64,000 nucleotides of DNA from Alphaproteobacteria bacterium. Lineage in GTDB: Bacteria; Pseudomonadota; Alphaproteobacteria; UBA828. A model generated the notes under the pieces. That model was not told the origin of the DNA and did no database searches. It saw only the letters and a list, made by a program, of their open reading frames with translations. Where the stretch lies: positions 800,001-864,000 of the forward strand of contig CBDEFM010000002.1 of the NCBI GenBank assembly GCA_965237415.1. The letters run 5' to 3'. Shown piece after piece: positions 1 to 64,000 of the stretch (position 1 is its first letter; each line of letters begins with the position of its first letter). Both the position numbers and the translations under genes were made by a program.

Positions 1-84
1 GCGTGAAGGTTGCGTGTGATATGCTGCGGTATCGGTTAGCCTCGTTGCGGCGCCTCACCTGATAATTCTTACTCCGATGAGAGG

Positions 85-156
85 CAGTCCCGCCGGGACT
101 CGAACCCGAATCGACGCCGTGGAAGGACGCTGCTCTACCTATTGAGCTACGGGCCT
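85..156 (-). tRNA. Degenerate tRNA-Gly(TCC)-like sequence, possibly a pseudo-tRNA
   Basis: Minus strand folds as a cloverleaf: D-arm TAGCTCAATAGGTAGAGC, anticodon arm GCGTC-CTTCCAC-GGCGT (TCC), T-arm TCGGG-TTCGAGT-CCCGG. Atypical features: A1-U72, G3-A70 mismatch, G73, no encoded CCA. Confidence 0.7.
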
Positions 157-202
157 GCCTCCCTCCCATATGATGTGTGTGCCAGCACGCCCGTGTGCGA
201 CG

Positions 203-355
203 CCCTCTACGTCCTCGAAAGACGAAAAGATCGCCCGCGTGGGGATCGCGCCCGAGGTCCTCCTGAACCTGCAGTGCCAGCGTGTTCATGCCGCGCCGCA
301 TGTCCGTCACACCGCTCGCAAGCCACACCCGCATCCCGCTCGGAACCGGGATCAT
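203..355 (-). pseudogene. tnpB: IS66 accessory protein TnpB, 3'-truncated
   Basis: Manual translation from the ATGA overlap with tnpA gives MIPVPSGMRVWLASGVTDMRRGMNTLALQVQEDLGRDPHAGDLFVFRGRRG, the classic IS66 TnpB N-terminus. Similarity then stops; no tnpC follows. Confidence 0.85.
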
Positions 356-780
356 CGCCGATCCAGGACCGCAAGTACCCGCGCCAGCGCCGAGCCATCG
401 ACCGCCCGGTCGACGATCACCCGCCGGCCGCCCGCCAGCACGATCTCCATCCGGCCCGTCGCCGGCGGACCCGCCGCCACTGGATCGTCGAAGGGCGGGT
501 GCATCGTCGCCGCACCCACCTCGTGGCCTGGCACCGCTCCGACAACCACAGGCACGAGCCGGCCGGACCTGGTATCGCACGCCGGCTCGCGAAATAGCCG
601 CCGCCATGCGAACACCTGATTGGCGTTGACGTTGTAGCGCTGGGCGACCATCGGCACCGAAACACCAGGCTCGTGGGTCTCCGCCACGATCTGCCGCTTC
701 TGCGCCTCGCTCCACCGACGGCGTCGGCGACGAACCAGCTCGCCGCTCCCCGCGCCCGACTTCTCCTCGGTATCCGACAT
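352..780 (-). CDS. tnpA: IS66 accessory protein TnpA (HTH)
   Basis: RRRRWSEAQKRQIVAET...SV..VAQRY.VNANQVFAWRR and C-terminal MEIVLAGGRRVIVD..VD..AL.RVL motifs. Confidence 0.9.
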   Translation of the reverse strand: MSDTEEKSGAGSGELVRRRRRRWSEAQKRQIVAETHEPGVSVPMVAQRYNVNANQVFAWRRLFREPACDTRSGRLVPVVVGAVPGHEVGAATMHPPFDDPVAAGPPATGRMEIVLAGGRRVIVDRAVDGSALARVLAVLDRR

Positions 781-876
781 CAGCCAAGTGTCCACTAAGC
801 GCCAAGTGGGCACCTACGAAGTGTCCACTTCCAGAGCACTCAGCCTGCCCAATCCCACCCCATCGGAACAGGCGGC

Positions 877-1947
877 CTACGCCGGAGGCATACGCGCGAT
901 CGCGGTACACACCTGACACTTCGCCTTGCCGGCGTGATAGAGATGCCAATAGCGGGCGCACAGGCGCTTCTGCGCCGCCCAGGCGATGGCCTGCGCCCCG
1001 GGCGGGGCGGCGGCGGCCTTGCGCCTGAGATGAGCGGTCTTGCGAGCCGGGAAGCGATAGCTCCAGGCCGCCTCCACCAGCACACGGCGCACATGGCCGT
1101 TGCCGGTCTTGGTGATCGCCCCCTGGCGTCGCCGAGGGCCCGAGGAATGTTCACTCGGCACCAAGCCGAGGAAGCTCATCAGCTGGCGCGGCGTCTCGAA
1201 GCGCGTCAGGTCCCCCAGCTCCGCCAACACCGTCATCGCCGTGATCAAATCCACCCCGCGCAGGGCCATCAACGCCTCGGCCACAGGGCGCATGGACCAC
1301 GACGCCAGCGCTTGGCGCATCCGATCCTCCAACCCCGCCACGCGGGCCTGCGCCTGCATCACCGTGTCGACATACTCCTGCAATACCACCTGTTGGGCGG
1401 GATGGTCGAAACGCTGCTCCTCCAGCCAGCGAAAGTGCGCCTGCGTCCACCGGCTCTTGCCCGACCGATAGACCCGGTCATGGCGAAGCAGGAACGCTCC
1501 CAGGCGCTGACGCGCCTTGAGCTCGATCGCCTTCATGTCCTCGCGTGCCCGGGTCAGGTCGCGCACCGCCTCCTGTTCCACTCCCGGCACCCACACCGCG
1601 CTCAGCTCCCCGGCGCGGTGAAGACGCGCCAGGTTCAGCGCGTCGCGCCGGTCCGTCTTCACCCGATCCCCGGGCTTGCGCGGGATCAGACTCGGCGCCA
1701 CCACCACGCAGTGGTGCCCGCTCTCGATGATCTCCCGATACACCCCGTAGCCGCAGGGGCCGGCCTCATAGCAGAAGCTCAGCACCTCGCCGTGGGGGCT
1801 CAGCTTGCCAATCAGGCGCCGCAACGAGGAACGCCGATGTCTAATCTCCCCCCGGTACACCGCCTCCGCGCGACCCGCTATCGCAACCGCCACCGCGATC
1901 GTCTCCTTGTGAACGTCCAACCCGACATAGCTGCTATATTCATACAT
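877..1947 (-). CDS. IS110-family transposase; extreme C-terminus replaced by the IS66 insertion
   Basis: YVGLDVHKETI, CYEAGPCGY, KTDRRDA (DEDD RuvC) and LGLVPSEHSSG...GAITKTGN (Tnp20 Ser loop). Ends AIAR-MPPA* instead of the usual AIARELxxFIW. Confidence 0.92.
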   Translation of the reverse strand: MYEYSSYVGLDVHKETIAVAVAIAGRAEAVYRGEIRHRRSSLRRLIGKLSPHGEVLSFCYEAGPCGYGVYREIIESGHHCVVVAPSLIPRKPGDRVKTDRRDALNLARLHRAGELSAVWVPGVEQEAVRDLTRAREDMKAIELKARQRLGAFLLRHDRVYRSGKSRWTQAHFRWLEEQRFDHPAQQVVLQEYVDTVMQAQARVAGLEDRMRQALASWSMRPVAEALMALRGVDLITAMTVLAELGDLTRFETPRQLMSFLGLVPSEHSSGPRRRQGAITKTGNGHVRRVLVEAAWSYRFPARKTAHLRRKAAAAPPGAQAIAWAAQKRLCARYWHLYHAGKAKCQVCTAIARMPPA

Positions 1948-2046
1948 GACCTGCCCTCCTCGATGTGGCTCTGCCCTCGACATCGTCTGACCCCGAGCGT
2001 AACCCACGATACTCGAGGCCAGGGCAGGTCAATCCATGATGTCTAG

Positions 2047-2190
2047 CAGTCTGTCGGACTTTCGACCTCAGAAAGTCGTAACTCATTGATTTTCCGCGTT
2101 TTTGATTTCACCATGGGAATGATTCGATTCAAGAATATGTATATTTTTCAACAAGTTGCGAAATCGGCGCCCGCTAAGTCCGACAGACTG
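2047..2190. mobile_element. 144-bp non-autonomous MITE with 15-bp perfect terminal inverted repeats
   Basis: CAGTCTGTCGGACTT (2047-2061) and AAGTCCGACAGACTG (2176-2190), flanked by CTAG on both sides (2043-2046, 2191-2194). AT-rich non-coding interior. Confidence 0.8.
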
Positions 2191-2193
2191 CTA

Positions 2194-3370
2194 GTGTCCC
2201 GTACGCAAAGTTCATATAGTTAAGCGGGGGTGGCGATTCGGGGGACATGGCGATGCGGCCTTCGGTGGAGATCAAGCTGACTGAGGACGAGCGCAGCGAG
2301 CTGGCGCGGCTGGCGCGGGGGCGCAAGGTCTGGCGGGCTCTGTCGGAGCGGGCGCACATCGTGCTGCTGGCGGCCGAGGGGCTGACCAATGTGCAGATCG
2401 GGAACGTACTGGGCGTGACCGATCAGACCGCCAGGAAGTGGCGCAACCGGTTTGCGGAGCAGCGTCTCGATGGACTTGACGACGAGCCCCGCTCCGGTCG
2501 TCCACGACGTATCAAGGACGACAACGTGGCCGAGGTGATCCGCAAAACGCTGGAGGAGACGCCTCGTGACGCGACCCACTGGAGCACGCGCTCGATGGCG
2601 CGGTCTACGGGCTACGCGCCGTCGACGATCCACCGGATGTGGCGGGCCTTTTCCCTGCAGCCCCACCGCAGCGAGACCTTCAAGCTCTCGGCGGACCCGT
2701 ACTTCGTGGACAAGACGCGCGACATCGTCGGGCTGTACGTGGACCCGCCGCAGCATGCCCTGGTTCTCTGTGTGGACGAGAAGTCCCAGGTTCAGGCCCT
2801 CGATCGCACCCAGCCCCTGCTACCGCTGCGGCCCGGCCAGGTCGAGCGGCGCACCCATGACTACAAGCGCAATGGCACGACCTCGCTGTTCGCCGCCCTC
2901 GACGTCGCCACCGGGACGGTCATCGGACAGTGCTACCGGCGCCACCGTAGCGCGGAGTTCCGGAAGTTCCTGGATCACGTCGAGGCCAATGTTCCGCCTG
3001 ATCTCGAGATCCACATCGTTATGGACAACTACTCGACCCACAAGACGAAGACGGTCCGCGACTGGTTCGCCCGGCGTCCGCGCTGGTATGTCCATTTCAC
3101 GCCGACGTCTGCCTCATGGCTCAACCAGGTCGAGCGCTTCTTCGCCGAGCTGACGGAAAAGCAGATCCGGCGCGGCGTTCACCGCTCGACCGCCGAACTG
3201 GAGCGGGCAATCGCCAACTACATCGAGACCGTCAACGAGCACCCAAAGCCGTTCCGATGGCACAAGTCGGCCGACGACATCTTGGCGTCCATCAAGCGCT
3301 TCTGCCTCAGGACCCTCGAAACCGCTTCGGCGACCGCATCATAACGGTACGAACTTAGGAATCAGGACAC
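2194..3370 (+). mobile_element. IS630-family insertion sequence, apparently complete
   Basis: Left end GTGTCCCGTACGCAAAGTTC versus reverse complement of the right end GTGTCCTGATTCCTAAGTTC. TA on both flanks (2192-2193, 3371-3372). Confidence 0.9.
2247..3344 (+). CDS. IS630-family transposase
   Basis: N-terminal HTH ([17 protein letters not shown]) and DDE motifs [26 protein letters not shown]. Confidence 0.95.
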
Positions 3371-3790
3371 TAGTTTGCCGTATGCCGAAACGATGATGAC
3401 TCGTCACGGAGCATCAGTGAGTTTAGCGTAGGGCACTCACCGATCCTGCCGATCATCAGCCCGACTTGGCATGTGCTCCAGCACGAGGCCTTGCGCGCAG
3501 ACGGGCGCATTCGTATTGCATTGCCCGGAACAATCTCCCTGCCCTCACTATCGGTACCGCGCGGAACACTCTGCCGCATGCGCCTGCCAAGGGGGTGGGA
3601 GTCGGTCGCTCTTCCAACCTGTTGTATTCACCCGACTTTTCGGTCTGCAGTCGCGCCAGCCCCACACCCTGCCCATCACAACCGATCTGAACATAACGGA
3701 CGTCCCAGGACCAGTCCGCACCGAATCACGTTGGCGCCCTGGACGGGGGCCAGGGCTGCGTGCCCGAACGCCGGGACATCCTTGGCGACG

Positions 3791-4003
3791 TCACTGAGGA
3801 CCGAGATCGCCGTGCGCCACCGGCCGCCCTGCGGCCCACTCGTCAAGGTCCACGACCCTCCACCTCACCGCCCGCTTGCCGATCTTCACCGGTTCCGGGA
3901 ATCGACCGGCGCGCATCTCGCAATAGATCCAGCTGCGCGATACGCCGAACCGCTCTTCGACCTCTTCGCGGCGCAAGAGCTCCCGCACTCCGTTCTCACT
4001 CAT
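3791..4003 (-). CDS. AlpA-family regulator / excisionase-like protein
   Basis: LLRREEVEERFGVSRSWIY..M..G.FPEPVKIG.RAVRW...DLDEW. Confidence 0.9.
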   Translation of the reverse strand: MSENGVRELLRREEVEERFGVSRSWIYCEMRAGRFPEPVKIGKRAVRWRVVDLDEWAAGRPVAHGDLGPQ

Positions 4004-4066
4004 CACCAGCCTCCAGTTTCCCCGCCTCCGATGATCTGCTGACACGCCACAGCCACCCCATCGCCG

Positions 4067-4774
4067 CTAAGGCCTTCGAACCACGAGCGGACAATTCACC
4101 TCGGCATCGGTCCGCATGGCCTCGCTCACGCAATCGACGACCGCGCGCCCGTAGTTGTCCCAGATATGGCCGCGCCAGCCGCCGGTGGGGTCGTGCAGCG
4201 GGATGACCTGGAACTGCTGCTCGACCAGCACGCCGAGCAGCAGGAAAGCGGGCAGGCACACCGCCATCGCGAGCGCCGCCAACCGCCGCCCCCAACGCCG
4301 CTCGGCCTTGGCCCAACGATCAAAATCCGCCCGGTGAGTCCCCAGCCCCTCCGACAGCTCCGCCGCCGCCCTGACCGCCCCCACATAGTCCGGGTCCGTC
4401 CCGCCCAACCGCTCCAGCGACCTGACGAGCTTCTCCCATTCCGCCTTGGACGGGCCCGGCTCGCGCTTCATGCCTTCCTCGACCAGCGACGAGACGTAGC
4501 GAACGACCTTCAGAACCTCGCCGAGCGCCTCCGCCTCGCCCGCAGCTGCCGTGCCGGGAGGCCGAGCCGGGCCCGTCTTCGCCTCTCCGCCCGGCTCCGC
4601 ATCGATGTTCCCTGCGACCGATGCACCGCTCTCGGCTTCCGTCCCCTCGTCAACGAGTGGCTCGCCGCCGGATGCATCCCACAGCTCGCCTTGCCGCTCC
4701 CCGTCCTCCGGGGACATCTCCGCGGCTTCTCTCGCGTCATCAGCGCCATCCGGCATCACGGGTCTCCTCCCCAT
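4067..4774 (-). CDS. Hypothetical single-pass membrane protein
   Basis: Protein-like C-terminal part of ORF 4067..6730. Its ATG overlaps the virD4 stop (TGATG); TM segment LAALAMAVCLPAFLLLGVLV. Start uncertain (4774 or 4756). Confidence 0.65.
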   Translation of the reverse strand: MGRRPVMPDGADDAREAAEMSPEDGERQGELWDASGGEPLVDEGTEAESGASVAGNIDAEPGGEAKTGPARPPGTAAAGEAEALGEVLKVVRYVSSLVEEGMKREPGPSKAEWEKLVRSLERLGGTDPDYVGAVRAAAELSEGLGTHRADFDRWAKAERRWGRRLAALAMAVCLPAFLLLGVLVEQQFQVIPLHDPTGGWRGHIWDNYGRAVVDCVSEAMRTDAEVNCPLVVRRP

Positions 4775-6753
4775 CACTCCACGCCTCCTCTCGCGATCGA
4801 CACCGGCCACCGCAGCCGCCCGCCCGCGCGCCCCTCCGCCGCCGCGCGTTCCTTGCGCAGCACGAACGGGTTGGGATCCGCCAGCCACCGGGCATCCGGG
4901 CGGCGCCAGTAGGGGGCGTGGTGCAGATAGAGCGCATCGCGCGGCATGTCCTTCGCGGCGGCGATCACGTACTGCCGGTCCGGCCCCAGGGTCATCAGCT
5001 CGTCGGGCGTCACCAGCCGCTCGCGGACCAGCGATGTCGACTCGCCGGCCTGCCACTGGGTGTTGGCGGTGACGATGCGGCTCTCGGCGACGGTGCCTGA
5101 CTTGCTCTCGGTCCGGCCTTCGAAGGTGGCGGTGCCGATGGCCCTGGAGAGCTCCTCGGCGCCCTCCGCGTCGGTCCTCGGGAAGCCCAGCACCTGGACC
5201 AGCTCGGCGAGGTGCAACAGCGTCTTGCGGTGCTCCTTGCCCCAGCTCGAATCCAGCGCCGAGATGGACTGTGCAAAGCACCAGAAGTGGACGCCCTTGC
5301 CGGCGGCCATGGTGTAGCCGTCCATGACCGGCTTGAGGAAGCCGATCCGCGGCATCTCGTCGATGACGATCAGCAGGTCCCGCTTCAGCGGCTTGATGCC
5401 GGCCACGGCGTTGGGGATGGCGACCCAGAGGCGCAGCCAGCCCTTGACGTGCTCGATGGTCTCCTCGGGCGCGACCACGAAGAGGTCGGTGTCGCCCTCG
5501 GCCAGCATCAGCGGATCGAAGCTTGAGGTCCGCGTGCTGGCGAGCAGCTCGGGATGGGTGAGGAAGGCGAGCTGATTGGCGATCGTGGTGAAGTTCGATC
5601 CCCCTTCCTCCTTGCCCACCTGGGCCTGGCGCTCGACCGCTATATGGGTGAGCCCCCCGGCGAAGCGATCTGTCCCCTGCACCAGTTCCGCAAACGCCTT
5701 CCTCTGCTCCGGCGCCATCGACAGCATGCGGTGCACGGTCGCGAGCTCGCGTCTCTTCGGGGGCTCCTTGAAACGCACCCAGGCCATGTAGCCGGCGATG
5801 ATCGCGCGTGCGGACTCGTAGAAGTGCCGGCTGTTCTGGTGCGCATCGGCCCGCGGCGGCGTGAGCAGCGCGTCGAGCAGGACGTTGATGTCGCGGACGG
5901 CGAGCCCCTCGTCGTCCCGTATGAATGCCAGCGGATTGTAGGTGGCGCTCCTCACTACGGGCAGATGGCACTGGGGGAACGCGTCCCTGTGGCCCTTCGT
6001 CACGCCGAAGGGATCGAGCAGCAGGACACGGCGGCCCATCTCGCGGCGGCGGCGCGCGGCGATGCACCAGAGCTCGCCGCGCGGGTCGATGATGACGGTC
6101 GACCCGTCGAAGCCCCGGTCTTCGGGCGAGAGCAGGTTGAGCGCGATGGTGGCGCCCTTGCCGGTACGCGGCGGGGCGACGGTGATGGCGGAGCCCTCGA
6201 GGGACCAGCCGATCAACGGTGCGTTGCCGCCACCGCCCCACTGGCCGAGCAGGATGCCCTTGCGCTTCGCGAGGCGGCGCAGGAAGCGGCGCCCGAGCAG
6301 GCTCGCCCTGCCGTGGAGGTCGGACTCGGCGCGCCTCCGCCGGTCTCCGCTCTTCAGATGCCTGAGGCCGGCGAGCGCCACCTCCAGCCAGAGCACGACG
6401 AGCAGCATGACGGCCGGGCCCGGCACGACGAGAACCGCCAGCCCCACCCCGTCCAGCCGGTCCAGCCACGCCATCGCGGCGCCGAACGACGGCGCCCCCT
6501 GCAGCGGCCGGACGATGCCGCTCCAGAACGAGGCGGCGGCGACCGCGAGCGCCCCGCCGTAGAGCCCGAAGCGGAACCAGAGGGCCGAGTCCTTGCGGTC
6601 GGCCGCCATGTAAGCGAGGAACGACGCCCCGAGGCCGAGGCCGAGAGCGGCGGCGGTCGCGTCCTCCGGCCGGTATCCGGTGACCAGCCACGCCGCCCAG
6701 CCGCCGCCGGCGGCGAGGAGAACGAGACACAAGCTCAGCTGGATCGTTCTCAT
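4774..6753 (-). CDS. virD4: Type IV coupling protein, VirD4/TraG family
   Basis: N-terminal TM helices, LHGRA motif, Walker A APPRTGKG, IIDPRGEL, YNPLAFI, Walker B IVIDEMPRIG, Q-motif QSISAL, RLVTPDEL. Confidence 0.9.
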   Translation of the reverse strand: MRTIQLSLCLVLLAAGGGWAAWLVTGYRPEDATAAALGLGLGASFLAYMAADRKDSALWFRFGLYGGALAVAAASFWSGIVRPLQGAPSFGAAMAWLDRLDGVGLAVLVVPGPAVMLLVVLWLEVALAGLRHLKSGDRRRRAESDLHGRASLLGRRFLRRLAKRKGILLGQWGGGGNAPLIGWSLEGSAITVAPPRTGKGATIALNLLSPEDRGFDGSTVIIDPRGELWCIAARRRREMGRRVLLLDPFGVTKGHRDAFPQCHLPVVRSATYNPLAFIRDDEGLAVRDINVLLDALLTPPRADAHQNSRHFYESARAIIAGYMAWVRFKEPPKRRELATVHRMLSMAPEQRKAFAELVQGTDRFAGGLTHIAVERQAQVGKEEGGSNFTTIANQLAFLTHPELLASTRTSSFDPLMLAEGDTDLFVVAPEETIEHVKGWLRLWVAIPNAVAGIKPLKRDLLIVIDEMPRIGFLKPVMDGYTMAAGKGVHFWCFAQSISALDSSWGKEHRKTLLHLAELVQVLGFPRTDAEGAEELSRAIGTATFEGRTESKSGTVAESRIVTANTQWQAGESTSLVRERLVTPDELMTLGPDRQYVIAAAKDMPRDALYLHHAPYWRRPDARWLADPNPFVLRKERAAAEGRAGGRLRWPVSIARGGVE

Positions 6754-6799
6754 CGGATGTCGACCTCGCTCCTGTTCACGGGATGCATTGCGGGCACGG

Positions 6800-9085
6800 T
6801 CAGCTCCCGGCCCCGCCGCGCCGGCTCCGGGCGCCTATGCGGACGGCGCCGAGGCGCGAGATGCCGCCGACCGCCGCGCCGCCGGTGCGCTCGCTGCCGT
6901 CGTCGCCGGCGCCGGCGCGCCCGCCGATCCAGTCGAGAACGGCGGACGGCAGCAGGTCGATCAGCTTGAAGGAGGCGTTCATCAGGCCGTAGGCGATGAT
7001 GACGTAGAGGGCGAGCATTGCGAGGAAGCCGACCGGCCCGAGGCCGCCGGAGGCGCCGGCGTCGCGCATCTGCGGCAGCCAGACTTCGTTGAAGAGCCCG
7101 ATGCCGGCGAGGAAGACGAAGTAGCCGAGGATGAGGCCGAGCAGCATCAGCGCAGGCCGCAGCACCAGGGCGGGGAGGAACAGCCAGCCCTGGCGCGTCG
7201 CCTGGGTCGTCAGCCTGTTGCCGTCCTCGCGGGTCACGTGGGCGGCGGCAAACACGGTGACCGCCAGCACGGCGACGGCCACGTTGAGGATCCAGCCGAG
7301 GATGCCGAAGAGGAAGCGGATGAAGGGCAATGCCGGCAGCACGTAGGCGAGCACCGCGCCCGCGATGATGAGGAGCCCGAGCAGGGTCGAGACCAGGGCG
7401 TCGGAGACCTGCCAGGCGGACTCGAAGACGTCCAGTCCCTTGCCGATGAAGGGGATCGATTCGAGCAGCCCGGATCCCGTGGCGGCGCCCATGAGCGCGG
7501 CGATCGCCGCCAGCGCAGCGTTGAGCAGGCCGTGACCCAGCGCGGCGAGATCGGCGATGGGGTTGCCGCTGTCGGCGACGATCACGCTGTCGAGGTCGAT
7601 GAACTCGAGCAGGCCCGAGACCATGCCGCCGCTTCCGCCCGCCGCCGGCAGCGCGCCGGCGCCGGCGTTGGCGGCCGAGAGCAGCATGGGATGGTACCGG
7701 GCCGAGCGGGCGAGCTGGGCCGCGACGCCCTTCACCGCCGCGTCGGCCGACGGCACCCACTCCTCGAGGCTCGGGGTGGGCAGCGCCACGGACGGCACGT
7801 TGTGGGCGGCTGCCTGGAAGAGGCCGACGCGGTGGGCGATGGTGTTGAAGAAGCTCGCCGCCGCCATCCAGGATGCCTCGCGCGCGTCCTCGGCGACCAC
7901 CCGGGCGAGCGTCTCGCGCTCCTCGGACGCGGCGCGGGTGAGCGCCGCGTCGAGCGTTCGCGCGTAGGACCCCGCCAGATCCTGCGCAGCCAGCAGCGCG
8001 TCGATGTCGGGAAGCGGGCGGCCGTAGACCGGGGTGCCGGGCACGTAGTGGGCGGCGAGGCGGGCGGCGATGGCGCGGACCGCCGGAAGCAGGCTCGTGA
8101 GCGCCCGCCGGTGGCCTTGCGCCGCGATGCCGGGGGCGCCGTCGGCGTCCAGGCCCGAGAAATGGACGGCGCCGCACATGTCGTCCGGCATCCCGCCGCC
8201 CTCGCCGTCGTAGTGGTACGACACGGTGCCGTCGTCGTCGTCCTCGTCGATCTCCACGTAGGCGTCGTCGCCCGCCAGGGCGGCGCTCTCGTTGGCTGCG
8301 TGGGCGCAAGTCTCGGCGATCAGGGTGCGCGAGATGGCGGCCCGCCAAAGTGCCTCGCGGGGCCGCGGCACGATCGGCCGGCTCTCGGCCAGCGCCTCCT
8401 CGGAGAAGGGCTTCCAGACTGCGTTGGCGAAGTCGCCGCCGAGATGAGCCAATCCAACCACGGCATGCTGGGCGCCGTTCATGCCGCCCGGCAGCGGCGC
8501 CATCAGGGCGATCGCCGTGACGATGCGGACGATCGCCCAGGCGCCGAAGCCGAAGCGCCCCTCGCGCGCGGTATCGACCGTGCCGGCGGCGGCGTGCCAG
8601 ACCAGCAGGAAGCCCGCCAGCACCAGGACGCCGGCGTTGAAGGCGAAGAGCATGTCGCCGACGGCGGACGGGCGCGCCTGGCCGAGGCCGCCCAGGAAGG
8701 AGAGCACGTCGCGGGTCGCGCTGTCCGTGTCGGCGAAGAGGCCCCGGTCGATCGACTGCCCGAACGCCGGCTCCGGCGGCGGGACCGCGGCGAGGGCCAG
8801 GCCGGCGAGCGCCAGGACCGCGAGCAGAAGCAGCAATCCGGAACCGCTCCGGGTGCCTTCGCTCCGAGGCCCGGCACCCGCCGCACGACCCATTCCCGCC
8901 GCTCCGGGGGCCTTCCCCTCGCAGCCGTTCTGCATGACTGCCCGGTTTCCTGCAGCGTTCTCCCGACCGCCGGGCCGTGCCCGCCATGCCCCTTCCAGAT
9001 CCCGGAGCAGTGCAGCAGCCGATCCCACCGCCTCGGCGAGGGGTCGGCCGAGCTCCGGGGCGAACAGGAAGCGGAAGGGGCGCAT
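6800..9085 (-). CDS. dotA: DotA/TraY-family polytopic T4BSS membrane protein
   Basis: FNAGVL..A, TAREG..G, W.IVRI...ALM.PLP.G.NGAQ, NPIADL..LG..LL, LAYVLPALPFIRF, LRPALMLLGL, FKLIDLLPS.VL.WIGG. Confidence 0.88.
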   Translation of the reverse strand: MRPFRFLFAPELGRPLAEAVGSAAALLRDLEGAWRARPGGRENAAGNRAVMQNGCEGKAPGAAGMGRAAGAGPRSEGTRSGSGLLLLLAVLALAGLALAAVPPPEPAFGQSIDRGLFADTDSATRDVLSFLGGLGQARPSAVGDMLFAFNAGVLVLAGFLLVWHAAAGTVDTAREGRFGFGAWAIVRIVTAIALMAPLPGGMNGAQHAVVGLAHLGGDFANAVWKPFSEEALAESRPIVPRPREALWRAAISRTLIAETCAHAANESAALAGDDAYVEIDEDDDDGTVSYHYDGEGGGMPDDMCGAVHFSGLDADGAPGIAAQGHRRALTSLLPAVRAIAARLAAHYVPGTPVYGRPLPDIDALLAAQDLAGSYARTLDAALTRAASEERETLARVVAEDAREASWMAAASFFNTIAHRVGLFQAAAHNVPSVALPTPSLEEWVPSADAAVKGVAAQLARSARYHPMLLSAANAGAGALPAAGGSGGMVSGLLEFIDLDSVIVADSGNPIADLAALGHGLLNAALAAIAALMGAATGSGLLESIPFIGKGLDVFESAWQVSDALVSTLLGLLIIAGAVLAYVLPALPFIRFLFGILGWILNVAVAVLAVTVFAAAHVTREDGNRLTTQATRQGWLFLPALVLRPALMLLGLILGYFVFLAGIGLFNEVWLPQMRDAGASGGLGPVGFLAMLALYVIIAYGLMNASFKLIDLLPSAVLDWIGGRAGAGDDGSERTGGAAVGGISRLGAVRIGARSRRGGAGS

Positions 9086-9089
9086 GGCC

Positions 9090-10286
9090 TCAGTTCGTGC
9101 CTGCCGCCGGGTTCGCGAGGCCGGGCAGGCGGCGCATCTCTTCGACGCCGAGCGCGAGCGAGGCGGCGTCGATGGCGCCGCGCCGCTCCTCGGTGCGGTA
9201 GCGCTGCCAGTCGAGCATCAGCGAGACCGCCTGCATGACCGCCAGCTCGCGCAGCAGGTTTTCCTGGGACATCGCCTGGAGGCCCACGAACCAGTCGGGG
9301 TCCTCGAAGCGGCGGGCGGCCAGCAGCTCCAGCAACTCGTAGCCGCTGACCGGCGTGTCCGGATCGCGTCCGGAGTCCCGCGCGATCGCGGCAGCCCAGC
9401 CGCCCAGCGCCGCGCCCGGGGCGCGGAGCGCGCGGGCCTGCGCCAGGTAGTCGGCGGCCAGCGCGGCGCGGGCATCCGCCGACCGGGCGAGCAGGACGCG
9501 CCTGCGCTCGCGGTCGGTGTCGGCGGACGAGAGCGGCGGCGGGTCGTGCACCACGGGAGCGGCGAGGTTGCGCGAGAGCTCCACGGCCGCGCGCAGCTCG
9601 TGCTCGCCCGCAAAGGTGCGCCGGTCGAACAGGGTCGCGGCCCGCAGGTCGGCGCCGTGCAGCGCGTCGGCGCCCCGGCAGAGCCCGGACTCCTCGCCGG
9701 CGCGCGCGGCGTTGCAGTAGACGCGCGTCACCGTCTCGAAGCGCGCGGCGTCGCCGGCTGCGGCGCCCGGCCGGTCCACCACCGCGCGGTCGCCGGATAT
9801 GCGCCCGGCCTCGGCCCGGGCGGCGCGCTCCCGCGCACTCTCCGCTGCGGCATGCGTGCCGCCGAGACCGGTCAGTCCCGTGACCGCCTCGCAGGCGCTT
9901 GCGCTCGGCCTCCTGGCCCGCATGGCCTCGGTCTCTGCGGCCTCGCGGGCGATCTGCGCCTGCAGCTTCGTCTGCGAATCCAGCGCGCCGGTGACCGCCT
10001 TGGCGCTCTGCGCGATGTAGCCCGAGAGCTGGCCGGTCTGGAGGCGGAGCGCCTCGATGATGGCGCGTTCCATGGCGTCGATCTCGCGGGTGAGCCCGGT
10101 CAGCACCCGCGTCGCCTCGGCGCGGTCGTTGTCGGTGCGGTCGCAGCGGTGGGCTTCGGCCTCTCCCGGCAACAGCAGCGCGGCCGCCAGCAGCGCCGCC
10201 GCGAACATCGCGGCCACCGGCACCGCGCCGAGGCCCGCGGGTCTGCCGGTCGCGGCCCTTCGGGCCTTGGCCCTTCGGGCCCTCAT
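9090..10286 (-). CDS. Secreted helical protein, TraW/IcmX-like
   Basis: Signal peptide; C-terminal ELL..RRF.DP.W...LQAM..ENLLREL..MQA; lies upstream of dotA as traW/icmX do. Confidence 0.6.
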   Translation of the reverse strand: MRARRAKARRAATGRPAGLGAVPVAAMFAAALLAAALLLPGEAEAHRCDRTDNDRAEATRVLTGLTREIDAMERAIIEALRLQTGQLSGYIAQSAKAVTGALDSQTKLQAQIAREAAETEAMRARRPSASACEAVTGLTGLGGTHAAAESARERAARAEAGRISGDRAVVDRPGAAAGDAARFETVTRVYCNAARAGEESGLCRGADALHGADLRAATLFDRRTFAGEHELRAAVELSRNLAAPVVHDPPPLSSADTDRERRRVLLARSADARAALAADYLAQARALRAPGAALGGWAAAIARDSGRDPDTPVSGYELLELLAARRFEDPDWFVGLQAMSQENLLRELAVMQAVSLMLDWQRYRTEERRGAIDAASLALGVEEMRRLPGLANPAAGTN

Positions 10287-10801
10287 CGTCCGCCCTCCAC
10301 GACGTCCCGGAACCGCTCGGCCCCGGCCCCGCCCGCCCGGATGTCCTCCAACGCGTCGCGGCGCTCCCAGTCGACGTCGAGGCCGGGAAGGCGCGGCAGC
10401 GGCGCGGTGTAGACGGACGCATCCAGCGCCCGGCCGAGATAGCGGCGGTAGGCGTCGCGGGCGGCCGCGCAGAGGCGCCGGCGCGCGAGGTCGAGGATGT
10501 CGTCCAGCGCCCCCGCGGGGTCGAACAGGATGTCGAAGGCGCGGTAGTCGAACAGGTCGGCGATGCAGGAGAAGTCGAGGATCGAGTCGGGATCGCGGAT
10601 GCCCTGGTCCGGATGACGGATGATCGCGATGTCCGCCTCGACACCCCGCCGGGCGCTCCCGGCAAGCGCCTCGCGCACCTGCGGGTCGCAGCGGACGTCC
10701 GCCGCCGCCGGGCCGCTCGCAGGCGACGGCGGGGCCTGGGCCGCCGCCGGCGCCGCCCACAGCAGGAGAGCGAGCGCCGGCACGATCAGGACCCTATTCA
10801 T
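10283..10801 (-). CDS. Exported Cys-containing transfer-region protein of unknown function
   Basis: Signal peptide MNRVLIVPALALLLWAAPAAAQA; overlaps both neighbouring genes; three Cys. Confidence 0.7.
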   Translation of the reverse strand: MNRVLIVPALALLLWAAPAAAQAPPSPASGPAAADVRCDPQVREALAGSARRGVEADIAIIRHPDQGIRDPDSILDFSCIADLFDYRAFDILFDPAGALDDILDLARRRLCAAARDAYRRYLGRALDASVYTAPLPRLPGLDVDWERRDALEDIRAGGAGAERFRDVVEGGR

Positions 10802-11189
10802 CGCCGTCGGCGCCGCCGCCGCTATCCGGCCCGCCGTCCGCCGCCGGCTTGCGCGAGAGCACGTTGACCATGCCCTGCGGGCCCGACACCACGACCTCGG
10901 TGACCTGCCTCTTGTTCCCCTCCTTGTCGTCGAACGAGCGGGTGACGAGCCGGCCCTCGACCAGGACCGCCGCGCCCTTGCGCACGAGGTCCTCGGCCGC
11001 CTTGACCGAGCCCCCGTAGACGACGATCCGGTGCCATTCGGTCTTCTCTTCGGCCCCGCCGTCCTTGCCCTTCCATCGCCTCGTGGTGGCGAGATTGAAC
11101 GACGCGGTCCTGTCGCCGCTTTGCAGGGTGCGGCCCTCGGGATCGCCTCCCGCATGGCCCAGCAGCGTCACCCGGTTGATCTGCAACAT
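10794..11189 (-). CDS. ssb: Single-stranded DNA-binding protein (transfer-operon copy)
   Basis: INRVTLLGHAGGDPE...FNLAT..RW...TEWHRIV...KGA.VLVEGRL.TRSF. This is the C-terminal part of ORF 10794..13775, with RBS AGGAGG before ATG 11189. Confidence 0.92.
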   Translation of the reverse strand: MLQINRVTLLGHAGGDPEGRTLQSGDRTASFNLATTRRWKGKDGGAEEKTEWHRIVVYGGSVKAAEDLVRKGAAVLVEGRLVTRSFDDKEGNKRQVTEVVVSGPQGMVNVLSRKPAADGGPDSGGGADGDE

Positions 11190-11209
11190 CGCGTACCTCC
11201 TTTCGCGGT

Positions 11210-14200
11210 TCAGGCCGGCCCCTCCGGGACCGGCAGCGGTGATTCGGATATCCCGGAGAGCTCGTGCGCCGCCGCCCCGGCGATCTCTTCCGCAAGGCGG
11301 TCGAGCACCGCCTCCTCGGAGGCCGCCCGTCCGGCGCCGGGCGCGTCGAGGCGCGCGATCTCGCTCTCGATGCGGCCCCGCGCGGTCCCGGCGGGGAAGG
11401 CGCGGGCCAGCGCCGCCCTGGCCCGGGCCGGCGGCAGCAGGGCGTAGAGGCGGTTGCGCAGCGCCACGTCGGCGGGGCTCGTGGTGAGCGCCCAGAGCTC
11501 GACCGGGCCCGGCGTGTTGACGACGAGCTGCTCGAAACGCCCGCCCGTGCCCGACGCGATCAGCAGCGCCGGCGCGCCGTCCCGGCCGGGGCCGGTGAGC
11601 CGGTAGCGGATTGTTTCGGCCAGGGTGTCGCTCAGGGAGAACATGGCGGCAAGCGCGTCCGCCTCGCGCGCCTTGCCGCCCGAGCCCAGGATCCAGTAGC
11701 GGTTGGCGAGCTCGGCGAGCGCGCCCCCGAAATCTTCCAGGCGCTGCGAGGCCAATGCGAGGCGCACCCGGAGCTTGCGGGCCTCGCGCACGTCGCGCTC
11801 GACCTGGGCACGCACGGCAGGCGCACCGGCGGTGCGGTGGAACTCGTCGTAGCAGAGCCGCTTGGGGGATTCGCGGACATCGCGAAGCCTGGTGGCATGC
11901 CACTCCCGGTAGGGCTCGGGGATGGCGGCGAGCGCGTCCTCGCCGATCCACCAGTGGCGCGTCAGCGCGTGGCGGGCGAGCAGGTAGAAGGCGGCGGACT
12001 GGCGGTCGGCCTCGGCCGAGCCTTGCGGCGCCACCTCGGCGAGGTCGATCGCCGCGAGGCGTGCGCCGCCGACGTCGAAGGCGGTGGGCGAGAACATCAC
12101 CGGCCAGTCGCCGGAGAGCGCAGTCAGGATGCGGATGAAGGCCTGGGTGACGCTCTCGCCGCCGGCGCCGTACCTGGCGTCCCCCACCAGCCCCTGCACG
12201 GCGGGCTCGCGCACCGAGGCGAGCAGGTCGCCCAGCGTCGGCACCGCGTAGCGTTGCGCCCTTGACGCGCCCTCGTGCGCGCCTGCCTGGAACAGCAGGT
12301 CCACCACCTCCCACCACAGCGGGTCCTCGGGGAGGCGCAGGCCGCACGCCGCGATCGCCGCGTCGACCTCTTCGTCGCGCGCTTGCGTGTAGGCGTGGGG
12401 CTCGGCGCCCGGCTCCTTGTCGGAGCGCAGCGCATAGGCGCCCGTGAGCGCCGGGCCGATCAGCTCGCGCATGCCGTCGGGCACGCCGGCGGCGGACCCT
12501 CGGGCCGGACCCGCCGGCGTCACCATCAACCCGAGCAGGTTCATCAGGAAGGCGCGTTCGGCAGGCAGCGGGGCGCGGCAGCCGAGCTGCGTGTCGCAGG
12601 GGTTGATGGCATGCTCCGCCGTCATGCGGAGCGGGAACCAGCCCGCCTCGTGGCGGCGCTCGGGCGGCAGCGCCTCCCGGACCAGGGAGATAAGCCCCGA
12701 CGAGGAGGGGCCGATGTCGATGACCGCGTTCAGGGGCAGCCTTGCCTGACCGCCTTGCAGGCAGAAAGCGAGACCCAAAGCGTTCATCAGCACCGACTTG
12801 CCCTGGCCGGGCAGGCCGTAGATCAGCTCGAAGCCGTAGTCCCCGCCGCCGCCCGCGGCCAGGGCCAGGGGCTTGCCGTCGGGCGAGCGGAAGAGGTGCG
12901 CAGCACCCGCGCGCGCCGCTGACTCCGAGAGGGCGGCGGGGCGGCTCACCGGCAGCAGGCGGAGCGCTTCGGCGAGGGGTGCGAGCGCCGGCTCTGCCGT
13001 TGCCCCGCAGCAGAACCCGGGGACGGAGGCGACGAAACTCTCCAGCGGATCGCCGGTCAGCGGCGTGAACACCGCCTCGCCCCAACCCTCGGCCACCTGC
13101 TGCAGGCGGCTGAGCCGCGCCGCCAGCGCCGCCTCGCCGTCGGCCGGCGCGACCCAGGTGAGCAGCCCGAGGCGGAGCCTGACGATGGCATGGGCGTCGG
13201 CGCCGAGGGCCGCGAGGTCGCGGAGCGCGTTCCGCGCGAGCAGGCTGTCCGAGGACGAGAAGGCGAGGAAGGACGCGGCGACGCGGGCCACGGCGGCATC
13301 GAGGCGGTGCAGCCCGCCGCCCTCGATCAGGAGCGAGAGGCGGCAGGGCAGCCCGGCGGCGGCCAGGACGGCCATCAGCTCGGCGAAGGGGCGCGAATGC
13401 CTTGGCCCGAGGCTCATGTCGAGCGCGCCGTAGAGCCGTGCGCCGATGCGGACGCCGTCGCCGACCCGTTCCGGCTCGCGGACCAGCAGCTGCGGGGCCA
13501 GAGGCGGCGGGAAGGCGCCGGCCTCCGGCGGCTCGCAGACGCGCGCCGGCGCGTCGTTGGTCGCGGTTACCGGGCGCCATTCCGCAGCGGTCGAGGCGGT
13601 TCCGTTCACCATGCGCCGCATGAGCCGGAGCGCGTCCTCCTCGCCGAGCAGGGCGCCGACGATCCCGGTCTCGGCGAGCACGGCATCGAGTGAGTCCAGC
13701 AGCGCCTCGTGGCGCGGCCAGAGATCGTCCAGGGCGAGATGGGGGCACTGCGCCGCGCCGGCGTCCGGCAGCCAATCCTTGAGCCGCTTGCGCAGCCGCC
13801 TGCGATCCCGCTCCAGCCGGTCGCGCGGCAGCACGCCAGGCCGCGTCCAGCAGGCCAGCACCAGGGTCTCGGCCGCGATCAGGGGACCGAGGCGCCTGGC
13901 CCGCTCGGCTAGCAGGTCGCCGAGGTCGAGGCCCAGCCGTTCGCCCTGGCGGCGCGCGGCGTCGGCGTAGGCCTCGGCCAGCGGCGCCGATTCGTCCGGC
14001 GCGCGCTCGAACGTCACGTGGAGCGCATGGCCGGGAAGGGAGAGGGCGGTGTTGAGCCGGCGCGCGGCGAGGTCGACGAAGCGGTCGAGCTCCTGGGCGC
14101 CCATCATCGAGCGGGCGCCGTCGAGGCGCAGCAGCGACACCAGCGAGCCGTCATGGCAGACGAGCGCGCCGCCGCCGCCTTCGAGAGGGACGGCGGCCTG

Positions 14201-14290
14201 GGGCGCCAAGAAACTCTCCAGCGGCTTGCGCCGCAGCGTCCAGCCCAGGCGCTGGAGGTCGTCGATGGCAGCGGCGAGCGAGAACGGCAT
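11210..14290 (-). CDS. icmB: IcmB/DotO (TraU) VirB4-like T4BSS ATPase
   Basis: LFRSPDGK, Walker A GLPGQGKS, VIDIGPSSSGLISLV, AINPCDTQLGCR.P, AQRYAVPTL.D, Walker B YDEFHRT, REARK....LASQ..EDF. Confidence 0.92.
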   Translation of the reverse strand: MPFSLAAAIDDLQRLGWTLRRKPLESFLAPQAAVPLEGGGGALVCHDGSLVSLLRLDGARSMMGAQELDRFVDLAARRLNTALSLPGHALHVTFERAPDESAPLAEAYADAARRQGERLGLDLGDLLAERARRLGPLIAAETLVLACWTRPGVLPRDRLERDRRRLRKRLKDWLPDAGAAQCPHLALDDLWPRHEALLDSLDAVLAETGIVGALLGEEDALRLMRRMVNGTASTAAEWRPVTATNDAPARVCEPPEAGAFPPPLAPQLLVREPERVGDGVRIGARLYGALDMSLGPRHSRPFAELMAVLAAAGLPCRLSLLIEGGGLHRLDAAVARVAASFLAFSSSDSLLARNALRDLAALGADAHAIVRLRLGLLTWVAPADGEAALAARLSRLQQVAEGWGEAVFTPLTGDPLESFVASVPGFCCGATAEPALAPLAEALRLLPVSRPAALSESAARAGAAHLFRSPDGKPLALAAGGGGDYGFELIYGLPGQGKSVLMNALGLAFCLQGGQARLPLNAVIDIGPSSSGLISLVREALPPERRHEAGWFPLRMTAEHAINPCDTQLGCRAPLPAERAFLMNLLGLMVTPAGPARGSAAGVPDGMRELIGPALTGAYALRSDKEPGAEPHAYTQARDEEVDAAIAACGLRLPEDPLWWEVVDLLFQAGAHEGASRAQRYAVPTLGDLLASVREPAVQGLVGDARYGAGGESVTQAFIRILTALSGDWPVMFSPTAFDVGGARLAAIDLAEVAPQGSAEADRQSAAFYLLARHALTRHWWIGEDALAAIPEPYREWHATRLRDVRESPKRLCYDEFHRTAGAPAVRAQVERDVREARKLRVRLALASQRLEDFGGALAELANRYWILGSGGKAREADALAAMFSLSDTLAETIRYRLTGPGRDGAPALLIASGTGGRFEQLVVNTPGPVELWALTTSPADVALRNRLYALLPPARARAALARAFPAGTARGRIESEIARLDAPGAGRAASEEAVLDRLAEEIAGAAAHELSGISESPLPVPEGPA

Positions 14291-14304
14291 GACGCGAGCG
14301 CCTC

Positions 14305-14766
14305 CTACAGCCTCGGCTTGAGCACGGTGTGGCTGCCGCCGTCGACGCCGAAGGTGGCGCCGAGCGCGTTGATGACGGCGGGCGCCGCGATCAGCGCCAC
14401 GCCGATGAGAATGGCGATGAGGCCCGAGCCGATGGTGGTCTGCTGCGGGTGGTCGACGTGGCGCTTCAGCTTCAGGAGGCCGAAGCCGACGATGGCGGCG
14501 CCGATGATGTAGAAGGCGATGGCGATGAGGCCGGGCACGGTCTCGAGGTCGCCGGCCGCCTCCTGGGCCATGTCGCCGAGGGAGACCGCGAGCGCCGGCC
14601 CGGCGCTCCACAGCCACCAGACGCCGATCAGCGCCGCGGCGAGCGGACCGGGCGGCGGCGCCATGCGCGGCCTCAGGCGGCGATCGCCGGCAGTCCGTTG
14701 GCGCAGGGAAATATTCAACTCCATCGGCAGGCGCCTGATGGGAATCGCGAGGCGTGTCGGGTTCAT
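14305..14766 (-). CDS. IcmD/TraR-like small membrane protein
   Basis: Two TM helices flanking KLKRHVDHPQQ; directly upstream of icmB. Start uncertain. Confidence 0.7.
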   Translation of the reverse strand: MNPTRLAIPIRRLPMELNISLRQRTAGDRRLRPRMAPPPGPLAAALIGVWWLWSAGPALAVSLGDMAQEAAGDLETVPGLIAIAFYIIGAAIVGFGLLKLKRHVDHPQQTTIGSGLIAILIGVALIAAPAVINALGATFGVDGGSHTVLKPRL

Positions 14767-14780
14767 GCTCAAGAATCCTT

Positions 14781-15320
14781 TCACCGGATGGTCAGCGCCG
14801 TGATGCCGAGGCTGGTCTGGACCGCGTCGATGACGGCGGGGAGGTGCCAGGCGGCGATGCCGCCGGCCATGTGGGCGAAGGCGCGGGCGCCTGAGGCCCC
14901 GGGCCTCGCGTCGGCGGCGGCGCGGAGCACGAAGGCGCCCCGGATGAAGGCGAAGAGGCCGACGAGGGCGACCAGGGTGAACACGGCGGCAAGCAGCGCG
15001 TCGTAGTCCGCGCCGCGCCCGCCGTAGCCGAGGCTCGCGCTTCCCGGCAGCGGGTCGGCGCCGAACAGGCTCTCGCTCGCAGCCCCGAGCCACGACGGCA
15101 GCGCCGCCAGGACGATACAGATCAGGAAGCTGAGCGCCGTGCCGCCGCCGGAGGGGGTGTGGAACTTGTCCTCCGAGGTCTTGAGCAGCCGCAGCAGCCC
15201 CTGGGCGAAGGCGAAGAGCGCGAGCAGGTAGCAGAGCGCCGAGATCAGCAGCAGGAGGCCGGGCTCGAGATCGCGGACCAGCGCGATCATGGCCTGGTCC
15301 AGGCCTCTCGACTCACCCAT
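14781..15320 (-). CDS. IcmC/TraQ-like membrane protein
   Basis: Four TM helices with LVGLFAFIRG and AHMAGG motifs; synteny between icmE and icmD. Confidence 0.7.
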   Translation of the reverse strand: MGESRGLDQAMIALVRDLEPGLLLLISALCYLLALFAFAQGLLRLLKTSEDKFHTPSGGGTALSFLICIVLAALPSWLGAASESLFGADPLPGSASLGYGGRGADYDALLAAVFTLVALVGLFAFIRGAFVLRAAADARPGASGARAFAHMAGGIAAWHLPAVIDAVQTSLGITALTIR

Positions 15321-16440
15321 CGCTGCCGTCCTGCGCGGACCCTTGCGCTCCGCCCGGCCGGCCTGCGAACACCACCACCAGCTCGGTGTCGCGCGGGATG
15401 CGCACGGTGGGCCCGTCCGGCGCGTTCTCGAGCAGGACGTCGCCGGCGGTCCGCGCCGCGCTGGCGAGGCCGGCGTTGACCGCGTCACGGGTCGCCGCCT
15501 CACGCCGCTCGTAGCGCACGTCGCCGTCGCCGATGCTGAGGCTCTCGGCCGGCCGGGCCAGCGCGGCAAGGAACCCCTCGGCGAAGCGCACCGCCGAGGG
15601 CAGCAGCACGCGGCTGAACCAGTGGCTATCGACCTCGCCCTCGACCCCGTAGCAGGCGCAGTCGAGGCCGACCGCCCAGGCGTCGACGGAGACGCTGCGC
15701 CCCCGGTATTCCAGGCGGGCGAGGCGCAGCACCAGGCGCTCGCCCACCAGGGTGAACGCGCCCGAGACCACGGCGCCCGCGAGCGGCGGCTCCAGCAGCT
15801 CCAGCAGCACCGGGCCGGGATAGTCGGAATCGACCGCATAGAGGGTGCGGGCGTAGATGCCGCGGCCTGCGGCCAGATGCGGTAAGATGGGCGCGGCCGC
15901 CTGCGGCTCCGGGCCTGCTGGTAGCGCCGTCACACCTCCTGGTGTTGTCGGGTCGGGGCCGCCGGCGGCTGCCGGGTACCAGGGCGTTCCCCTGTAGCGC
16001 AGCCGCACGATCTCGGGCGGGCGGGTCCAGCTCTCGATGAGCACGCCGATCAGGTCGCCGACGCCTGTTCCGTCGCCGCCCGGCGCCGGCCGTGCCGGCT
16101 GCTCCGGCCGTCTATACGCCTCGTAGGCCGGCTGCGGCCGCTGCGGCGCCGCCGGCGCATGGGCATCCCGCCGTCCACCGGCGTCCGCAGCCGCGTCCGC
16201 CCCGGGTGTCGTGCCCGGACCCTGGAACACCGGCATGAAGGTCTCGCCCGCCCGGCGGGCGGCGTCGAGGCGCTCGCGGTCGCGCTCGTCCAGCGTGTCG
16301 CGGTAGGCCGGCGGCACGCTGTCCTCGGGATCGAGTCTCGGGCCGCGGTTGTCCGGCACCTGGGCGAGCGCCGGAGCCGTCAGGCCCGCGGTCCAGAGGA
16401 CGGCCAGCAGTACACCTTTATACAGGGCGTCAGTTCTCAT
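15313..16440 (-). CDS. icmE: IcmE/DotG (TraO), VirB10/TrbI-like core protein, short form
   Basis: AGRGIYA....VDSDYPGPV........GA...G.F and VDSHWFSRVLLPSA..F.EG TrbI-type domain. Confidence 0.8.
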   Translation of the reverse strand: MRTDALYKGVLLAVLWTAGLTAPALAQVPDNRGPRLDPEDSVPPAYRDTLDERDRERLDAARRAGETFMPVFQGPGTTPGADAAADAGGRRDAHAPAAPQRPQPAYEAYRRPEQPARPAPGGDGTGVGDLIGVLIESWTRPPEIVRLRYRGTPWYPAAAGGPDPTTPGGVTALPAGPEPQAAAPILPHLAAGRGIYARTLYAVDSDYPGPVLLELLEPPLAGAVVSGAFTLVGERLVLRLARLEYRGRSVSVDAWAVGLDCACYGVEGEVDSHWFSRVLLPSAVRFAEGFLAALARPAESLSIGDGDVRYERREAATRDAVNAGLASAARTAGDVLLENAPDGPTVRIPRDTELVVVFAGRPGGAQGSAQDGSDG

Positions 16441-17416
16441 CGGCTGTCTCCGGCCAGGCGGCATCGCTTCCCGGGCGCCCGAGCGAGAGCCGCCGCGCCC
16501 TGCCGGCGTCGCTCACCAGGACCAGCGGGGTGTCGGCGAGGCGGTAGGCCCAGCGCCCGCCGGGGCCGCGCTCCGCCGCGAGCGGGCCGGGCGAGAGCAG
16601 ATGGGCACGGCTGAGAAGCAGCAGGTCCCCGCCCCGGCGCCAGGCGCGCTCGCCTGGCACCCCGCCCTCGATCGTGAGCCGCTCCGCGTCCGGCGGCACC
16701 GCGCCGCCCAGCAGGTCGAGCAGCACGGCATCGCCGGCGTGGAACCCGGAAGGCAGCGCCAGCGCGCCCGGATCGGCGTTGGGGCCGGCAACGCCGAGCC
16801 GGATGTCGACCCGAAAATCGACGTCGGCGCCGGTGCCCGTCAGCGACGCCACCACCGGCTCGGCGCGGCCGGCGAGCTTGACCACGGCGTTGCCCCTGAG
16901 ATACGCGGCGGAAGGCGCGAGATAGAGCAGGTGAGCGCTCCCCGACGCCTCTTCGTCCGCGCCGCCGTCCCTCGGCCCTGCGGGTCCGCCCGGCGGCAGG
17001 AAGCGGCGGTCGACCAGGGCCTCCTCGATGGGCCAGGGCGCGCCGGTCATGTCGGTGAAGGAGACCACGGTGACGTAGCCGCGCCGGAGCGCTATCGCGG
17101 GGACCGCGTCGCCGGTGCCGTCGAGGCGCACCCGCCGGACCCGTCCCCGGGGCGGGGCGCCGGCGCCTCTGGCCGTGGCCTCCTGGGTCTCGCGCAGCAG
17201 CCGTCCGAGGGTCTCGATCTGGTCCCGCGTGAAGGGCAGCGCGGCGCGGCCCTGGCGTGCCGCGTCCTCGTCCGCCAGCGCATGGCCGGGCCACGCGTCG
17301 GTCCCTCTCTCCAGCGGGGCCGCCGGCGCATCGCCCTGCGCCCATGCCGGCCCCGCCGCGGCGGCAACCAGCACCGCCGCCGCCGGCACCCATCGAAGCA
17401 GCCTGCGCATTCTCAC
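16430..17416 (-). CDS. icmK: IcmK/DotH (TraN) T4BSS core protein
   Basis: LPFT.DQI..L, GYVTVVSFTD.TGAPWPI, GN.VVKL....PV, VD.R.D......GPNA, LLSP. Confidence 0.85.
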   Translation of the reverse strand: MRMRRLLRWVPAAAVLVAAAAGPAWAQGDAPAAPLERGTDAWPGHALADEDAARQGRAALPFTRDQIETLGRLLRETQEATARGAGAPPRGRVRRVRLDGTGDAVPAIALRRGYVTVVSFTDMTGAPWPIEEALVDRRFLPPGGPAGPRDGGADEEASGSAHLLYLAPSAAYLRGNAVVKLAGRAEPVVASLTGTGADVDFRVDIRLGVAGPNADPGALALPSGFHAGDAVLLDLLGGAVPPDAERLTIEGGVPGERAWRRGGDLLLLSRAHLLSPGPLAAERGPGGRWAYRLADTPLVLVSDAGRARRLSLGRPGSDAAWPETADEN

Positions 17417-18054
17417 GAGCCGCCTCCCTTGCTGGCGATGAGCTGCTCTATGGCGATGCCGGCGGGGCGCTCGTCGAGCGCCACGCGCATCACCAGCACC
17501 TGCGCGATCAGCTCCTGGCTGGCCCTGCGCGTGCCGGCCGCGAAGGTGACCAGGATGGGGAACTCGACGGCCCAGCCGACGCGGCCTCGGAAGTAGCGGG
17601 TGTCCACGATCACCGGCGCGCCCCGGGCCACCGCCGAGGCGACCTGCAAGTTCTCGCGAAGCCGGTCCAGGAACAGGCTCTCGTCGAGGCCCTTGAGGAA
17701 GGACTCGTAGCCCGCGTCGGTAAAATGCTCGCGGATGCCCGCGAGCCGCAGCCGCCAGTCGTGATGGCCGAGGGTGAAGGCCTCGGTGACGGCGGAGACC
17801 GTCCAGTTGCGGAGCGCCGCGTCCGACATGATCGGCTCGTCGAGCGGCGTCAGCGGCACCAGCCGTCCGTCCGGCGTCGCGGCGACGGCGATATAGACGG
17901 TGGAGTGCAGGTAGACGTAGCCGGCGAAGGCGGCCGCCGTCAGCACGTTGCAGACCAGCAGCCAGGCGGCGGCCCGGCGCCAGCCGTGGTGCTGGTCGCG
18001 GTGGAAGGCGAATGTCCTGGCCGCGGCGCGCACGGCCTGCAGGCGGCTACTCAA
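17413..18054 (-). CDS. icmL: IcmL/DotI (TraM) T4BSS protein
   Basis: N-terminal TM, Y.A.TPDGRLVPL.PLDEP.MSD.....W...AV, FT..GY..F...L..S, GIAIEQ. Confidence 0.88.
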   Translation of the reverse strand: MSSRLQAVRAAARTFAFHRDQHHGWRRAAAWLLVCNVLTAAAFAGYVYLHSTVYIAVAATPDGRLVPLTPLDEPIMSDAALRNWTVSAVTEAFTLGHHDWRLRLAGIREHFTDAGYESFLKGLDESLFLDRLRENLQVASAVARGAPVIVDTRYFRGRVGWAVEFPILVTFAAGTRRASQELIAQVLVMRVALDERPAGIAIEQLIASKGGGS

Positions 18055-19414
18055 GGCCCGCTTCCGGCCCGAGGGTCTCCGGCCCGAGGGTCTCCGGCAC
18101 GAGTGTCTCCGGCACGAGTGTCTCCGGCCCGAGTGTCTCCGGCCCGAGGGTCTCCGGCCCCAGGGTCTCCCGGAGCCAGGCGTCCGCGTCGTCCACGTCG
18201 CCGACGCGCATGCCGACGGTGCCCTCGCGCGTGCGCCAGACGATCAGCGGCACCGCGTCGGCGCCCCAGGCGTCGAAGAGCGCGTTGTTGCGGGCGATTT
18301 TTTCTGCGCCGCGTCTGTCCGCCGGGCGTCGGGCATCCTCGAACCAGGCCAGCGCCGGGTCGGGGCTCGCGGCGACGCCGGCGGCCAGCCGCGCCGCATC
18401 GGCGCCGAGGATCCCCGTGTAGCCCGCCGGACAGGAGCCGCTCTTCGTCTCCTCATGCGTGGTCTCGCCGATCTCGGGCTCGGGCGGCGGCGGCAGGGCC
18501 TCGCCGGTCCAGCAGCTCGTCGACACGAACTGCGGCGGCCCCAGGCTCTCGCCGCCGGCCGTCACCGTCTTGAGACGCCGCCAGACCTCGCGGCCTTCCA
18601 TCCGCCGGTCGTGCGGCGGTCCTGCGTCCCAGTGGCAGGCCAGCGTGTAGTGCTCCCACTGGCTGTAGTCGGCCCGGCAGAGGTCGATCGACAGCTCCCA
18701 GGGGCCGAAGACCGGATCGCCGGCCCGGTTGCCGCGCCCGTCATGGGCCTGCGTCGCCTCGCGGATCAGGGTGCGGCCGGCGCCGTGCTCGCCGTCGGGG
18801 CAGGGCTCCTCCCGGGTCTCGCGCGTCACCCGGTCGGTCAGGTGCACGAAGGGATCGCGCACCCCGCCCGCGAGCGCCGCGCGGCCCGAGGGCAGGGGGC
18901 CGCCGGCCCCCGCCGCCGACAGGCAGGCGGGCAGCGTCACCCCGGCGCGCCCCGCGCCGCCGTGCGCCGTGCCGCTCTCCAGCCAGTGCAGCACCGGGCG
19001 ATCGCCGCCGTCATAGGCGTGCGGTGCGGCATGCACCGCCCGGTGGTCGGAGCCTGTGCCCTTCAGCGCCTCCGGCGCCAGGTAGACCAGCAGGGTGTCG
19101 TCGCAGTAGCGGGCCTCGAGCCCGCGCGCCGTCCACCCCGCCTGCCAGCCCGTCGCCGCCGGCGGCACGGCACCGGGCCACGACGTGGCAGCGCCCGACT
19201 CCTCGAGGATGAAGGTCTCCAGCCGGCGCCACGCCGCCTCGACCGCGCCTGCGTGAGCCAGCGCCTCCTGGCGGTAGACCCGCTCGTCCCCGGAAACCTG
19301 GCCGTGCGCCGTCGCCGCTGCGGCCAGCACCGTCACGCTGGCCCCTGCCAGCAGCCACACCTGCATCCAACCCCTGCGCCGGGGCGTCCCTCTATCCACC
19401 GTCGTCCGTTCCAT
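18047..19414 (-). CDS. Probable chimeric ORF: pilin-like/Cys-repeat adhesin N-terminus fused to a DsbG/TrbB-like C-terminal fragment
   Basis: Begins RRRG followed by a hydrophobic stretch (prepilin-like) and has Cys-spaced modules ending CPAGYTG. It then switches abruptly to ILG..AA.LAAG...DPALAW...IARNNALF..WG..AVP.IVW, a thioredoxin-fold tail with no CxxC. Confidence 0.55.
   Translation of the reverse strand: MERTTVDRGTPRRRGWMQVWLLAGASVTVLAAAATAHGQVSGDERVYRQEALAHAGAVEAAWRRLETFILEESGAATSWPGAVPPAATGWQAGWTARGLEARYCDDTLLVYLAPEALKGTGSDHRAVHAAPHAYDGGDRPVLHWLESGTAHGGAGRAGVTLPACLSAAGAGGPLPSGRAALAGGVRDPFVHLTDRVTRETREEPCPDGEHGAGRTLIREATQAHDGRGNRAGDPVFGPWELSIDLCRADYSQWEHYTLACHWDAGPPHDRRMEGREVWRRLKTVTAGGESLGPPQFVSTSCWTGEALPPPPEPEIGETTHEETKSGSCPAGYTGILGADAARLAAGVAASPDPALAWFEDARRPADRRGAEKIARNNALFDAWGADAVPLIVWRTREGTVGMRVGDVDDADAWLRETLGPETLGPETLGPETLVPETLVPETLGPETLGPEAGLE
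18063..18170. repeat. Seven tandem 15-bp repeats encoding ETL(G/V)P
   Basis: Units of TCCGGC(C/A)C(G/C)AG(G/T)GTC read directly from the sequence. Confidence 0.9.
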
Positions 19415-20804
19415 CGTCACCCTCCGTTCCTCCGATATGTCCGCTCGCGGCGCCCTCTCCCGGCGCCTCCCCGGAAACCACGCCGAGCGCACGGAGCTGC
19501 GATGCCGCGACCGTCACGGGCGCCGCCGGCCGGCCTTCCAGGCGCCATCCGCCCTCCGCCCCGCGCGTGAGCGCGGTGAGCTCCAGCCCGGCGATGCCGC
19601 CCGTGCGCGCAATGAGCCACGACAGCGGCCCGGGATCGTCGATCCGCACCGTCCATGCGCCCTTGGCGTCGCGGGCGTAGCCGAGCCGCGCGCCGCGCGC
19701 GCCGAGGACTCCGTCCACGGCCTTGCGCAGCGCGAGGAACGGCGGGACCGCTTCGTCCGCGATGCGCAGCACCGGCGCCAGCGGCGCCACGGCCCAGGCC
19801 CGCCCGTCGGCCACCGCGCCCGCGTGCCAGCGCGCGAGGTGGTTCTCGGCCAGGCGGCGCTGCATCGCCGCCGCATGGCCCGGCCGCAGGCGCCAGCGCA
19901 CCAGCAGCACCGGGCGGCCCGCGAGCTCGGGCCTGAGACCGGTCAGCTCGGGATCGGCGAAGCGGGCGGCGCAGGCGATGCGCTCGATCCGCCAGCCCGG
20001 CAGGAAGGGTGGACGCTCGATCAGCGCCCGCCGGCAGGCCGCGATCAGCGCGGCGCCGTCGACGGCCACCGCCGCCGTCGGCTCCGGGCGCAGCAGCGCC
20101 GGGCCCACCTCGGACACCGGCCCCGCGAGCCATTGCACGAGCGCGTCGCGCCCGAGCCAGGCCCCCGTGATGGCGGCCAGCACCGCCAGGCCGAGTGCGG
20201 CGGAGAGCCGCCGGCGTCCCTGCCGCCGTCCCGCCGCAGTCCGGCTCAGCTCGATCGCGGCGCCGGCCCGGGACGCGGCCTCGGCGATCGCCGCCGCATC
20301 CAGGGCCGCGATCTCCGTGCCGGGCGCGCGGAGCTCCGCCAACAGGCCCGGCGTCGCATGCAGCGCCCAGCCCAGCGCACGCGCGCGCTCGAAGGCCGCC
20401 AGCGCCGCCGCCCTGTCGTCGAAAACCTCGTCTCCGTCGGCCAGCACCGCCCCGCCTCTGGCTTTCACCAGCGCGTAGCGGCGCTGACCGCCGTCCGCCT
20501 CCCCCTCCACCAACGCCATCCAGAACTCGCCGTCGACATGATCGAGCAGCGCCAGCGCCAGCGCCGGCAGAGCCTCAGGCTCAAGACCTGCAAGGCCAAG
20601 ACCCTCAGGGCCAAGACCCGCAGGGCCGGCGCCCTCGGGAGCGTCCGCCCCGTCACCTGCCGCGAAGCCGGTGCGATCGCCGTGGTGCACGCACCAGGGC
20701 CGGCCCAGACGCCGCGCCGCGCGCGCGGTGGCGCCGGGGCCGACCCTGGCCAGCCAGTAGAGGCCCGCGGCAAAACGCCGGCCGCCGACGGCGATGACGC
20801 TCAC
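19392..20804 (-). CDS. pilO: Type IVb pilus accessory protein PilO-like
   Basis: I.VGGRRFAAGLYW start, P.LA..L, GAVL.DGD.VF, central TM, PGW.....C; directly downstream of pilN. Confidence 0.75.
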   Translation of the reverse strand: MSVIAVGGRRFAAGLYWLARVGPGATARAARRLGRPWCVHHGDRTGFAAGDGADAPEGAGPAGLGPEGLGLAGLEPEALPALALALLDHVDGEFWMALVEGEADGGQRRYALVKARGGAVLADGDEVFDDRAAALAAFERARALGWALHATPGLLAELRAPGTEIAALDAAAIAEAASRAGAAIELSRTAAGRRQGRRRLSAALGLAVLAAITGAWLGRDALVQWLAGPVSEVGPALLRPEPTAAVAVDGAALIAACRRALIERPPFLPGWRIERIACAARFADPELTGLRPELAGRPVLLVRWRLRPGHAAAMQRRLAENHLARWHAGAVADGRAWAVAPLAPVLRIADEAVPPFLALRKAVDGVLGARGARLGYARDAKGAWTVRIDDPGPLSWLIARTGGIAGLELTALTRGAEGGWRLEGRPAAPVTVAASQLRALGVVSGEAPGEGAASGHIGGTEGDDGTDDGG

Positions 20805-22429
20805 AACGCCTCTCCCGGGCTCTCGGAGAGGCCGAGCGGCGCGCCGACCGACGCCGTCACCAGCAGCACCTGCTCGTGCCGCGCCAGCGCTCCCCGGCGG
20901 GTGCCGCCGGGAAGCGGGAAGTCCTCGTGGAAGGTGCCGGAGCCTTCGGCCTCGGCGCGGGATCCCGAGAAGCCGCTCACCAGCAGGGTCTCGCCGCGCC
21001 CGATCTTCTGGCTCACCTGCACCGCCCGGCTGGCATAGGCCGGGAGCTGGATCGACCGCCCGCCGGATGAGAACTCCCGGAACACGGGGCGGTCGCGCAG
21101 GGACGCGAACAGCCGCACCAGCACCTCGCCGGGGCCGGTGATACGCGGGATGTAGCTCATGGCGAAGCCCGACGAGACCGTGCCCGGCACCAGCTCGGTC
21201 TGGGCGATGCCGTCGCCCGCCGTGGTGCGGCTCTCCTTGAGATAGGCCTCCTTGAAGAGCTCGAAGAACTGCGCCGGCTTGCCGTTGAGCGAGGGGATGT
21301 CGGCCGAGAGCACCCGCGACACCGTGCCCGCCCGCGAGAGCGCCCGGACGGTCGCCGACAAGGTGTCGCCTACCGCCGCCGACGGCCTGATCAGCGCGAT
21401 CGACTCCGGCGACACCGCGAGCTCCGCCGACGACCCGAACAGCTCGGCCACCGCCGCCGCGATGCCGATCCCGTAATCCGCCTCGCGCTCGCGGCGCACC
21501 GAATAGACGTGCACCGAGAGCGTCACCGGGCGCAGCACCTCGCGGTTGAGCCAGGAGAGGAACGCGCGCACCCGCGCCACGTCGCCGGGCGTGCCGGTGA
21601 CCACGAGAGAGGCGCTCGACGGCGCCGCCGCCACCACAGCCCCCGGCCCGGCCAGCGCCCTGGTCTGCGCCTCGATCTCGGGCCAGGGGTCATAGTCGGT
21701 CTCGCTGGCGATCGACTGGCTGGTCGTCACCGCGCCGCCTTCCTCGCCGCCCTCCGCCCCATCGTCGGTCGAGGCCGACGCCGCGTAGCGCTGCCTCCCC
21801 GCAAGAGCATGGATGCGGAACGCCACCGAGCGCCGCCGCACGATCTCGATCTCTTCGCGGTCCTCGTCGTAGCGCCACTCGTAGCCGGCCGGCCGCGTCC
21901 AGGCGTCGAGCAGCGCGTCCAGCGGCCCGGTCCAGACCCCGCCTTCCGGCGAGAGCCGGTCGATCCCGGCCAGGGAGTCCCGGCGGGACGCGCCCGCGCC
22001 CTCCGCTGCCGGGCCGGTGAGGCGCACCGGCAGCCCCGTCGCCGCCTCGATGCGCCGCGCCAGCACCGCAGCCTCGGCGATCCCGGCGAGCGGCAGGGTC
22101 ACGGCATCGGCCTCGAGCAGCCGTGCCGGGAGCGCGCGCCGGGGCGCTTCCTCCAGACGCGCGAGCCCGAGCCAGGGGCGGCGCTCGACGACCCGGATCG
22201 CCGAGAAGCGGGGCGCCGGCGCCGCGTCTCTCAACGCCGCCACCCGGCGCGCCGCCTCCTCGGTCTCGCCGCGCGCGAGCTCCAGCGTCGCATCGCCGCA
22301 GCCCGCGAGCAGAGCGGCGGCGAACACGACCGCAGCCGCGCCTCCCGGCCCGATCCCCAAGTACCGCTCAAGTATCCGGAGGGCGATGGTCCGGCTCGCC
22401 CGAAACCCCAAGTAGCGCCGCGCCGTCAT
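20801..22429 (-). CDS. pilN: Type IVb pilus lipoprotein secretin, PilN/BfpB-like
   Basis: Lipobox LLAGC, W.GPL..LLD, LVVTGTP, LNGKPA.F......YL, LVPGTVSSGF.M...PRI, IQLP, GETLLVSGF. Confidence 0.85.
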   Translation of the reverse strand: MTARRYLGFRASRTIALRILERYLGIGPGGAAAVVFAAALLAGCGDATLELARGETEEAARRVAALRDAAPAPRFSAIRVVERRPWLGLARLEEAPRRALPARLLEADAVTLPLAGIAEAAVLARRIEAATGLPVRLTGPAAEGAGASRRDSLAGIDRLSPEGGVWTGPLDALLDAWTRPAGYEWRYDEDREEIEIVRRRSVAFRIHALAGRQRYAASASTDDGAEGGEEGGAVTTSQSIASETDYDPWPEIEAQTRALAGPGAVVAAAPSSASLVVTGTPGDVARVRAFLSWLNREVLRPVTLSVHVYSVRREREADYGIGIAAAVAELFGSSAELAVSPESIALIRPSAAVGDTLSATVRALSRAGTVSRVLSADIPSLNGKPAQFFELFKEAYLKESRTTAGDGIAQTELVPGTVSSGFAMSYIPRITGPGEVLVRLFASLRDRPVFREFSSGGRSIQLPAYASRAVQVSQKIGRGETLLVSGFSGSRAEAEGSGTFHEDFPLPGGTRRGALARHEQVLLVTASVGAPLGLSESPGEAL

Positions 22430-22916
22430 CCCGTCGGTGCCCCTGCACAAGCTGCGAAGGGGCGCAGGAAAGCCCTCGGTAGTCCGGCTGTCAACCCCAT
22501 TACATGAATGATATCAGGTACTTAGGGCGCTCTCTGACACCCTGTGGCAGCCTCCTGCGCTCTCCTGCGGCCTATGACACGTAGAAAATAAATTCGGCTT
22601 CTGCGCGTCGCCGGCCCGACGGCGCCGCGCCGCCCCGGCACCGGGTTTTTGAGATTCGTTCCAATGATGAGAGGGATAAGCTTTTTGCACTCAAGCATTT
22701 ACATCGAGAACGTCTTCTACGTTACGAAGAGCCCGTCCCCGGCAGCACGAACACTTGCACACGACGGACCGTAAACCCGGCCCCGCTGGCGTCCCGTGGT
22801 ACGCCTCGGCGCCACCCCTCCCATCGTGTCCCGCCGCACGGCCGGCACGGGCAGGCCGAGTCGCGGCATGACAGCGCAGCCGGCACCGCGGCCGTGCCCG
22901 CGACGGCTCGCCGCAA

Positions 22917-22954
22917 TCCCGGATCCCCACAGTCCCGGATCCCCACGGTCCCGG
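22917..22954. repeat. Tandem 16-bp repeat, about 2.4 copies
   Basis: TCCCGGATCCCCACAG TCCCGGATCCCCACGG TCCCGG, just downstream of the HTH gene. Confidence 0.8.
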
Positions 22955-22961
22955 CAGGCCG

Positions 22962-23165
22962 TCACGTGGCCTCGCCGATGAAGCGCTGCTTGCGCTCCGC
23001 CATCCAGCCGTCGAGGTCGACGATGTCGTAGATCACCTTGCGCCCCACCTTGCTGTAGGGCGGCCCGTCGCCGGTCTCCCGCATGCGGTGGAGCGTGCGC
23101 GGGCTTATGCGGAGATAGGCCGCGGCCTGCCTGGCATCGAGATAGCGCGGACTGGGCTCGCTCAT
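22962..23165 (-). CDS. Excisionase-type HTH (HTH_17, RdfS-like) protein
   Basis: RYLDARQAAAYLRISPRTL.RMR..GDGPPY.KVGRKVIY...DLD.W. Confidence 0.88.
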   Translation of the reverse strand: MSEPSPRYLDARQAAAYLRISPRTLHRMRETGDGPPYSKVGRKVIYDIVDLDGWMAERKQRFIGEAT

Positions 23166-23480
23166 GGCGGGGCTCCCCGGATCGGTTCCGACCGCAGTGA
23201 ACCACCGCGCCCGCCCGCAAGGCAGGGACGAACTGCGCCTCCCGCTGTCGTCCGCCCTGGAGCTGCCGGGAGATGCCCCGAGCTGCCATCCCCGGCCGCT
23301 CCCGGATCCGGTCGCCGCATTCCCATACGGGTTCGCTGCGCCGCGCCGCCTCTTGCCGGCGGCGGCCCATGCGGCGCCCGCTCTCTCGGGCGGGGACGAA
23401 CCGGGGAGCGCTGCGGGATGCCGCCGCACGAGACGCCCGGTCTCGAGGCGCGAGGCCGCGAACCGCGGCGCGCCCGTGTA

Positions 23481-24526
23481 TCACGCTCGCTGCGCCCCGC
23501 CGGCAACCGGGCTCTTGCGCGCCGCCATCCAGGCGTCGAGATCACGCACGTCGTAGATCACCCGCCGTCCCACCCTGATATGGCGCGGCCCCGCGCCCTC
23601 GGCACGCAGCCGGTCGAGCGTTCTCCGGCCGATACGGAGATAGGCCGCCGCCTCCCCCGCATCGAGATAGCGCCGGGCGATGCCGCCCGCGCCGCCCCCG
23701 GGCTCCGCGAACAGGCCCGCCTGCTCGGGCGGCCGGAACGACGCCTCCCGTCCGCCGTCCTCCCTCCGGCGCCGCGTCCGCGATCCGCGCCCATGCCTGC
23801 GATGCGCCGGCCCGCGGCCCCTCACCAGGTCGCGGTAGCCGCCGTTCATCAGGAGAAGGGAGGCGTCGGCGCGCCGCCGCACGACGCCGCGCTCAGGCGC
23901 ACCGTCGTGCCAGCCGGCCTCGATACGGGCCGCGCCGAAGAAGTCGACGGCGATCAGACGGGTGGACTTGCCTGCCAGCTTGCCGTCGAGGGCGAGCAGC
24001 AGCTCGCCCTCCAGAGCCCGGGGGACGGAGCGTCTCCCGCATCCGGTCCCGCCACGCTCGTCAGATCCTCGACGCGCGCGAGCTGCGTGCGCAGCGCCAG
24101 GTCATAGGGCAGGTAGAGCGCCAGCCCTCCCGCCGGGTCGAAGGCCGCGCCGTCCTCGATCCACACCTGCCCGGCGGCGTGGCCGCGCTCGACCCTGAGG
24201 ACCAGCGCGCCGTCCGTGAGCCGCAGCCCCGAGAGCGTCCCGCCCTCGCTCCGCACCAGCTCGGCGAAGGGCGGCGTCCCCTTGCGGCCCGCCACGCCCT
24301 CCAGCATCGGCAGGTCCGCCCAGAACGGCGACGCAGGGCCGTCCCCGGACAGCGGGTCCTCCCAGGCCAGCAGGCCCCACGACGCGGCTCCGAGGTCGGC
24401 CTCGCTCTGCGTGCGGATCGGGAAGGGCTCTCCCGCCAGGGGCGGAACCCCGGCGGCCTCCCTCCACCAATCCGCGATGTAGCCCGGGTGCCGCTTGAGG
24501 ATGCGCCAGGCGCTGACCGCGTCCAT
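23481..24526 (-). pseudogene. FseA-like activator (DUF6499 + DUF2285), split by a -1 frameshift and fused at its C-terminus to a second HTH_17 domain
   Basis: Frame 1 from 24526: AWRILKRHPGY..DW...WGLL..EDP. The -1 frame, open from 24101 to 23481, reads ALDGKLAGKSTRLIAVDFFG...W...RRR...LMNGGYRDLV, then RYLDAGEAAAYLRIGRRTL...DLDAW. Confidence 0.72.
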
Positions 24527-24770
24527 GGCCGTCTGCTCCCCCTTCACCGGCGTCCCCTCCGGATCGCCGACAGGGCGGGCTCCGTCCCCGTTGCGGGACC
24601 CCGGCCGTCCCCCGCCAGGCGACGTCCGAACGTCTCTCCGGCCCGAAGCGGGCCGGCCCGGAACGAACCGGGCGCAATACGCGCCCGTCGGGGTGGGGAC
24701 CTGCGCCCCCGGCGCGACGAAGGCGGCACCGTCATGCGTCGCCCGGCGCCATGGACCCGCCCTGTTTCCC

Positions 24771-27700
24771 CTACCAGCGCACCCCGGCGCGGAGCTGCAC
24801 GCCATGTCCGGCCGCGTCGTCGTTGGCGGGCTCGCGCCGCGTGCCCTCCAGCCCGAAGGAGAGGTCCGCCCCGAGCGTCCAGCGAACGCCCGTGCGCCAG
24901 GTGCGATCGCCCGCGTCCGAGAGCGCAAGCCCCGCGAACGGCGTCATCAGCCCGCGCCCGCCGAAGGCCCCGAGCCCGTAGCCGGCCTCGGCGTCGAGAC
25001 GGCCGGCCGGCTCGAAGCTGTCGTTCGCCGCCAGCCCCCGCGCATCGCCAAGCCCCCACAGCCGCTCGGCGCCGCCCGAGTCCGCGCCCCAGGCCGGCGA
25101 CAGGCTGAGCGAAAGACCGCGCCCCGTGGCTCCCGGGTCGAGGCGCACCGACGCGCTCGCGCCCCATTCCCTGTAGTCCGTGTCCTCGTGCGCAACGAGG
25201 CCCCGCGCCTTGCCCTCGACGGTGAGACCCGTCGCAGGGTCGGCATAGCTCACGCCGGCGCCGAGCTCGATGCCGGTCCCGGTCTCCGCATCGCCGCCGT
25301 CATGGCGCAGCCCGACCTCCAGCGACGGCGTCAACGCCTGACCGCCCGCCAGTTCGATGCGGTGCGAGCCTTCGAGGATGAAGCGCAGGCGGCTGGTCTG
25401 CGACTCGCTCGCCGCCAGCCTGCCGGCCCCGTCCGCGCCCGTCGCCGCGTCGGAGTTCATGCGCACGAGCCGGGCGTCGCCCCGCGCCGCGAGCTCGAAC
25501 CCGCCATGGTCCGCCGCCGACAGCAGCACGCCGCGCGCGCCCGCCGCCGCCATCCACATCTGCGTGTCGGTCTGCCAGGTCCTGCGCGGCTGGTCCTCCC
25601 CGGACGCGTCCACCGCGAGCGTGAGATCGCCCGTGCCGTAGCCGAGGATCCCCCAGAGCGAGAGCCGCTCGCTCACCGCAAGCCGTGCATAGGGATGCAC
25701 GCTCGTGAGCGTGCTCTCCAGGCTACCCGAGCCCCGGCCCGGGCGATCCCCATCGACATGATCGCGGTAGCCGCCCTCGCCGGTGCTGTGGGCCAGCGCC
25801 ACGCCGCCGAGCCAGCGCCCGCGCGCCGCGTCCGCGCCGAAGGTGAAGGTGGTCACGTCGCCGTCGACCGCGAGGCCGTCCGCCTCGCCGTCGAAGCTCG
25901 ACGCCGCCGCCCGGCCCCAGGCCGTCCATGCCGTGCCCGAGGCATTGGCGCCGTCGCCGCCGAGCGCGAGGACGAAGGAGCTCCCGAGCAGCAGCTCGCT
26001 CTCCGTCAGGCCCCGCGACTCGCGCCGCTTCGCCGCGTCCGCGCCGCCGCCGTCGCCCCACCGCGCCCAGGCCGTCCCGCGTTCGTTGGTGCCGCCCGAA
26101 ATCCGGTCCGCGAACGCCGCCAGGGTGTCAGCCGCCGCCGCGTTCTCCCGCGTATCGCTGCCGGCAGTGCCGCCGGAGGACGTGCCGTTGCCGGCGCCGC
26201 CCGGCACACCGTCCAGCGGGATCCGCTGCCCGCCCAGCGTCACCTGCGAGCCGCCACCCGCCGAGCCCTCGAGCCGCTCCGCGACGGCGTCCACGACATG
26301 GTCCGCCACCGTGCGCCCGAACCGCGCCAGCCACGCCTGCGGGATCGGGTCCGAGTTCACGATCGTCCCCGTCGCCTCGCCATCCCGGATCCGCGCACCC
26401 GTCGCGTTCGAGAGGGTGAGCGTCAGCGTCTCCTCGCCCTCGTCATGCGCGTCGTCGAGCACCGTCACCTTCACCGTCTTCCCCGTCTCGCCCGGATCGA
26501 AGGTCAGCGTGCCCGACGCCGCCGTGTAGTCCGCACCCGCCGTCGCCGTGCCGTCCGTCGTCGCGTAGTCCACCGCCACCGTCCCGGCCGCCGCCCGGTT
26601 GAGCGTCACCTGGAACGCCAGCACCGCGTTCGGAGCCTCGTCGATGCGGGCATCCGCAACGCTGAGCGCCAGCGGACCCGGCACCGTCGCCACCGCCGTG
26701 TTCGCCAGAACCTTGTTGTCCGCCGTGCAAATCGCGCCCTCGGTGCCGCAGGTCCGGCCGCCCGCCAGCATCACCCTCACATCGTCCCAACCCTCGGGCT
26801 CGATATGGATCTCGCGCAGGTCGTTCCGACCGTCGACGCGCCGCGCCTTGTCCACCTTACCCCCCGTCACCGCGAAGGACTCGTCGCGCAGCACCTTGTA
26901 GCTCACCCGCGGCTCCAGGCTGAACCGCACCCGGAACGTGAACGGGCTCGACCCGTCATGCTCGGCCGGCACGTCCTCGAAGCTCGCCGTCAGCGCATCC
27001 GGATCCACCGCCTCGCTCGCCGCCACCGTGAACGACACCGCGAGCGTCCCGAGCGCCGCGCCGCCGCCATCGGCCTCCGGATACGCCGTCGCCGTCAGCG
27101 TGTAGGACCCCGCCGGCAGGCCTTCGCCCGAGACCGTGCCGTCCTCGTCCCCGTAGAGCGAGAACGGCGCCGCGTTGTCGGTCGTCGTGACCGTCTTCGC
27201 GCCCGACAGCGCCAGGCGCACGCTGCCGACCCCGGCATCCGCCGCAACAGCCACCACGATCCCGTAGCTGCCATTCGCCGGATCGGCCAGCGTCACCGAC
27301 GCCTCGTCGCCAAGCGCAGACACGTCCGTGCCGTCCCCGGCATCCACCAGCGTGAACCCCGTCAGCGCGACCGTCGGCGTCTCCGTGTCCGGCTCCGCCG
27401 CCTCCCCGATCCCCGGATGCGCGAGGTCCGCGTCGCGCCCCCCCGCATCCCGGATCGTGCCGCCGTTCAGCGCCAGGCTGTCCGCCGTCACCGACGCCGC
27501 CGACACCGTCCCGTCATCGGCCGTCACCGTGTAGGAGAACACCGCCAGCGTGCCCGTGCCCGAGCCGCTTGCATACGCCGCCCGGCGCGCCGTCCCGTCG
27601 AGCCCGATCCCGACCGTGGGCGTGCCGCCGTCGGCCGCCACCGTCACCGGCTCCGAGAACGCGAGCATCACCCGCACCGTGTCCCCGTCCGCCCAGGTCC

Positions 27701-30700
27701 CGTCCGACGCCGTCGCCAGTGCCACCGCCGTCACCACCGGGCCCGACACCGCAACCGCATTGCCCGCCGCGTCCACATCGACCGCAAGCACCGCCGCCAG
27801 ACTCCGGCGCGCGCCCGACTCAGCCGCGCCCGCCGCGAGCCGCACCGTGTAGCGGCCGGCCTGCGCCGCCGCCACCCACGCCGTCCACGCCCGGCCCGTC
27901 TCCGCCTCCGCGAGATCCGATACCGCCGCGGCATCGCCGCCGACCCGCGCCGCACTCATATCCGCCGCGGCAAGGCCCGCCACCGCATCGGCAAAGGCGA
28001 CCCGCAGCCGGAACCGTCCGGCCTCCGCCGCCCCGTCGCCGACCGCGAGCGTCGCCGCCACCGGGCGCCGGTCCACGACCGCATCCGTCGCGGCGCTCAC
28101 GAGCGTCTCCTCCGTGCCCTTGTCGTCGGTGAACGTCACCCGCACCTTGACCGTCTTGCCGGCCTCGGCCGGCGTCAGCGTCCAGGTGGCGTCGGTCGCG
28201 CCCTCTATCTCGCTGTCGTCCGTCCCGTCGTTCGCCAGCCACTGGTAAACGAAAGTCACATTCTCCAGACCGTCCGCATCCGCGATGTCGTCCGCCGATG
28301 CCGTCAGCTCCTCGCCCACCTCGGCCGTGCCCGAGATCGCCGGAAGACCCGCCGGCGCCGTGTTCGACGCCTCCGTCTCGTTGGTCGCCGCCGCGCCCGT
28401 GAACCCGGCCGCGGCATTGCCCGCCGCGTCGCGCAGCCGATTGGCGCCGGCATCCGCGGGCACCGTGTAGCCCACCGTCACCGTCTCGCCCGACACGACG
28501 CCTGAGGCGAGCGTCAGCTCCGCCGCGCTGCCCGATACCGCAACCCCGTCGACCGTGCGCGCCGTGTCCGCCACCGTCACCGCGAACGAACCCGCCGCCG
28601 GCGCCGAGTCCTGGTTCAGCGCCTCGGAGAAGGTGAGCGTAAGCACCGCCCCGTCCACCGCGGCACCCGTGAGCACGGGCGCCACCCGGTCCTGCACCGT
28701 CGCCCCGGCCTCCGCCGCAGCACCGTCGCCCGCCGCGTTCACCGCCCGCACCCGCACCGCATACGCCGTGCCGTTGGCGAGGCCCGCGATCGTATGGCCC
28801 GTCGCCGCCGGGTCGCTCAGCACCGCCTGCCGGGTCGACGTCTGCGACCCGTCCCAGGCCTCCGTGCCCGACTTCCACTGCACCCTGTAGCCGGTCACCT
28901 CGGACCCGCCATTGCTCTCCGGAGCCGTCCAGGAGACCGTCAGCTCCCGCTCCCGGCCTTCGCCGGTCGCAGCCGCGAGGTCCACCGGCGCCGACGGCAC
29001 CGTCGCCGCGACCGCCTCCGTCGCTTCGCTGACCAGCGTCTCCACCGTGTCCTTGTCGTCGGTGAAGGTCACCCGCACCTTGAGCGTCTTGCCGACATCG
29101 CTTGGCACCGGGGTGTAGCTCTCACCGGTCGCGCCCGCGATCGCCGTCTCCACCGTCCCGTCGTCCGCAAGCCACCGATACGTGAACGTCGCGGTCTCCA
29201 GACCGTCCCCATCCGCGATGTCGTCCGCCGATACCGTCAGCTCCTCGCCCACCTCGGCCGTGCCCGAGATCGCCGGAAGCCCGGTCGGCGCCGTGTTGAC
29301 CCCGTCCTTCGCCCGCGCCACCACCACCCGGTAGCGCCGCACCGTCCCGTCCGCCGCCGTCACCGTCACCTCGACCAGCGCCTCGCCCTCCGGCACCGCC
29401 ACCTGGTAGTCCGCCAGCGCCGCATCGGCATCTTCAGCCGGCCCGTACGTCACCGCCGCGCCGCCGCCGTTCGCCGACGCCGTCACCGTCACCGTCTCCG
29501 CGTCCGCGTCCGCGACCGCCCGGTAGACCAGCACCCCGGCATCGAAGGCCGGGCTCAGCGCCGCGCCCCCGACCGCCAGCGACGCCAGCGTCGCATCCGT
29601 CGAGACCGCCGCCGCCGAGGGCTTCGAGACCCGCGCCGCCACCGTCTCCCCGTCGCTCCACGCGATATCCACGTTCTCCAGGGTGAAGCTCGAGTTGCCG
29701 CCGGTGTTGTCCGGGAAGCCCAGCGACACACCGCCCACGTGCAGCGTCAGCGCCTCCGCATCGTCAAGCCCATCGTCGAAGCCGAGCCTCAGCTTGCGCG
29801 CCGGCGGGTCGTACCACAGCCACTTCGCCCGAAGCCCCGCACGGCCCATCTGGTTCGAGAACAGGTCCGCCGACCCCGCGCCGATCGCGCGCGGCCCGTA
29901 TTCCACCACCGTCATGTCCGCCGACCAGACGGTCACATCCGCCGCCGCCGCGACATCGACCGGCGCCACATCGTCGTCGAGCACCGTCAGCGACGCCGAC
30001 ACCGCCCCCGGCGCGAGTTGCCAGCCGCCCCCCGACGCAAGGCGCGCCGTCACCCGGCTGTCCGTCTCCTGCACCGCGTCCGCCGCCGTCGGCACCCGGA
30101 ACTCCGCCTCCCGCGCACCCGCCGCAAAGGTCGCGCTCTCCGGCACCGCCGAGCCCAGCATCGCGCCCGACTCTTCCACCGACACCGGAACCGTCAGCGC
30201 CTTGAGCGCGCTCCCCTGCCGGGTCAGCCGGAACACCGCGTCCGCGCCCTCCGCCGCATAGTCCGAAGCCGCCGCGATCGCCACCTCCGAGATCAGCGAG
30301 ACCGTCACCGTCACCGTATCCTCGGCGTACAGCCCGCCCGCATCCGTCGCCCGCAGCGTGAACGCGAGCTCGGTCTCCGCCGCCAGATCCGACGGCGCCG
30401 TGAACACCGGCTGCGCCGCACTCGCATCCGACAGCGTGACGCGCGGGCCGCCCTCATCGGTCTGCGTCCACGCATAGCTCAGCCTGTCGCCCGCATCCGG
30501 GTCCGTGCTCGCGCCCGCATCCAGCGTCACCGCAGCACCCTCGCGCACCACGCTCAGGTCCGCCGTCGCCTTCGCAACCGGCGCCTCGTTCGCATCCGCG
30601 AGCGTCACCAGCAAGGACGCCGTCGCGCTCTGCGCGCCCGCGCGCACCTCGACCGTCACCGCCCAGGTCCCGTCGCCGTCCGCATCGTCCGGCGCCTCGA

Positions 30701-33700
30701 AGTCCTTCGCCGCCCGCAGCGCGAGCACCCCGTCCGGGTCGAGCGTGAACGCCGCGCCGTCCGCGCCGCCGGCCGTCCCCTCCGGGATCGACCAGGACAC
30801 CGATTGGCCGGTCCCCGTATGCGAGGCGCCCAGCGTCGTCACCGCCGTCGTGCCTTCCGCCACCCTGAACGGGCCCGGCGTCGTCACCCCAAGCGCCCCC
30901 GCCGTCACCGTGAACGACACCTCGAGCGAACCCCGCTCCTCACCGCGGCCCTCCGAGTCCGCATACGCGGTCGCGGTCAGCGTGTACGACCCCGGCGGCA
31001 GCCCCGCGCCGTTCACCCGGCCGGCCCCGTCGCCGTAGAGCGACCAGGGCGCCGCGTCGTCGATGCGCGTCACCGTTTTCACGCCCGTGAGTTCCAGCCG
31101 AACGCTCCCCGGCGCCGCTCCCGGACCCATCTCCGCCCGGATGCCGTAGCTCGGCGCCAGCCACTCGCCCAGCGCCACCGTCGAGCCCTCCGCAAGCACC
31201 ATCAGGTCGCCGTTCGTGCCCGCGTCCACCAGCGTGAACCCCGTGAGTTCGGCCGGCTCGCGCTCGCTGTTCAGGATCGTCGCCACCGCCTCCGCGTCCC
31301 CGAGGACCGCGTCCCCGTTGTTCGCATCGCTCCCCGTCGGGTTGCTCAGCACCAGCCGGAAGGTCTCTCCGCTGTCTTCTTCCCCGTCGTCCACGATCGG
31401 CACCAGCGCCGTCTGCTTCCGCGTATCGCCCGGCGCAAACGTCAGCGTCCCGCTCGTCGCCGCGTAGTCCGTCGGCGCCACCGCCGTGGCGTCCACGGTC
31501 GTGTATTGCACCGTCACCACCCCGGTCGCCGCCGGATCCAGCGTCACCAGGAACCCGACCGAGCCGTCGGCCTCGTTCACCGCCGTGTCCAGGACGTTCA
31601 GGGTCGGCGGCCGGGTGTCCCACGACCGCTCGACCCAGCCGCTCACACCGCTGCTGCTGTAGGCCCGCACCCGCGCGGTGATCGGACCGCGCCGCGACGC
31701 GCCCAGGGGAAGCGTCACGCTCGTCGCCGTCTGCAGGCTCCGGTTCTGGTTTGCCCGGTCGCTGTAATGCACGCCGTGACGCCACTCCACCAGGTAGCCG
31801 GTCGCACCGCTCACCGCGTTCCAGCTCATGACCGGGTTTCCGAAGCCGCCCGCCACCGGGTCGGCGATCGCCACGCCGGTCGGCTCCGGCAGCGTCGCAT
31901 CCGCCGGGCGGTCCAGCGAGACCCGCACCAGCCCCGTACCTTCCGAGACCAGGTACGAGCTGGTCGTGGTGACCTCCTTGTGGACCGAGTGGTTGTAGAC
32001 CACCGCGAAGGGCGCGCTCAGCAGCGCATCGTAGCGCCGGTCCGCCGGGTAGTCCTCCAGCGCCCGCGCCGTGACCGTCACCTCGTGCCAGTTGTTCGGC
32101 GTGCCCGCATAGATGGGGATGAAGTCCGTCGCCCTGTCCGGGAAGTTGGTCATATCGTAGACCTGGTCCATGGTGAGGGGTTCGCCGTGCTCGTCCCTTC
32201 TCCAGTCGTCGAATTCGCTCTCGCAGCTCAGATTCGTCATCACCGACGGGTCCACGTCCATCGGGCTCGCCCGCAGCCGCCCCGCCGGCGACTGGATCCT
32301 GTTCACGATCACATCGTGGATGCCGCTGCAGGGCTTGAGCCGCACGCGGTACCTGCCGCTCCCACCCATGCGCACGTACAGCTGCCTGTCCGGGGCATCG
32401 CGCCAGACCCCGCCCGCGAAGACCTGCGCGTCCAGCGCGTCCACCGCATAGGGGCTCCGCAGCGGCGTCTCGCCCGCCCGCGCCGTGCCGTACCACCTCG
32501 ACTGCATCCGCGAGGAGTCGAAGTCGGGCGAGAAGTCGATGTCCACCCGGTACCAGCTCCCCGCCTCCAGGCCGCTCAGCACCAGCGTGACGTCGCCCTT
32601 CTTCGTCAGACGGCGCTCGGTGTAGGCCACCGCGCCCGTGCCGGTGTTCTCGTAACGCACATAAAGCTTGTTGCCGTCCGGGTTGAGCACCCGGAAGCGC
32701 AGCCACAGCGTCGAGTCGTCCGGCGTCTGCAGCCAGAAGCTCTCCACCACCGTCGGATCGAGCGTCGCCACGTTCGACCACGGGCCCGTCTTGCCGTTGA
32801 TGTTGATCACCTGCACCCGGTAATGGTTCTCCCGGATCACGCCCGGCGCCAGCACCTGGTGCACGTACTTGTGTTCGAACTTCCGCGTGTTCGGCACCAC
32901 CGCGTACCAGTTCGCCTCGTCGCCGCACGCCGTCCGGCACACCTCGATCCGGTAGCCCTGGATCTGCGCAAACGGCGCACTCGCGCTGTTCCTGGTGACC
33001 CTGTCGGTGGCGTTCGCGGGCCGGGTCCAGTTCAGCTCCGCCCGGCCGCTGTCGGTCGCCTTCACCTGCAGGACCTGCACCGCTTTCGGGATCCCCGTGA
33101 GCCGCGCCGTCGGCGTCCCCGGCGCCGAAGCCCACTCGCCGTCGCCGTGCAAGTTCACCGCGCGCACCTCGAACTCGTGGACCTTGCCGTTGGCGAGCCC
33201 CTCCACCCGGTAGCGCGTGTCCAGGCCCACCGACTGCCAGGCCCCGAACGTCCCGCCGTCCGTCTCGCGCCAGCGCACCTCGTAGCGCAGGATCGGGCTG
33301 TCGTTCGCCACCGGGTCCCACGACAGCGTCACGAACCCGTCGCCGGTCTGCGTCGACACGTCCGGCGCCAGCGGCGGGCCGTCGTCGTCGGTCACCGTCA
33401 GCACGAGCTGCGGGTTCGCGCCCTGCGTCACCCGCTCCGGCCGCGGGCCGAAGGCGAGCGTCAGCGTCTCGTTGCCCTCCACCGCCGCGTCGTCCGCGAA
33501 GCTCACCGTGAAGCGCGCCTCCGTCTCGTCGGCCGCGACGGTCACGTCCTCCGGCACGCCCTCAACCTCGTCCGCGGCGAGGTTCGCGCCCCGCGTCGCC
33601 ACGATCGGCAGCACCACCTCGCGCTCGGGCTCCGAGGTCAGCGTCACCGTGACCTCGACCGAACCGCCCTCCACGACGGAAGCCGTGGCCGTGCCGAAGC

Positions 33701-36700
33701 TCGCCGCCACGATCGGATGGTCGTCGTCCACCACCGTCAGCACCAGCTCCGCATGCGTGCCGGGCACGTAGCCCGCCGGCAGCGGGCCGAAGGCGAACGT
33801 CAGCGTCTCGTCCGGCTCGTCGAACGTGTCCTGCACCGCCGTCACCGTGAAGCTCTTCGACGTCTCGCCCGCGTTGAAGGTCACGTTCGCCGGCACGCCA
33901 ACAACCTCGACCGTTTCGGGCCCCGCGGCCTCGATCGGTACCGTCACCGTCGTCCCCACCGTTGGTGCGATGGCCAGCGTCACCGTCACCGCGATCTCCT
34001 CGCCCTCATCGACCGAGAGCGCCGCCGCGGCGAACGACACCGCCACGCCCACGATCGGCGTCACCATCACCTGGGCCTCGGCCCCGCCGCCGGCGACGTT
34101 CACCGCCCGCACCTCGAAGGTGTGCACCATGTCGTTGACGAGCCCCGTGAAGGTATGGCTGGTGGTGTTCGCGTCGCTGTCCTGAATCGTCGCCCAGGCG
34201 CCGAACGAACCGCTCCCCACCTGCAGCCGGTACTCGTAGCGCATCACCGGCTGGCGATGGTCCGGCACGGACGGCAGCGGCGCCTGCCACGTGAGCCGCG
34301 CCTCGGTGTCGCCCGCCTGCGCCATGAGATTTTGCGGCGCCGAGGGCGGCGTGTCGTTGTCGAGCACCGCGACCGTCGCCGAGGAGGCATCCGCGTCCAG
34401 CGTATGGAGGGCGAACGCCGACACGTCCGGCTTCAGGGTGAAGACCACCGCTCGCGGCTCCGTCTCCATCGCCGTGTTCGCGAGGGTCCCGAACGTCCTC
34501 GTTGCGGAGGTCACGCCCTCCTCGAGCAAGACCGAACTCGCCGGCGGGCCGCTCAGCACCCCGGCCGGGTCGGCGATCTCGAATGACACAGATATTGCCC
34601 CCCGATAGGCCTGCGTCGCCGTCACCGTCACGTCGAAGCCGCTGCCCTCCGTCACCGCCGCGGGGTCGGCCGAGATCGACAGCTCCGGCACCGGTTCGTC
34701 GTCCCGGTAGCTGACCGTCACGCCGCCGATCCGCGTGCCGAGGAACCGCCCCTCGAGTTCGCCCGAGACCCGCGACAGGTACAGATTGTCCTGGCGCGCG
34801 CTCACTTCCAGTTCGCCGCTCGTCCCCATGGCCGGGATGGTGATCACGTGCACGTCCCCGGCGCCCTGCAACGCGTACGCGGGCCACTCCGTTCCGCCCA
34901 CCGGGGCTTTGTTCCAGTAGAGCGTCACCGTCTGCTCGGTGCTGAACCGCACGTTGTTGGTGATCGTCACCCTCGCCGTGGCCGACGCCCCGCCCTCGGT
35001 GAACTGCGTGACCGCGTTGCCGCCCGAGTCGGTCAGCGTGAAGCTCCACTCCGGGTCCGGCGTCGTCCTCATGGCGGTCGCGGCGTCGCCGTTGCCGATG
35101 CCGTTCACCGCCCGCACCTCGAAGGTGTACTCCGTGTCGGCGTCGAGCCCGGTCACATCCAAGCGAATCTCGTTTGCGCCGCCCGGGACGTCCGTCCAGG
35201 TGGTCGACGGGGGGACCGAGCTGCCCGCCGCGTAGCGGTACTGGATCTTCTCGATCGGGCTGCCGTTGTGCCACGGCGTGACCCATGAGAGCTCCAAAAT
35301 GTCGGCGGCCAACCGCACAGGTGCCGTCGAAATTTCGTCAAAGTCCGCGCTGAGGCCCCCCGGCGCCTCCGGGGCGGTGGCCGCGAGGTTGTTGGTGACC
35401 GTCGTTTCGGCGAGCGATACCGCCTCGTTGTTCGCCGCGTCCTTGATCGGGTTGCTCCCCGGCTTCGCATAGGCGACGGTCAGGGTGTCGCCGGGGCGGA
35501 AGGCCGAGGCGAGCGTGAGCGTGACGGCGCTGCTGGAAATCCCGACCGTGTCCACCCCGCGGCCGACCCCGCCGACCTCGACGGTGAAGGCGGACGTCGC
35601 CGGCTGCGAGCCCGTGTCGAGCACTTCGCTGTAGGTCAGCACGACCTTGTCGGTGCCGCTGGTCCCCGCGCTCACAAACGTCGGCGCGGTGTTGTCCACG
35701 AGGCTGACGGCCATCGAGGACACGGCGTCGATGCCGTTGCCGGGCACGTCGGTGACGGCGTCCGCGTCCAGCTCCACCGTGATATTGGTGTCGGTACTCA
35801 GAAACGCCGTCATCAGCGTGATCTCGACCTTGGTGCTGTCGGTCGAGTCGATCGCGGCCCCCGTCGTGGTCTGGGTCGTGCCGCCCTTCTTCACCGTGAT
35901 CTTCATGCGGTCGACCGTGCCGATGGCCTCGCTGAAGGTGAGGACCACCTTCGTGAGGTCGCCTGAGGCGTTTGCGCTCGACAGCGTCGGCTTCACGCCG
36001 TCGATCTTGTGGTTGGAGTCAACCGGGAGGGCGGAGTGATCCCTGTTCACCCGCTGGCCGAGCGGTCCTACCACATATGTTACTGAGAAGAAGTCCGAGA
36101 AGGCGTTTGCGTTGACGGCTATCCCGTCGGTGTCGTACCAACCTTCGTCGACTGTGCCTACGCACACGAGCGTCTTCGTGTTCGTGCCGATCGCGCACGC
36201 GGCCTCCGGGTGGTCCTCCCCTGCGGTGTCCGCCGCGTAGTCCGTTTGATACGTGACGTATCCCGGTGTCCTGCTGGTGTTGCTTCCTCCGAGGCTCAGA
36301 TCCTTGTCGAAGGTTAGCGTGAACTCGATGTCGTCGCCGATGATGTAGGTCTTGTCGGTGCCAGGGTCCGAGGTGATCGCGACCGACGTGATTTCCGGCG
36401 GCGGTGTGGGTGTGGCGTTCGCCGACCCTGCGAGGCTCACCCCCGCGTCGCTCTTAGCCTGGATCTCGACGGTGTAGTCCGTTCCGTTGATGAGGCCTGT
36501 GACCTCGAAGTCGTTGAACGCATCTGCGCCGCTGAGTCCAGTGTCCGTCCAGGTCGACCATGTCGCTTCTGCGCCGGCGGTGGTCTTGTAGCGGTAGTCG
36601 TAGCCGGTGATGGATGACGTGCCTTCGGCCGGCATCGGCCAGTTGAGCACGAGCTTTGTGTCAAGTCCCTGTGCGCTGACCACGGGCGTGCCCGGCACGG

Positions 36701-38216
36701 TGTCGTCGTCTTCGATGGTGACGGTTGCGGAGTCTGGGGTGCCGATGGTGTACCCGACGATTGTTGCGCCGTCGCTGGCAGTGCGCAGCGTCGCGGTGAC
36801 GGACCCGTCCTCTTCGTTTAAGGCGTCGTTGGTGGTGCCGACGCTGCTTCGGATGGCGCTGTTGCCTGCGCTCATGGTGATCTCGAAGTTTCCTGCCGTT
36901 ACGCCGATGGTCCCTGTTTTGCTTCTCGCCAGGTAAACCGTGATCGCGTCGCCGGTGTTGCCTGTGCGCCTGATATCGAATTGGGCGTCGCTGCCTTCGG
37001 TCACTGTAGCGTTCGCTGGCATCACGTTGACCACCGGCAGCGCCACCGTCGTCCCGCTCGTCGAGTCGGAGGCTGTGCCCGTTCCGGCCGAGTTGGTGGC
37101 CGACACCCGGTAGTGGTACGTCGTCTCGGGCGTGAGGCTGCTATCGGTGTAGGACGCGGTGCTTGCGGTCCCGATCACTGCCCATGTTCCGGCGCTGCCG
37201 CTGACGTCCGGCGCCCGCTCCATCGTGTAGCCGGTGATGGCGGCGCCGCCGGTGCTGGTGGGCGCGGTCCAGCTCAGGGGGATTTTCGTCGGCGTCACCG
37301 TGCCGACGGTCAGGCCCGTGGGCTTGCCGGGGGCGACGGCCACGACCTGGAAAACCTCGGAGAGGGCGTAGAAGCGGCCTTGGTGGCTTGGGTTCCTGGT
37401 GGTACTGCCAGTGAGAGGATTTCCGCCGCTGTCGGCCAGCTCCCCTATCACCACTTGGTCGGGTGTCCCCGGTAGTTGGCTCGAGAGCGTGGTGGTTCCA
37501 AGATATTGCGAGATGTCTCTGGTTCCTGTGTTCTCGCAACCGGTGAAGATCTCGCTATCCGAGGCGCTGTCGAGCCATGTCTGTGCTGTTCCGGACTCGT
37601 TTTTCGGGCTGGTCTCGTCGTCCCACGTCCCGTCGTAGAAGTCGGTGTAGCTGTCAGCGACCTTGTTGCCGTTGAGCCAGTAGATTGAGACACCGGTCCC
37701 CGTCCCGGTGGTGCTCGTGTTGTCGACCGCATCTTTCGCCAGCGTGCACGCCACGACGCGGAATCCGGTGCTGTAGCTCTGGATGTCGGTGTGCCCGGCG
37801 TTGGCGGCAGCCTTCACGTGGGTGTTGTAGTCGGCGATGTCGGTCGAGCTGGCGTCGCGGGTTGTCGACGAGATGAACAGCAGCCGGAACTGGTCGCCGG
37901 CGTTGAGCTCCGATGGAGTGAGGCTCCAGTCGTAGGCCACCTCAGTCTGCGCGCGGGCCGTCTCGTGGATTCCGAGCAGCGCCGCGGCTACGCCGAGAAC
38001 AAGTGTCAGCGCGCGCAGAGTGCGCGCGGCGCGTGACCGTGTGCGGCTGTGCCGGCGTCGGTTCGGGGAAGGCGCCCGGTCGGGCGCGGCGGAAAGGTCA
38101 GGGGATCGGCGCGGGCCTACCGGATCTGTCGGAAGGGGGTCGGACGGCGCCCTGAGGGGCGCGGAAGGAAGGGAGCTAGGCGGCCGGCCTGACCGGCATC
38201 CGCTCAGCCGAGGCAT
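24771..38216 (-). CDS. Giant (~4,480 aa) modular surface adhesin with a C-terminal autotransporter-like beta-barrel
   Basis: Signal-like stretch ending ETARA-QTEV; lectin-like N-domain; multiple FN3 (W..P...G..ITGY...Y..RV.A.N..G), Calx-beta (V.Y.T.DGTA.AG.DY...SGTLTF.PG), SwmB-like, cadherin-like and PKD-like repeats. Barrel ends GVQLRAGVRW. The frame stays open to 38822, so the start is uncertain. Confidence 0.88.
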   Translation of the reverse strand: MPRLSGCRSGRPPSSLPSAPLRAPSDPLPTDPVGPRRSPDLSAAPDRAPSPNRRRHSRTRSRAARTLRALTLVLGVAAALLGIHETARAQTEVAYDWSLTPSELNAGDQFRLLFISSTTRDASSTDIADYNTHVKAAANAGHTDIQSYSTGFRVVACTLAKDAVDNTSTTGTGTGVSIYWLNGNKVADSYTDFYDGTWDDETSPKNESGTAQTWLDSASDSEIFTGCENTGTRDISQYLGTTTLSSQLPGTPDQVVIGELADSGGNPLTGSTTRNPSHQGRFYALSEVFQVVAVAPGKPTGLTVGTVTPTKIPLSWTAPTSTGGAAITGYTMERAPDVSGSAGTWAVIGTASTASYTDSSLTPETTYHYRVSATNSAGTGTASDSTSGTTVALPVVNVMPANATVTEGSDAQFDIRRTGNTGDAITVYLARSKTGTIGVTAGNFEITMSAGNSAIRSSVGTTNDALNEEDGSVTATLRTASDGATIVGYTIGTPDSATVTIEDDDTVPGTPVVSAQGLDTKLVLNWPMPAEGTSSITGYDYRYKTTAGAEATWSTWTDTGLSGADAFNDFEVTGLINGTDYTVEIQAKSDAGVSLAGSANATPTPPPEITSVAITSDPGTDKTYIIGDDIEFTLTFDKDLSLGGSNTSRTPGYVTYQTDYAADTAGEDHPEAACAIGTNTKTLVCVGTVDEGWYDTDGIAVNANAFSDFFSVTYVVGPLGQRVNRDHSALPVDSNHKIDGVKPTLSSANASGDLTKVVLTFSEAIGTVDRMKITVKKGGTTQTTTGAAIDSTDSTKVEITLMTAFLSTDTNITVELDADAVTDVPGNGIDAVSSMAVSLVDNTAPTFVSAGTSGTDKVVLTYSEVLDTGSQPATSAFTVEVGGVGRGVDTVGISSSAVTLTLASAFRPGDTLTVAYAKPGSNPIKDAANNEAVSLAETTVTNNLAATAPEAPGGLSADFDEISTAPVRLAADILELSWVTPWHNGSPIEKIQYRYAAGSSVPPSTTWTDVPGGANEIRLDVTGLDADTEYTFEVRAVNGIGNGDAATAMRTTPDPEWSFTLTDSGGNAVTQFTEGGASATARVTITNNVRFSTEQTVTLYWNKAPVGGTEWPAYALQGAGDVHVITIPAMGTSGELEVSARQDNLYLSRVSGELEGRFLGTRIGGVTVSYRDDEPVPELSISADPAAVTEGSGFDVTVTATQAYRGAISVSFEIADPAGVLSGPPASSVLLEEGVTSATRTFGTLANTAMETEPRAVVFTLKPDVSAFALHTLDADASSATVAVLDNDTPPSAPQNLMAQAGDTEARLTWQAPLPSVPDHRQPVMRYEYRLQVGSGSFGAWATIQDSDANTTSHTFTGLVNDMVHTFEVRAVNVAGGGAEAQVMVTPIVGVAVSFAAAALSVDEGEEIAVTVTLAIAPTVGTTVTVPIEAAGPETVEVVGVPANVTFNAGETSKSFTVTAVQDTFDEPDETLTFAFGPLPAGYVPGTHAELVLTVVDDDHPIVAASFGTATASVVEGGSVEVTVTLTSEPEREVVLPIVATRGANLAADEVEGVPEDVTVAADETEARFTVSFADDAAVEGNETLTLAFGPRPERVTQGANPQLVLTVTDDDGPPLAPDVSTQTGDGFVTLSWDPVANDSPILRYEVRWRETDGGTFGAWQSVGLDTRYRVEGLANGKVHEFEVRAVNLHGDGEWASAPGTPTARLTGIPKAVQVLQVKATDSGRAELNWTRPANATDRVTRNSASAPFAQIQGYRIEVCRTACGDEANWYAVVPNTRKFEHKYVHQVLAPGVIRENHYRVQVININGKTGPWSNVATLDPTVVESFWLQTPDDSTLWLRFRVLNPDGNKLYVRYENTGTGAVAYTERRLTKKGDVTLVLSGLEAGSWYRVDIDFSPDFDSSRMQSRWYGTARAGETPLRSPYAVDALDAQVFAGGVWRDAPDRQLYVRMGGSGRYRVRLKPCSGIHDVIVNRIQSPAGRLRASPMDVDPSVMTNLSCESEFDDWRRDEHGEPLTMDQVYDMTNFPDRATDFIPIYAGTPNNWHEVTVTARALEDYPADRRYDALLSAPFAVVYNHSVHKEVTTTSSYLVSEGTGLVRVSLDRPADATLPEPTGVAIADPVAGGFGNPVMSWNAVSGATGYLVEWRHGVHYSDRANQNRSLQTATSVTLPLGASRRGPITARVRAYSSSGVSGWVERSWDTRPPTLNVLDTAVNEADGSVGFLVTLDPAATGVVTVQYTTVDATAVAPTDYAATSGTLTFAPGDTRKQTALVPIVDDGEEDSGETFRLVLSNPTGSDANNGDAVLGDAEAVATILNSEREPAELTGFTLVDAGTNGDLMVLAEGSTVALGEWLAPSYGIRAEMGPGAAPGSVRLELTGVKTVTRIDDAAPWSLYGDGAGRVNGAGLPPGSYTLTATAYADSEGRGEERGSLEVSFTVTAGALGVTTPGPFRVAEGTTAVTTLGASHTGTGQSVSWSIPEGTAGGADGAAFTLDPDGVLALRAAKDFEAPDDADGDGTWAVTVEVRAGAQSATASLLVTLADANEAPVAKATADLSVVREGAAVTLDAGASTDPDAGDRLSYAWTQTDEGGPRVTLSDASAAQPVFTAPSDLAAETELAFTLRATDAGGLYAEDTVTVTVSLISEVAIAAASDYAAEGADAVFRLTRQGSALKALTVPVSVEESGAMLGSAVPESATFAAGAREAEFRVPTAADAVQETDSRVTARLASGGGWQLAPGAVSASLTVLDDDVAPVDVAAAADVTVWSADMTVVEYGPRAIGAGSADLFSNQMGRAGLRAKWLWYDPPARKLRLGFDDGLDDAEALTLHVGGVSLGFPDNTGGNSSFTLENVDIAWSDGETVAARVSKPSAAAVSTDATLASLAVGGAALSPAFDAGVLVYRAVADADAETVTVTASANGGGAAVTYGPAEDADAALADYQVAVPEGEALVEVTVTAADGTVRRYRVVVARAKDGVNTAPTGLPAISGTAEVGEELTVSADDIADGDGLETATFTYRWLADDGTVETAIAGATGESYTPVPSDVGKTLKVRVTFTDDKDTVETLVSEATEAVAATVPSAPVDLAAATGEGRERELTVSWTAPESNGGSEVTGYRVQWKSGTEAWDGSQTSTRQAVLSDPAATGHTIAGLANGTAYAVRVRAVNAAGDGAAAEAGATVQDRVAPVLTGAAVDGAVLTLTFSEALNQDSAPAAGSFAVTVADTARTVDGVAVSGSAAELTLASGVVSGETVTVGYTVPADAGANRLRDAAGNAAAGFTGAAATNETEASNTAPAGLPAISGTAEVGEELTASADDIADADGLENVTFVYQWLANDGTDDSEIEGATDATWTLTPAEAGKTVKVRVTFTDDKGTEETLVSAATDAVVDRRPVAATLAVGDGAAEAGRFRLRVAFADAVAGLAAADMSAARVGGDAAAVSDLAEAETGRAWTAWVAAAQAGRYTVRLAAGAAESGARRSLAAVLAVDVDAAGNAVAVSGPVVTAVALATASDGTWADGDTVRVMLAFSEPVTVAADGGTPTVGIGLDGTARRAAYASGSGTGTLAVFSYTVTADDGTVSAASVTADSLALNGGTIRDAGGRDADLAHPGIGEAAEPDTETPTVALTGFTLVDAGDGTDVSALGDEASVTLADPANGSYGIVVAVAADAGVGSVRLALSGAKTVTTTDNAAPFSLYGDEDGTVSGEGLPAGSYTLTATAYPEADGGGAALGTLAVSFTVAASEAVDPDALTASFEDVPAEHDGSSPFTFRVRFSLEPRVSYKVLRDESFAVTGGKVDKARRVDGRNDLREIHIEPEGWDDVRVMLAGGRTCGTEGAICTADNKVLANTAVATVPGPLALSVADARIDEAPNAVLAFQVTLNRAAAGTVAVDYATTDGTATAGADYTAASGTLTFDPGETGKTVKVTVLDDAHDEGEETLTLTLSNATGARIRDGEATGTIVNSDPIPQAWLARFGRTVADHVVDAVAERLEGSAGGGSQVTLGGQRIPLDGVPGGAGNGTSSGGTAGSDTRENAAAADTLAAFADRISGGTNERGTAWARWGDGGGADAAKRRESRGLTESELLLGSSFVLALGGDGANASGTAWTAWGRAAASSFDGEADGLAVDGDVTTFTFGADAARGRWLGGVALAHSTGEGGYRDHVDGDRPGRGSGSLESTLTSVHPYARLAVSERLSLWGILGYGTGDLTLAVDASGEDQPRRTWQTDTQMWMAAAGARGVLLSAADHGGFELAARGDARLVRMNSDAATGADGAGRLAASESQTSRLRFILEGSHRIELAGGQALTPSLEVGLRHDGGDAETGTGIELGAGVSYADPATGLTVEGKARGLVAHEDTDYREWGASASVRLDPGATGRGLSLSLSPAWGADSGGAERLWGLGDARGLAANDSFEPAGRLDAEAGYGLGAFGGRGLMTPFAGLALSDAGDRTWRTGVRWTLGADLSFGLEGTRREPANDDAAGHGVQLRAGVRW

Positions 38217-38244
38217 GACGCGCCCCGGCGGACATGAAGAGGGC

Positions 38245-38549
38245 GCTCGGCTCGGCTCGGCTCGGCTCGGCTCGGCTCGGCTCGGCTCGGCTCGGCTCGG
38301 CTCGGCTCGGCTCGGCTCGGCTCGGCTCGGCTCGGCTCGGCTCGGCTCGGCTCGGCTCGGCTCGGCTCGGCTCGGCTCGGCTCGGCTCGGCTCGGCTCGG
38401 CTCGGCTCGGCTCGGCTCGGCTCGGCTCGGCTCGGCTCGGCTCGGCTCGGCTCGGCTCGGCTCGGCTCGGCTCGGCTCGGCTCGGCTCGGCTCGGCTCGG
38501 CTCGGCTCGGCTCGGCTCGGCTCGGGCTCGGCTCGGCTCGGCTCGGCTC
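38245..38549. repeat. Pentanucleotide microsatellite (GCTCG)n, ~60 units with one extra G at 38525
   Basis: 56 perfect units at 38245-38524, one G, 4 more units, then GCTC. Confidence 0.97.
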
Positions 38550-38550
38550 T

Positions 38551-38559
38551 ATTATAGCA
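38551..38559 (-). promoter_or_regulatory. Extended -10 sigma70 promoter element (TGcTATAAT) facing the adhesin gene
   Basis: Perfect TGnTATAAT in high-GC DNA, directly abutting the microsatellite. No clear -35. Confidence 0.6.
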
Positions 38560-39136
38560 CCGCCAGGCCCAACCCCCGGCAGAATTCGGGAATCGACCAG
38601 CCCCCGAACGCCGCATGCCAAGGCGACGCGCCGCATCCCCTGTCCGCCGGCCCCGTTCGCCGACGTATCGCGCGCACGCTCCACCGCCTTCTCACCGTCA
38701 ACGAGGTTCATCTCTTCACTCCAGCCGGCCGTGCCGATGTCCTGCTCTTCTCCGGTCGGTTCAGCCGGTTCGAGTGCCGGTGCGGAACGCCGCCCAACCT
38801 GCCTCAAGGCCTGCGCGGCCACTCCTCATTCCACGCACTAGGCGGGGGGACCACGCGGGAACCTGCTGAACGCCTTCGCGCTATTGTTCCCGGTTGCGTG
38901 AAGAATTCTAGATGGTTGTTTTTCCGACCCTAGACAGAATTATTTTGGGCGTATGGCGCCGCCAATTGCGTGTTTGACGCGACCCATTTCAGGCACGCGC
39001 AATACCGGCATCGCGCCGCCGTTCCCATACCGCAAGGACACATCGAGAGCGCCTTCAAGGCGCCGGGACCGACAGGCCAGAGTGCCGAAGGCACTCCCGC
39101 GCAGCCGACCGTCGCCGCGGCCCGCCGCCCCCGGAC

Positions 39137-39972
39137 TCAGCCTTCGCCTTGCGGGGCGGTCTCCACCGCTGCCTTCCCGGCCGCATCGCTCTTTCCCGTC
39201 TCGGCTCGCAGCCAGTCCAGGAACGCCCGCGCCTCGGGCTTGTCTTCGGAGCCGGGAGCCACGGCGAGGAAATAGCGCGCCGGGGCCGCCACCGGCGGAC
39301 CCAACAGCTCCACCAGCGTCCCGCGCTCGAGACAGGGCGCGATCAGCAGGGAGTGCCCGAGCGCGACGCCCATGCCCTCGACCGCCGCCTGTATCATCAT
39401 CGAGTAGAGACGGTAGCCCGACGCCCGGGACATGTCCGGCGCGCCGGCCTCCCGGCTTGCGAACCAGTGCGCCCAGTAGTCGTCCCAGGCGAGATCGTAG
39501 AGCAGCGGCCATCCATGCAGATCGGCCGGCTGCTCGGGCCGCCCCCTCGATGCCAGGAAGCCCGGGCTGCACACCGGGACCAGCGTTTCCTCGAACAGCA
39601 CCTCGCTCTGCAGGGTGCGCGGGACCGAGGCCACGAAGGCGATCCAGACGTCGAACGCGCGCCGTGCCGCATCGACCTCGTGGTGGTCGCTGAGCGAGGT
39701 CTCGAACTCGATGACGATCTCGGGATGGGCGCTGCGGAACGCGGCGAGGCGCGGCATCAGCCACATCTCGGCGAACGCCTCGACGGCGACGAGCTTCAGC
39801 GCCCCGCCCTTCGCGCCGGCGCGGAAGCGCTCGGCGGTGTCGTCGAACGCGGAGAGGGTGTCCTGGACCTCGATGAGGAACGCCTGTCCACGCGCGCTCA
39901 GGGCGAGACCGTGCGACCGGCGCTCGAACAGCTCCACTCCGAGGTACTGCTCGAGCTTCCTGACACGATGAC
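39137..39972 (-). pseudogene. LysR-family (GcvA-like) regulator lacking most of its N-terminal HTH
   Basis: HRVRKLEQYLGVELFER...L.L...G..F, WLMPRL..F...HPEI, AAVEGMGVALG. Sequence upstream of ~39972 is unrelated. Confidence 0.85.
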
Positions 39973-42174
39973 GGCGTCGAAGTCGACATCCTTGAGCACC
40001 CGCTCACGGACGAGCAGCGGCGCATCTACGATTCCTACGCAGGCGCCTTCAAGATCATCCACGCCAACATCCAGGAGGCCCTGAAGGCGACCGGCATTGT
40101 GGATGGCGAATCCACTCTTAACAGGAACGCGAAGTCCGCCGCGATGTCGGCCTTCGAGGGCGCGAAGCAGCGCTTCTTCGGCCATCTGCTGACCTCGATG
40201 AAGTGCCCGAGCCTCATCCGCGCGATCGAGGCCGACCTCGACACGGGCCGCTCCGCCGTGGTGCAGCTCGTCTCCACCGGCGAGGCGCTGATGGAACGCC
40301 GCATCGCCGAGATACCCACATCCGAATGGGACGACCTCTCCATCGACCTGACACCGAGGGAGTACGTGCTGGATTTCCTCGCCCACGCCTTCCCTGTGCA
40401 GTTGCAGGAGCCCTTCACCGACGATGACGGCAACGTCATGTCGCGCCCGGTCTTCGATGCGGAGCGCAACCCGGTCCTCTGCCAGGAAGCGGTGGCCAGG
40501 CGCGAGGCGCTCATCCAGAGGCTCGGAGCCTTGCCTCCGGTGCAGTCCGCCCTCGACCAGATCGTCCACCGCTTCGGCCACGACGCCGTGGCCGAGATCA
40601 CCGGCCGCTCGCGCCGGGTGCTGAAGCTCACCGACGCCAAGGGCGAGCGCCTGGCGCTCCGCTCCCGGCCCGCATCCGCCAACCTTGCCGAGACCGCCGC
40701 CTTCATGGACGGCACCAAGCGCATCCTCGTCTTCTCCATGGCCGGCGGCACCGGGCGCAGCTATCACGCCGATCTCGGCTGCGCCAACACGGCGCGCAGG
40801 ATCCACTACCTGCTGGAGCCCGGCTGGCGGGCAGACCAGGCGATCCAGGGGCTGGGCCGCACCCACCGCACGCACCAGGCCTCCGCGCCGCTCTTCCGCC
40901 CCGTCGCGACGGATGTGAAGGGCGAGCGCAGGTTCATCGCCACCATCGCCAGGCGCCTCGACAGCCTCGGCGCCATCACGCGGGGCCAGCGCGACTCACA
41001 GACCGCCATGGGCGGCGACGACACCGCGCTGTTCCGGGCGAGCGACAACCTCGAGAGCCTCTACGCCAAGTCGGCGCTCAGGCAGTTCTACATCGCCCTC
41101 TGGCGCGGACACATCGAGGGCTGGTCCCTCGACCGTTTCGAAGACGCCACCGGGCTCAAGCTCACCTATGAGGGCAACCTCAAGGAGGATCTGCCGCCCA
41201 TGCCGCAGTTCCTCAACCGCCTGCTGGCGCTGCCCATCGCCGAGCAGAACGTGCTGTTCGCGGCGCTGGAGACCCGCATCGAGGCCAATATCGAGCACGC
41301 CATCGAGGCCGGCACCTTCGAGCGCGGCGTCGAGACCATCGCCGCCGACTCGCTCTCGGTTGCCGACCGGGAGACCGTGTTCGTCCATGAGCGCTCGGGC
41401 GCCGAGACCGAGATCGTCGAGATCGCACGGCGGGACAGGCTGGAGCCGCTCACCGCCGACGCCGCACTCGGGCTTCATGGCGACAGTTCGGGCCGCAAGC
41501 CCCGGCTCGTGGTCAACGCCCAGTCGAAGCGCGCCGCCCTGGTCATGCCGGCGCCGTCGCGCATGTTCGACGACGGCGGGGTGCAGGAGCGCGTGCGCCT
41601 GGTCCGCCCCGCGTCCCGCGACACCATGGCGCGGGCCGCGCTCGACGCATCGCAGTGGCGGCAGGCGGACGAGGATCGCTGGCGCGCATTCTGGGAAGCC
41701 GAGATCGCCGGGCTGCCGGCCCACCGGGAGTCCCGCTTCTGGCTCGTCGCCGGCCTGCTGCTTCCGATCTGGGACCGGCTTCCCGACGAGAGCATGCGCG
41801 TCCGCCGCCTCGTCACCGACGGGGGCGAGCACCTGATCGGCCGCGTGCTCGGCCCCGCCGAGGCCACCGACTTCCGCGCCGCCTTCGGCCTCGACGGCGG
41901 CCCCGGCCTCACTGCGGTCGAGGTCCATGACGAGATCATGGCGCGCGGTGCATCGTTCCCGCTCGCCAACGGCTGGCGCCTCGCACGGCGCCGCCTGATG
42001 GGCGCCGACCGCATCGAGATCGAGGGGCCGGCGGACGGCGACACCGCCGCGCTCAAGCGCATGGGCTGCATCGCCGAGATCGTTTCCTGGCGTACCCGCC
42101 TGTTCGCCCCCGATCACGCCACCCTCGCGCACATCATCGAGCGCTGGCCCGTCGCCGCGCCCGACGCCGAATGA
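39970..42174 (+). pseudogene. Strawberry-notch-like helicase, C-terminal half (5'-truncated)
   Basis: Frame opens just after TGA at 39961 with DGVEVDILEHPLTDEQRRIYD; then VQLVSTGE, AEITGRSRR, FS.AGGTGRSYHAD, HYLLEPGWRAD.AIQGLGRTHRTHQ, RRLDSLGAITRGQR. Walker A/B half absent. Confidence 0.85.
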
Positions 42175-42247
42175 CCGGCGGGCGCACCACCGTCGCACGC
42201 TGCCGCCCGCATGCCCGCGGGCGGCCCCACCCCCTGCAACGAGGATC

Positions 42248-42517
42248 ATGCCCATGACCGCTTCTCACACGCTCCCCGACGATCCCGTCTACGCCTTCAC
42301 CCCCGCCTATGAGTTGTCCGACGAGCCCCAGCAGATCCGCATCGTCTTCGAAGACATGCCCGGCTATGTGCCCACCGCATTGGTTGCGCTGACGCTCGCC
42401 GATGCTCTCCGCATTTGCGACAAGCTGAATTCCAGGCTCGGTCTGAATCGAGAGGCCTGGTCCGCCATCGTCGGGCGCTCCATGGGAGACGCCCCGAACG
42501 GCGCGCAGCCGCACTGA
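42248..42517 (+). CDS. Small hypothetical protein
   Basis: Protein-like composition, GAGGA RBS, co-oriented with neighbours. Confidence 0.65.
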   Translation: MPMTASHTLPDDPVYAFTPAYELSDEPQQIRIVFEDMPGYVPTALVALTLADALRICDKLNSRLGLNREAWSAIVGRSMGDAPNGAQPH

Positions 42518-42755
42518 CGCCTGCCGCGCAACCCGAGACCCGCGTCTCCGCCACCTTCCGCACATCTCGCGATAGCAGCCCCCGCCGTTCCCGCCCGTGC
42601 CGCCGGCAAGGCCCGGACCCTTCCGGCAGGCATCGGCGCGGTTGGCTGACGAGAGTTGGAGGAGGGCTTGAGAGGGGTGAACGGGGAAGGGATCGAGAGA
42701 GACCCGACCCGTTCGGCAACCATCGTCATCAACCAGGATGAACAGGAGACGAACC

Positions 42756-43208
42756 ATGGCTTTCGGATTGAACAGGGCAGAAGTGATCGGCCGCTTGGGC
42801 GCCGACGTCACCATCAACCACCTCGCGTCCGGCGGGCGCGTGGCCAATCTCAGCATCGCCACCGACGAGTCGTATATCGACCGGCAGACCGGCGAGCGGG
42901 TCGACCGGACCGAGTGGCACCGGGTCGTGACCTTCCAGAACGGGCTGGTCGACATGTTCGAGAAGCACGCGAAGAAGGGCCGGCTGGTCTATGTCGCCGG
43001 CAAGCTCCAGACCCGGCGCTGGAAGAAGGACGGCGAGGACTCCGACCGGTTCTCGACCGAGATCCTCCTCGTCCCCGGCGGCAGGGTGCAATTCCTCGAC
43101 AAGCCCGCCAACGGCAACGGCGCCCCGGCGCAGGGCAGCGAGGCGACCCCGCCCGCCGCTACCGGCCCGGCCGCTCCGTCCGACCCGGACGACGAAATTC
43201 CTTTCTGA
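42756..43208 (+). CDS. ssb: Single-stranded DNA-binding protein (leading-region copy)
   Basis: LNRAEVIGRLGAD...NLSIAT.E......TEWHRVV.F...KG.LVYV.GKLQTRRW, acidic tail DDEIPF; RBS AGGAG. Confidence 0.95.
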   Translation: MAFGLNRAEVIGRLGADVTINHLASGGRVANLSIATDESYIDRQTGERVDRTEWHRVVTFQNGLVDMFEKHAKKGRLVYVAGKLQTRRWKKDGEDSDRFSTEILLVPGGRVQFLDKPANGNGAPAQGSEATPPAATGPAAPSDPDDEIPF

Positions 43209-43229
43209 GTCCCTACCTCCCTCCAACTC

Positions 43230-43278
43230 GGGGCCGGATCCGCGTCTCTCCCTGCGCGGATTCGGTCCCTTTCTTTTT
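43230..43278 (+). terminator. Rho-independent terminator after ssb
   Basis: GGGGCCGGATCCGCG...CGCGGATTCGGTCCC stem followed by TTTCTTTTT. Confidence 0.65.
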
Positions 43279-43479
43279 GCAGCCGGTCCCGAGCCGCCCC
43301 CGGCCGGACGGCAGGGCTCGCGCTTCGCGCGCCGCCCGCCGTCCCGGCGCCCCCGAGGGCCGGAGAGGGGCCGGCACCGGGGCGTTCCCCGGCTGCCCCG
43401 AGAGAGGTTTCCCCATGTTCACGATTTCCGCTCGCGGTTCCGGCTTCGCCGGTGCCCGCATTCGCACAAGACGTGCGCC

Positions 43480-44508
43480 ATGAGCGCCGCCGCCTCCGTC
43501 GCCGCAGCGCTCGGCGCGCGCGCCGAAGACGTTTGCCGGCGCTATCTCCCCCACGGCCGCAAGAGCGGCCGCTACTGGACCGCCGGCGACATTCGCGGCG
43601 CCAGGGGGCGCTCGCTCTTCGTCCGCCTAGCGCCTCCAGGCGTCCCCGGGAAATGGACCGACGCCGCCTCCGGCGAGCACGGCGACCTGCTCGACCTCAT
43701 CCGCATCGCCTCCGGCGCGGGCTCGCTTCGCGCCGCCCTCGCCGAGGCGCGCGCCTTCCTCTCCATGCCGGCCATGGCCGCCCCCGCCGGCCCCGACAGC
43801 TACGACCGCACGGAAGCGGCACACCGCCTGTGGCGGCGCTGCCGCGCCATCGACGGCACCCACGCCGAGGCCTATCTGCGCGCCAGGCTCATCCACCGCT
43901 GCCGCTTCCCGGCGCTCCGCTTCCACCCCGCGCTGTTCCATCGCGACGGCGGCGGCGTGCGCCGCCTGCCGGCGCTGGTCGCCGCCGTGACCGGCGCCGC
44001 AGGGGAACACCCTGGTCCGGGGGAACACCCCGGTCACGGCGCAATTACCGGCGTCCATCGGACGTGGCTCGATCCGTCGCGACCCGCCAAGGCGCCCGTG
44101 GCGCGGCCGCGCAAAGCGCTCGGCCGCGTCCACGGCCATGCCGTGCGCTTCGGCGAACCCGCCGCCCAGACGCTGCTGGTCGGCGAGGGCATCGAGACGG
44201 TGCTGTCGCTGGTCACCGCGGTCCCCGACACCGTCGCCGCGGCGGCGCTCTCCGCCGGCAGCCTCGGCGCATTCGCGCCTCCGCCCGGCGTCGCGCGCCT
44301 CGTCATCGCCCGCGACAACGACCCGGAAGGCGAGCGCGCGGCCGAACGCCTCGCCCGGCGCTGCGCACGCGCGGGCGTCGCCGCGCTGATCGTGGTTCCC
44401 AAGGGCGGCGACTTCAACGACGACCTCGTTTCACTCGGCGTCGACGCGCTTCGCCTCCGGCTCCGCGCCATCCTCCGCGTCCGGGACGCGGCCGGAGAGA
44501 GAGCGTGA
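43480..44508 (+). CDS. Toprim-domain primase-like protein
   Basis: VCRRYLP.GR..GRYW..GD..G..G.SL.V.L, W.D.A.GE.GDLLDLI, AE.YL..R, GVHRTWL, VGEGIET.LS, IARDND, DFNDDL. Confidence 0.85.
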   Translation: MSAAASVAAALGARAEDVCRRYLPHGRKSGRYWTAGDIRGARGRSLFVRLAPPGVPGKWTDAASGEHGDLLDLIRIASGAGSLRAALAEARAFLSMPAMAAPAGPDSYDRTEAAHRLWRRCRAIDGTHAEAYLRARLIHRCRFPALRFHPALFHRDGGGVRRLPALVAAVTGAAGEHPGPGEHPGHGAITGVHRTWLDPSRPAKAPVARPRKALGRVHGHAVRFGEPAAQTLLVGEGIETVLSLVTAVPDTVAAAALSAGSLGAFAPPPGVARLVIARDNDPEGERAAERLARRCARAGVAALIVVPKGGDFNDDLVSLGVDALRLRLRAILRVRDAAGERA

Positions 44509-44586
44509 AGCGCTCGATGGGCGAGCGCCGGGCGAGGGAGAGAGAGGGCCCCCGCCGGCAGCACGGCACACCGGGAGGAACACGAC

Positions 44587-44811
44587 ATGGCCGACATCAC
44601 CTTCAGGCGCATCGACCGCGACGAATGGCGCGTCTACCAGGATGGAGACATCCTGGGCGACGTCTGCCGCGTCGCCGACATCCTCCACGAGGGCCAGCAC
44701 TACTTCGTGGTGCACCTGAGCGAAGACGTTCGCGGCCCGGTGCGGGTCCACGACCGCGCGCGCGTCCGCGACATCACCCGCCGACTCGTCGACACGCATC
44801 CCCTGTGGTGA
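44587..44811 (+). CDS. Small hypothetical protein
   Basis: GGAGG RBS, protein-like composition (HLSED.RGP). Confidence 0.7.
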   Translation: MADITFRRIDRDEWRVYQDGDILGDVCRVADILHEGQHYFVVHLSEDVRGPVRVHDRARVRDITRRLVDTHPLW

Positions 44812-45419
44812 GCCGTCTGAACCGCCTTGCGGCGGTCGCGGCCCCGGCCGCGAAGCGGCTGCCGCCGCTTGGGGGGATTGAATGGACTGCTCCACGTCGT
44901 GAAGTCCGATCGTGCCACACGTGCTCGCTACAGCAACCCTGCGGGTCCTCCGCTCCGCTACGGCCTGGCCCAAGAAGCTCTAGGGCGGGCCGTGAAAGTC
45001 GCCGACCGAGAAGTTGGGCTTACGCGAACTCTCCGGCACCTCGCGTGTGGCGCGCCGGCCCCTGAAGCGCGGGGCCGCCGCCTCGGCCCGGCGCTCCCTG
45101 GAGCCCGGCACGCGGCAAGCAGCACCCAGCGCCATACCAGGCTGCGCCGTCGTGCATCCCTCCAACGACCCAGTCCTTGGCGGGTGCTACTCACCGCGCA
45201 CCTCAAATGCCAACTGGAAACCAGTCCAATCTCGACGACCCCGCGCCGGGCCTCCCCTCGCTGCACGACGCCCAACTTCCGCACCAAGATCGGCGACTTT
45301 CCGCACCAACCCCCGCCCAAGAGCTTCTAAGGCCAGGTGCTTCCGCTGCGCGCGCGTGTCCCGAAAGGACATCACGACGGGGCACAGGGTCCCGGAGGAT
45401 GACAGACAAGGAGATCGTC

Positions 45420-46337
45420 ATGATCGACACCACCGCAACCCAGACCGCATCGCCCACCGCCGCCGTCTGCGAGAGCCTCGCCCTCTTCGGCGCAAGCCCG
45501 GAGCGCGGCGAGCTCGACAGCCGCGAGGTCTGGGACGAGGACGACGCCATCGACGCCCTCGGCGAGGCCATCCGCGTCATCGTGGACGGCGTCACCGTCG
45601 AGGGGACGCAGCTCGCCGACGAGCGCGAGGCCCTGATGTGGGGCTTCGTGAACATGCTGCACTCGCAGGTCGCCCGCCTCGACCGCACCGTCGACCGGAT
45701 CGTGCCGGAGATGCGCGACCTCGAACGCGCCCAGGACGGCACCGAGGTGAAGACGTGGGAGTTGCAGCTCCAGACCGACCGGGCACACAACCTCGGCGAC
45801 CGTAGGGACGCGTTCGAGAAGATGCGCGATACCGCCGCCGAAGCCTACCGCGTCCACACCGGCGATGTCTGGCGCCCGCGCCACGGATCGCACGCCAGCC
45901 AGACCGGCAAGCTCACCTCGGCCGCCATCGACGCCCGGGACTTCCAGCGCGCACGGAAGGACCGCGAGACCCGGGCGCACCTGCCGGAGGGAACCCTGGT
46001 GGCCATCACCGGCGGCAAGCAGGTCATGGATGCGGACTCGGTCTGGACCACGCTCGACCGGGCGCGCGAGAAGTACGGCGACATGGTTCTGCTGCACGGC
46101 GGCGGTCCCGGCATCGAGAAGATCGCGGCGAGCTGGGCGGAGGCGCGCGGCGTCGATCAGGTCGTCTGCCGCCCGGACTGGAACGCCCACGGCAAGGCCG
46201 CCCCCTTCCGGCGCAACGACGAGCTGCTGAACCTGCTCCCGAAGGGCGTCATCGCCTTCCCCGGCTCAGGCATCACCGGGAACCTCGTCGACAAGGCCCG
46301 CCAGCTCGGCATCCCGGTCATGAACGTCGCTGCGTGA
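45420..46337 (+). CDS. DUF2493 (SLOG/YspA-like) domain protein
   Basis: Helical N-terminus, then VAITGG, LLHGG.PG.E.IAA.WA, PDW..HGKAAPFRRN.ELL, IAFPGSGIT.NL.DKAR; RBS AAGGAG. Confidence 0.85.
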   Translation: MIDTTATQTASPTAAVCESLALFGASPERGELDSREVWDEDDAIDALGEAIRVIVDGVTVEGTQLADEREALMWGFVNMLHSQVARLDRTVDRIVPEMRDLERAQDGTEVKTWELQLQTDRAHNLGDRRDAFEKMRDTAAEAYRVHTGDVWRPRHGSHASQTGKLTSAAIDARDFQRARKDRETRAHLPEGTLVAITGGKQVMDADSVWTTLDRAREKYGDMVLLHGGGPGIEKIAASWAEARGVDQVVCRPDWNAHGKAAPFRRNDELLNLLPKGVIAFPGSGITGNLVDKARQLGIPVMNVAA

Positions 46338-46361
46338 GGACGGCGCTTCCGTCACCCGCCA

Positions 46362-46403
46362 GGGCCGGTTCCTCGCTTCGGCGAGGGATCGGCCCCTTTT
46401 TTT
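46362..46403 (+). terminator. Rho-independent terminator
   Basis: GGGCCGGTTCCTCGC-TTCG-GCGAGGGATCGGCCC followed by a T7 tract. Confidence 0.8.
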
Positions 46404-46426
46404 GCGCCGTGCCCGGTGTCGCGCTT

Positions 46427-47060
46427 CGCGGCGCGGCGCTTCGCGCCGGCGCCGCGCGCGCTCCCGGCACCGCCACCGTGCCCCACGCCGCCAATGCGGC
46501 CTCGCGTCCGGCTCGGCGCTGGCGCGCCGTCGCCGGTCGCTCGCGACTCCCTTCTTCCGCGATCCCTATCCGAGGACGCTACCTTCCCTGTCATTCCCAG
46601 CTGAATCCGCATGGTCCGTTGACGATGATGGCGGATGAGGATCCGATATCGCCCTCCGTCCCACCGGCATGATCGGGGCGCCCGCCCGGTCCAGGGACCG
46701 GGCGCCGGGCTCTATTCCGCCGGGCGCGGCTTCGCCCCGCCCGGCTCCACGAAGCCCGCTGACGCGGTCTTCGCCCTTCGGGTGACGATCCCTGTCGCCT
46801 TCGCTCGCGTTGCTCGCTGCGCGCTTCGCTTGCGGGTGCATGCGGCCAGACCCGTGGCCCTCCGCCGCCGTGGCTCGGTCGCTCCGCTCCCTTCGCCGGC
46901 GGCTCTCTCCCCCCGTGCAAACGCGCATCGCGGCGCGTCGCTTCGCTCCGCCGCCGCCCGCGCTCATATCGACCGCTCGTTTCGACGCCTGCGACCGCGC
47001 CTCGCGTCCGGCTCGGCGCTAACGCGCCATCGCAGGACGCTCGCGGCCCCTCCCCACTCT
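46427..47060. repeat. Two imperfect ~130-bp direct repeats about 500 bp apart
   Basis: Exact 22-mer GCCTCGCGTCCGGCTCGGCGCT at 46499-46520 and 46999-47020, with similar flanks. Confidence 0.75.
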
Positions 47061-47151
47061 CAATGCTGTCCACCGCAAAACCGATCGCCGCTCTTCGAGC
47101 GACGCTTCGCCGCCTGTCGCCCGGCGCTCCGCGCCTTCGCTCCAGCCGCTC

Positions 47152-47454
47152 TCAGAACGGATCCTTGCCTTCCTCCGTCCCCGCCGCCTGCGCCACGGAC
47201 TTCGCCTTTCTGCCCGGCAGCTCTCCCTTGTCGAGGAAGGTCTTGAGGCTCCGCTCCCCGATCTCGATACCTCGTGCTTTCAGCACTTCGTGTATCTGCG
47301 CCACGGTCACGCCCTTGGCCCGTTGCTCGAGCATCCGCTCTCGCAAGCGGTCCAGGACGTCCTTCAGCGACAGCTTCGGAGGCGCCAGCTTCGCCAGATC
47401 GCCGTCGATCGCCTCGAAGTCGACATCCGCTTCGTTGAAGCGTCTCGCCACCAT
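47152..47454 (-). CDS. Small HTH protein divergent from the relaxase, probable relaxosome accessory (MobC-like)
   Basis: GGAGGAGG RBS; R.KGVT..QI.EVL..RGIEI...SLKT.L helix-turn-helix; position opposite the relaxase. Confidence 0.65.
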   Translation of the reverse strand: MVARRFNEADVDFEAIDGDLAKLAPPKLSLKDVLDRLRERMLEQRAKGVTVAQIHEVLKARGIEIGERSLKTFLDKGELPGRKAKSVAQAAGTEEGKDPF

Positions 47455-47594
47455 GCCCGTATCCTCCTCCAATTCCTGCAATTCCGGACGGTTCCACATG
47501 ATCGACCTGCGGCCCCACCGTGTCAACGGCACACGCGTTTCGGACCCCGATTCGCGCCCCACGGTCTACAATTTTCCCTTGTCCCTGCCGTGGC

Positions 47595-47690
47595 CGCCCG
47601 CGTATTATATATATGCGCTCATCGAGAACCGTCTACGTGGTCGTTTTTCTTCTCACACCTATGCACTAAAGTGCGAGTTGCCGAGAAGTA
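47595..47690. other. Candidate origin of transfer (oriT)
   Basis: AT-rich region between the accessory gene and the relaxase, with inverted repeats GCGTAT-TATAT-ATATGC and GCACT-AA-AGTGC. Nick site not identified. Confidence 0.45.
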
Positions 47691-47840
47691 TAGCGGATGG
47701 TACAGTCAGCTATTGGCGGATGTCACGATCCCAATGTGTAGCGATGCGAGATCTATGAAGATTCCTCCTTCAGCAGTCGCAGCTGAAGCTTCGCGTGCGA
47801 GTACGGTCGCCGCGCGTCGTCCGGGCAGGGACACCGCACC

Positions 47841-50800
47841 ATGGTAGCCACCCTCGCCCAGGCGGCCTCGGCCGCGTACTACCTGGAGAGCCAGCGCTCG
47901 TTCCGCCATCCCAACGAGTACTACACGGCGGGCGAGGAGCCGGACGGGGTGTGGTTCAACCCCAAGGGACTGCTCGGCCTCGAGAACGGCGGCAAGGTCG
48001 ACAGCAGCGACTTCCACCGGCTCTATCACGGCTTCGCGCCGGACGGCTCCAGCAGACTCACCAGGAACGCCGGCAGCGACCAGCGCTCTCCGGGCGTGGA
48101 CATGACCTTCTCGGCCGACAAGAGCGTGTCCGCGCTCTGGGCCATCGCCGATCCCGCGCTCCGGGCCCGGATCGAGGAAGCCCACAACGACGCCGCCCGG
48201 GTGGCGCTGGAAGAGACGGTGTTCCGCTACTGCGCGTATACGCGGATCCGGGACAGGGAGGGGCGGATCAGGGCCCTGCCTGCCGATATCTCGGTGGCGA
48301 TGTTCCAGCACGGCACCAGCCGGGAGAACGATCCGCAGCTTCATACCCACTGCGTCATCTTCAATGCAGCCCTTACCCGCGAGGACGGCAAGTGGCGGGC
48401 CATGCACCAGTACCCGGTCTACAGCTGGGCCAAGGCCGCGGGCGCGGTCTACCGCAATGCCCTGGCCTGGAACCTCCGCGAGAGCCTGGGCATCCGCATG
48501 GAGCAGTACGGTCCCGATGGCGGGCTCACCCGCATCGAGGGCATGCCGGAGGACCTGCAGGTCTTCTGGTCGAAGCGGCGGAAGGCGATCGTCGCCAAGG
48601 CCGGAGAGCTGGGCATTCCGTCGCTCGGCAACGCCTCGCGCATGGCCGGCGTCAACAAGCTGACGCGGGCGGGCAAGTCGCACGACAACGACCCGGAGGT
48701 GCGACACCGGCGCTGGCACGAAGAGGCCGAAGGCTTCGCCGAGCGCGAGGAGCTGATCGCCTCCGTGACAGGGCATGAAGTGAAGACCACGCGGGAGGCG
48801 ATCCGGGAGCTGACTGGCCGGCTGGACGATCTTCCCGCCCACCTTGCCCGGCAAGAAGCCGTGTTCCGCCGCCCGGACATGGTGGAGGCGGCGGCCAATG
48901 CTGCGGCAGGCCTGATCGGCCCTGAAGCCTTGAGAACCGCCATCGAGCGGCTTCGACGCAACCCCGAGATCGAGCGACTGGAGCCGAAGAAGCCGACAGC
49001 GGAGTCGCTCGCGGGAATGGCCCATACCGAGATCTATTCCACCCGCCACAATCTCGGGCTGGAGCAGGCGGTCAAGGACATGGCAGAAGCCATGGCCGCC
49101 GATACCGGCCACGGGCTGCCTGAAGGGGCGGTCGAGGAGAAGGTGGAGACGCTGCTGGAGCAGGGCTATCCGCTGAGCCAGGAGCAGTCGCTGGCGATCC
49201 GCCATGCCACCCTGAAGGGCGGACGTGTTGCGGTGATCGAGGGCGCGGCGGGCTCGGGCAAGACCACCACGCTCAGGCCCATCACCGACCTGCACAAGGA
49301 GCACGGCTACGAGATCGTGCCGACCGCCGTCGCCTGGCGCACGGCGGTGGCGCTGGGAGACGACTGCGACGCACGCGCCTACTGCGTCGACAAGCTTCTC
49401 AAGCTGGCCGCCAAGGAGCAGGTCGAGATCGGCCACAAGACCCTGATCGTGGTGGACGAGGCGGGGATGCTATCGACGCGGCAGGCCCATCACATCCTTC
49501 AGCTCTCCGAGCGCCACGGGGCCAAGGTCGTGTTCGCCGGCGACACCCGGCAACAGCAGCCGGTGGAGGCAGGTCCGGGGCTGAGGCTGATCCGCGACGT
49601 CGCCGGCAGCGTCCGCGTCGACCGCATCAGGCGCCAGAAGGCGGACCTGGAAGACGTGCTGGTCCATGTCCACAAGGAGACGACCGAGCAGGCCCGATTC
49701 CGGGCCGGGCTTACGAACCCTCAGGAGCACGACGCGATCCTCGCGGACTACGAGGCGATGGAGAGAAAGCCGGTATTCACGCCGTGGCAGGTGGCGGTCT
49801 CGGAAGCCTTGAGGGACGGGGAGGCGGAGAAGGCCATCGAGGCGTGGCATCTGCGCAACCGGCTCCATCTCTGCCACGACGAGGAGAAGACGCTCACCCG
49901 TCTGGTGGATGACTGGGAGCGCCATGTGCGCACACACCCCGACACATCTACCGTCGTGCTCGCGCGCACGAAGGCCGAGGGACGGGCGCTGTCGTGGCTG
50001 ATGCGGCAGCGCGTGCTTGCGCGGACCTCCGACGCGAAGCGCGCCGTCATCGAGGTGAGCCGAGACCTGGACGGGCGGCTGACGGAGCCGCTGGAGATCG
50101 CGGTGGGCGACCGCATCCGCATCGGCGCCACGCAGTGGGAGAAGCAGCTCTTTAACGGCACAGTGGTCACGATAGAGGACCTGGAGGTCCGGCCCGCGGG
50201 TGATACCGCGGTCACGCGCAAGGCCCGCAATAGGACCGCGGCAGGGCGGCAGCCGGACGCGGACCGGTCCGAGCCTGAGTTTTGCGTCCACATCACCGCA
50301 CGTACCGACGACGGGCGGCGCGTGATCTTCCGCCATGACGAGATCCGTGACTGGCACGACAACATCCGCCTGGACTACGGCTATGCCATGACCATCGCGT
50401 CGGCCCAGGGCCTGACCGTCGACCGGGCGTTCCTTCTCGCAGACGACCGCCCGGCGCGGGAGACGATCTATCCCGCCGCCACCCGGCACCGCGAAGGCCT
50501 GGACGTCTACGTCAACCGGTCTCCCATCGTCTTCGACATCGCGGACAGCCGTCCCGAGGACGAGGCGGAGCGGCCGGTGCTGGACAGCGATATCCGTGGG
50601 TATCTGGCCGAGCGCTGGTCCCGCTCGCAGCCCAAGGAGGCGGCGCTCGATTACGTCTCCGACGGTATGTGGCGCGATGCGAGGGAGAGTGCACGGGCCG
50701 GCATCGCAACTCGCGCAGCCAGACCGGCCGCCATAAGGCATGGCGGTCCCGGGGATGAACAGCGAGAAGCGTCCGAGGCACAGGCGGCGGCGAACGACAA

Positions 50801-51974
50801 CGCGATCGTGCGCATCGCTCAGGAAATCCGTCACGCGGTCAACGGCTGGCGCCACGGAGTCGCCGTGGACGCGTTCGCGGCGGAGCGCGCGCAAGTGCTG
50901 GCCGCCTGGGACGAGCTGCGCGAGCGGACGCGCAACGAGGGCGACGCGGTGGCGCTGAGCCCCGCATTCCGCGAGACCCTCGACCGGCACGGCGCGCTCA
51001 TGAAGCAGGCCGCATCCTTCCGCCGTCGTCCGCAGGTGTTCGAGCGGCTGCTGGCCGAGCGCGCCGGGATCGGCGAAGGCGAGATCGAGCAACTCGGAGA
51101 CGAGCATGCCCGTGCCGGCAGGTATCTCAGGTCCGTCAAGGCCAGGACGTCACACGCAGCACGGCAGGAAGCACCGCACGAAGAGCCGGGGATCCTCGAG
51201 GCCATCGCAGCCGAAGCCGCCGCTCCCTCCGCCGGGCCCGCTCCCGAACGGCACGCTCCGTCCCGGACCGTGGAAGAGCTTGCCCCCGGCCCGGAGCGGG
51301 ATACCCGTCCTGACTGGAACACGCTCTACAAGGAGCTGCAACGGGACTGGAACGATCTCGTCGCACGCTCAGAAGAGCCCGATCTTCCGCTACTCCTGAT
51401 GGACGGGTACGACGCACTGATCCACCGCGTCCGCGCCCTCTTCGATCATCCCGACCTGTCCGAGAGGGCACATAGCGTGCTCGACCAGCTCCTCGACTAC
51501 CATGACGAGGAGACCGAGACCCGCCAGACCGCCGAGGGCTATCTGGCTTTGGCGGAGCGTCATGTCGAGGCGTACAAGGCCCTTGAGCGGCAGGCCAGCG
51601 AGCGCGGCATTCCCGTTGTCCGCCTCGACGCCTGGCCTGAATGGCGCGAGGCTGCCGTGATGCTGGCAGCCACTGGCAAGGCCATCCTCTCCAATGATGA
51701 GAACTATGGCGCCTATCTCGACGCCATCACGATTGGCAAGGCCCGTGCACGACTTACGGTCGAGCAGCTGACCAACCGGCTTCGCGAGAACCGCACCCGC
51801 ACACCAAGGCCGGAGGTACGACAGCCCCGGCGCGAGCCGACGCCCAAGCAGGAGCAGGGCTTCGCTCATTTTCTCGATGACCGCGAGCAGCTCAGAGAAC
51901 TACGTGATAAGGCCGAACAGCGCGACCGCAACCGCAGTAGGCACCTCCGGAGGAGCCGAGGCCTAAGCCTGTGA
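47841..51974 (+). CDS. MOB-F (TrwC-type) relaxase fused to a RecD-like helicase
   Basis: Two Tyr pairs (AAYY, EYY), DMTFSADKSVS, HUH motif HGTSRENDPQLHTH, WSKRR..I; helicase motifs GAAGSGKTT, VVDEAGM, GDTRQ, GYAMTIASAQGLTVD. Confidence 0.95.
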   Translation: MVATLAQAASAAYYLESQRSFRHPNEYYTAGEEPDGVWFNPKGLLGLENGGKVDSSDFHRLYHGFAPDGSSRLTRNAGSDQRSPGVDMTFSADKSVSALWAIADPALRARIEEAHNDAARVALEETVFRYCAYTRIRDREGRIRALPADISVAMFQHGTSRENDPQLHTHCVIFNAALTREDGKWRAMHQYPVYSWAKAAGAVYRNALAWNLRESLGIRMEQYGPDGGLTRIEGMPEDLQVFWSKRRKAIVAKAGELGIPSLGNASRMAGVNKLTRAGKSHDNDPEVRHRRWHEEAEGFAEREELIASVTGHEVKTTREAIRELTGRLDDLPAHLARQEAVFRRPDMVEAAANAAAGLIGPEALRTAIERLRRNPEIERLEPKKPTAESLAGMAHTEIYSTRHNLGLEQAVKDMAEAMAADTGHGLPEGAVEEKVETLLEQGYPLSQEQSLAIRHATLKGGRVAVIEGAAGSGKTTTLRPITDLHKEHGYEIVPTAVAWRTAVALGDDCDARAYCVDKLLKLAAKEQVEIGHKTLIVVDEAGMLSTRQAHHILQLSERHGAKVVFAGDTRQQQPVEAGPGLRLIRDVAGSVRVDRIRRQKADLEDVLVHVHKETTEQARFRAGLTNPQEHDAILADYEAMERKPVFTPWQVAVSEALRDGEAEKAIEAWHLRNRLHLCHDEEKTLTRLVDDWERHVRTHPDTSTVVLARTKAEGRALSWLMRQRVLARTSDAKRAVIEVSRDLDGRLTEPLEIAVGDRIRIGATQWEKQLFNGTVVTIEDLEVRPAGDTAVTRKARNRTAAGRQPDADRSEPEFCVHITARTDDGRRVIFRHDEIRDWHDNIRLDYGYAMTIASAQGLTVDRAFLLADDRPARETIYPAATRHREGLDVYVNRSPIVFDIADSRPEDEAERPVLDSDIRGYLAERWSRSQPKEAALDYVSDGMWRDARESARAGIATRAARPAAIRHGGPGDEQREASEAQAAANDNAIVRIAQEIRHAVNGWRHGVAVDAFAAERAQVLAAWDELRERTRNEGDAVALSPAFRETLDRHGALMKQAASFRRRPQVFERLLAERAGIGEGEIEQLGDEHARAGRYLRSVKARTSHAARQEAPHEEPGILEAIAAEAAAPSAGPAPERHAPSRTVEELAPGPERDTRPDWNTLYKELQRDWNDLVARSEEPDLPLLLMDGYDALIHRVRALFDHPDLSERAHSVLDQLLDYHDEETETRQTAEGYLALAERHVEAYKALERQASERGIPVVRLDAWPEWREAAVMLAATGKAILSNDENYGAYLDAITIGKARARLTVEQLTNRLRENRTRTPRPEVRQPRREPTPKQEQGFAHFLDDREQLRELRDKAEQRDRNRSRHLRRSRGLSL

Positions 51975-52211
51975 CTCGTCAGATTCGTTTTCCGCCACCT
52001 CTACCGAACTGTCTGACAGCGCTTCCTCAATCCGCCGCCCTACGCTTCGCCTATACATCCCACGCTGCGGTTTCTAAAGATCGGAACACTAAATTAACGA
52101 TTGCTACTTCTTCCCGACCACGACGTCCTCTAGTACAGGGTTCGATGCAGTACTGGCCGCCGCTCCGCTTTTCGATCCGATAATACCAAGCCGACCCCTC
52201 TAACCTGCATG

Positions 52212-53117
52212 TTAATCGCGATTTCTAAATCTATCCATACACGCGCAAACTAACAGGACTGCCAAATATGGCACTGCCTTGCTAATTTCCTGCACCGGAT
52301 CAGATACAGACTCTCCGGAGTTGATTTCAAACACAAGGCTGCCAATGCCCTGCTTTGCTTCTACTGAAACGTACAGATCCATGGCATATGTTCCTAGCAT
52401 TGCCAATAGAGTAATCGCAAAGACCCGTCTCCAGAAAAAAGCCGGGTTATGCAACAAAGTGAATACAAAAGTAAGCAAACCAACACCACCCGACACCAAC
52501 AATCGTGCTGAGGACGTCCATTCCAGTGGACCCAACGAGAACCAACTTATCACTGCTCCAATCAACGCAACTCCTAATGACATACATAACCAAACTAGAG
52601 ACGTGTTTTGTCTCGCAATCTCACCAGCCACAATCCTTTCTCTGTGACGAGCGGACATTTCTACTTGGAGCAGATCTTGAAAACGAACACTAGCAGCCCT
52701 AATCCTATTGAAGTCCGTCGCCGAGACCCGCAACGCCGCGACCTCTCCACTCCGCGCTATAACCGTTGCTGACCGCTTTTTTCCCAGTTCAATGGCAGCC
52801 ATCTCACCGACTTGATTAGGTGCTTCTCGCCTTGTTCTGTTTCCCGATTTAAAAACAACATCTACTTCTCCCGACAACAGAAACAAAACAACATTATCTT
52901 GCTCTCCCCGTCGAATAATTCTATCCCCCCTTTGGAAAAATACTGTTTCGCCTACGCCCATCAGACGACTAACAATTGTTTGGTCTCCGTTCACGGCAGG
53001 GTTTGTCGACAGCGTGTCGGCAATTCGAGCGTATCCGCTATTTCCCGCAAACGTGCCACGTAGCGTGGTCTCTGGGCCGAGGCCTATTGCCCGGCGTAAT
53101 TTCGCCGCCCAATACAT
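52212..53117 (-). CDS. Cyclic-nucleotide-binding domain plus ~4 TM helices, putative cNMP-activated membrane effector
   Basis: F..G..II..GE.DN...FLLSGEVDV...VGEMAAIE..KRSATVIA (CNBD phosphate-binding cassette), followed by four hydrophobic segments. Confidence 0.85.
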   Translation of the reverse strand: MYWAAKLRRAIGLGPETTLRGTFAGNSGYARIADTLSTNPAVNGDQTIVSRLMGVGETVFFQRGDRIIRRGEQDNVVLFLLSGEVDVVFKSGNRTRREAPNQVGEMAAIELGKKRSATVIARSGEVAALRVSATDFNRIRAASVRFQDLLQVEMSARHRERIVAGEIARQNTSLVWLCMSLGVALIGAVISWFSLGPLEWTSSARLLVSGGVGLLTFVFTLLHNPAFFWRRVFAITLLAMLGTYAMDLYVSVEAKQGIGSLVFEINSGESVSDPVQEISKAVPYLAVLLVCACMDRFRNRD

Positions 53118-53974
53118 TTTTCTACCTCGTCGATGTTTTCAATGTGCAGCAGAAAACTGCTGCTGTTTCTTATTTTTCCGTCTTGTGTCTTGCGAGGATC
53201 GAATCCATAATGACGAAGATAATAGAACAGCATCGCTTGCCGTACACTAAGTCGCAGATGGCCGTTGGTCATTCCGTACTCAAATTCAAGCCGCTCTTTC
53301 TTGTGTTGATCAATTGCGGGATCGACCTTGAGAATCACGTCCACGTTGTTGTGCCAAGCCGTATCTACTGGGATCTCGCAGGCCGGCTTATCTCGCAGTT
53401 CTGTCCGCTCGATTCGCGACAAAACAAAATCGGAATAGCGCGTCCGCTCGAGGTCGTAAGCTCGCATGTGCCATCTGTGACCATCGCTGGCGATGGCGTG
53501 TGGTAACAACATCCGGAATCCTGTACTTCCCGAGCTCAAGGATATGTAGCGCGCATGCAAACAGATTCGGGAGCGCATGCTTTGCAGCACATGCATGAGG
53601 ACACGAGAAGATATTTTGCGCGATTGGGCCGAGACCGCGTCGAAGACCGGAATCGACTTAGCCCAGATCTCTCCTTCCCGACGGTAGCCACAGCTCAAAA
53701 TGTCTAGATGCATTAGATATTCGAAGGCCTCTCCCGTTATAAGAACCGGGCGAAACTTAGAAGTGGGTACGTATGCTTTCTGCCTGGGATCGTAAAGCAT
53801 ATTGTCCGGACAAGCATCCATATAGCTGGTGAGATCGATTGTGGCCTGCTGCAAAGAGATCGAAAATTGATCCTGCAGCTTCTTGCGCCCCACTGACCCC
53901 TCCCAGTGGAGTTGAAACTCGATGAACTCGAAACGTCTACGTATGCTTACCTTCAGATCCTGCAATTCCGACAT
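53084..53974 (-). CDS. WYL-domain transcriptional regulator (CapW/BrxR-like)
   Basis: wHTH (RR.EFIEFQL.WEG.V.R..L...F.IS.QQA..D...Y), WYL (Y.SLS......R.L.PHA...DG.RWH.RAY....Y.DFVLSRI), DTAW, C-terminal YGM..G.L.L.VR.AM..Y.L. Confidence 0.92.
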   Translation of the reverse strand: MSELQDLKVSIRRRFEFIEFQLHWEGSVGRKKLQDQFSISLQQATIDLTSYMDACPDNMLYDPRQKAYVPTSKFRPVLITGEAFEYLMHLDILSCGYRREGEIWAKSIPVFDAVSAQSRKISSRVLMHVLQSMRSRICLHARYISLSSGSTGFRMLLPHAIASDGHRWHMRAYDLERTRYSDFVLSRIERTELRDKPACEIPVDTAWHNNVDVILKVDPAIDQHKKERLEFEYGMTNGHLRLSVRQAMLFYYLRHYGFDPRKTQDGKIRNSSSFLLHIENIDEVEKCIGRRNYAGQ

Positions 53975-54002
53975 CTCGTGTCACCCCAGCACGTCCTCCG
54001 CT

Positions 54003-54041
54003 TTTATAGCATATTGACATTTTCTAGAAAAGCTTTATTAT
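54003..54041. promoter_or_regulatory. Back-to-back divergent sigma70 promoters with a central palindrome (candidate WYL operator)
   Basis: Plus strand TTGACA (54014-54019), N16, TATTAT (54036-54041). Minus strand TGcTATAAA (54003-54011). Palindrome TTTTCTAGAAAA at 54020-54031. Confidence 0.65.
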
Positions 54042-54113
54042 ATGGAAGGATTGGGCGTGCCGTGCGCTGCAACCGTATCACGGGGCGCGTACTGATGTTG
54101 AAAGGAGTAAGCA

Positions 54114-55718
54114 GTGGCTTGGGGGCAAGAGCAGGCGCAGAGGCGCATCAGAAAGCTGATCGGGGAAGCCCCGACGATCGACGTACATCGGTTTTCTGAG
54201 GAGTACATGCCGCTTTACGAAGTGCGCGCGGCCCAGCTGACGGCTGCTGGGGAGCGTATAGCACCACCGCTGTTTGACCTCACGAAGGGTTCGGCGGTGT
54301 TAGTCGACACAGTCCAGATATACATCGCCATTACCAACTACGACGAGTATCGCATCGAAGAGGACTCAGAAACCGAGACGTCGCATGAGCGGGCCCTCCG
54401 GTTCCTGCATCTTTACTATAGTGCTTGCGACCGCGTAGCTGAAGTGACTCCTGCACAGCGGGTCGATTTCCATGGTAGCCGGATGCACGCTGTTGTAATC
54501 GATCGGTCCGGTGCCGGCATCACACGACACAGTATCGCCGACGCCCTGGCTTTCGTCCGAGATTTTCGAATAGTTGCCGAGCGAGCAAACAGCGAACTCG
54601 CGAGAAGCGCTTTGACAGCGCGATTTCGCGTTGGAATCGACGCGGGAACTTGTGTTGCAATCAATAACGGGACCGGGATAGAGCAGGAACCCATGTTTCT
54701 TGGTAGCGCGGCAAACTATGCCGCCAAGCTGGCAGAGGGCGATCAGCCGGGTATCTTCCCGTCCGATCGCGTGAGGGCCCTCGTGGGCCTGGAGGAGCTG
54801 GGGGTTCTCGAGTTCGCGCACGGTCTCGACGAGGCTTCCATTGATCAGGTCATCGCAAGTCGCGATGAAGGCGGGCGGGCAGCTCTCCCGGCGTTTGCCC
54901 ACACCGCAAGCACCGAATCCATTGTCGAGACCTGGCGGGAGGAGATTGTCAAGGCGGAGGTATTTGATCCTACAATTCCCAAATTCTCGTTTCATCACAA
55001 GGAGCCGCCCCTAAGCGACATCGACTATCGGGATCTATCGCCGAGCAACTCTATTAGGATGCCATTAATTTCAGTGTTTGCCGACCTTTCTGGCTATACC
55101 CAATACGTTGATGAAGCGATCACGAGCGGTCGTATCGGAGAAGCAATCCGGGCTCTGTACGTAATTCGTGAGGAGCTTCAGAATGTCGTGGAGGAGGACT
55201 TTGACGGGCGCAAGGTGCGCTTTATTGGAGATTGTATTCACGCTCTGCTGGCAGAAGGCACGAGATCAGAGACGGACGACCGCAAGAGTGTCATTCAAAG
55301 TTTTGAGTGTGCCGGTGGCCTTCGCTCTTCTTTTTTGATCTGTCAAGAGGAGCTCACCGGCCTCGAGGCGCTCGGCCTCACCATCGGCATTGAGTACGGT
55401 TGGACGCCGGTCTCCCGCATAGGAATTCGTGGCGTAAGGTCCGTCCGACTTGCTTCCAGCGGCGCAACAGCTACCTCCGAGCAAATGCAACGCGACTGCG
55501 GTGACAATGAGGTCAAGTTCGGTCCAAACGCAATGACCCATATCCCTGACGCGTATCATGATCTCACCAATGCCTCTGGCGTGGCAGCCGCTTTGACGTA
55601 TGACGATGTAGTCTTGTGCTTTGCCCCTCAGACCGCTCCAGCAACGACGCGACGCCATGTTCGCGCGCACACACCGGCTGACGGGACGGTGGCCAGGGCA
55701 CACTTCAAGACCATATGA
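54114..55718 (+). CDS. Tandem (two-domain) class III nucleotide cyclase
   Basis: Domain 1: QIYIAITNY, VDFHGSRMH, FRVGIDAG, FLGSAANYAAKL. Domain 2: SVFADLSGYT, VRFIGDCIH, IGIEYG. GTG start with AAAGGAG RBS. Confidence 0.88.
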   Translation: MAWGQEQAQRRIRKLIGEAPTIDVHRFSEEYMPLYEVRAAQLTAAGERIAPPLFDLTKGSAVLVDTVQIYIAITNYDEYRIEEDSETETSHERALRFLHLYYSACDRVAEVTPAQRVDFHGSRMHAVVIDRSGAGITRHSIADALAFVRDFRIVAERANSELARSALTARFRVGIDAGTCVAINNGTGIEQEPMFLGSAANYAAKLAEGDQPGIFPSDRVRALVGLEELGVLEFAHGLDEASIDQVIASRDEGGRAALPAFAHTASTESIVETWREEIVKAEVFDPTIPKFSFHHKEPPLSDIDYRDLSPSNSIRMPLISVFADLSGYTQYVDEAITSGRIGEAIRALYVIREELQNVVEEDFDGRKVRFIGDCIHALLAEGTRSETDDRKSVIQSFECAGGLRSSFLICQEELTGLEALGLTIGIEYGWTPVSRIGIRGVRSVRLASSGATATSEQMQRDCGDNEVKFGPNAMTHIPDAYHDLTNASGVAAALTYDDVVLCFAPQTAPATTRRHVRAHTPADGTVARAHFKTI

Positions 55719-56512
55719 GTTCAATTGACCAGCTCAATAGGGCAGTACCAAGTTGGGCGACAATCGCAAATCGGATTGGAAACTACTTGCACGTTATTGC
55801 CCGCGCACCCATGCCTAGTGGTGCATTCGGCCGGACCTACGGATTGGTCATCAAATCAACCAAAGACGATAAAGCACAGGTCAGTGAAAGCACCGCTCAA
55901 GCACTGCTTCCTAATTGTTGCCTCGAACGCCACATTAATTCGGACGGCACATTCTGCCTGCATCTTGATTCCACTAAACCTATTTTGAATTCTGATAGCG
56001 CCATCATTTGGTGGGTTAGTCTCCGAGATTACCTAAATCATCAGGACTATTCATCCAAACGGCGCAAGTGGCCTATGCATGCCCAACTGAGTCACGGTGA
56101 CGCAGCTCTAGTTCAACTGCGGATGGAAAAACTCGCAGAGCCGTTGGCGTGGAAACAGGAAGTACTTACTTCGATTTTTCGAGGCAAAGGATGGCTTGCA
56201 AATGAGTTGCCGCGTCGAAGCAAAGACAAGTCTAAACTCGTTAATGCACGAGGGCCTTGTCCTAGAGGATGCCGTACCAAACATCACCCCTATACACGTC
56301 AGGCGTGTCAGCGCGTTAAGTGCACTCCAAACTGCAAGAAGCAGCATCGCCAGATCCTTCGGGTAAATTGTCCAAATAGAGCACTAGTGGAAGAGCTTGC
56401 ATTACTTGACAATTTGAGACGTGAATCGGAGGAAAGCGTCGTTGCGGACCTTCGTTCCAAAGGCGTGCAGTGTTGTAGAACTATGGATGACTGTCCATTG
56501 GCCGACAAATAG
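55715..56512 (+). CDS. E2/UBC-like protein with a Cys-rich C-terminal domain
   Basis: LP..C.ERHINSDGTFCL (E2 HxN..G..C catalytic motif), WW..L..YL..Q, C-terminal CPRGC...C..C...C...C...CC.....C. ATGA overlap with the cyclase. Confidence 0.8.
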   Translation: MSSIDQLNRAVPSWATIANRIGNYLHVIARAPMPSGAFGRTYGLVIKSTKDDKAQVSESTAQALLPNCCLERHINSDGTFCLHLDSTKPILNSDSAIIWWVSLRDYLNHQDYSSKRRKWPMHAQLSHGDAALVQLRMEKLAEPLAWKQEVLTSIFRGKGWLANELPRRSKDKSKLVNARGPCPRGCRTKHHPYTRQACQRVKCTPNCKKQHRQILRVNCPNRALVEELALLDNLRRESEESVVADLRSKGVQCCRTMDDCPLADK

Positions 56513-56769
56513 ACCGCGAGTTGGCACTGTCCGCTAGCACTTGCATCATTGGCTACGCGGCCACGTCGACGGAGTCGCCAGGATCGCAATTGGCGTCACG
56601 CCTGACATCACCACCGTCAATCTGTGTAGTTTGCTATTTTCCAAGTATGGACTATTTTAATTTGCCCGCTACACAGCTAGATCAGCGACGTGTCCTGCCG
56701 GGTTAGCGCACTTTGTTCCGGCGTCGCACGACAGTGCTAACGCCAACCTTTATCCAAGCGATTTCTGGC

Positions 56770-57360
56770 GTCGACTAGGGACAGCTCGGTGAACAGATCC
56801 CGCCGACGCTCGAACAGACGCTCCTCGATCTCGTCCTTCACACACCGTGGCGGGAGATCGCCCTCTGCAACAGCCTCACGCTCGTTGCGCAGCCAAGCCA
56901 TCGCTCGATAAAGGTGGTGCAGGCGCAAGCCGGCCCCGCCGAGGATGACGTAGTCGACCATCCACCTCCGCACGAGCAGTCCGAGCCGGAGACGAACAGA
57001 CAGTGGAGCACGCTGATGAACACCGCCCGCTCGACGGCGAACTCGAAGCCGCGCTCACCCAGTGACTGCGTCACCACGCAGCCCGGCACTAGCCGCTCCC
57101 AAGGCCGACCGAACAGCAAAGGCCTGCCGATGCGGGTTCAGACAAGACGGCGCGCCGCCAAGTGGGATAGCTCCATCGCCCGCTCGCAACGACCCGCCGG
57201 CGAGCCAATCACGCGATTGAGCTTGCCGCTGGCGTGCAGCACATCCATGCGGCCGAGCGCACGAATCGTGCGCTGGCGTACCTCCTTGCCCTCGCGGATG
57301 CTGTCCGCGAGGTAGTGGTATCGGTGTCCCCGAGCGCCATTTTCGCGGACAGATATCGAA
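56770..57360 (-). pseudogene. IS1634-family transposase remnant (frameshifted N-terminal part)
   Basis: Fragments in several frames: Y.YL..S.REG..VRQRTI..LGR.D; FEFAVERAVF..VLH.LFVSGSD; LHHLYRAMAWL; KD.IEERLF..RRDLF. Confidence 0.75.
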
Positions 57361-57650
57361 GCGTAGTCCCGATGGCCAAGCCCCAAAACACGCGGACTCC
57401 GCTCGGCATCCCAAGATGCTTCACAATTCTATTTCAAGTAGCGGGAAACCCGACTGCAATATCCCTCGCTTCAACAAATTGGCCAAACTTTCCAACCCTA
57501 AATCCGGAATCCAATGTTGAACTTTGTCTAGACACTCCCGGGGAAAGAATAACCGCGCCTTCCAGTCTTTCAGACTGCCAAATTTACGTACCGCCTCAGT
57601 TCAACCGATGCATCTACGCGGCGCACATGATCTGATTTCCAATTAATTCT

Positions 57651-58346
57651 TTACTTCAATGACCACCAATACGAAGAGCGATATATTCGACGATTATTTT
57701 GCGCGGTCCACTTTCGCTCCTCCCACATATTCTTACCGTTGCTAAACTTCGTATCGTCGTTCATGCTACCGTATACTCTATCTGTAATCCAAGTAGCATA
57801 TGAATCCGACATTGCTGACAACTTCGCGGCATGATTCGCCGCTCTCCCAATCCATACTATATCGTTATTGTTGCGAATGCCTGCTTTTGCAGCCATGACC
57901 TTTGTGCTATCCACCCCCGTTACATGTTTCATCACGTACTTGGTGTTTTCGTAATGCTTCTTTAGCATAGGCTGTATTACGTTCCTTACTGCCCAGTTTA
58001 TCTTTAATGCAGTTCTCACCGCGCTCGTGTTCTTGCTTTCTCCAATGAATATCCCCATTACGCGGTCGCCATCAAACGACCTAACCTCCCCTCCCTCGCT
58101 TCGGATTAGTCTAGTAGCGCACTGAAGGAATGCCTTGTAGTTTTCCGCGGCAAACCAATCCTTATAGTTATCAACAAGCATGGTCGATGCTGACAAATCA
58201 GTATAGAGGATTGTAGCTTGTAAATCGACTGCCTCATTTCCGTGCGATAAGTCGACGTCTTCGGGAACTTTCCTGCCATCTCGGCGTCGCCACTTCTCAA
58301 CATATATGCCGCTCACTTGCTTCTGTAAGTCTGCCTTCAACCCCAT
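57651..58346 (-). CDS. pycC: Pycsar PycC-like pyrimidine (probably uridylate) cyclase
   Basis: R.VP...D...GN.AV.L.ATILYTDL..ST.LVD, RSFDGDRVMGIF.G..KNT.AV..ALKINWAV, GIRNNND.VWIGRAANHAAKLS, IYRS.YWW. Confidence 0.82.
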   Translation of the reverse strand: MGLKADLQKQVSGIYVEKWRRRDGRKVPEDVDLSHGNEAVDLQATILYTDLSASTMLVDNYKDWFAAENYKAFLQCATRLIRSEGGEVRSFDGDRVMGIFIGESKNTSAVRTALKINWAVRNVIQPMLKKHYENTKYVMKHVTGVDSTKVMAAKAGIRNNNDIVWIGRAANHAAKLSAMSDSYATWITDRVYGSMNDDTKFSNGKNMWEERKWTAQNNRRIYRSSYWWSLK

Positions 58347-58439
58347 GATCCGTTTTCCTATTGTAACGCTAGTTTACTGGATCGAACATCCGCCAGCCTC
58401 AGGAACCAAGAAGCGTTCAAGCGCTCTGCATGGACCGTT

Positions 58440-58760
58440 CCGTTGGACGATTCGACAAAGGTATTAACGGTCGAGTTTCGCGGCCATGCGAAGTCCAGGG
58501 TCACACCGTATGTCCAAGCCCAGAGATCGAGTTCCATGCGGATTAACTCGGACCCGCTGTCGGCTCGCGGATGCTTCTGCGCATGTCATGGACTCGGTCG
58601 AATTTCTCCAGCGTCACGACCACATTCGATCCGCGGTAGGTCTCGCATATGTCGATTGCCGGCGACAGGCGGTTGAAGGCATCCACGATCGTCAGGGTGC
58701 GGATGCGCCGGCCGTCGAACAGCTGGTCCGAATTGAAGTCCATCGCATTGACCTCATTCG
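58440..58760 (-). pseudogene. IS3-family integrase-core remnant
   Basis: MDF.SDQLFDGRRIRTLTIVD.F.R.SPAI, with degenerate downstream fragments. Confidence 0.75.
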
Positions 58761-58801
58761 GCGCCGCAGCCGAGCGGCGGCGGGAGGATCACAGTCGCTC
58801 T

Positions 58802-59535
<734 letters not shown>

Positions 59536-60050
59536 TTAGCATCAGACGAACCCAAGGGCTATAGGTTTGGTTGCATCAAGCGACAGAAGAGCATCCGTTC
59601 CATCAGTCTGGGATGTCCTGAGCGGCCAACCGTATCCGGACATATGCAACTGTGTTTCCCTTGCTAGAGATGAGCATCTCGGTCTCCTCTTTCTGGCGTA
59701 TGGATTTCATCATGCACAGCATGAAGAGCACCGCTCCCCCGGCCCTAGGAGCTTTGGGTGGTTCGACTGGCTGGCACACTTGTCGAGCACCGGCCAAGTC
59801 ATCCGCATCGAAGAGCCGCCCAACGACGTGAACATAACCATCGACGATTGCGGGCGCGTCGTCGTCGAGTCGGCGCACGTTGCCAAAGCCGCAGGGAGCG
59901 ACCATGCCGTCCCAGTGCTATAGTGTCGGCCCGACTCACGAGTTCCGTTGTGTTCCATCTCTCAGTGATGGGAAGAGTGTGGGGATGCCCCAAAGGGCAG
60001 AACAAATAATGCAATGGATACAATAGATTATCGGGAGAGACCGATTGCCC

Positions 60051-60386
60051 CTGGCGGAGACCCACGAGCCCGGGGTCTCGGTGCCGATGGAGGCCCAGCG
60101 CTACAACCTCAACGCCAACCAGATATTCAGGTGGCGGCGTCTATTTCGCGAGCCTGAGCGTGCTGGCGGGACCGGCCGGTTCGTGCCGGTGGTGGTCGAG
60201 GCAGCACCAGGCCAGGAGCCGGCCGCGGCCACGATGAGCCCACCATCCGAGAGTGTCGTCGCGGCGGGCCAGCCTGCGACGGGCCGTTTGGAGATCGTGC
60301 TGGCGGGCGATCGCCGTGTGATCGTCGACCGCTCTGTCGACGGGTCGGCGCTGGCGCGTGTGATCGCGGTGCTGGAGCAGCGATGA
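60051..60386 (+). pseudogene. tnpA: Second IS66 tnpA copy, 5'-truncated
   Basis: AETHEPGVSVPM.AQRYN.NANQ.F.WRRLFREP...EIVLAG.RRVIVD closely parallels 352..780. Ends with the ATGA overlap, but tnpB is lost. Confidence 0.85.
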
Positions 60387-60593
60387 TCTCAGTTCTCCTT
60401 GCGTTCCCGGTTCTCCTTGCGTTAAGGTACTCTCGCGTCACCGCGGGGTCGGGTCGGATGTATGAGAGCGGCGTCGCAACTGCTTCGACCCGGTTCACGA
60501 GACGAAGTGTTGCAGCAACAAGTTGTGGGCGATCCAGCGGGAGCAGAACTCGTGAGATTGGATATCTAAATCCTTACGAAAGTAGTCTGTAGA

Positions 60594-61328
60594 GTGTCGG
60601 GAATGAATGGCTTGTTCAGACTCAAGGCTTCTTTCGCGGGGTGTCTAGTCGCTCTGCTACTGGTCGGATGTGCCGACGTACCGGAAGAAGCTGTAACACT
60701 CTCGGTGACCATCGGTAACGATCTCGAGGAAGTTCACCGGTCGCACCGCGAACTTGCCATCCGTTACTTTGAACGAAGCCGCGACGATATCAATCGCTTC
60801 GTAGACGATGTCTACCGCCCGGCCTTCGTGCAGAAGGCATTGACGAATATCACCTATGAGTACGAAGTCGGCGAACCGGAGTTGACCTTCTTGCCAATTC
60901 TACAAACCGAGTTCGCGAGACTGAACGCCGGTGAAGAAGGTGCGGATCCACTGTTCTACATGCATTTCGTCGTGGATGAAGCGGTCAGAACAATCGAGCA
61001 AACACGCCTCGATTTGCTCAAGCCCATTGAGAGTCGCGAGCGAGAGGTCCTAAGAGCCATTGACGATGCCTATAGCAGCGTAATGAACGCACATGCAATC
61101 GTCACCGGCCACCTAGCCTCTGTCCGCCGCGTCCAACAAGCTCAGGACGAACTCGTGGCTGATGCAGGACTTAAGGATATCCGCAGAAAGTTCATCGACA
61201 GGGCGGCGGACATATCGGATCGCGCTTCCGATCTTCTAGCGAAGGCCCGGACCACGTCCTCGACCCTTGATGATCTCGACGAGACAATCGAGAGGGTCCA
61301 GGAAGCGTGGAGTGAGGGGATACAATAG
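60594..61328 (+). CDS. Helical lipoprotein of unknown function
   Basis: Lipobox LLVGC after a hydrophobic stretch; amphipathic/coiled-coil-like body. Confidence 0.75.
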   Translation: MSGMNGLFRLKASFAGCLVALLLVGCADVPEEAVTLSVTIGNDLEEVHRSHRELAIRYFERSRDDINRFVDDVYRPAFVQKALTNITYEYEVGEPELTFLPILQTEFARLNAGEEGADPLFYMHFVVDEAVRTIEQTRLDLLKPIESREREVLRAIDDAYSSVMNAHAIVTGHLASVRRVQQAQDELVADAGLKDIRRKFIDRAADISDRASDLLAKARTTSSTLDDLDETIERVQEAWSEGIQ

Positions 61329-61337
61329 GAGGCCTTA

Positions 61338-61643
61338 ATGTCCAATGCAGAGGATAGGAAGAAGGCGTTTCAACGATCTGTTCGGAAGCGGTTTAAGGAG
61401 ATCGACGAGGAATTGCGTGGTCGGCACAAGAAGCATCTGGACGCGCTTCTGGGAATCAGCCGCGCGGAGATCGACGCGATAACGCCAGACACGACGGACA
61501 TGGATACCTACAACAAGCTGATCGTGGTTGTCACGGAGGCGACCCGCAAGAATGTGGCAATTGCTGATCTGCGTCAGACCATTCGCGAAATGGGGACCGT
61601 GGCCATAGATATTGCCAAGAAAGTTCCCGATCTTATGCGGTGA
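61338..61643 (+). CDS. Small helical hypothetical protein
   Basis: AGGAGG RBS, 9 bp after the lipoprotein stop. Confidence 0.75.
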   Translation: MSNAEDRKKAFQRSVRKRFKEIDEELRGRHKKHLDALLGISRAEIDAITPDTTDMDTYNKLIVVVTEATRKNVAIADLRQTIREMGTVAIDIAKKVPDLMR

Positions 61644-62046
61644 ATCATCTGCGAGCGACGGACTATAAACCGTGAGAGTGCTGATCGCACTTCATGGCTG
61701 CGAGCACAGCGCTGTTGCAAATCGCACTTGCGTGAAATCGCGTCACTACAGCAGAGATAACGGTCCATTTGTAAAGATATAAGTAACTGCTTGAAAGGCG
61801 AGGTCACCCCACTGGTTAAGGCGCCTGTCCAAGCATCGGGATAACGCCAGTTCGATGATATTGAATCACCAGCTGAGTAACGCTGTCAACGGGCTCATCG
61901 GGGAGGCCTCTAGAGCCGAGCAATCAGCAAATTGCTTGGTGTGTGGCATTCTGTTGGCCAATGGCAACACAAGTGACTTGAAATGGTGACGAAGCGACCG
62001 CTACATTCTGCTACAGTCCGCGCCTCGACGCTGAGAACGGTCGCGA

Positions 62047-63168
62047 GTGCGAATGTCACCCACTAAGTTTTTCGGCTCGGACGTCTACACGCACTACACG
62101 GCCACCTACGCATGGAACTCGAACCAGATGGCCCATGCGATGATGGGCCTGGCCGGTACCATGCTGTTTGTGCACGCCGCCCCGCGGCTCGGCCTCGAAG
62201 TCTGGTACGGCGCGCTCTTCTTCGTGATACCGTTCCTTAAGGACACGGCCGATTATTGGGTCGACCGCTCCAACACCGGTGGAGTGTTTGGAGAGACGGC
62301 CGCGCATCGCCGCGAACTGCTCGTCGACGGGGTGACCGATAATTTGTTCTGGAGCGTGGGAATGGTGCTCGCGCTGTTCATGGCCCTGAGCCGCGATGGC
62401 ACGCCCTGGTACCTTTACATCGTCTTTGTCGCCGCGGTACTGCTGATCGTGGCCGCCGTGTGTTGTGTCGGGCGCCTCTTCAACGCCCAGAAGAGACGCT
62501 ACGATTCGTCGGGCCTGCCCTACTATTTCCGCCTACCGTGTTATGACGGCAATCTGGTCGCGGCCTGGGTCATCGATTCGAAGGCTTCGCGTGATGCTAC
62601 TAGCCCGGTTGAGGAGGTCGAACGGTTCGTCTACCGGCACGATTGCCGAGCGCAGCATCTGATACTCGTGGGGCCGCCGCGCTCAAGCAAGACCACCTTG
62701 GCGGCCGCCATCGGCTCGGGCCTGATCGTCAGGGGTCAAACAGTGCGCTATATGTCCAAGATGCAGCTCATCGAAGAATTCAATATCTCGGGCGAACGCA
62801 GCGCTTCTCAGCCCGCCCATCCTTGTGACGCCGGGATTCTCATTACGGACGACCTGGATGAGCCAACCGGACTCGATCCCATTCTCCCCGCTCTTGCGTG
62901 CAAGTCCACCGTCTGGGTAGTCACCAGCCCGCGCTCCGGCAAGGCGGAAGACTGGACAGACTTGTTGGGCAGAGGCCTGCGCGGCCGTTTGGTCGCTGTG
63001 AGACTCGACACGAAATCGTGTCGACACAGGAATAATTGCAGAAGCCCTCGATCGCTCGCGATCGCGCTCTCGAGTGCATCGCTCCTGGTATCGGCGATCG
63101 CTGGCGTCGGTTCGATCATTCTAATTGTGTTACCAATCGATTTGTTTGCCAATCAGCTTCTTCGGTAA
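62047..63168 (+). CDS. Membrane protein with a degenerate P-loop NTPase-like domain
   Basis: N-terminal TM bundle, LILVGPPRSSKTTLA (Walker A-like), ILITDDL (Walker B-like), C-terminal TM. Confidence 0.7.
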   Translation: MRMSPTKFFGSDVYTHYTATYAWNSNQMAHAMMGLAGTMLFVHAAPRLGLEVWYGALFFVIPFLKDTADYWVDRSNTGGVFGETAAHRRELLVDGVTDNLFWSVGMVLALFMALSRDGTPWYLYIVFVAAVLLIVAAVCCVGRLFNAQKRRYDSSGLPYYFRLPCYDGNLVAAWVIDSKASRDATSPVEEVERFVYRHDCRAQHLILVGPPRSSKTTLAAAIGSGLIVRGQTVRYMSKMQLIEEFNISGERSASQPAHPCDAGILITDDLDEPTGLDPILPALACKSTVWVVTSPRSGKAEDWTDLLGRGLRGRLVAVRLDTKSCRHRNNCRSPRSLAIALSSASLLVSAIAGVGSIILIVLPIDLFANQLLR

Positions 63169-63198
63169 GCAGAGGCCACTAGGAAGGGAGTATCTGCA

Positions 63199-64000
63199 AT
63201 GAGTCAAGATTGGGCAGCAATTGTGGCTTCTTTATGTATACTCGCTCTATACTTCGTGACGGCCTTCGCAGTTAGGAGCAGGTGGGATGGCACAGCGCTA
63301 ATTCATCCTCTCAAGGTTACCGCCCATATTAGAGGCCGGGCAAGTTTGTCTCGAACGCAGGTATTTTTCTTCACCTTCATATTCATCTGGATTACAATTT
63401 ATTGGTTATTGAGAGAGGGGGAGTTGGCACCCATCAATGACACGGTCCTGGCTTTGCTGGGAATTGCAGTAGCAGGAGCTGGATTGGGTCGAGTAGCTGA
63501 CACCACTCGATTTCGTGTCAGCGGAGAAAATTGGGCATGGGCAAAGGCAAAGAGATGGATTTCTCAAGACTTTTCCAAAGCTTTACCCCCTGACCCATCC
63601 AACAATACGGTAGGAACCACGCCGAAGCTGAGCGATCTGTTTATGTCTGACCAAGGTTTCGAGGTTGCCAGATTTCAGGCAGTGGCCTTTTCATTGGTCG
63701 TGGGTATCGCCCTCTTATACAATGGCGTAACGGTGGCTCATAGTGCAGACTTCGGCGATTTTTCTGTGGAGGGACACTACCTCACTTTGATTGGCATCAG
63801 CCAGGGAGTTTATGTTGGAGGTAAGTTGACCGGAGGCAATCCGATCGGCGAATTGAATAAGAAGCTGGACCAACTCCGACCACTGGAATTGGCGTTTACG
63901 CAAACTGTGGCAAGGTCCGAACTTTGGCTTCGAGCTGAAGAGGAGCACCGAACCATGAAGCGGGCCCGGGAGGAAATTGCGCCCGACGAGTATTCCGCAT
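63199..64000 (+). CDS. Polytopic membrane protein, runs off the window end
   Basis: Manual translation MSQDWAAIVASLCILALYF...SLSRTQVFFFT...LALLGIAVAG...EVARFQAVAFS...LTLIGISQGVYVGGK. Open to 64000; AGGGAG RBS; absent from the ORF track. Confidence 0.75.
   Translation, partial: MSQDWAAIVASLCILALYFVTAFAVRSRWDGTALIHPLKVTAHIRGRASLSRTQVFFFTFIFIWITIYWLLREGELAPINDTVLALLGIAVAGAGLGRVADTTRFRVSGENWAWAKAKRWISQDFSKALPPDPSNNTVGTTPKLSDLFMSDQGFEVARFQAVAFSLVVGIALLYNGVTVAHSADFGDFSVEGHYLTLIGISQGVYVGGKLTGGNPIGELNKKLDQLRPLELAFTQTVARSELWLRAEEEHRTMKRAREEIAPDEYSA

Follow-up and report, generated by a model that had tools for sequence, protein, structure and literature searches.

The closest described relatives of the locus analyzed here are the cyclases of Pycsar systems (PycC). 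Clade A PycC proteins consist of two consecutive cyclase domains and are represented by a structure, that of PaPycC (PDB entry 6YII), and a single-domain PycC dimer has been superposed on one PaPycC chain; in the same work, clades A-D are described as converting UTP to cUMP (PMC11224242). The tandem two-domain layout is therefore already in print together with a crystal structure, and adds nothing by itself to current knowledge. The less explored feature of the present locus is the neighboring E2 protein, which is predicted from modeling to grip the tail of the cyclase.

Links between Pycsar cyclases and ubiquitin-like conjugation enzymes have begun to appear in the literature. The name “Type II Pycsar” was found in one work, where it denotes a cyclase with an E2-E1 fusion (10.1101/2024.11.21.623953), and another work links a Pycsar subclade to E2-like genes and WYL modules (10.64898/2026.08.12.744502). 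The label “Pycsar-like-4” was met in the literature only in this latter work. Our literature searches found no earlier work naming an E2-Pycsar or PycC-E2 system, and none on E2-ntca (PF20298) or E2-Crich (PF20272) by these names. A related arrangement is known from E2-CBASS, where the E2 clips the C-terminus of cGAS and forms thioester and isopeptide links, and a published structure has the synthase tail inserted in the E2 catalytic pocket (10.1101/2022.05.25.493364). Ledvina et al. do not mention Pycsar in their bioRxiv version.

A tandem Pycsar cyclase and its gene neighborhood

The DNA analyzed (the window) is a stretch of 64,000 nucleotides from an alphaproteobacterium. The features of the locus, in window positions, are as follows.

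52212..53117, minus strand: effector, 301 aa; Pfam cNMP_binding at aa 59-140 (E 4.5e-10), PADLOC Pycsar effector PDLC00730 (E 8e-107)
53084..53974, minus strand: WYL-domain protein, 296 aa, probable regulator, divergent from the cyclase; Pfam WYL (E 1.8e-8), PADLOC WYL (E 9e-12)
54014..54041, plus strand: promoter-like site in the divergent intergenic region, TTGACA, 16 nt spacer, TATTAT, 11 of 12 consensus matches
54114..55718, plus strand: single ORF, GTG start, 534 aa; Pycsar cyclase with tandem domains (clade A type)
54282..54788, plus strand: cyclase domain 1, the C2-like half (about aa 57-225); A72 and S122 replace the metal aspartates, N201, K205, H120 and R123 are kept
55026..55613, plus strand: cyclase domain 2, the C1-like half (about aa 305-500); both metal aspartates (D324, D373) retained, A453 and Q457 at the degenerate Asn/Lys positions
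55629..55715, plus strand: disordered C-terminal tail of the cyclase, aa 506-534; repeated RAH motif, pLDDT <50
55715..56512, plus strand: stand-alone E2-like protein, 265 aa, C-terminal domain Cys-rich; start codon overlapping the stop of the cyclase (ATGA)
57651..58346, minus strand: second, single-domain PycC, 231 aa, in convergent orientation to the E2 gene; PADLOC PycC PDLC00766 (E 1.9e-101)

We consider that the ORF at 54114-55718 probably encodes the cyclase that produces the signal in an abortive-infection system of Pycsar type, a cyclase of the two-domain clade A kind with one composite active site and under the control of its tail. These coordinates on the plus strand correspond to exactly one ORF, and the GTG start is backed by a near-invariant M1 and an invariant W3 across 82 aligned homologues. 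Two PADLOC PycC profiles match the protein (PDLC00762 over aa 1-517, E 5.3e-172; PDLC02366, E 5.2e-162), and its match among PDB sequences is 6yii_A, PaPycC itself (E 2.1e-66, aa 57-507). Pfam and NCBIfam profiles gave no match to the tandem cyclase, with PF00211 (Guanylate_cyc) missing E<=0.1, and a precomputed PF00211 match is present in most of its homologues; because of the missing Pfam match, it is the PADLOC profiles, together with the PDB match and the fold, that assign it to the class.

The AF2 model of the cyclase has a pLDDT of 87.5 and a pTM of 0.86. In a Foldseek search it matched 6YII (E 3.8e-45, TMq 0.81/TMt 0.92, rmsd 2.6 Å, 511 columns), followed at ranks 2-37 by mammalian membrane adenylyl cyclases (AC) and human soluble AC, in each case the two-domain catalytic core, and single-domain cyclases covered one half only of the model. 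The first-pass annotation had proposed a single-chain pseudo-heterodimeric cyclase, and this superposition on the single-chain PaPycC bears out the architecture, in which one chain holds two halves of class III cyclase type packed as in a cyclase dimer. The two-domain AC cores matched at a TM of about 0.45-0.53. The paper on 6YII is said to describe a pseudo-heterodimer with bound ATP. Both the homology and the fold of the cyclase are established.

The surrounding genes were followed through 80 related loci. A WYL gene lies in the same place in 32 of them, and a cNMP-binding (CNB) effector lies within 5 kb of the tandem cyclase in 61; in the window effector, hydropathy indicates hydrophobic segments at aa 171-198, 204-224 and 232-250, after the cNMP-binding domain. 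A short cyclase is found within 5 kb in 36/80 loci, 33 of which have one CNB effector only, and a CNB-cyclase fusion stands beside the tandem gene in 15/80 (PADLOC PDLC00734, matched in 4/4 tested). Altogether 47/80 loci have a second cyclase gene and 33/80 have none within 5 kb, most of the latter keeping the CNB effector; the tandem enzyme therefore need not be the sole or main source of signal. ORF lengths at the related loci were taken by a longest-ORF rule that over-extends in some high-GC loci, and two loci (L033, L077) may hide a short cyclase. The promoter-like site upstream of the cyclase is weak evidence because such sites are no more numerous in the region than expected after shuffling. 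Two ORFs flanking the short cyclase of the window (57138-57386 and 58543-58743) were considered as insertion-sequence remnants and dropped, having no Pfam match.

Catalytic residues divided between two halves

The C1 and C2 domains of mammalian AC share out the catalytic residues between the two halves. The first-pass annotation had read a comparable division from six short strings, all of which are present in the cyclase: YIAI (aa 70-73), FHGS (aa 119-122), and AANYAAKL (aa 199-206) in domain 1, and FADLSGYT (aa 322-329), IGDC (aa 371-374), and ATATSEQMQ (aa 451-459) in domain 2. One detail of that reading did not stand, in that N201 has a Lys (K205), not an Arg, as its partner in the transition-state pair. 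A profile alignment of the two halves (hhalign; weak, E 0.022, probability 2%, used for residue pairing only) pairs A72 with D324 and S122 with D373, and the latter pairing identifies the lost second aspartate as S122 within FHGS. As the halves barely align by sequence, their duplication rests on fold rather than sequence.

Conservation was assessed in two sets, which overlap in part and are thus not independent. One holds 115 full-length homologues, taken from the 120 listed of 479 matches at E<=1e-5 after five shorter than 500 aa were dropped, and the other holds 81 tandem cyclases, comprising those of the 80 genome loci and the window protein. Among the matches listed, D324, D373, N201, H120, and R123 are each found in 115/115 and K205 in 114/115; position 122 is G, S, A, or P and never D (a D occurs at position 121 in two of the 115), position 453 is T, A, S, C, I, or V and never N, and the six commonest residues at position 72 (A, S, G, N, T, and R) account for 109/115. 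The tandem cyclases give the same five residues in 81/81 and K205 in 79/81, with position 72 never D (Q in 26, N in 22, A in 12, and others), position 122 S, P, G, or A, position 453 never N, and a K at position 457 in just 15/81. Domain 1 has accordingly lost both metal aspartates and kept the transition-state pair, and domain 2 has kept both aspartates and lacks the Asn/Lys pair, as the first-pass annotation had held for this one protein; the asymmetry it described is conserved throughout both sets, save for the few exceptions at K205. Judged from the aligned residues, this asymmetry is not chance.

We propose that the two class III cyclase-like halves would pack head-to-tail in one chain to give one working active site, to which domain 2 would bring the metal-binding D324 and D373 and domain 1 the transition-state N201 and K205. 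H120 and R123, which flank the lost second aspartate of domain 1, may be the base-reading residues, and the mirror site would be catalytically dead. The product would be a 3',5'-cyclic mononucleotide, most likely cUMP by clade assignment, however, it may not be cUMP, since AlphaFold3 models of E2-linked “Pycsar-like-4” cyclases are reported to favor ATP (10.64898/2026.08.12.744502). The cyclic nucleotide would then be read by the cNMP-binding membrane effector (52212-53117), such that the infected cell would be killed or arrested, in a putative defense role of this copy.

The adjoining E2 gene and the cyclase tail

The protein encoded directly after the cyclase matches PF20298 (E2-ntca, E 9.4e-20) and PF20272 (E2-Crich, E 1.2e-11) in Pfam, as well as the PADLOC E2 profile PDLC00878 (E 8e-98), and its residues R72, H73, F80, C81, and H127 are invariant across 38 sequences. 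The best 50 Foldseek hits of its model are all E2 enzymes, distant eukaryotic ones with weak scores (E 0.02-0.12). Against PDB sequences, the E2 profile returned nothing relevant at E<=1, the lone match being spurious (E 0.94), and no PDB complex resembling the cyclase-E2 pair was detectable by this search or by Foldseek of the E2 model. The same E2 lies directly 3' of the cyclase in 69/80 related loci, with one further locus (L044) in which the copy is cut by the contig end, and the remaining 10/80 carry a Prok-E2_B+ThiF E2-E1 fusion in that place (10/10 by tblastn, five confirmed by Pfam and four by PADLOC). An E2 or an E2-E1 fusion thus directly follows the cyclase in 80/80 loci, and this linkage is established. 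The operon of the window has no ThiF/E1 domain and is of the E2-only form.

The tail of the cyclase differs with the type of partner. In the window, the last RAH sits four residues from the C-terminus, and among the matches listed “AH” is followed by exactly four residues in 98/115 homologues and by three in 9/115. Cyclases with an E2-E1 partner terminate exactly on R-(H/N)-A in 10/10 cases, whereas those with an E2-only partner have an RAH-like motif and then 2-5 further residues. The rule that emerges from the 80 loci, namely that an E1-bearing partner goes with a tail ending on a free R-H-A and an E2 alone with extra residues after an RAH-like motif, parallels the split between E1E2/JAB and E2-only forms in CBASS, and such partner-specific tails are shown across these loci.

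Modeling of the cyclase together with the E2 gave a median score of 0.77 (runs 0.82, 0.77, and 0.74), the best of three controls scoring 0.00. This score is the model's own confidence, and the mark applied to it is reached by 58/80 solved complexes vs. 2/110 mismatched pairs, counts that hold only roughly because our own alignments were used. The runs share at least 38% of their predicted contacts, with a partner pLDDT of at least 81, and the modeled interface would place cyclase residues 526-534 against E2 residues 70, 73-76, 80-84, and 118-129, with the tail in the E2 catalytic cleft. No residue equivalent to the acceptor Lys of E2-CBASS was identified in the E2.

Cyclase activity is most likely controlled through the disordered C-terminal tail. 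In the predicted complex, the stand-alone E2, whose gene is translationally coupled to that of the cyclase, would take the tail, RAH plus four residues, into its Cys81/His73/His127 cleft. As in E2-CBASS, it may then cleave the tail and attach the cyclase covalently, so priming it. A broader proposal, which we advance tentatively and would not yet expect to hold in full, is that tandem Pycsar cyclases as a class are the “type II” form of Pycsar, since every one examined pairs with a ubiquitin-like conjugation enzyme; E2-ntca would act as an E1-free transpeptidase that cuts the last four or so residues after RAH and draws on the energy of that bond to attach the cyclase covalently to itself or a target, thereby priming the composite site, and second cyclases (single-domain or fused to a cNMP-binding domain), where a locus has them, would amplify the signal to a single effector held in common. 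The tail/partner rule singles out C81, H73, and H127 of the E2 and residues 526-534 of the cyclase, and suggests that C-terminal conjugation could be a general priming route for unrelated signal synthases.

Alternative readings and comparison with known systems

The gene neighborhood allows the tandem protein to be read as an NTP-binding sensor or regulator, with the signal coming from the single-domain PycC (57651-58346) or, in relatives, from the cNMP-binding-domain-cyclase fusion. 6YII was indeed deposited under the title “adenylyl cyclase-like ATP-binding protein”, with “Transcriptional regulator” as the chain name, the short cyclases and fusions described above stand beside the tandem gene in many loci, nearly all of those with a short cyclase have a single CNB effector, and relay or amplified cNMP signaling has been raised for clustered cyclases (10.64898/2026.08.12.744502). 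However, every catalytic residue of the composite site is (near-)invariant, which one would not expect of a protein that merely bound NTP, 33 of the loci lack a second cyclase nearby and yet mostly retain the effector, and conversion of UTP to cUMP is reported for clades A-D (PMC11224242), all of which makes this reading rather improbable in our estimation. We give still less weight to the E2 gene being an unrelated neighbor, with the cyclase and effector forming a plain two-gene Pycsar and the tail motif being incidental. Pycsar as published is a cyclase plus a receptor/effector pair (PMC11224242), but the unbroken linkage across all 80 related loci, the overlapping start and stop codons in the window, the strict split of the tails by partner type, and a predicted complex that passes its controls render such a coincidence highly implausible.

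Forskolin binds a site in membrane AC and bicarbonate a site in soluble AC. By comparison with these, the degenerate second pocket of the tandem cyclase could be the regulatory input, as an allosteric or phage-ligand site of the kind that the first-pass annotation had raised. The fold match to 6YII, membrane AC (tmAC), and soluble AC (sAC) requires that there be a dead pocket related to the active site by pseudo-symmetry, and I371 (77/81) and C374 (80/81) are conserved and face the dead site by symmetry. Both residues nonetheless flank the catalytic D373, so that their conservation needs no second function, among the positions examined in the 81 cyclases variability is highest at 72, 122, 453, and 457, the four mirror positions with no catalytic residue beside them, and the pocket has no known ligand. 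We regard regulation through this pocket as unlikely, and the E2 together with the conserved, partner-specific tail as the better-supported regulatory input. Overall, the reading that we prefer is that of a signal-producing tandem cyclase with one composite site that is controlled through its tail.

Among known proteins, this cyclase most closely recalls PaPycC from Pseudomonas aeruginosa (6YII), which likewise has two cyclase-like domains in one chain, alignable over aa 57-507, and in the alignment shows the same split of catalytic roles, with “ADxxGFT” and “FIGDC” in domain 2 and “ANxAAKL” and the “VDFH..R.H” strand in domain 1. The two are, however, only 31% identical, and the first of the two metal positions in domain 1 is still Asp in PaPycC (“YADI”), where the window cyclase has Ala and 0/81 relatives have Asp. 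The cyclase also resembles the C1/C2 core of mammalian membrane AC and human soluble AC in having two domains that make a single active site plus a degenerate site related to it by pseudo-symmetry, but the structural match to these is modest in TM (given above) with a large rmsd, there are no membrane domains, a Lys replaces the transition-state Arg, and the order is reversed, with the metal-binding half C-terminal. The duplication in the tandem cyclase is probably independent of that in mammalian AC.

With regard to its E2, the locus compares with E2-CBASS of Serratia marcescens (cGAS/CdnG) in that the gene for a nucleotide-signal synthase precedes a stand-alone E2 gene, with neither E1 nor JAB present. 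In both, the C-terminal tail of the synthase is conserved and runs a few residues past a conserved motif, and the E2 has a conserved His beside the catalytic Cys; the tail, which occupies the E2 catalytic pocket in the published structure, is here predicted to lie at the Cys/His cleft. In contrast to E2-CBASS, the synthase is a class III cyclase and not a CD-NTase, the tail is RAH plus four residues rather than Gly plus one, with His or Ala in place of Gly as its conserved residue, and the E2 falls in a different Pfam family (E2-ntca), bears a Cys-rich domain at its C-terminus and has no PDB relative detectable by sequence. As in Type II Pycsar, the locus couples a ubiquitin-like conjugation enzyme with a Pycsar cyclase, and 10/80 related loci have exactly that form (10.1101/2024.11.21.623953). 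The window differs from these in being E2-only, without ThiF/E1, and in a cyclase tail that carries extra residues instead of ending on a free R-H-A.

Catalytic asymmetry and fold of the tandem cyclase

The interval 54114-55718 (+) is exactly one ORF, with a GTG start, encoding 534 aa. All six motif strings on which the first-pass annotation had based a split of catalytic residues between two cyclase domains are present in its translation:

aa 70-73, YIAI
aa 119-122, FHGS
aa 199-206, AANYAAKL
aa 322-329, FADLSGYT
aa 371-374, IGDC
aa 451-459, ATATSEQMQ

This split is held in two sequence sets that overlap in part. A database search (E<=1e-5) returned 479 proteins, and among the 120 matches listed the 115 homologues of 500-570 aa were aligned, with 5 shorter ones left out. 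In these aligned homologues D324, D373, N201, H120 and R123 are each found in 115/115 and K205 in 114/115, while Asp does not occur at position 122 (0/115) nor Asn at 453 (0/115); Asp is found at position 121 in 2/115, and A, S, G, N, T and R are the six commonest residues at position 72 (109/115). The second set comprises 81 tandem cyclases (80 related genome loci and the window) down to ~37% identity, with D324, D373, N201, H120 and R123 in 81/81, K205 in 79/81, no Asp at positions 72 and 122, no Asn at 453, and Lys at 457 in only 15/81. Judged by this conservation, the asymmetry is real and under selection, which confirms the observation.

PADLOC Pycsar cyclase profiles cover the whole protein (PDLC00762, E 5.3e-172) and sequence comparison gives a single solved relative, 6yii_A, the Pseudomonas aeruginosa cyclase PaPycC (E 2.1e-66, aa 57-507). 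Pfam and NCBIfam searches of the window protein gave no match, unlike most homologues among the matches listed, which carry a precomputed PF00211 match. The AF2 model, based on 82 sequences, has high confidence (pLDDT 87.5, pTM 0.86) except in a linker (aa 254-263) and the tail (aa 506-534). The top Foldseek match is 6YII (E 3.8e-45), which superposes over 511 columns with an rmsd of 2.6 A and 31% identity (TMq 0.81, TMt 0.92). Catalytic cores with two domains follow, from mammalian AC9, AC8 and AC5 and from human soluble AC (TM ~0.45-0.53); cyclases with a single domain, CyaC and BcPycC (7r65_A) among them, match one half only. The tandem cyclase is a clade A Pycsar cyclase.

The two halves align weakly as profiles (E 0.022, probability 2%), with the pairs A72-D324, S122-D373, H120-I371 and R123-C374. 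Together with the fold matches, this pairing makes the C-terminal half the metal-binding, C1-like one and the N-terminal half C2-like, the reverse of the mammalian C1/C2 order. Class III cyclases carry their base-reading residues on the half with the Asn/Arg pair, beside the second-aspartate position, and we infer from this layout that H120 and R123, both invariant, are part of the live site rather than the dead site. By symmetry, the dead site would be lined by 72 and 122 of domain 1 and 371, 374, 453 and 457 of domain 2. I371 and C374 are conserved, yet both flank the catalytic D373, and 72, 122, 453 and 457 are the most variable of the positions examined in the 81 tandem cyclases. The proposal that this spare pocket acts as an allosteric or phage-sensing site is neither supported nor excluded.

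Genomic setting and second cyclases

The genes around the tandem cyclase are as follows:

47841-51974 (+), TrwC-type relaxase/helicase gene, 1377 aa, directly before the low-GC block
52212-53117 (-), protein of 301 aa, cNMP-binding domain plus three hydrophobic segments, overlapping the end of the WYL gene and divergent from the tandem cyclase
53084-53974 (-), WYL protein, divergent from the tandem cyclase
55715-56512 (+), 265-aa protein with Pfam E2-ntca (E 9.4e-20) and E2-Crich (E 1.2e-11) domains, its ATG overlapping the cyclase stop (ATGA)
57651-58346 (-), single-domain PycC, 231 aa (PDLC00766, E 1.9e-101), convergent with the E2 gene

GC is 0.45-0.59 in the cyclase block (~52000-58500) vs. 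0.64-0.70 upstream, dropping from ~0.68 to ~0.50 where the defence genes begin, just past the relaxase/helicase gene. This fall and the adjoining relaxase suggest that a conjugative element carries the defence genes (52000-58500) as a cargo island. A promoter-like site (11/12 match) 73 bp before the cyclase start is weak evidence. The best PADLOC profile of the effector at 52212-53117 (-), PDLC00730, is labelled "TIR"; Pfam detects the cNMP-binding domain only and the C-terminal half is hydrophobic, and the label looks misleading. The short PycC has no adjoining effector gene of its own, and in the 1.1 kb separating it from the E2 gene there are short ORFs only, none of which has a Pfam match. 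Just past it lies an overlapping pair of PIN-domain toxin and Phd/YefM antitoxin genes (58802-59532, -), and upstream of the relaxase a 386-aa YAcAr (YspA/SLOG-related) domain protein (45177-46337, +). The mechanical ORF list also includes a 4683-aa open frame (24771-38822, -) with a 1930-aa frame within it on the opposite strand, candidate giant genes only.

Up to 5 kb from the tandem gene, 36/80 loci encode a short PycC and 15/80 have one ORF matched by both cNMP-binding and cyclase profiles; 4/4 of those tested match PDLC00734. The gene for this fusion is directly upstream of the tandem cyclase in 15/80 loci, for example:

L047, 3864-4985, PDLC00734
L043, 3800-4990, PDLC00734
L054, 3838-4986, PDLC00734
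L059, 3825-5000, PDLC00734

Such a fusion could exert positive feedback on the signal. Exactly one cNMP-binding effector is found in 33/36 short-PycC loci, and the short PycC of relatives usually has one effector in common with the tandem cyclase. Second cyclases with a single effector fit relay or amplification, and would also fit a tandem protein that is mainly a sensor. We consider such a sensor role improbable, because every catalytic residue of the composite site is retained invariantly and many loci are without any other cyclase (33/80 within 5 kb, a count including loci cut by contig ends and two over-long ORF calls).

The E2 partner and the cyclase tail

A stand-alone E2 is directly 3' of the tandem cyclase in 69/80 loci, and in one further locus (L044) the E2 copy is cut by the contig end. 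The other 10/80 (L053-L055, L057-L061, L064 and L067, at about 6480-8480 in each) have in its place a ~600-aa Prok-E2_B and ThiF protein (PADLOC E1-E2, PDLC00836), matched by tblastn in 10/10 and confirmed in the five checked by Pfam and the four checked by PADLOC. The form of the cyclase tail tracks the partner type. Cyclases paired with E2-E1 end exactly in R-(H/N)-A (10/10), and those paired with E2 alone continue for 2-5 residues past a RAH-like motif (RAH, APY or QPH); among the closer homologues in the matches listed, exactly four residues come after "AH" in 98/115 and three in 9/115.

R72-H73, F80-C81 and H127 are invariant in the E2 alignment (n=38) and the C-terminal part is Cys-rich. 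The E2 model (pLDDT 94.4) has only distant eukaryotic E2s as PDB fold matches (E 0.02-0.12), and the E2 profile gave no relevant match to PDB sequences. Modeling of cyclase with E2 gave a median score of 0.77 (runs 0.82, 0.77 and 0.74), the best of three controls reaching 0.00. The score mark is passed by 58/80 solved complexes and 2/110 mismatched pairs, rates that are rough here because custom alignments were used. The runs share at least 38% of contacts with a partner pLDDT of at least 81, and a score obtained through a memorised complex seems unlikely given that the PDB has no detectable complex of this kind. The confident interface involves cyclase residues 1-6, 405, 478-504 and 526-534 and E2 residues 33-37, 70, 73-76, 80-84 and 101-131, among others. 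As a prediction, the model supports cyclase-E2 binding, and its interface residues would place the conserved cyclase tail against the Cys81/His73/His127 cleft of E2.

Relation to known Pycsar and CBASS systems

PycC of clade A are described as carrying two cyclase domains in succession. The clade is represented structurally by PaPycC (6YII), one chain of which is described as superposable with a single-domain PycC dimer, and PycC of clades A-D are reported to convert UTP to cUMP (PMC11224242). Fold and residues support the architecture proposed in the first-pass annotation, one composite active site in a single chain, but it is not new, having been published in that source. The sequence alignment shows a difference at domain 1's first metal-binding position, where PaPycC keeps an Asp and the window protein has Ala; Asp is found there in 0/81 tandem cyclases.

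Pycsar with an E2-E1 fusion has been named "Type II Pycsar" (10.1101/2024.11.21.623953). A "Pycsar-like-4" subclade is tied to E2-like genes and WYL modules, with ATP preferred in AlphaFold3, and some Pycsar loci are said to have multiple cyclases (10.64898/2026.08.12.744502). The terms "tandem", "two cyclase" and "clade A" are absent from the text of this preprint, whose supplementary tables might list the tandem-cyclase family. The searchable literature returned no paper for "E2-Pycsar" or "PycC-E2" and no test of E2-only priming for any Pycsar system.

A parallel is E2-CBASS, in which a stand-alone E2 was shown to draw the cGAS tail into its pocket, cut off the residue past a conserved Gly and form first a thioester and later an isopeptide bond, chemistry that requires a His close to the Cys (10.1101/2022.05.25.493364); the SmCdnG-SmE2 complex is the subject of an mLife paper (PMC12948482). 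The most useful new lead here is that the tandem cyclase is universally paired with a conjugation enzyme and has a tail specific to that partner, two features that together point to a possible E2-only, E2-CBASS-like priming of the tandem cyclase.
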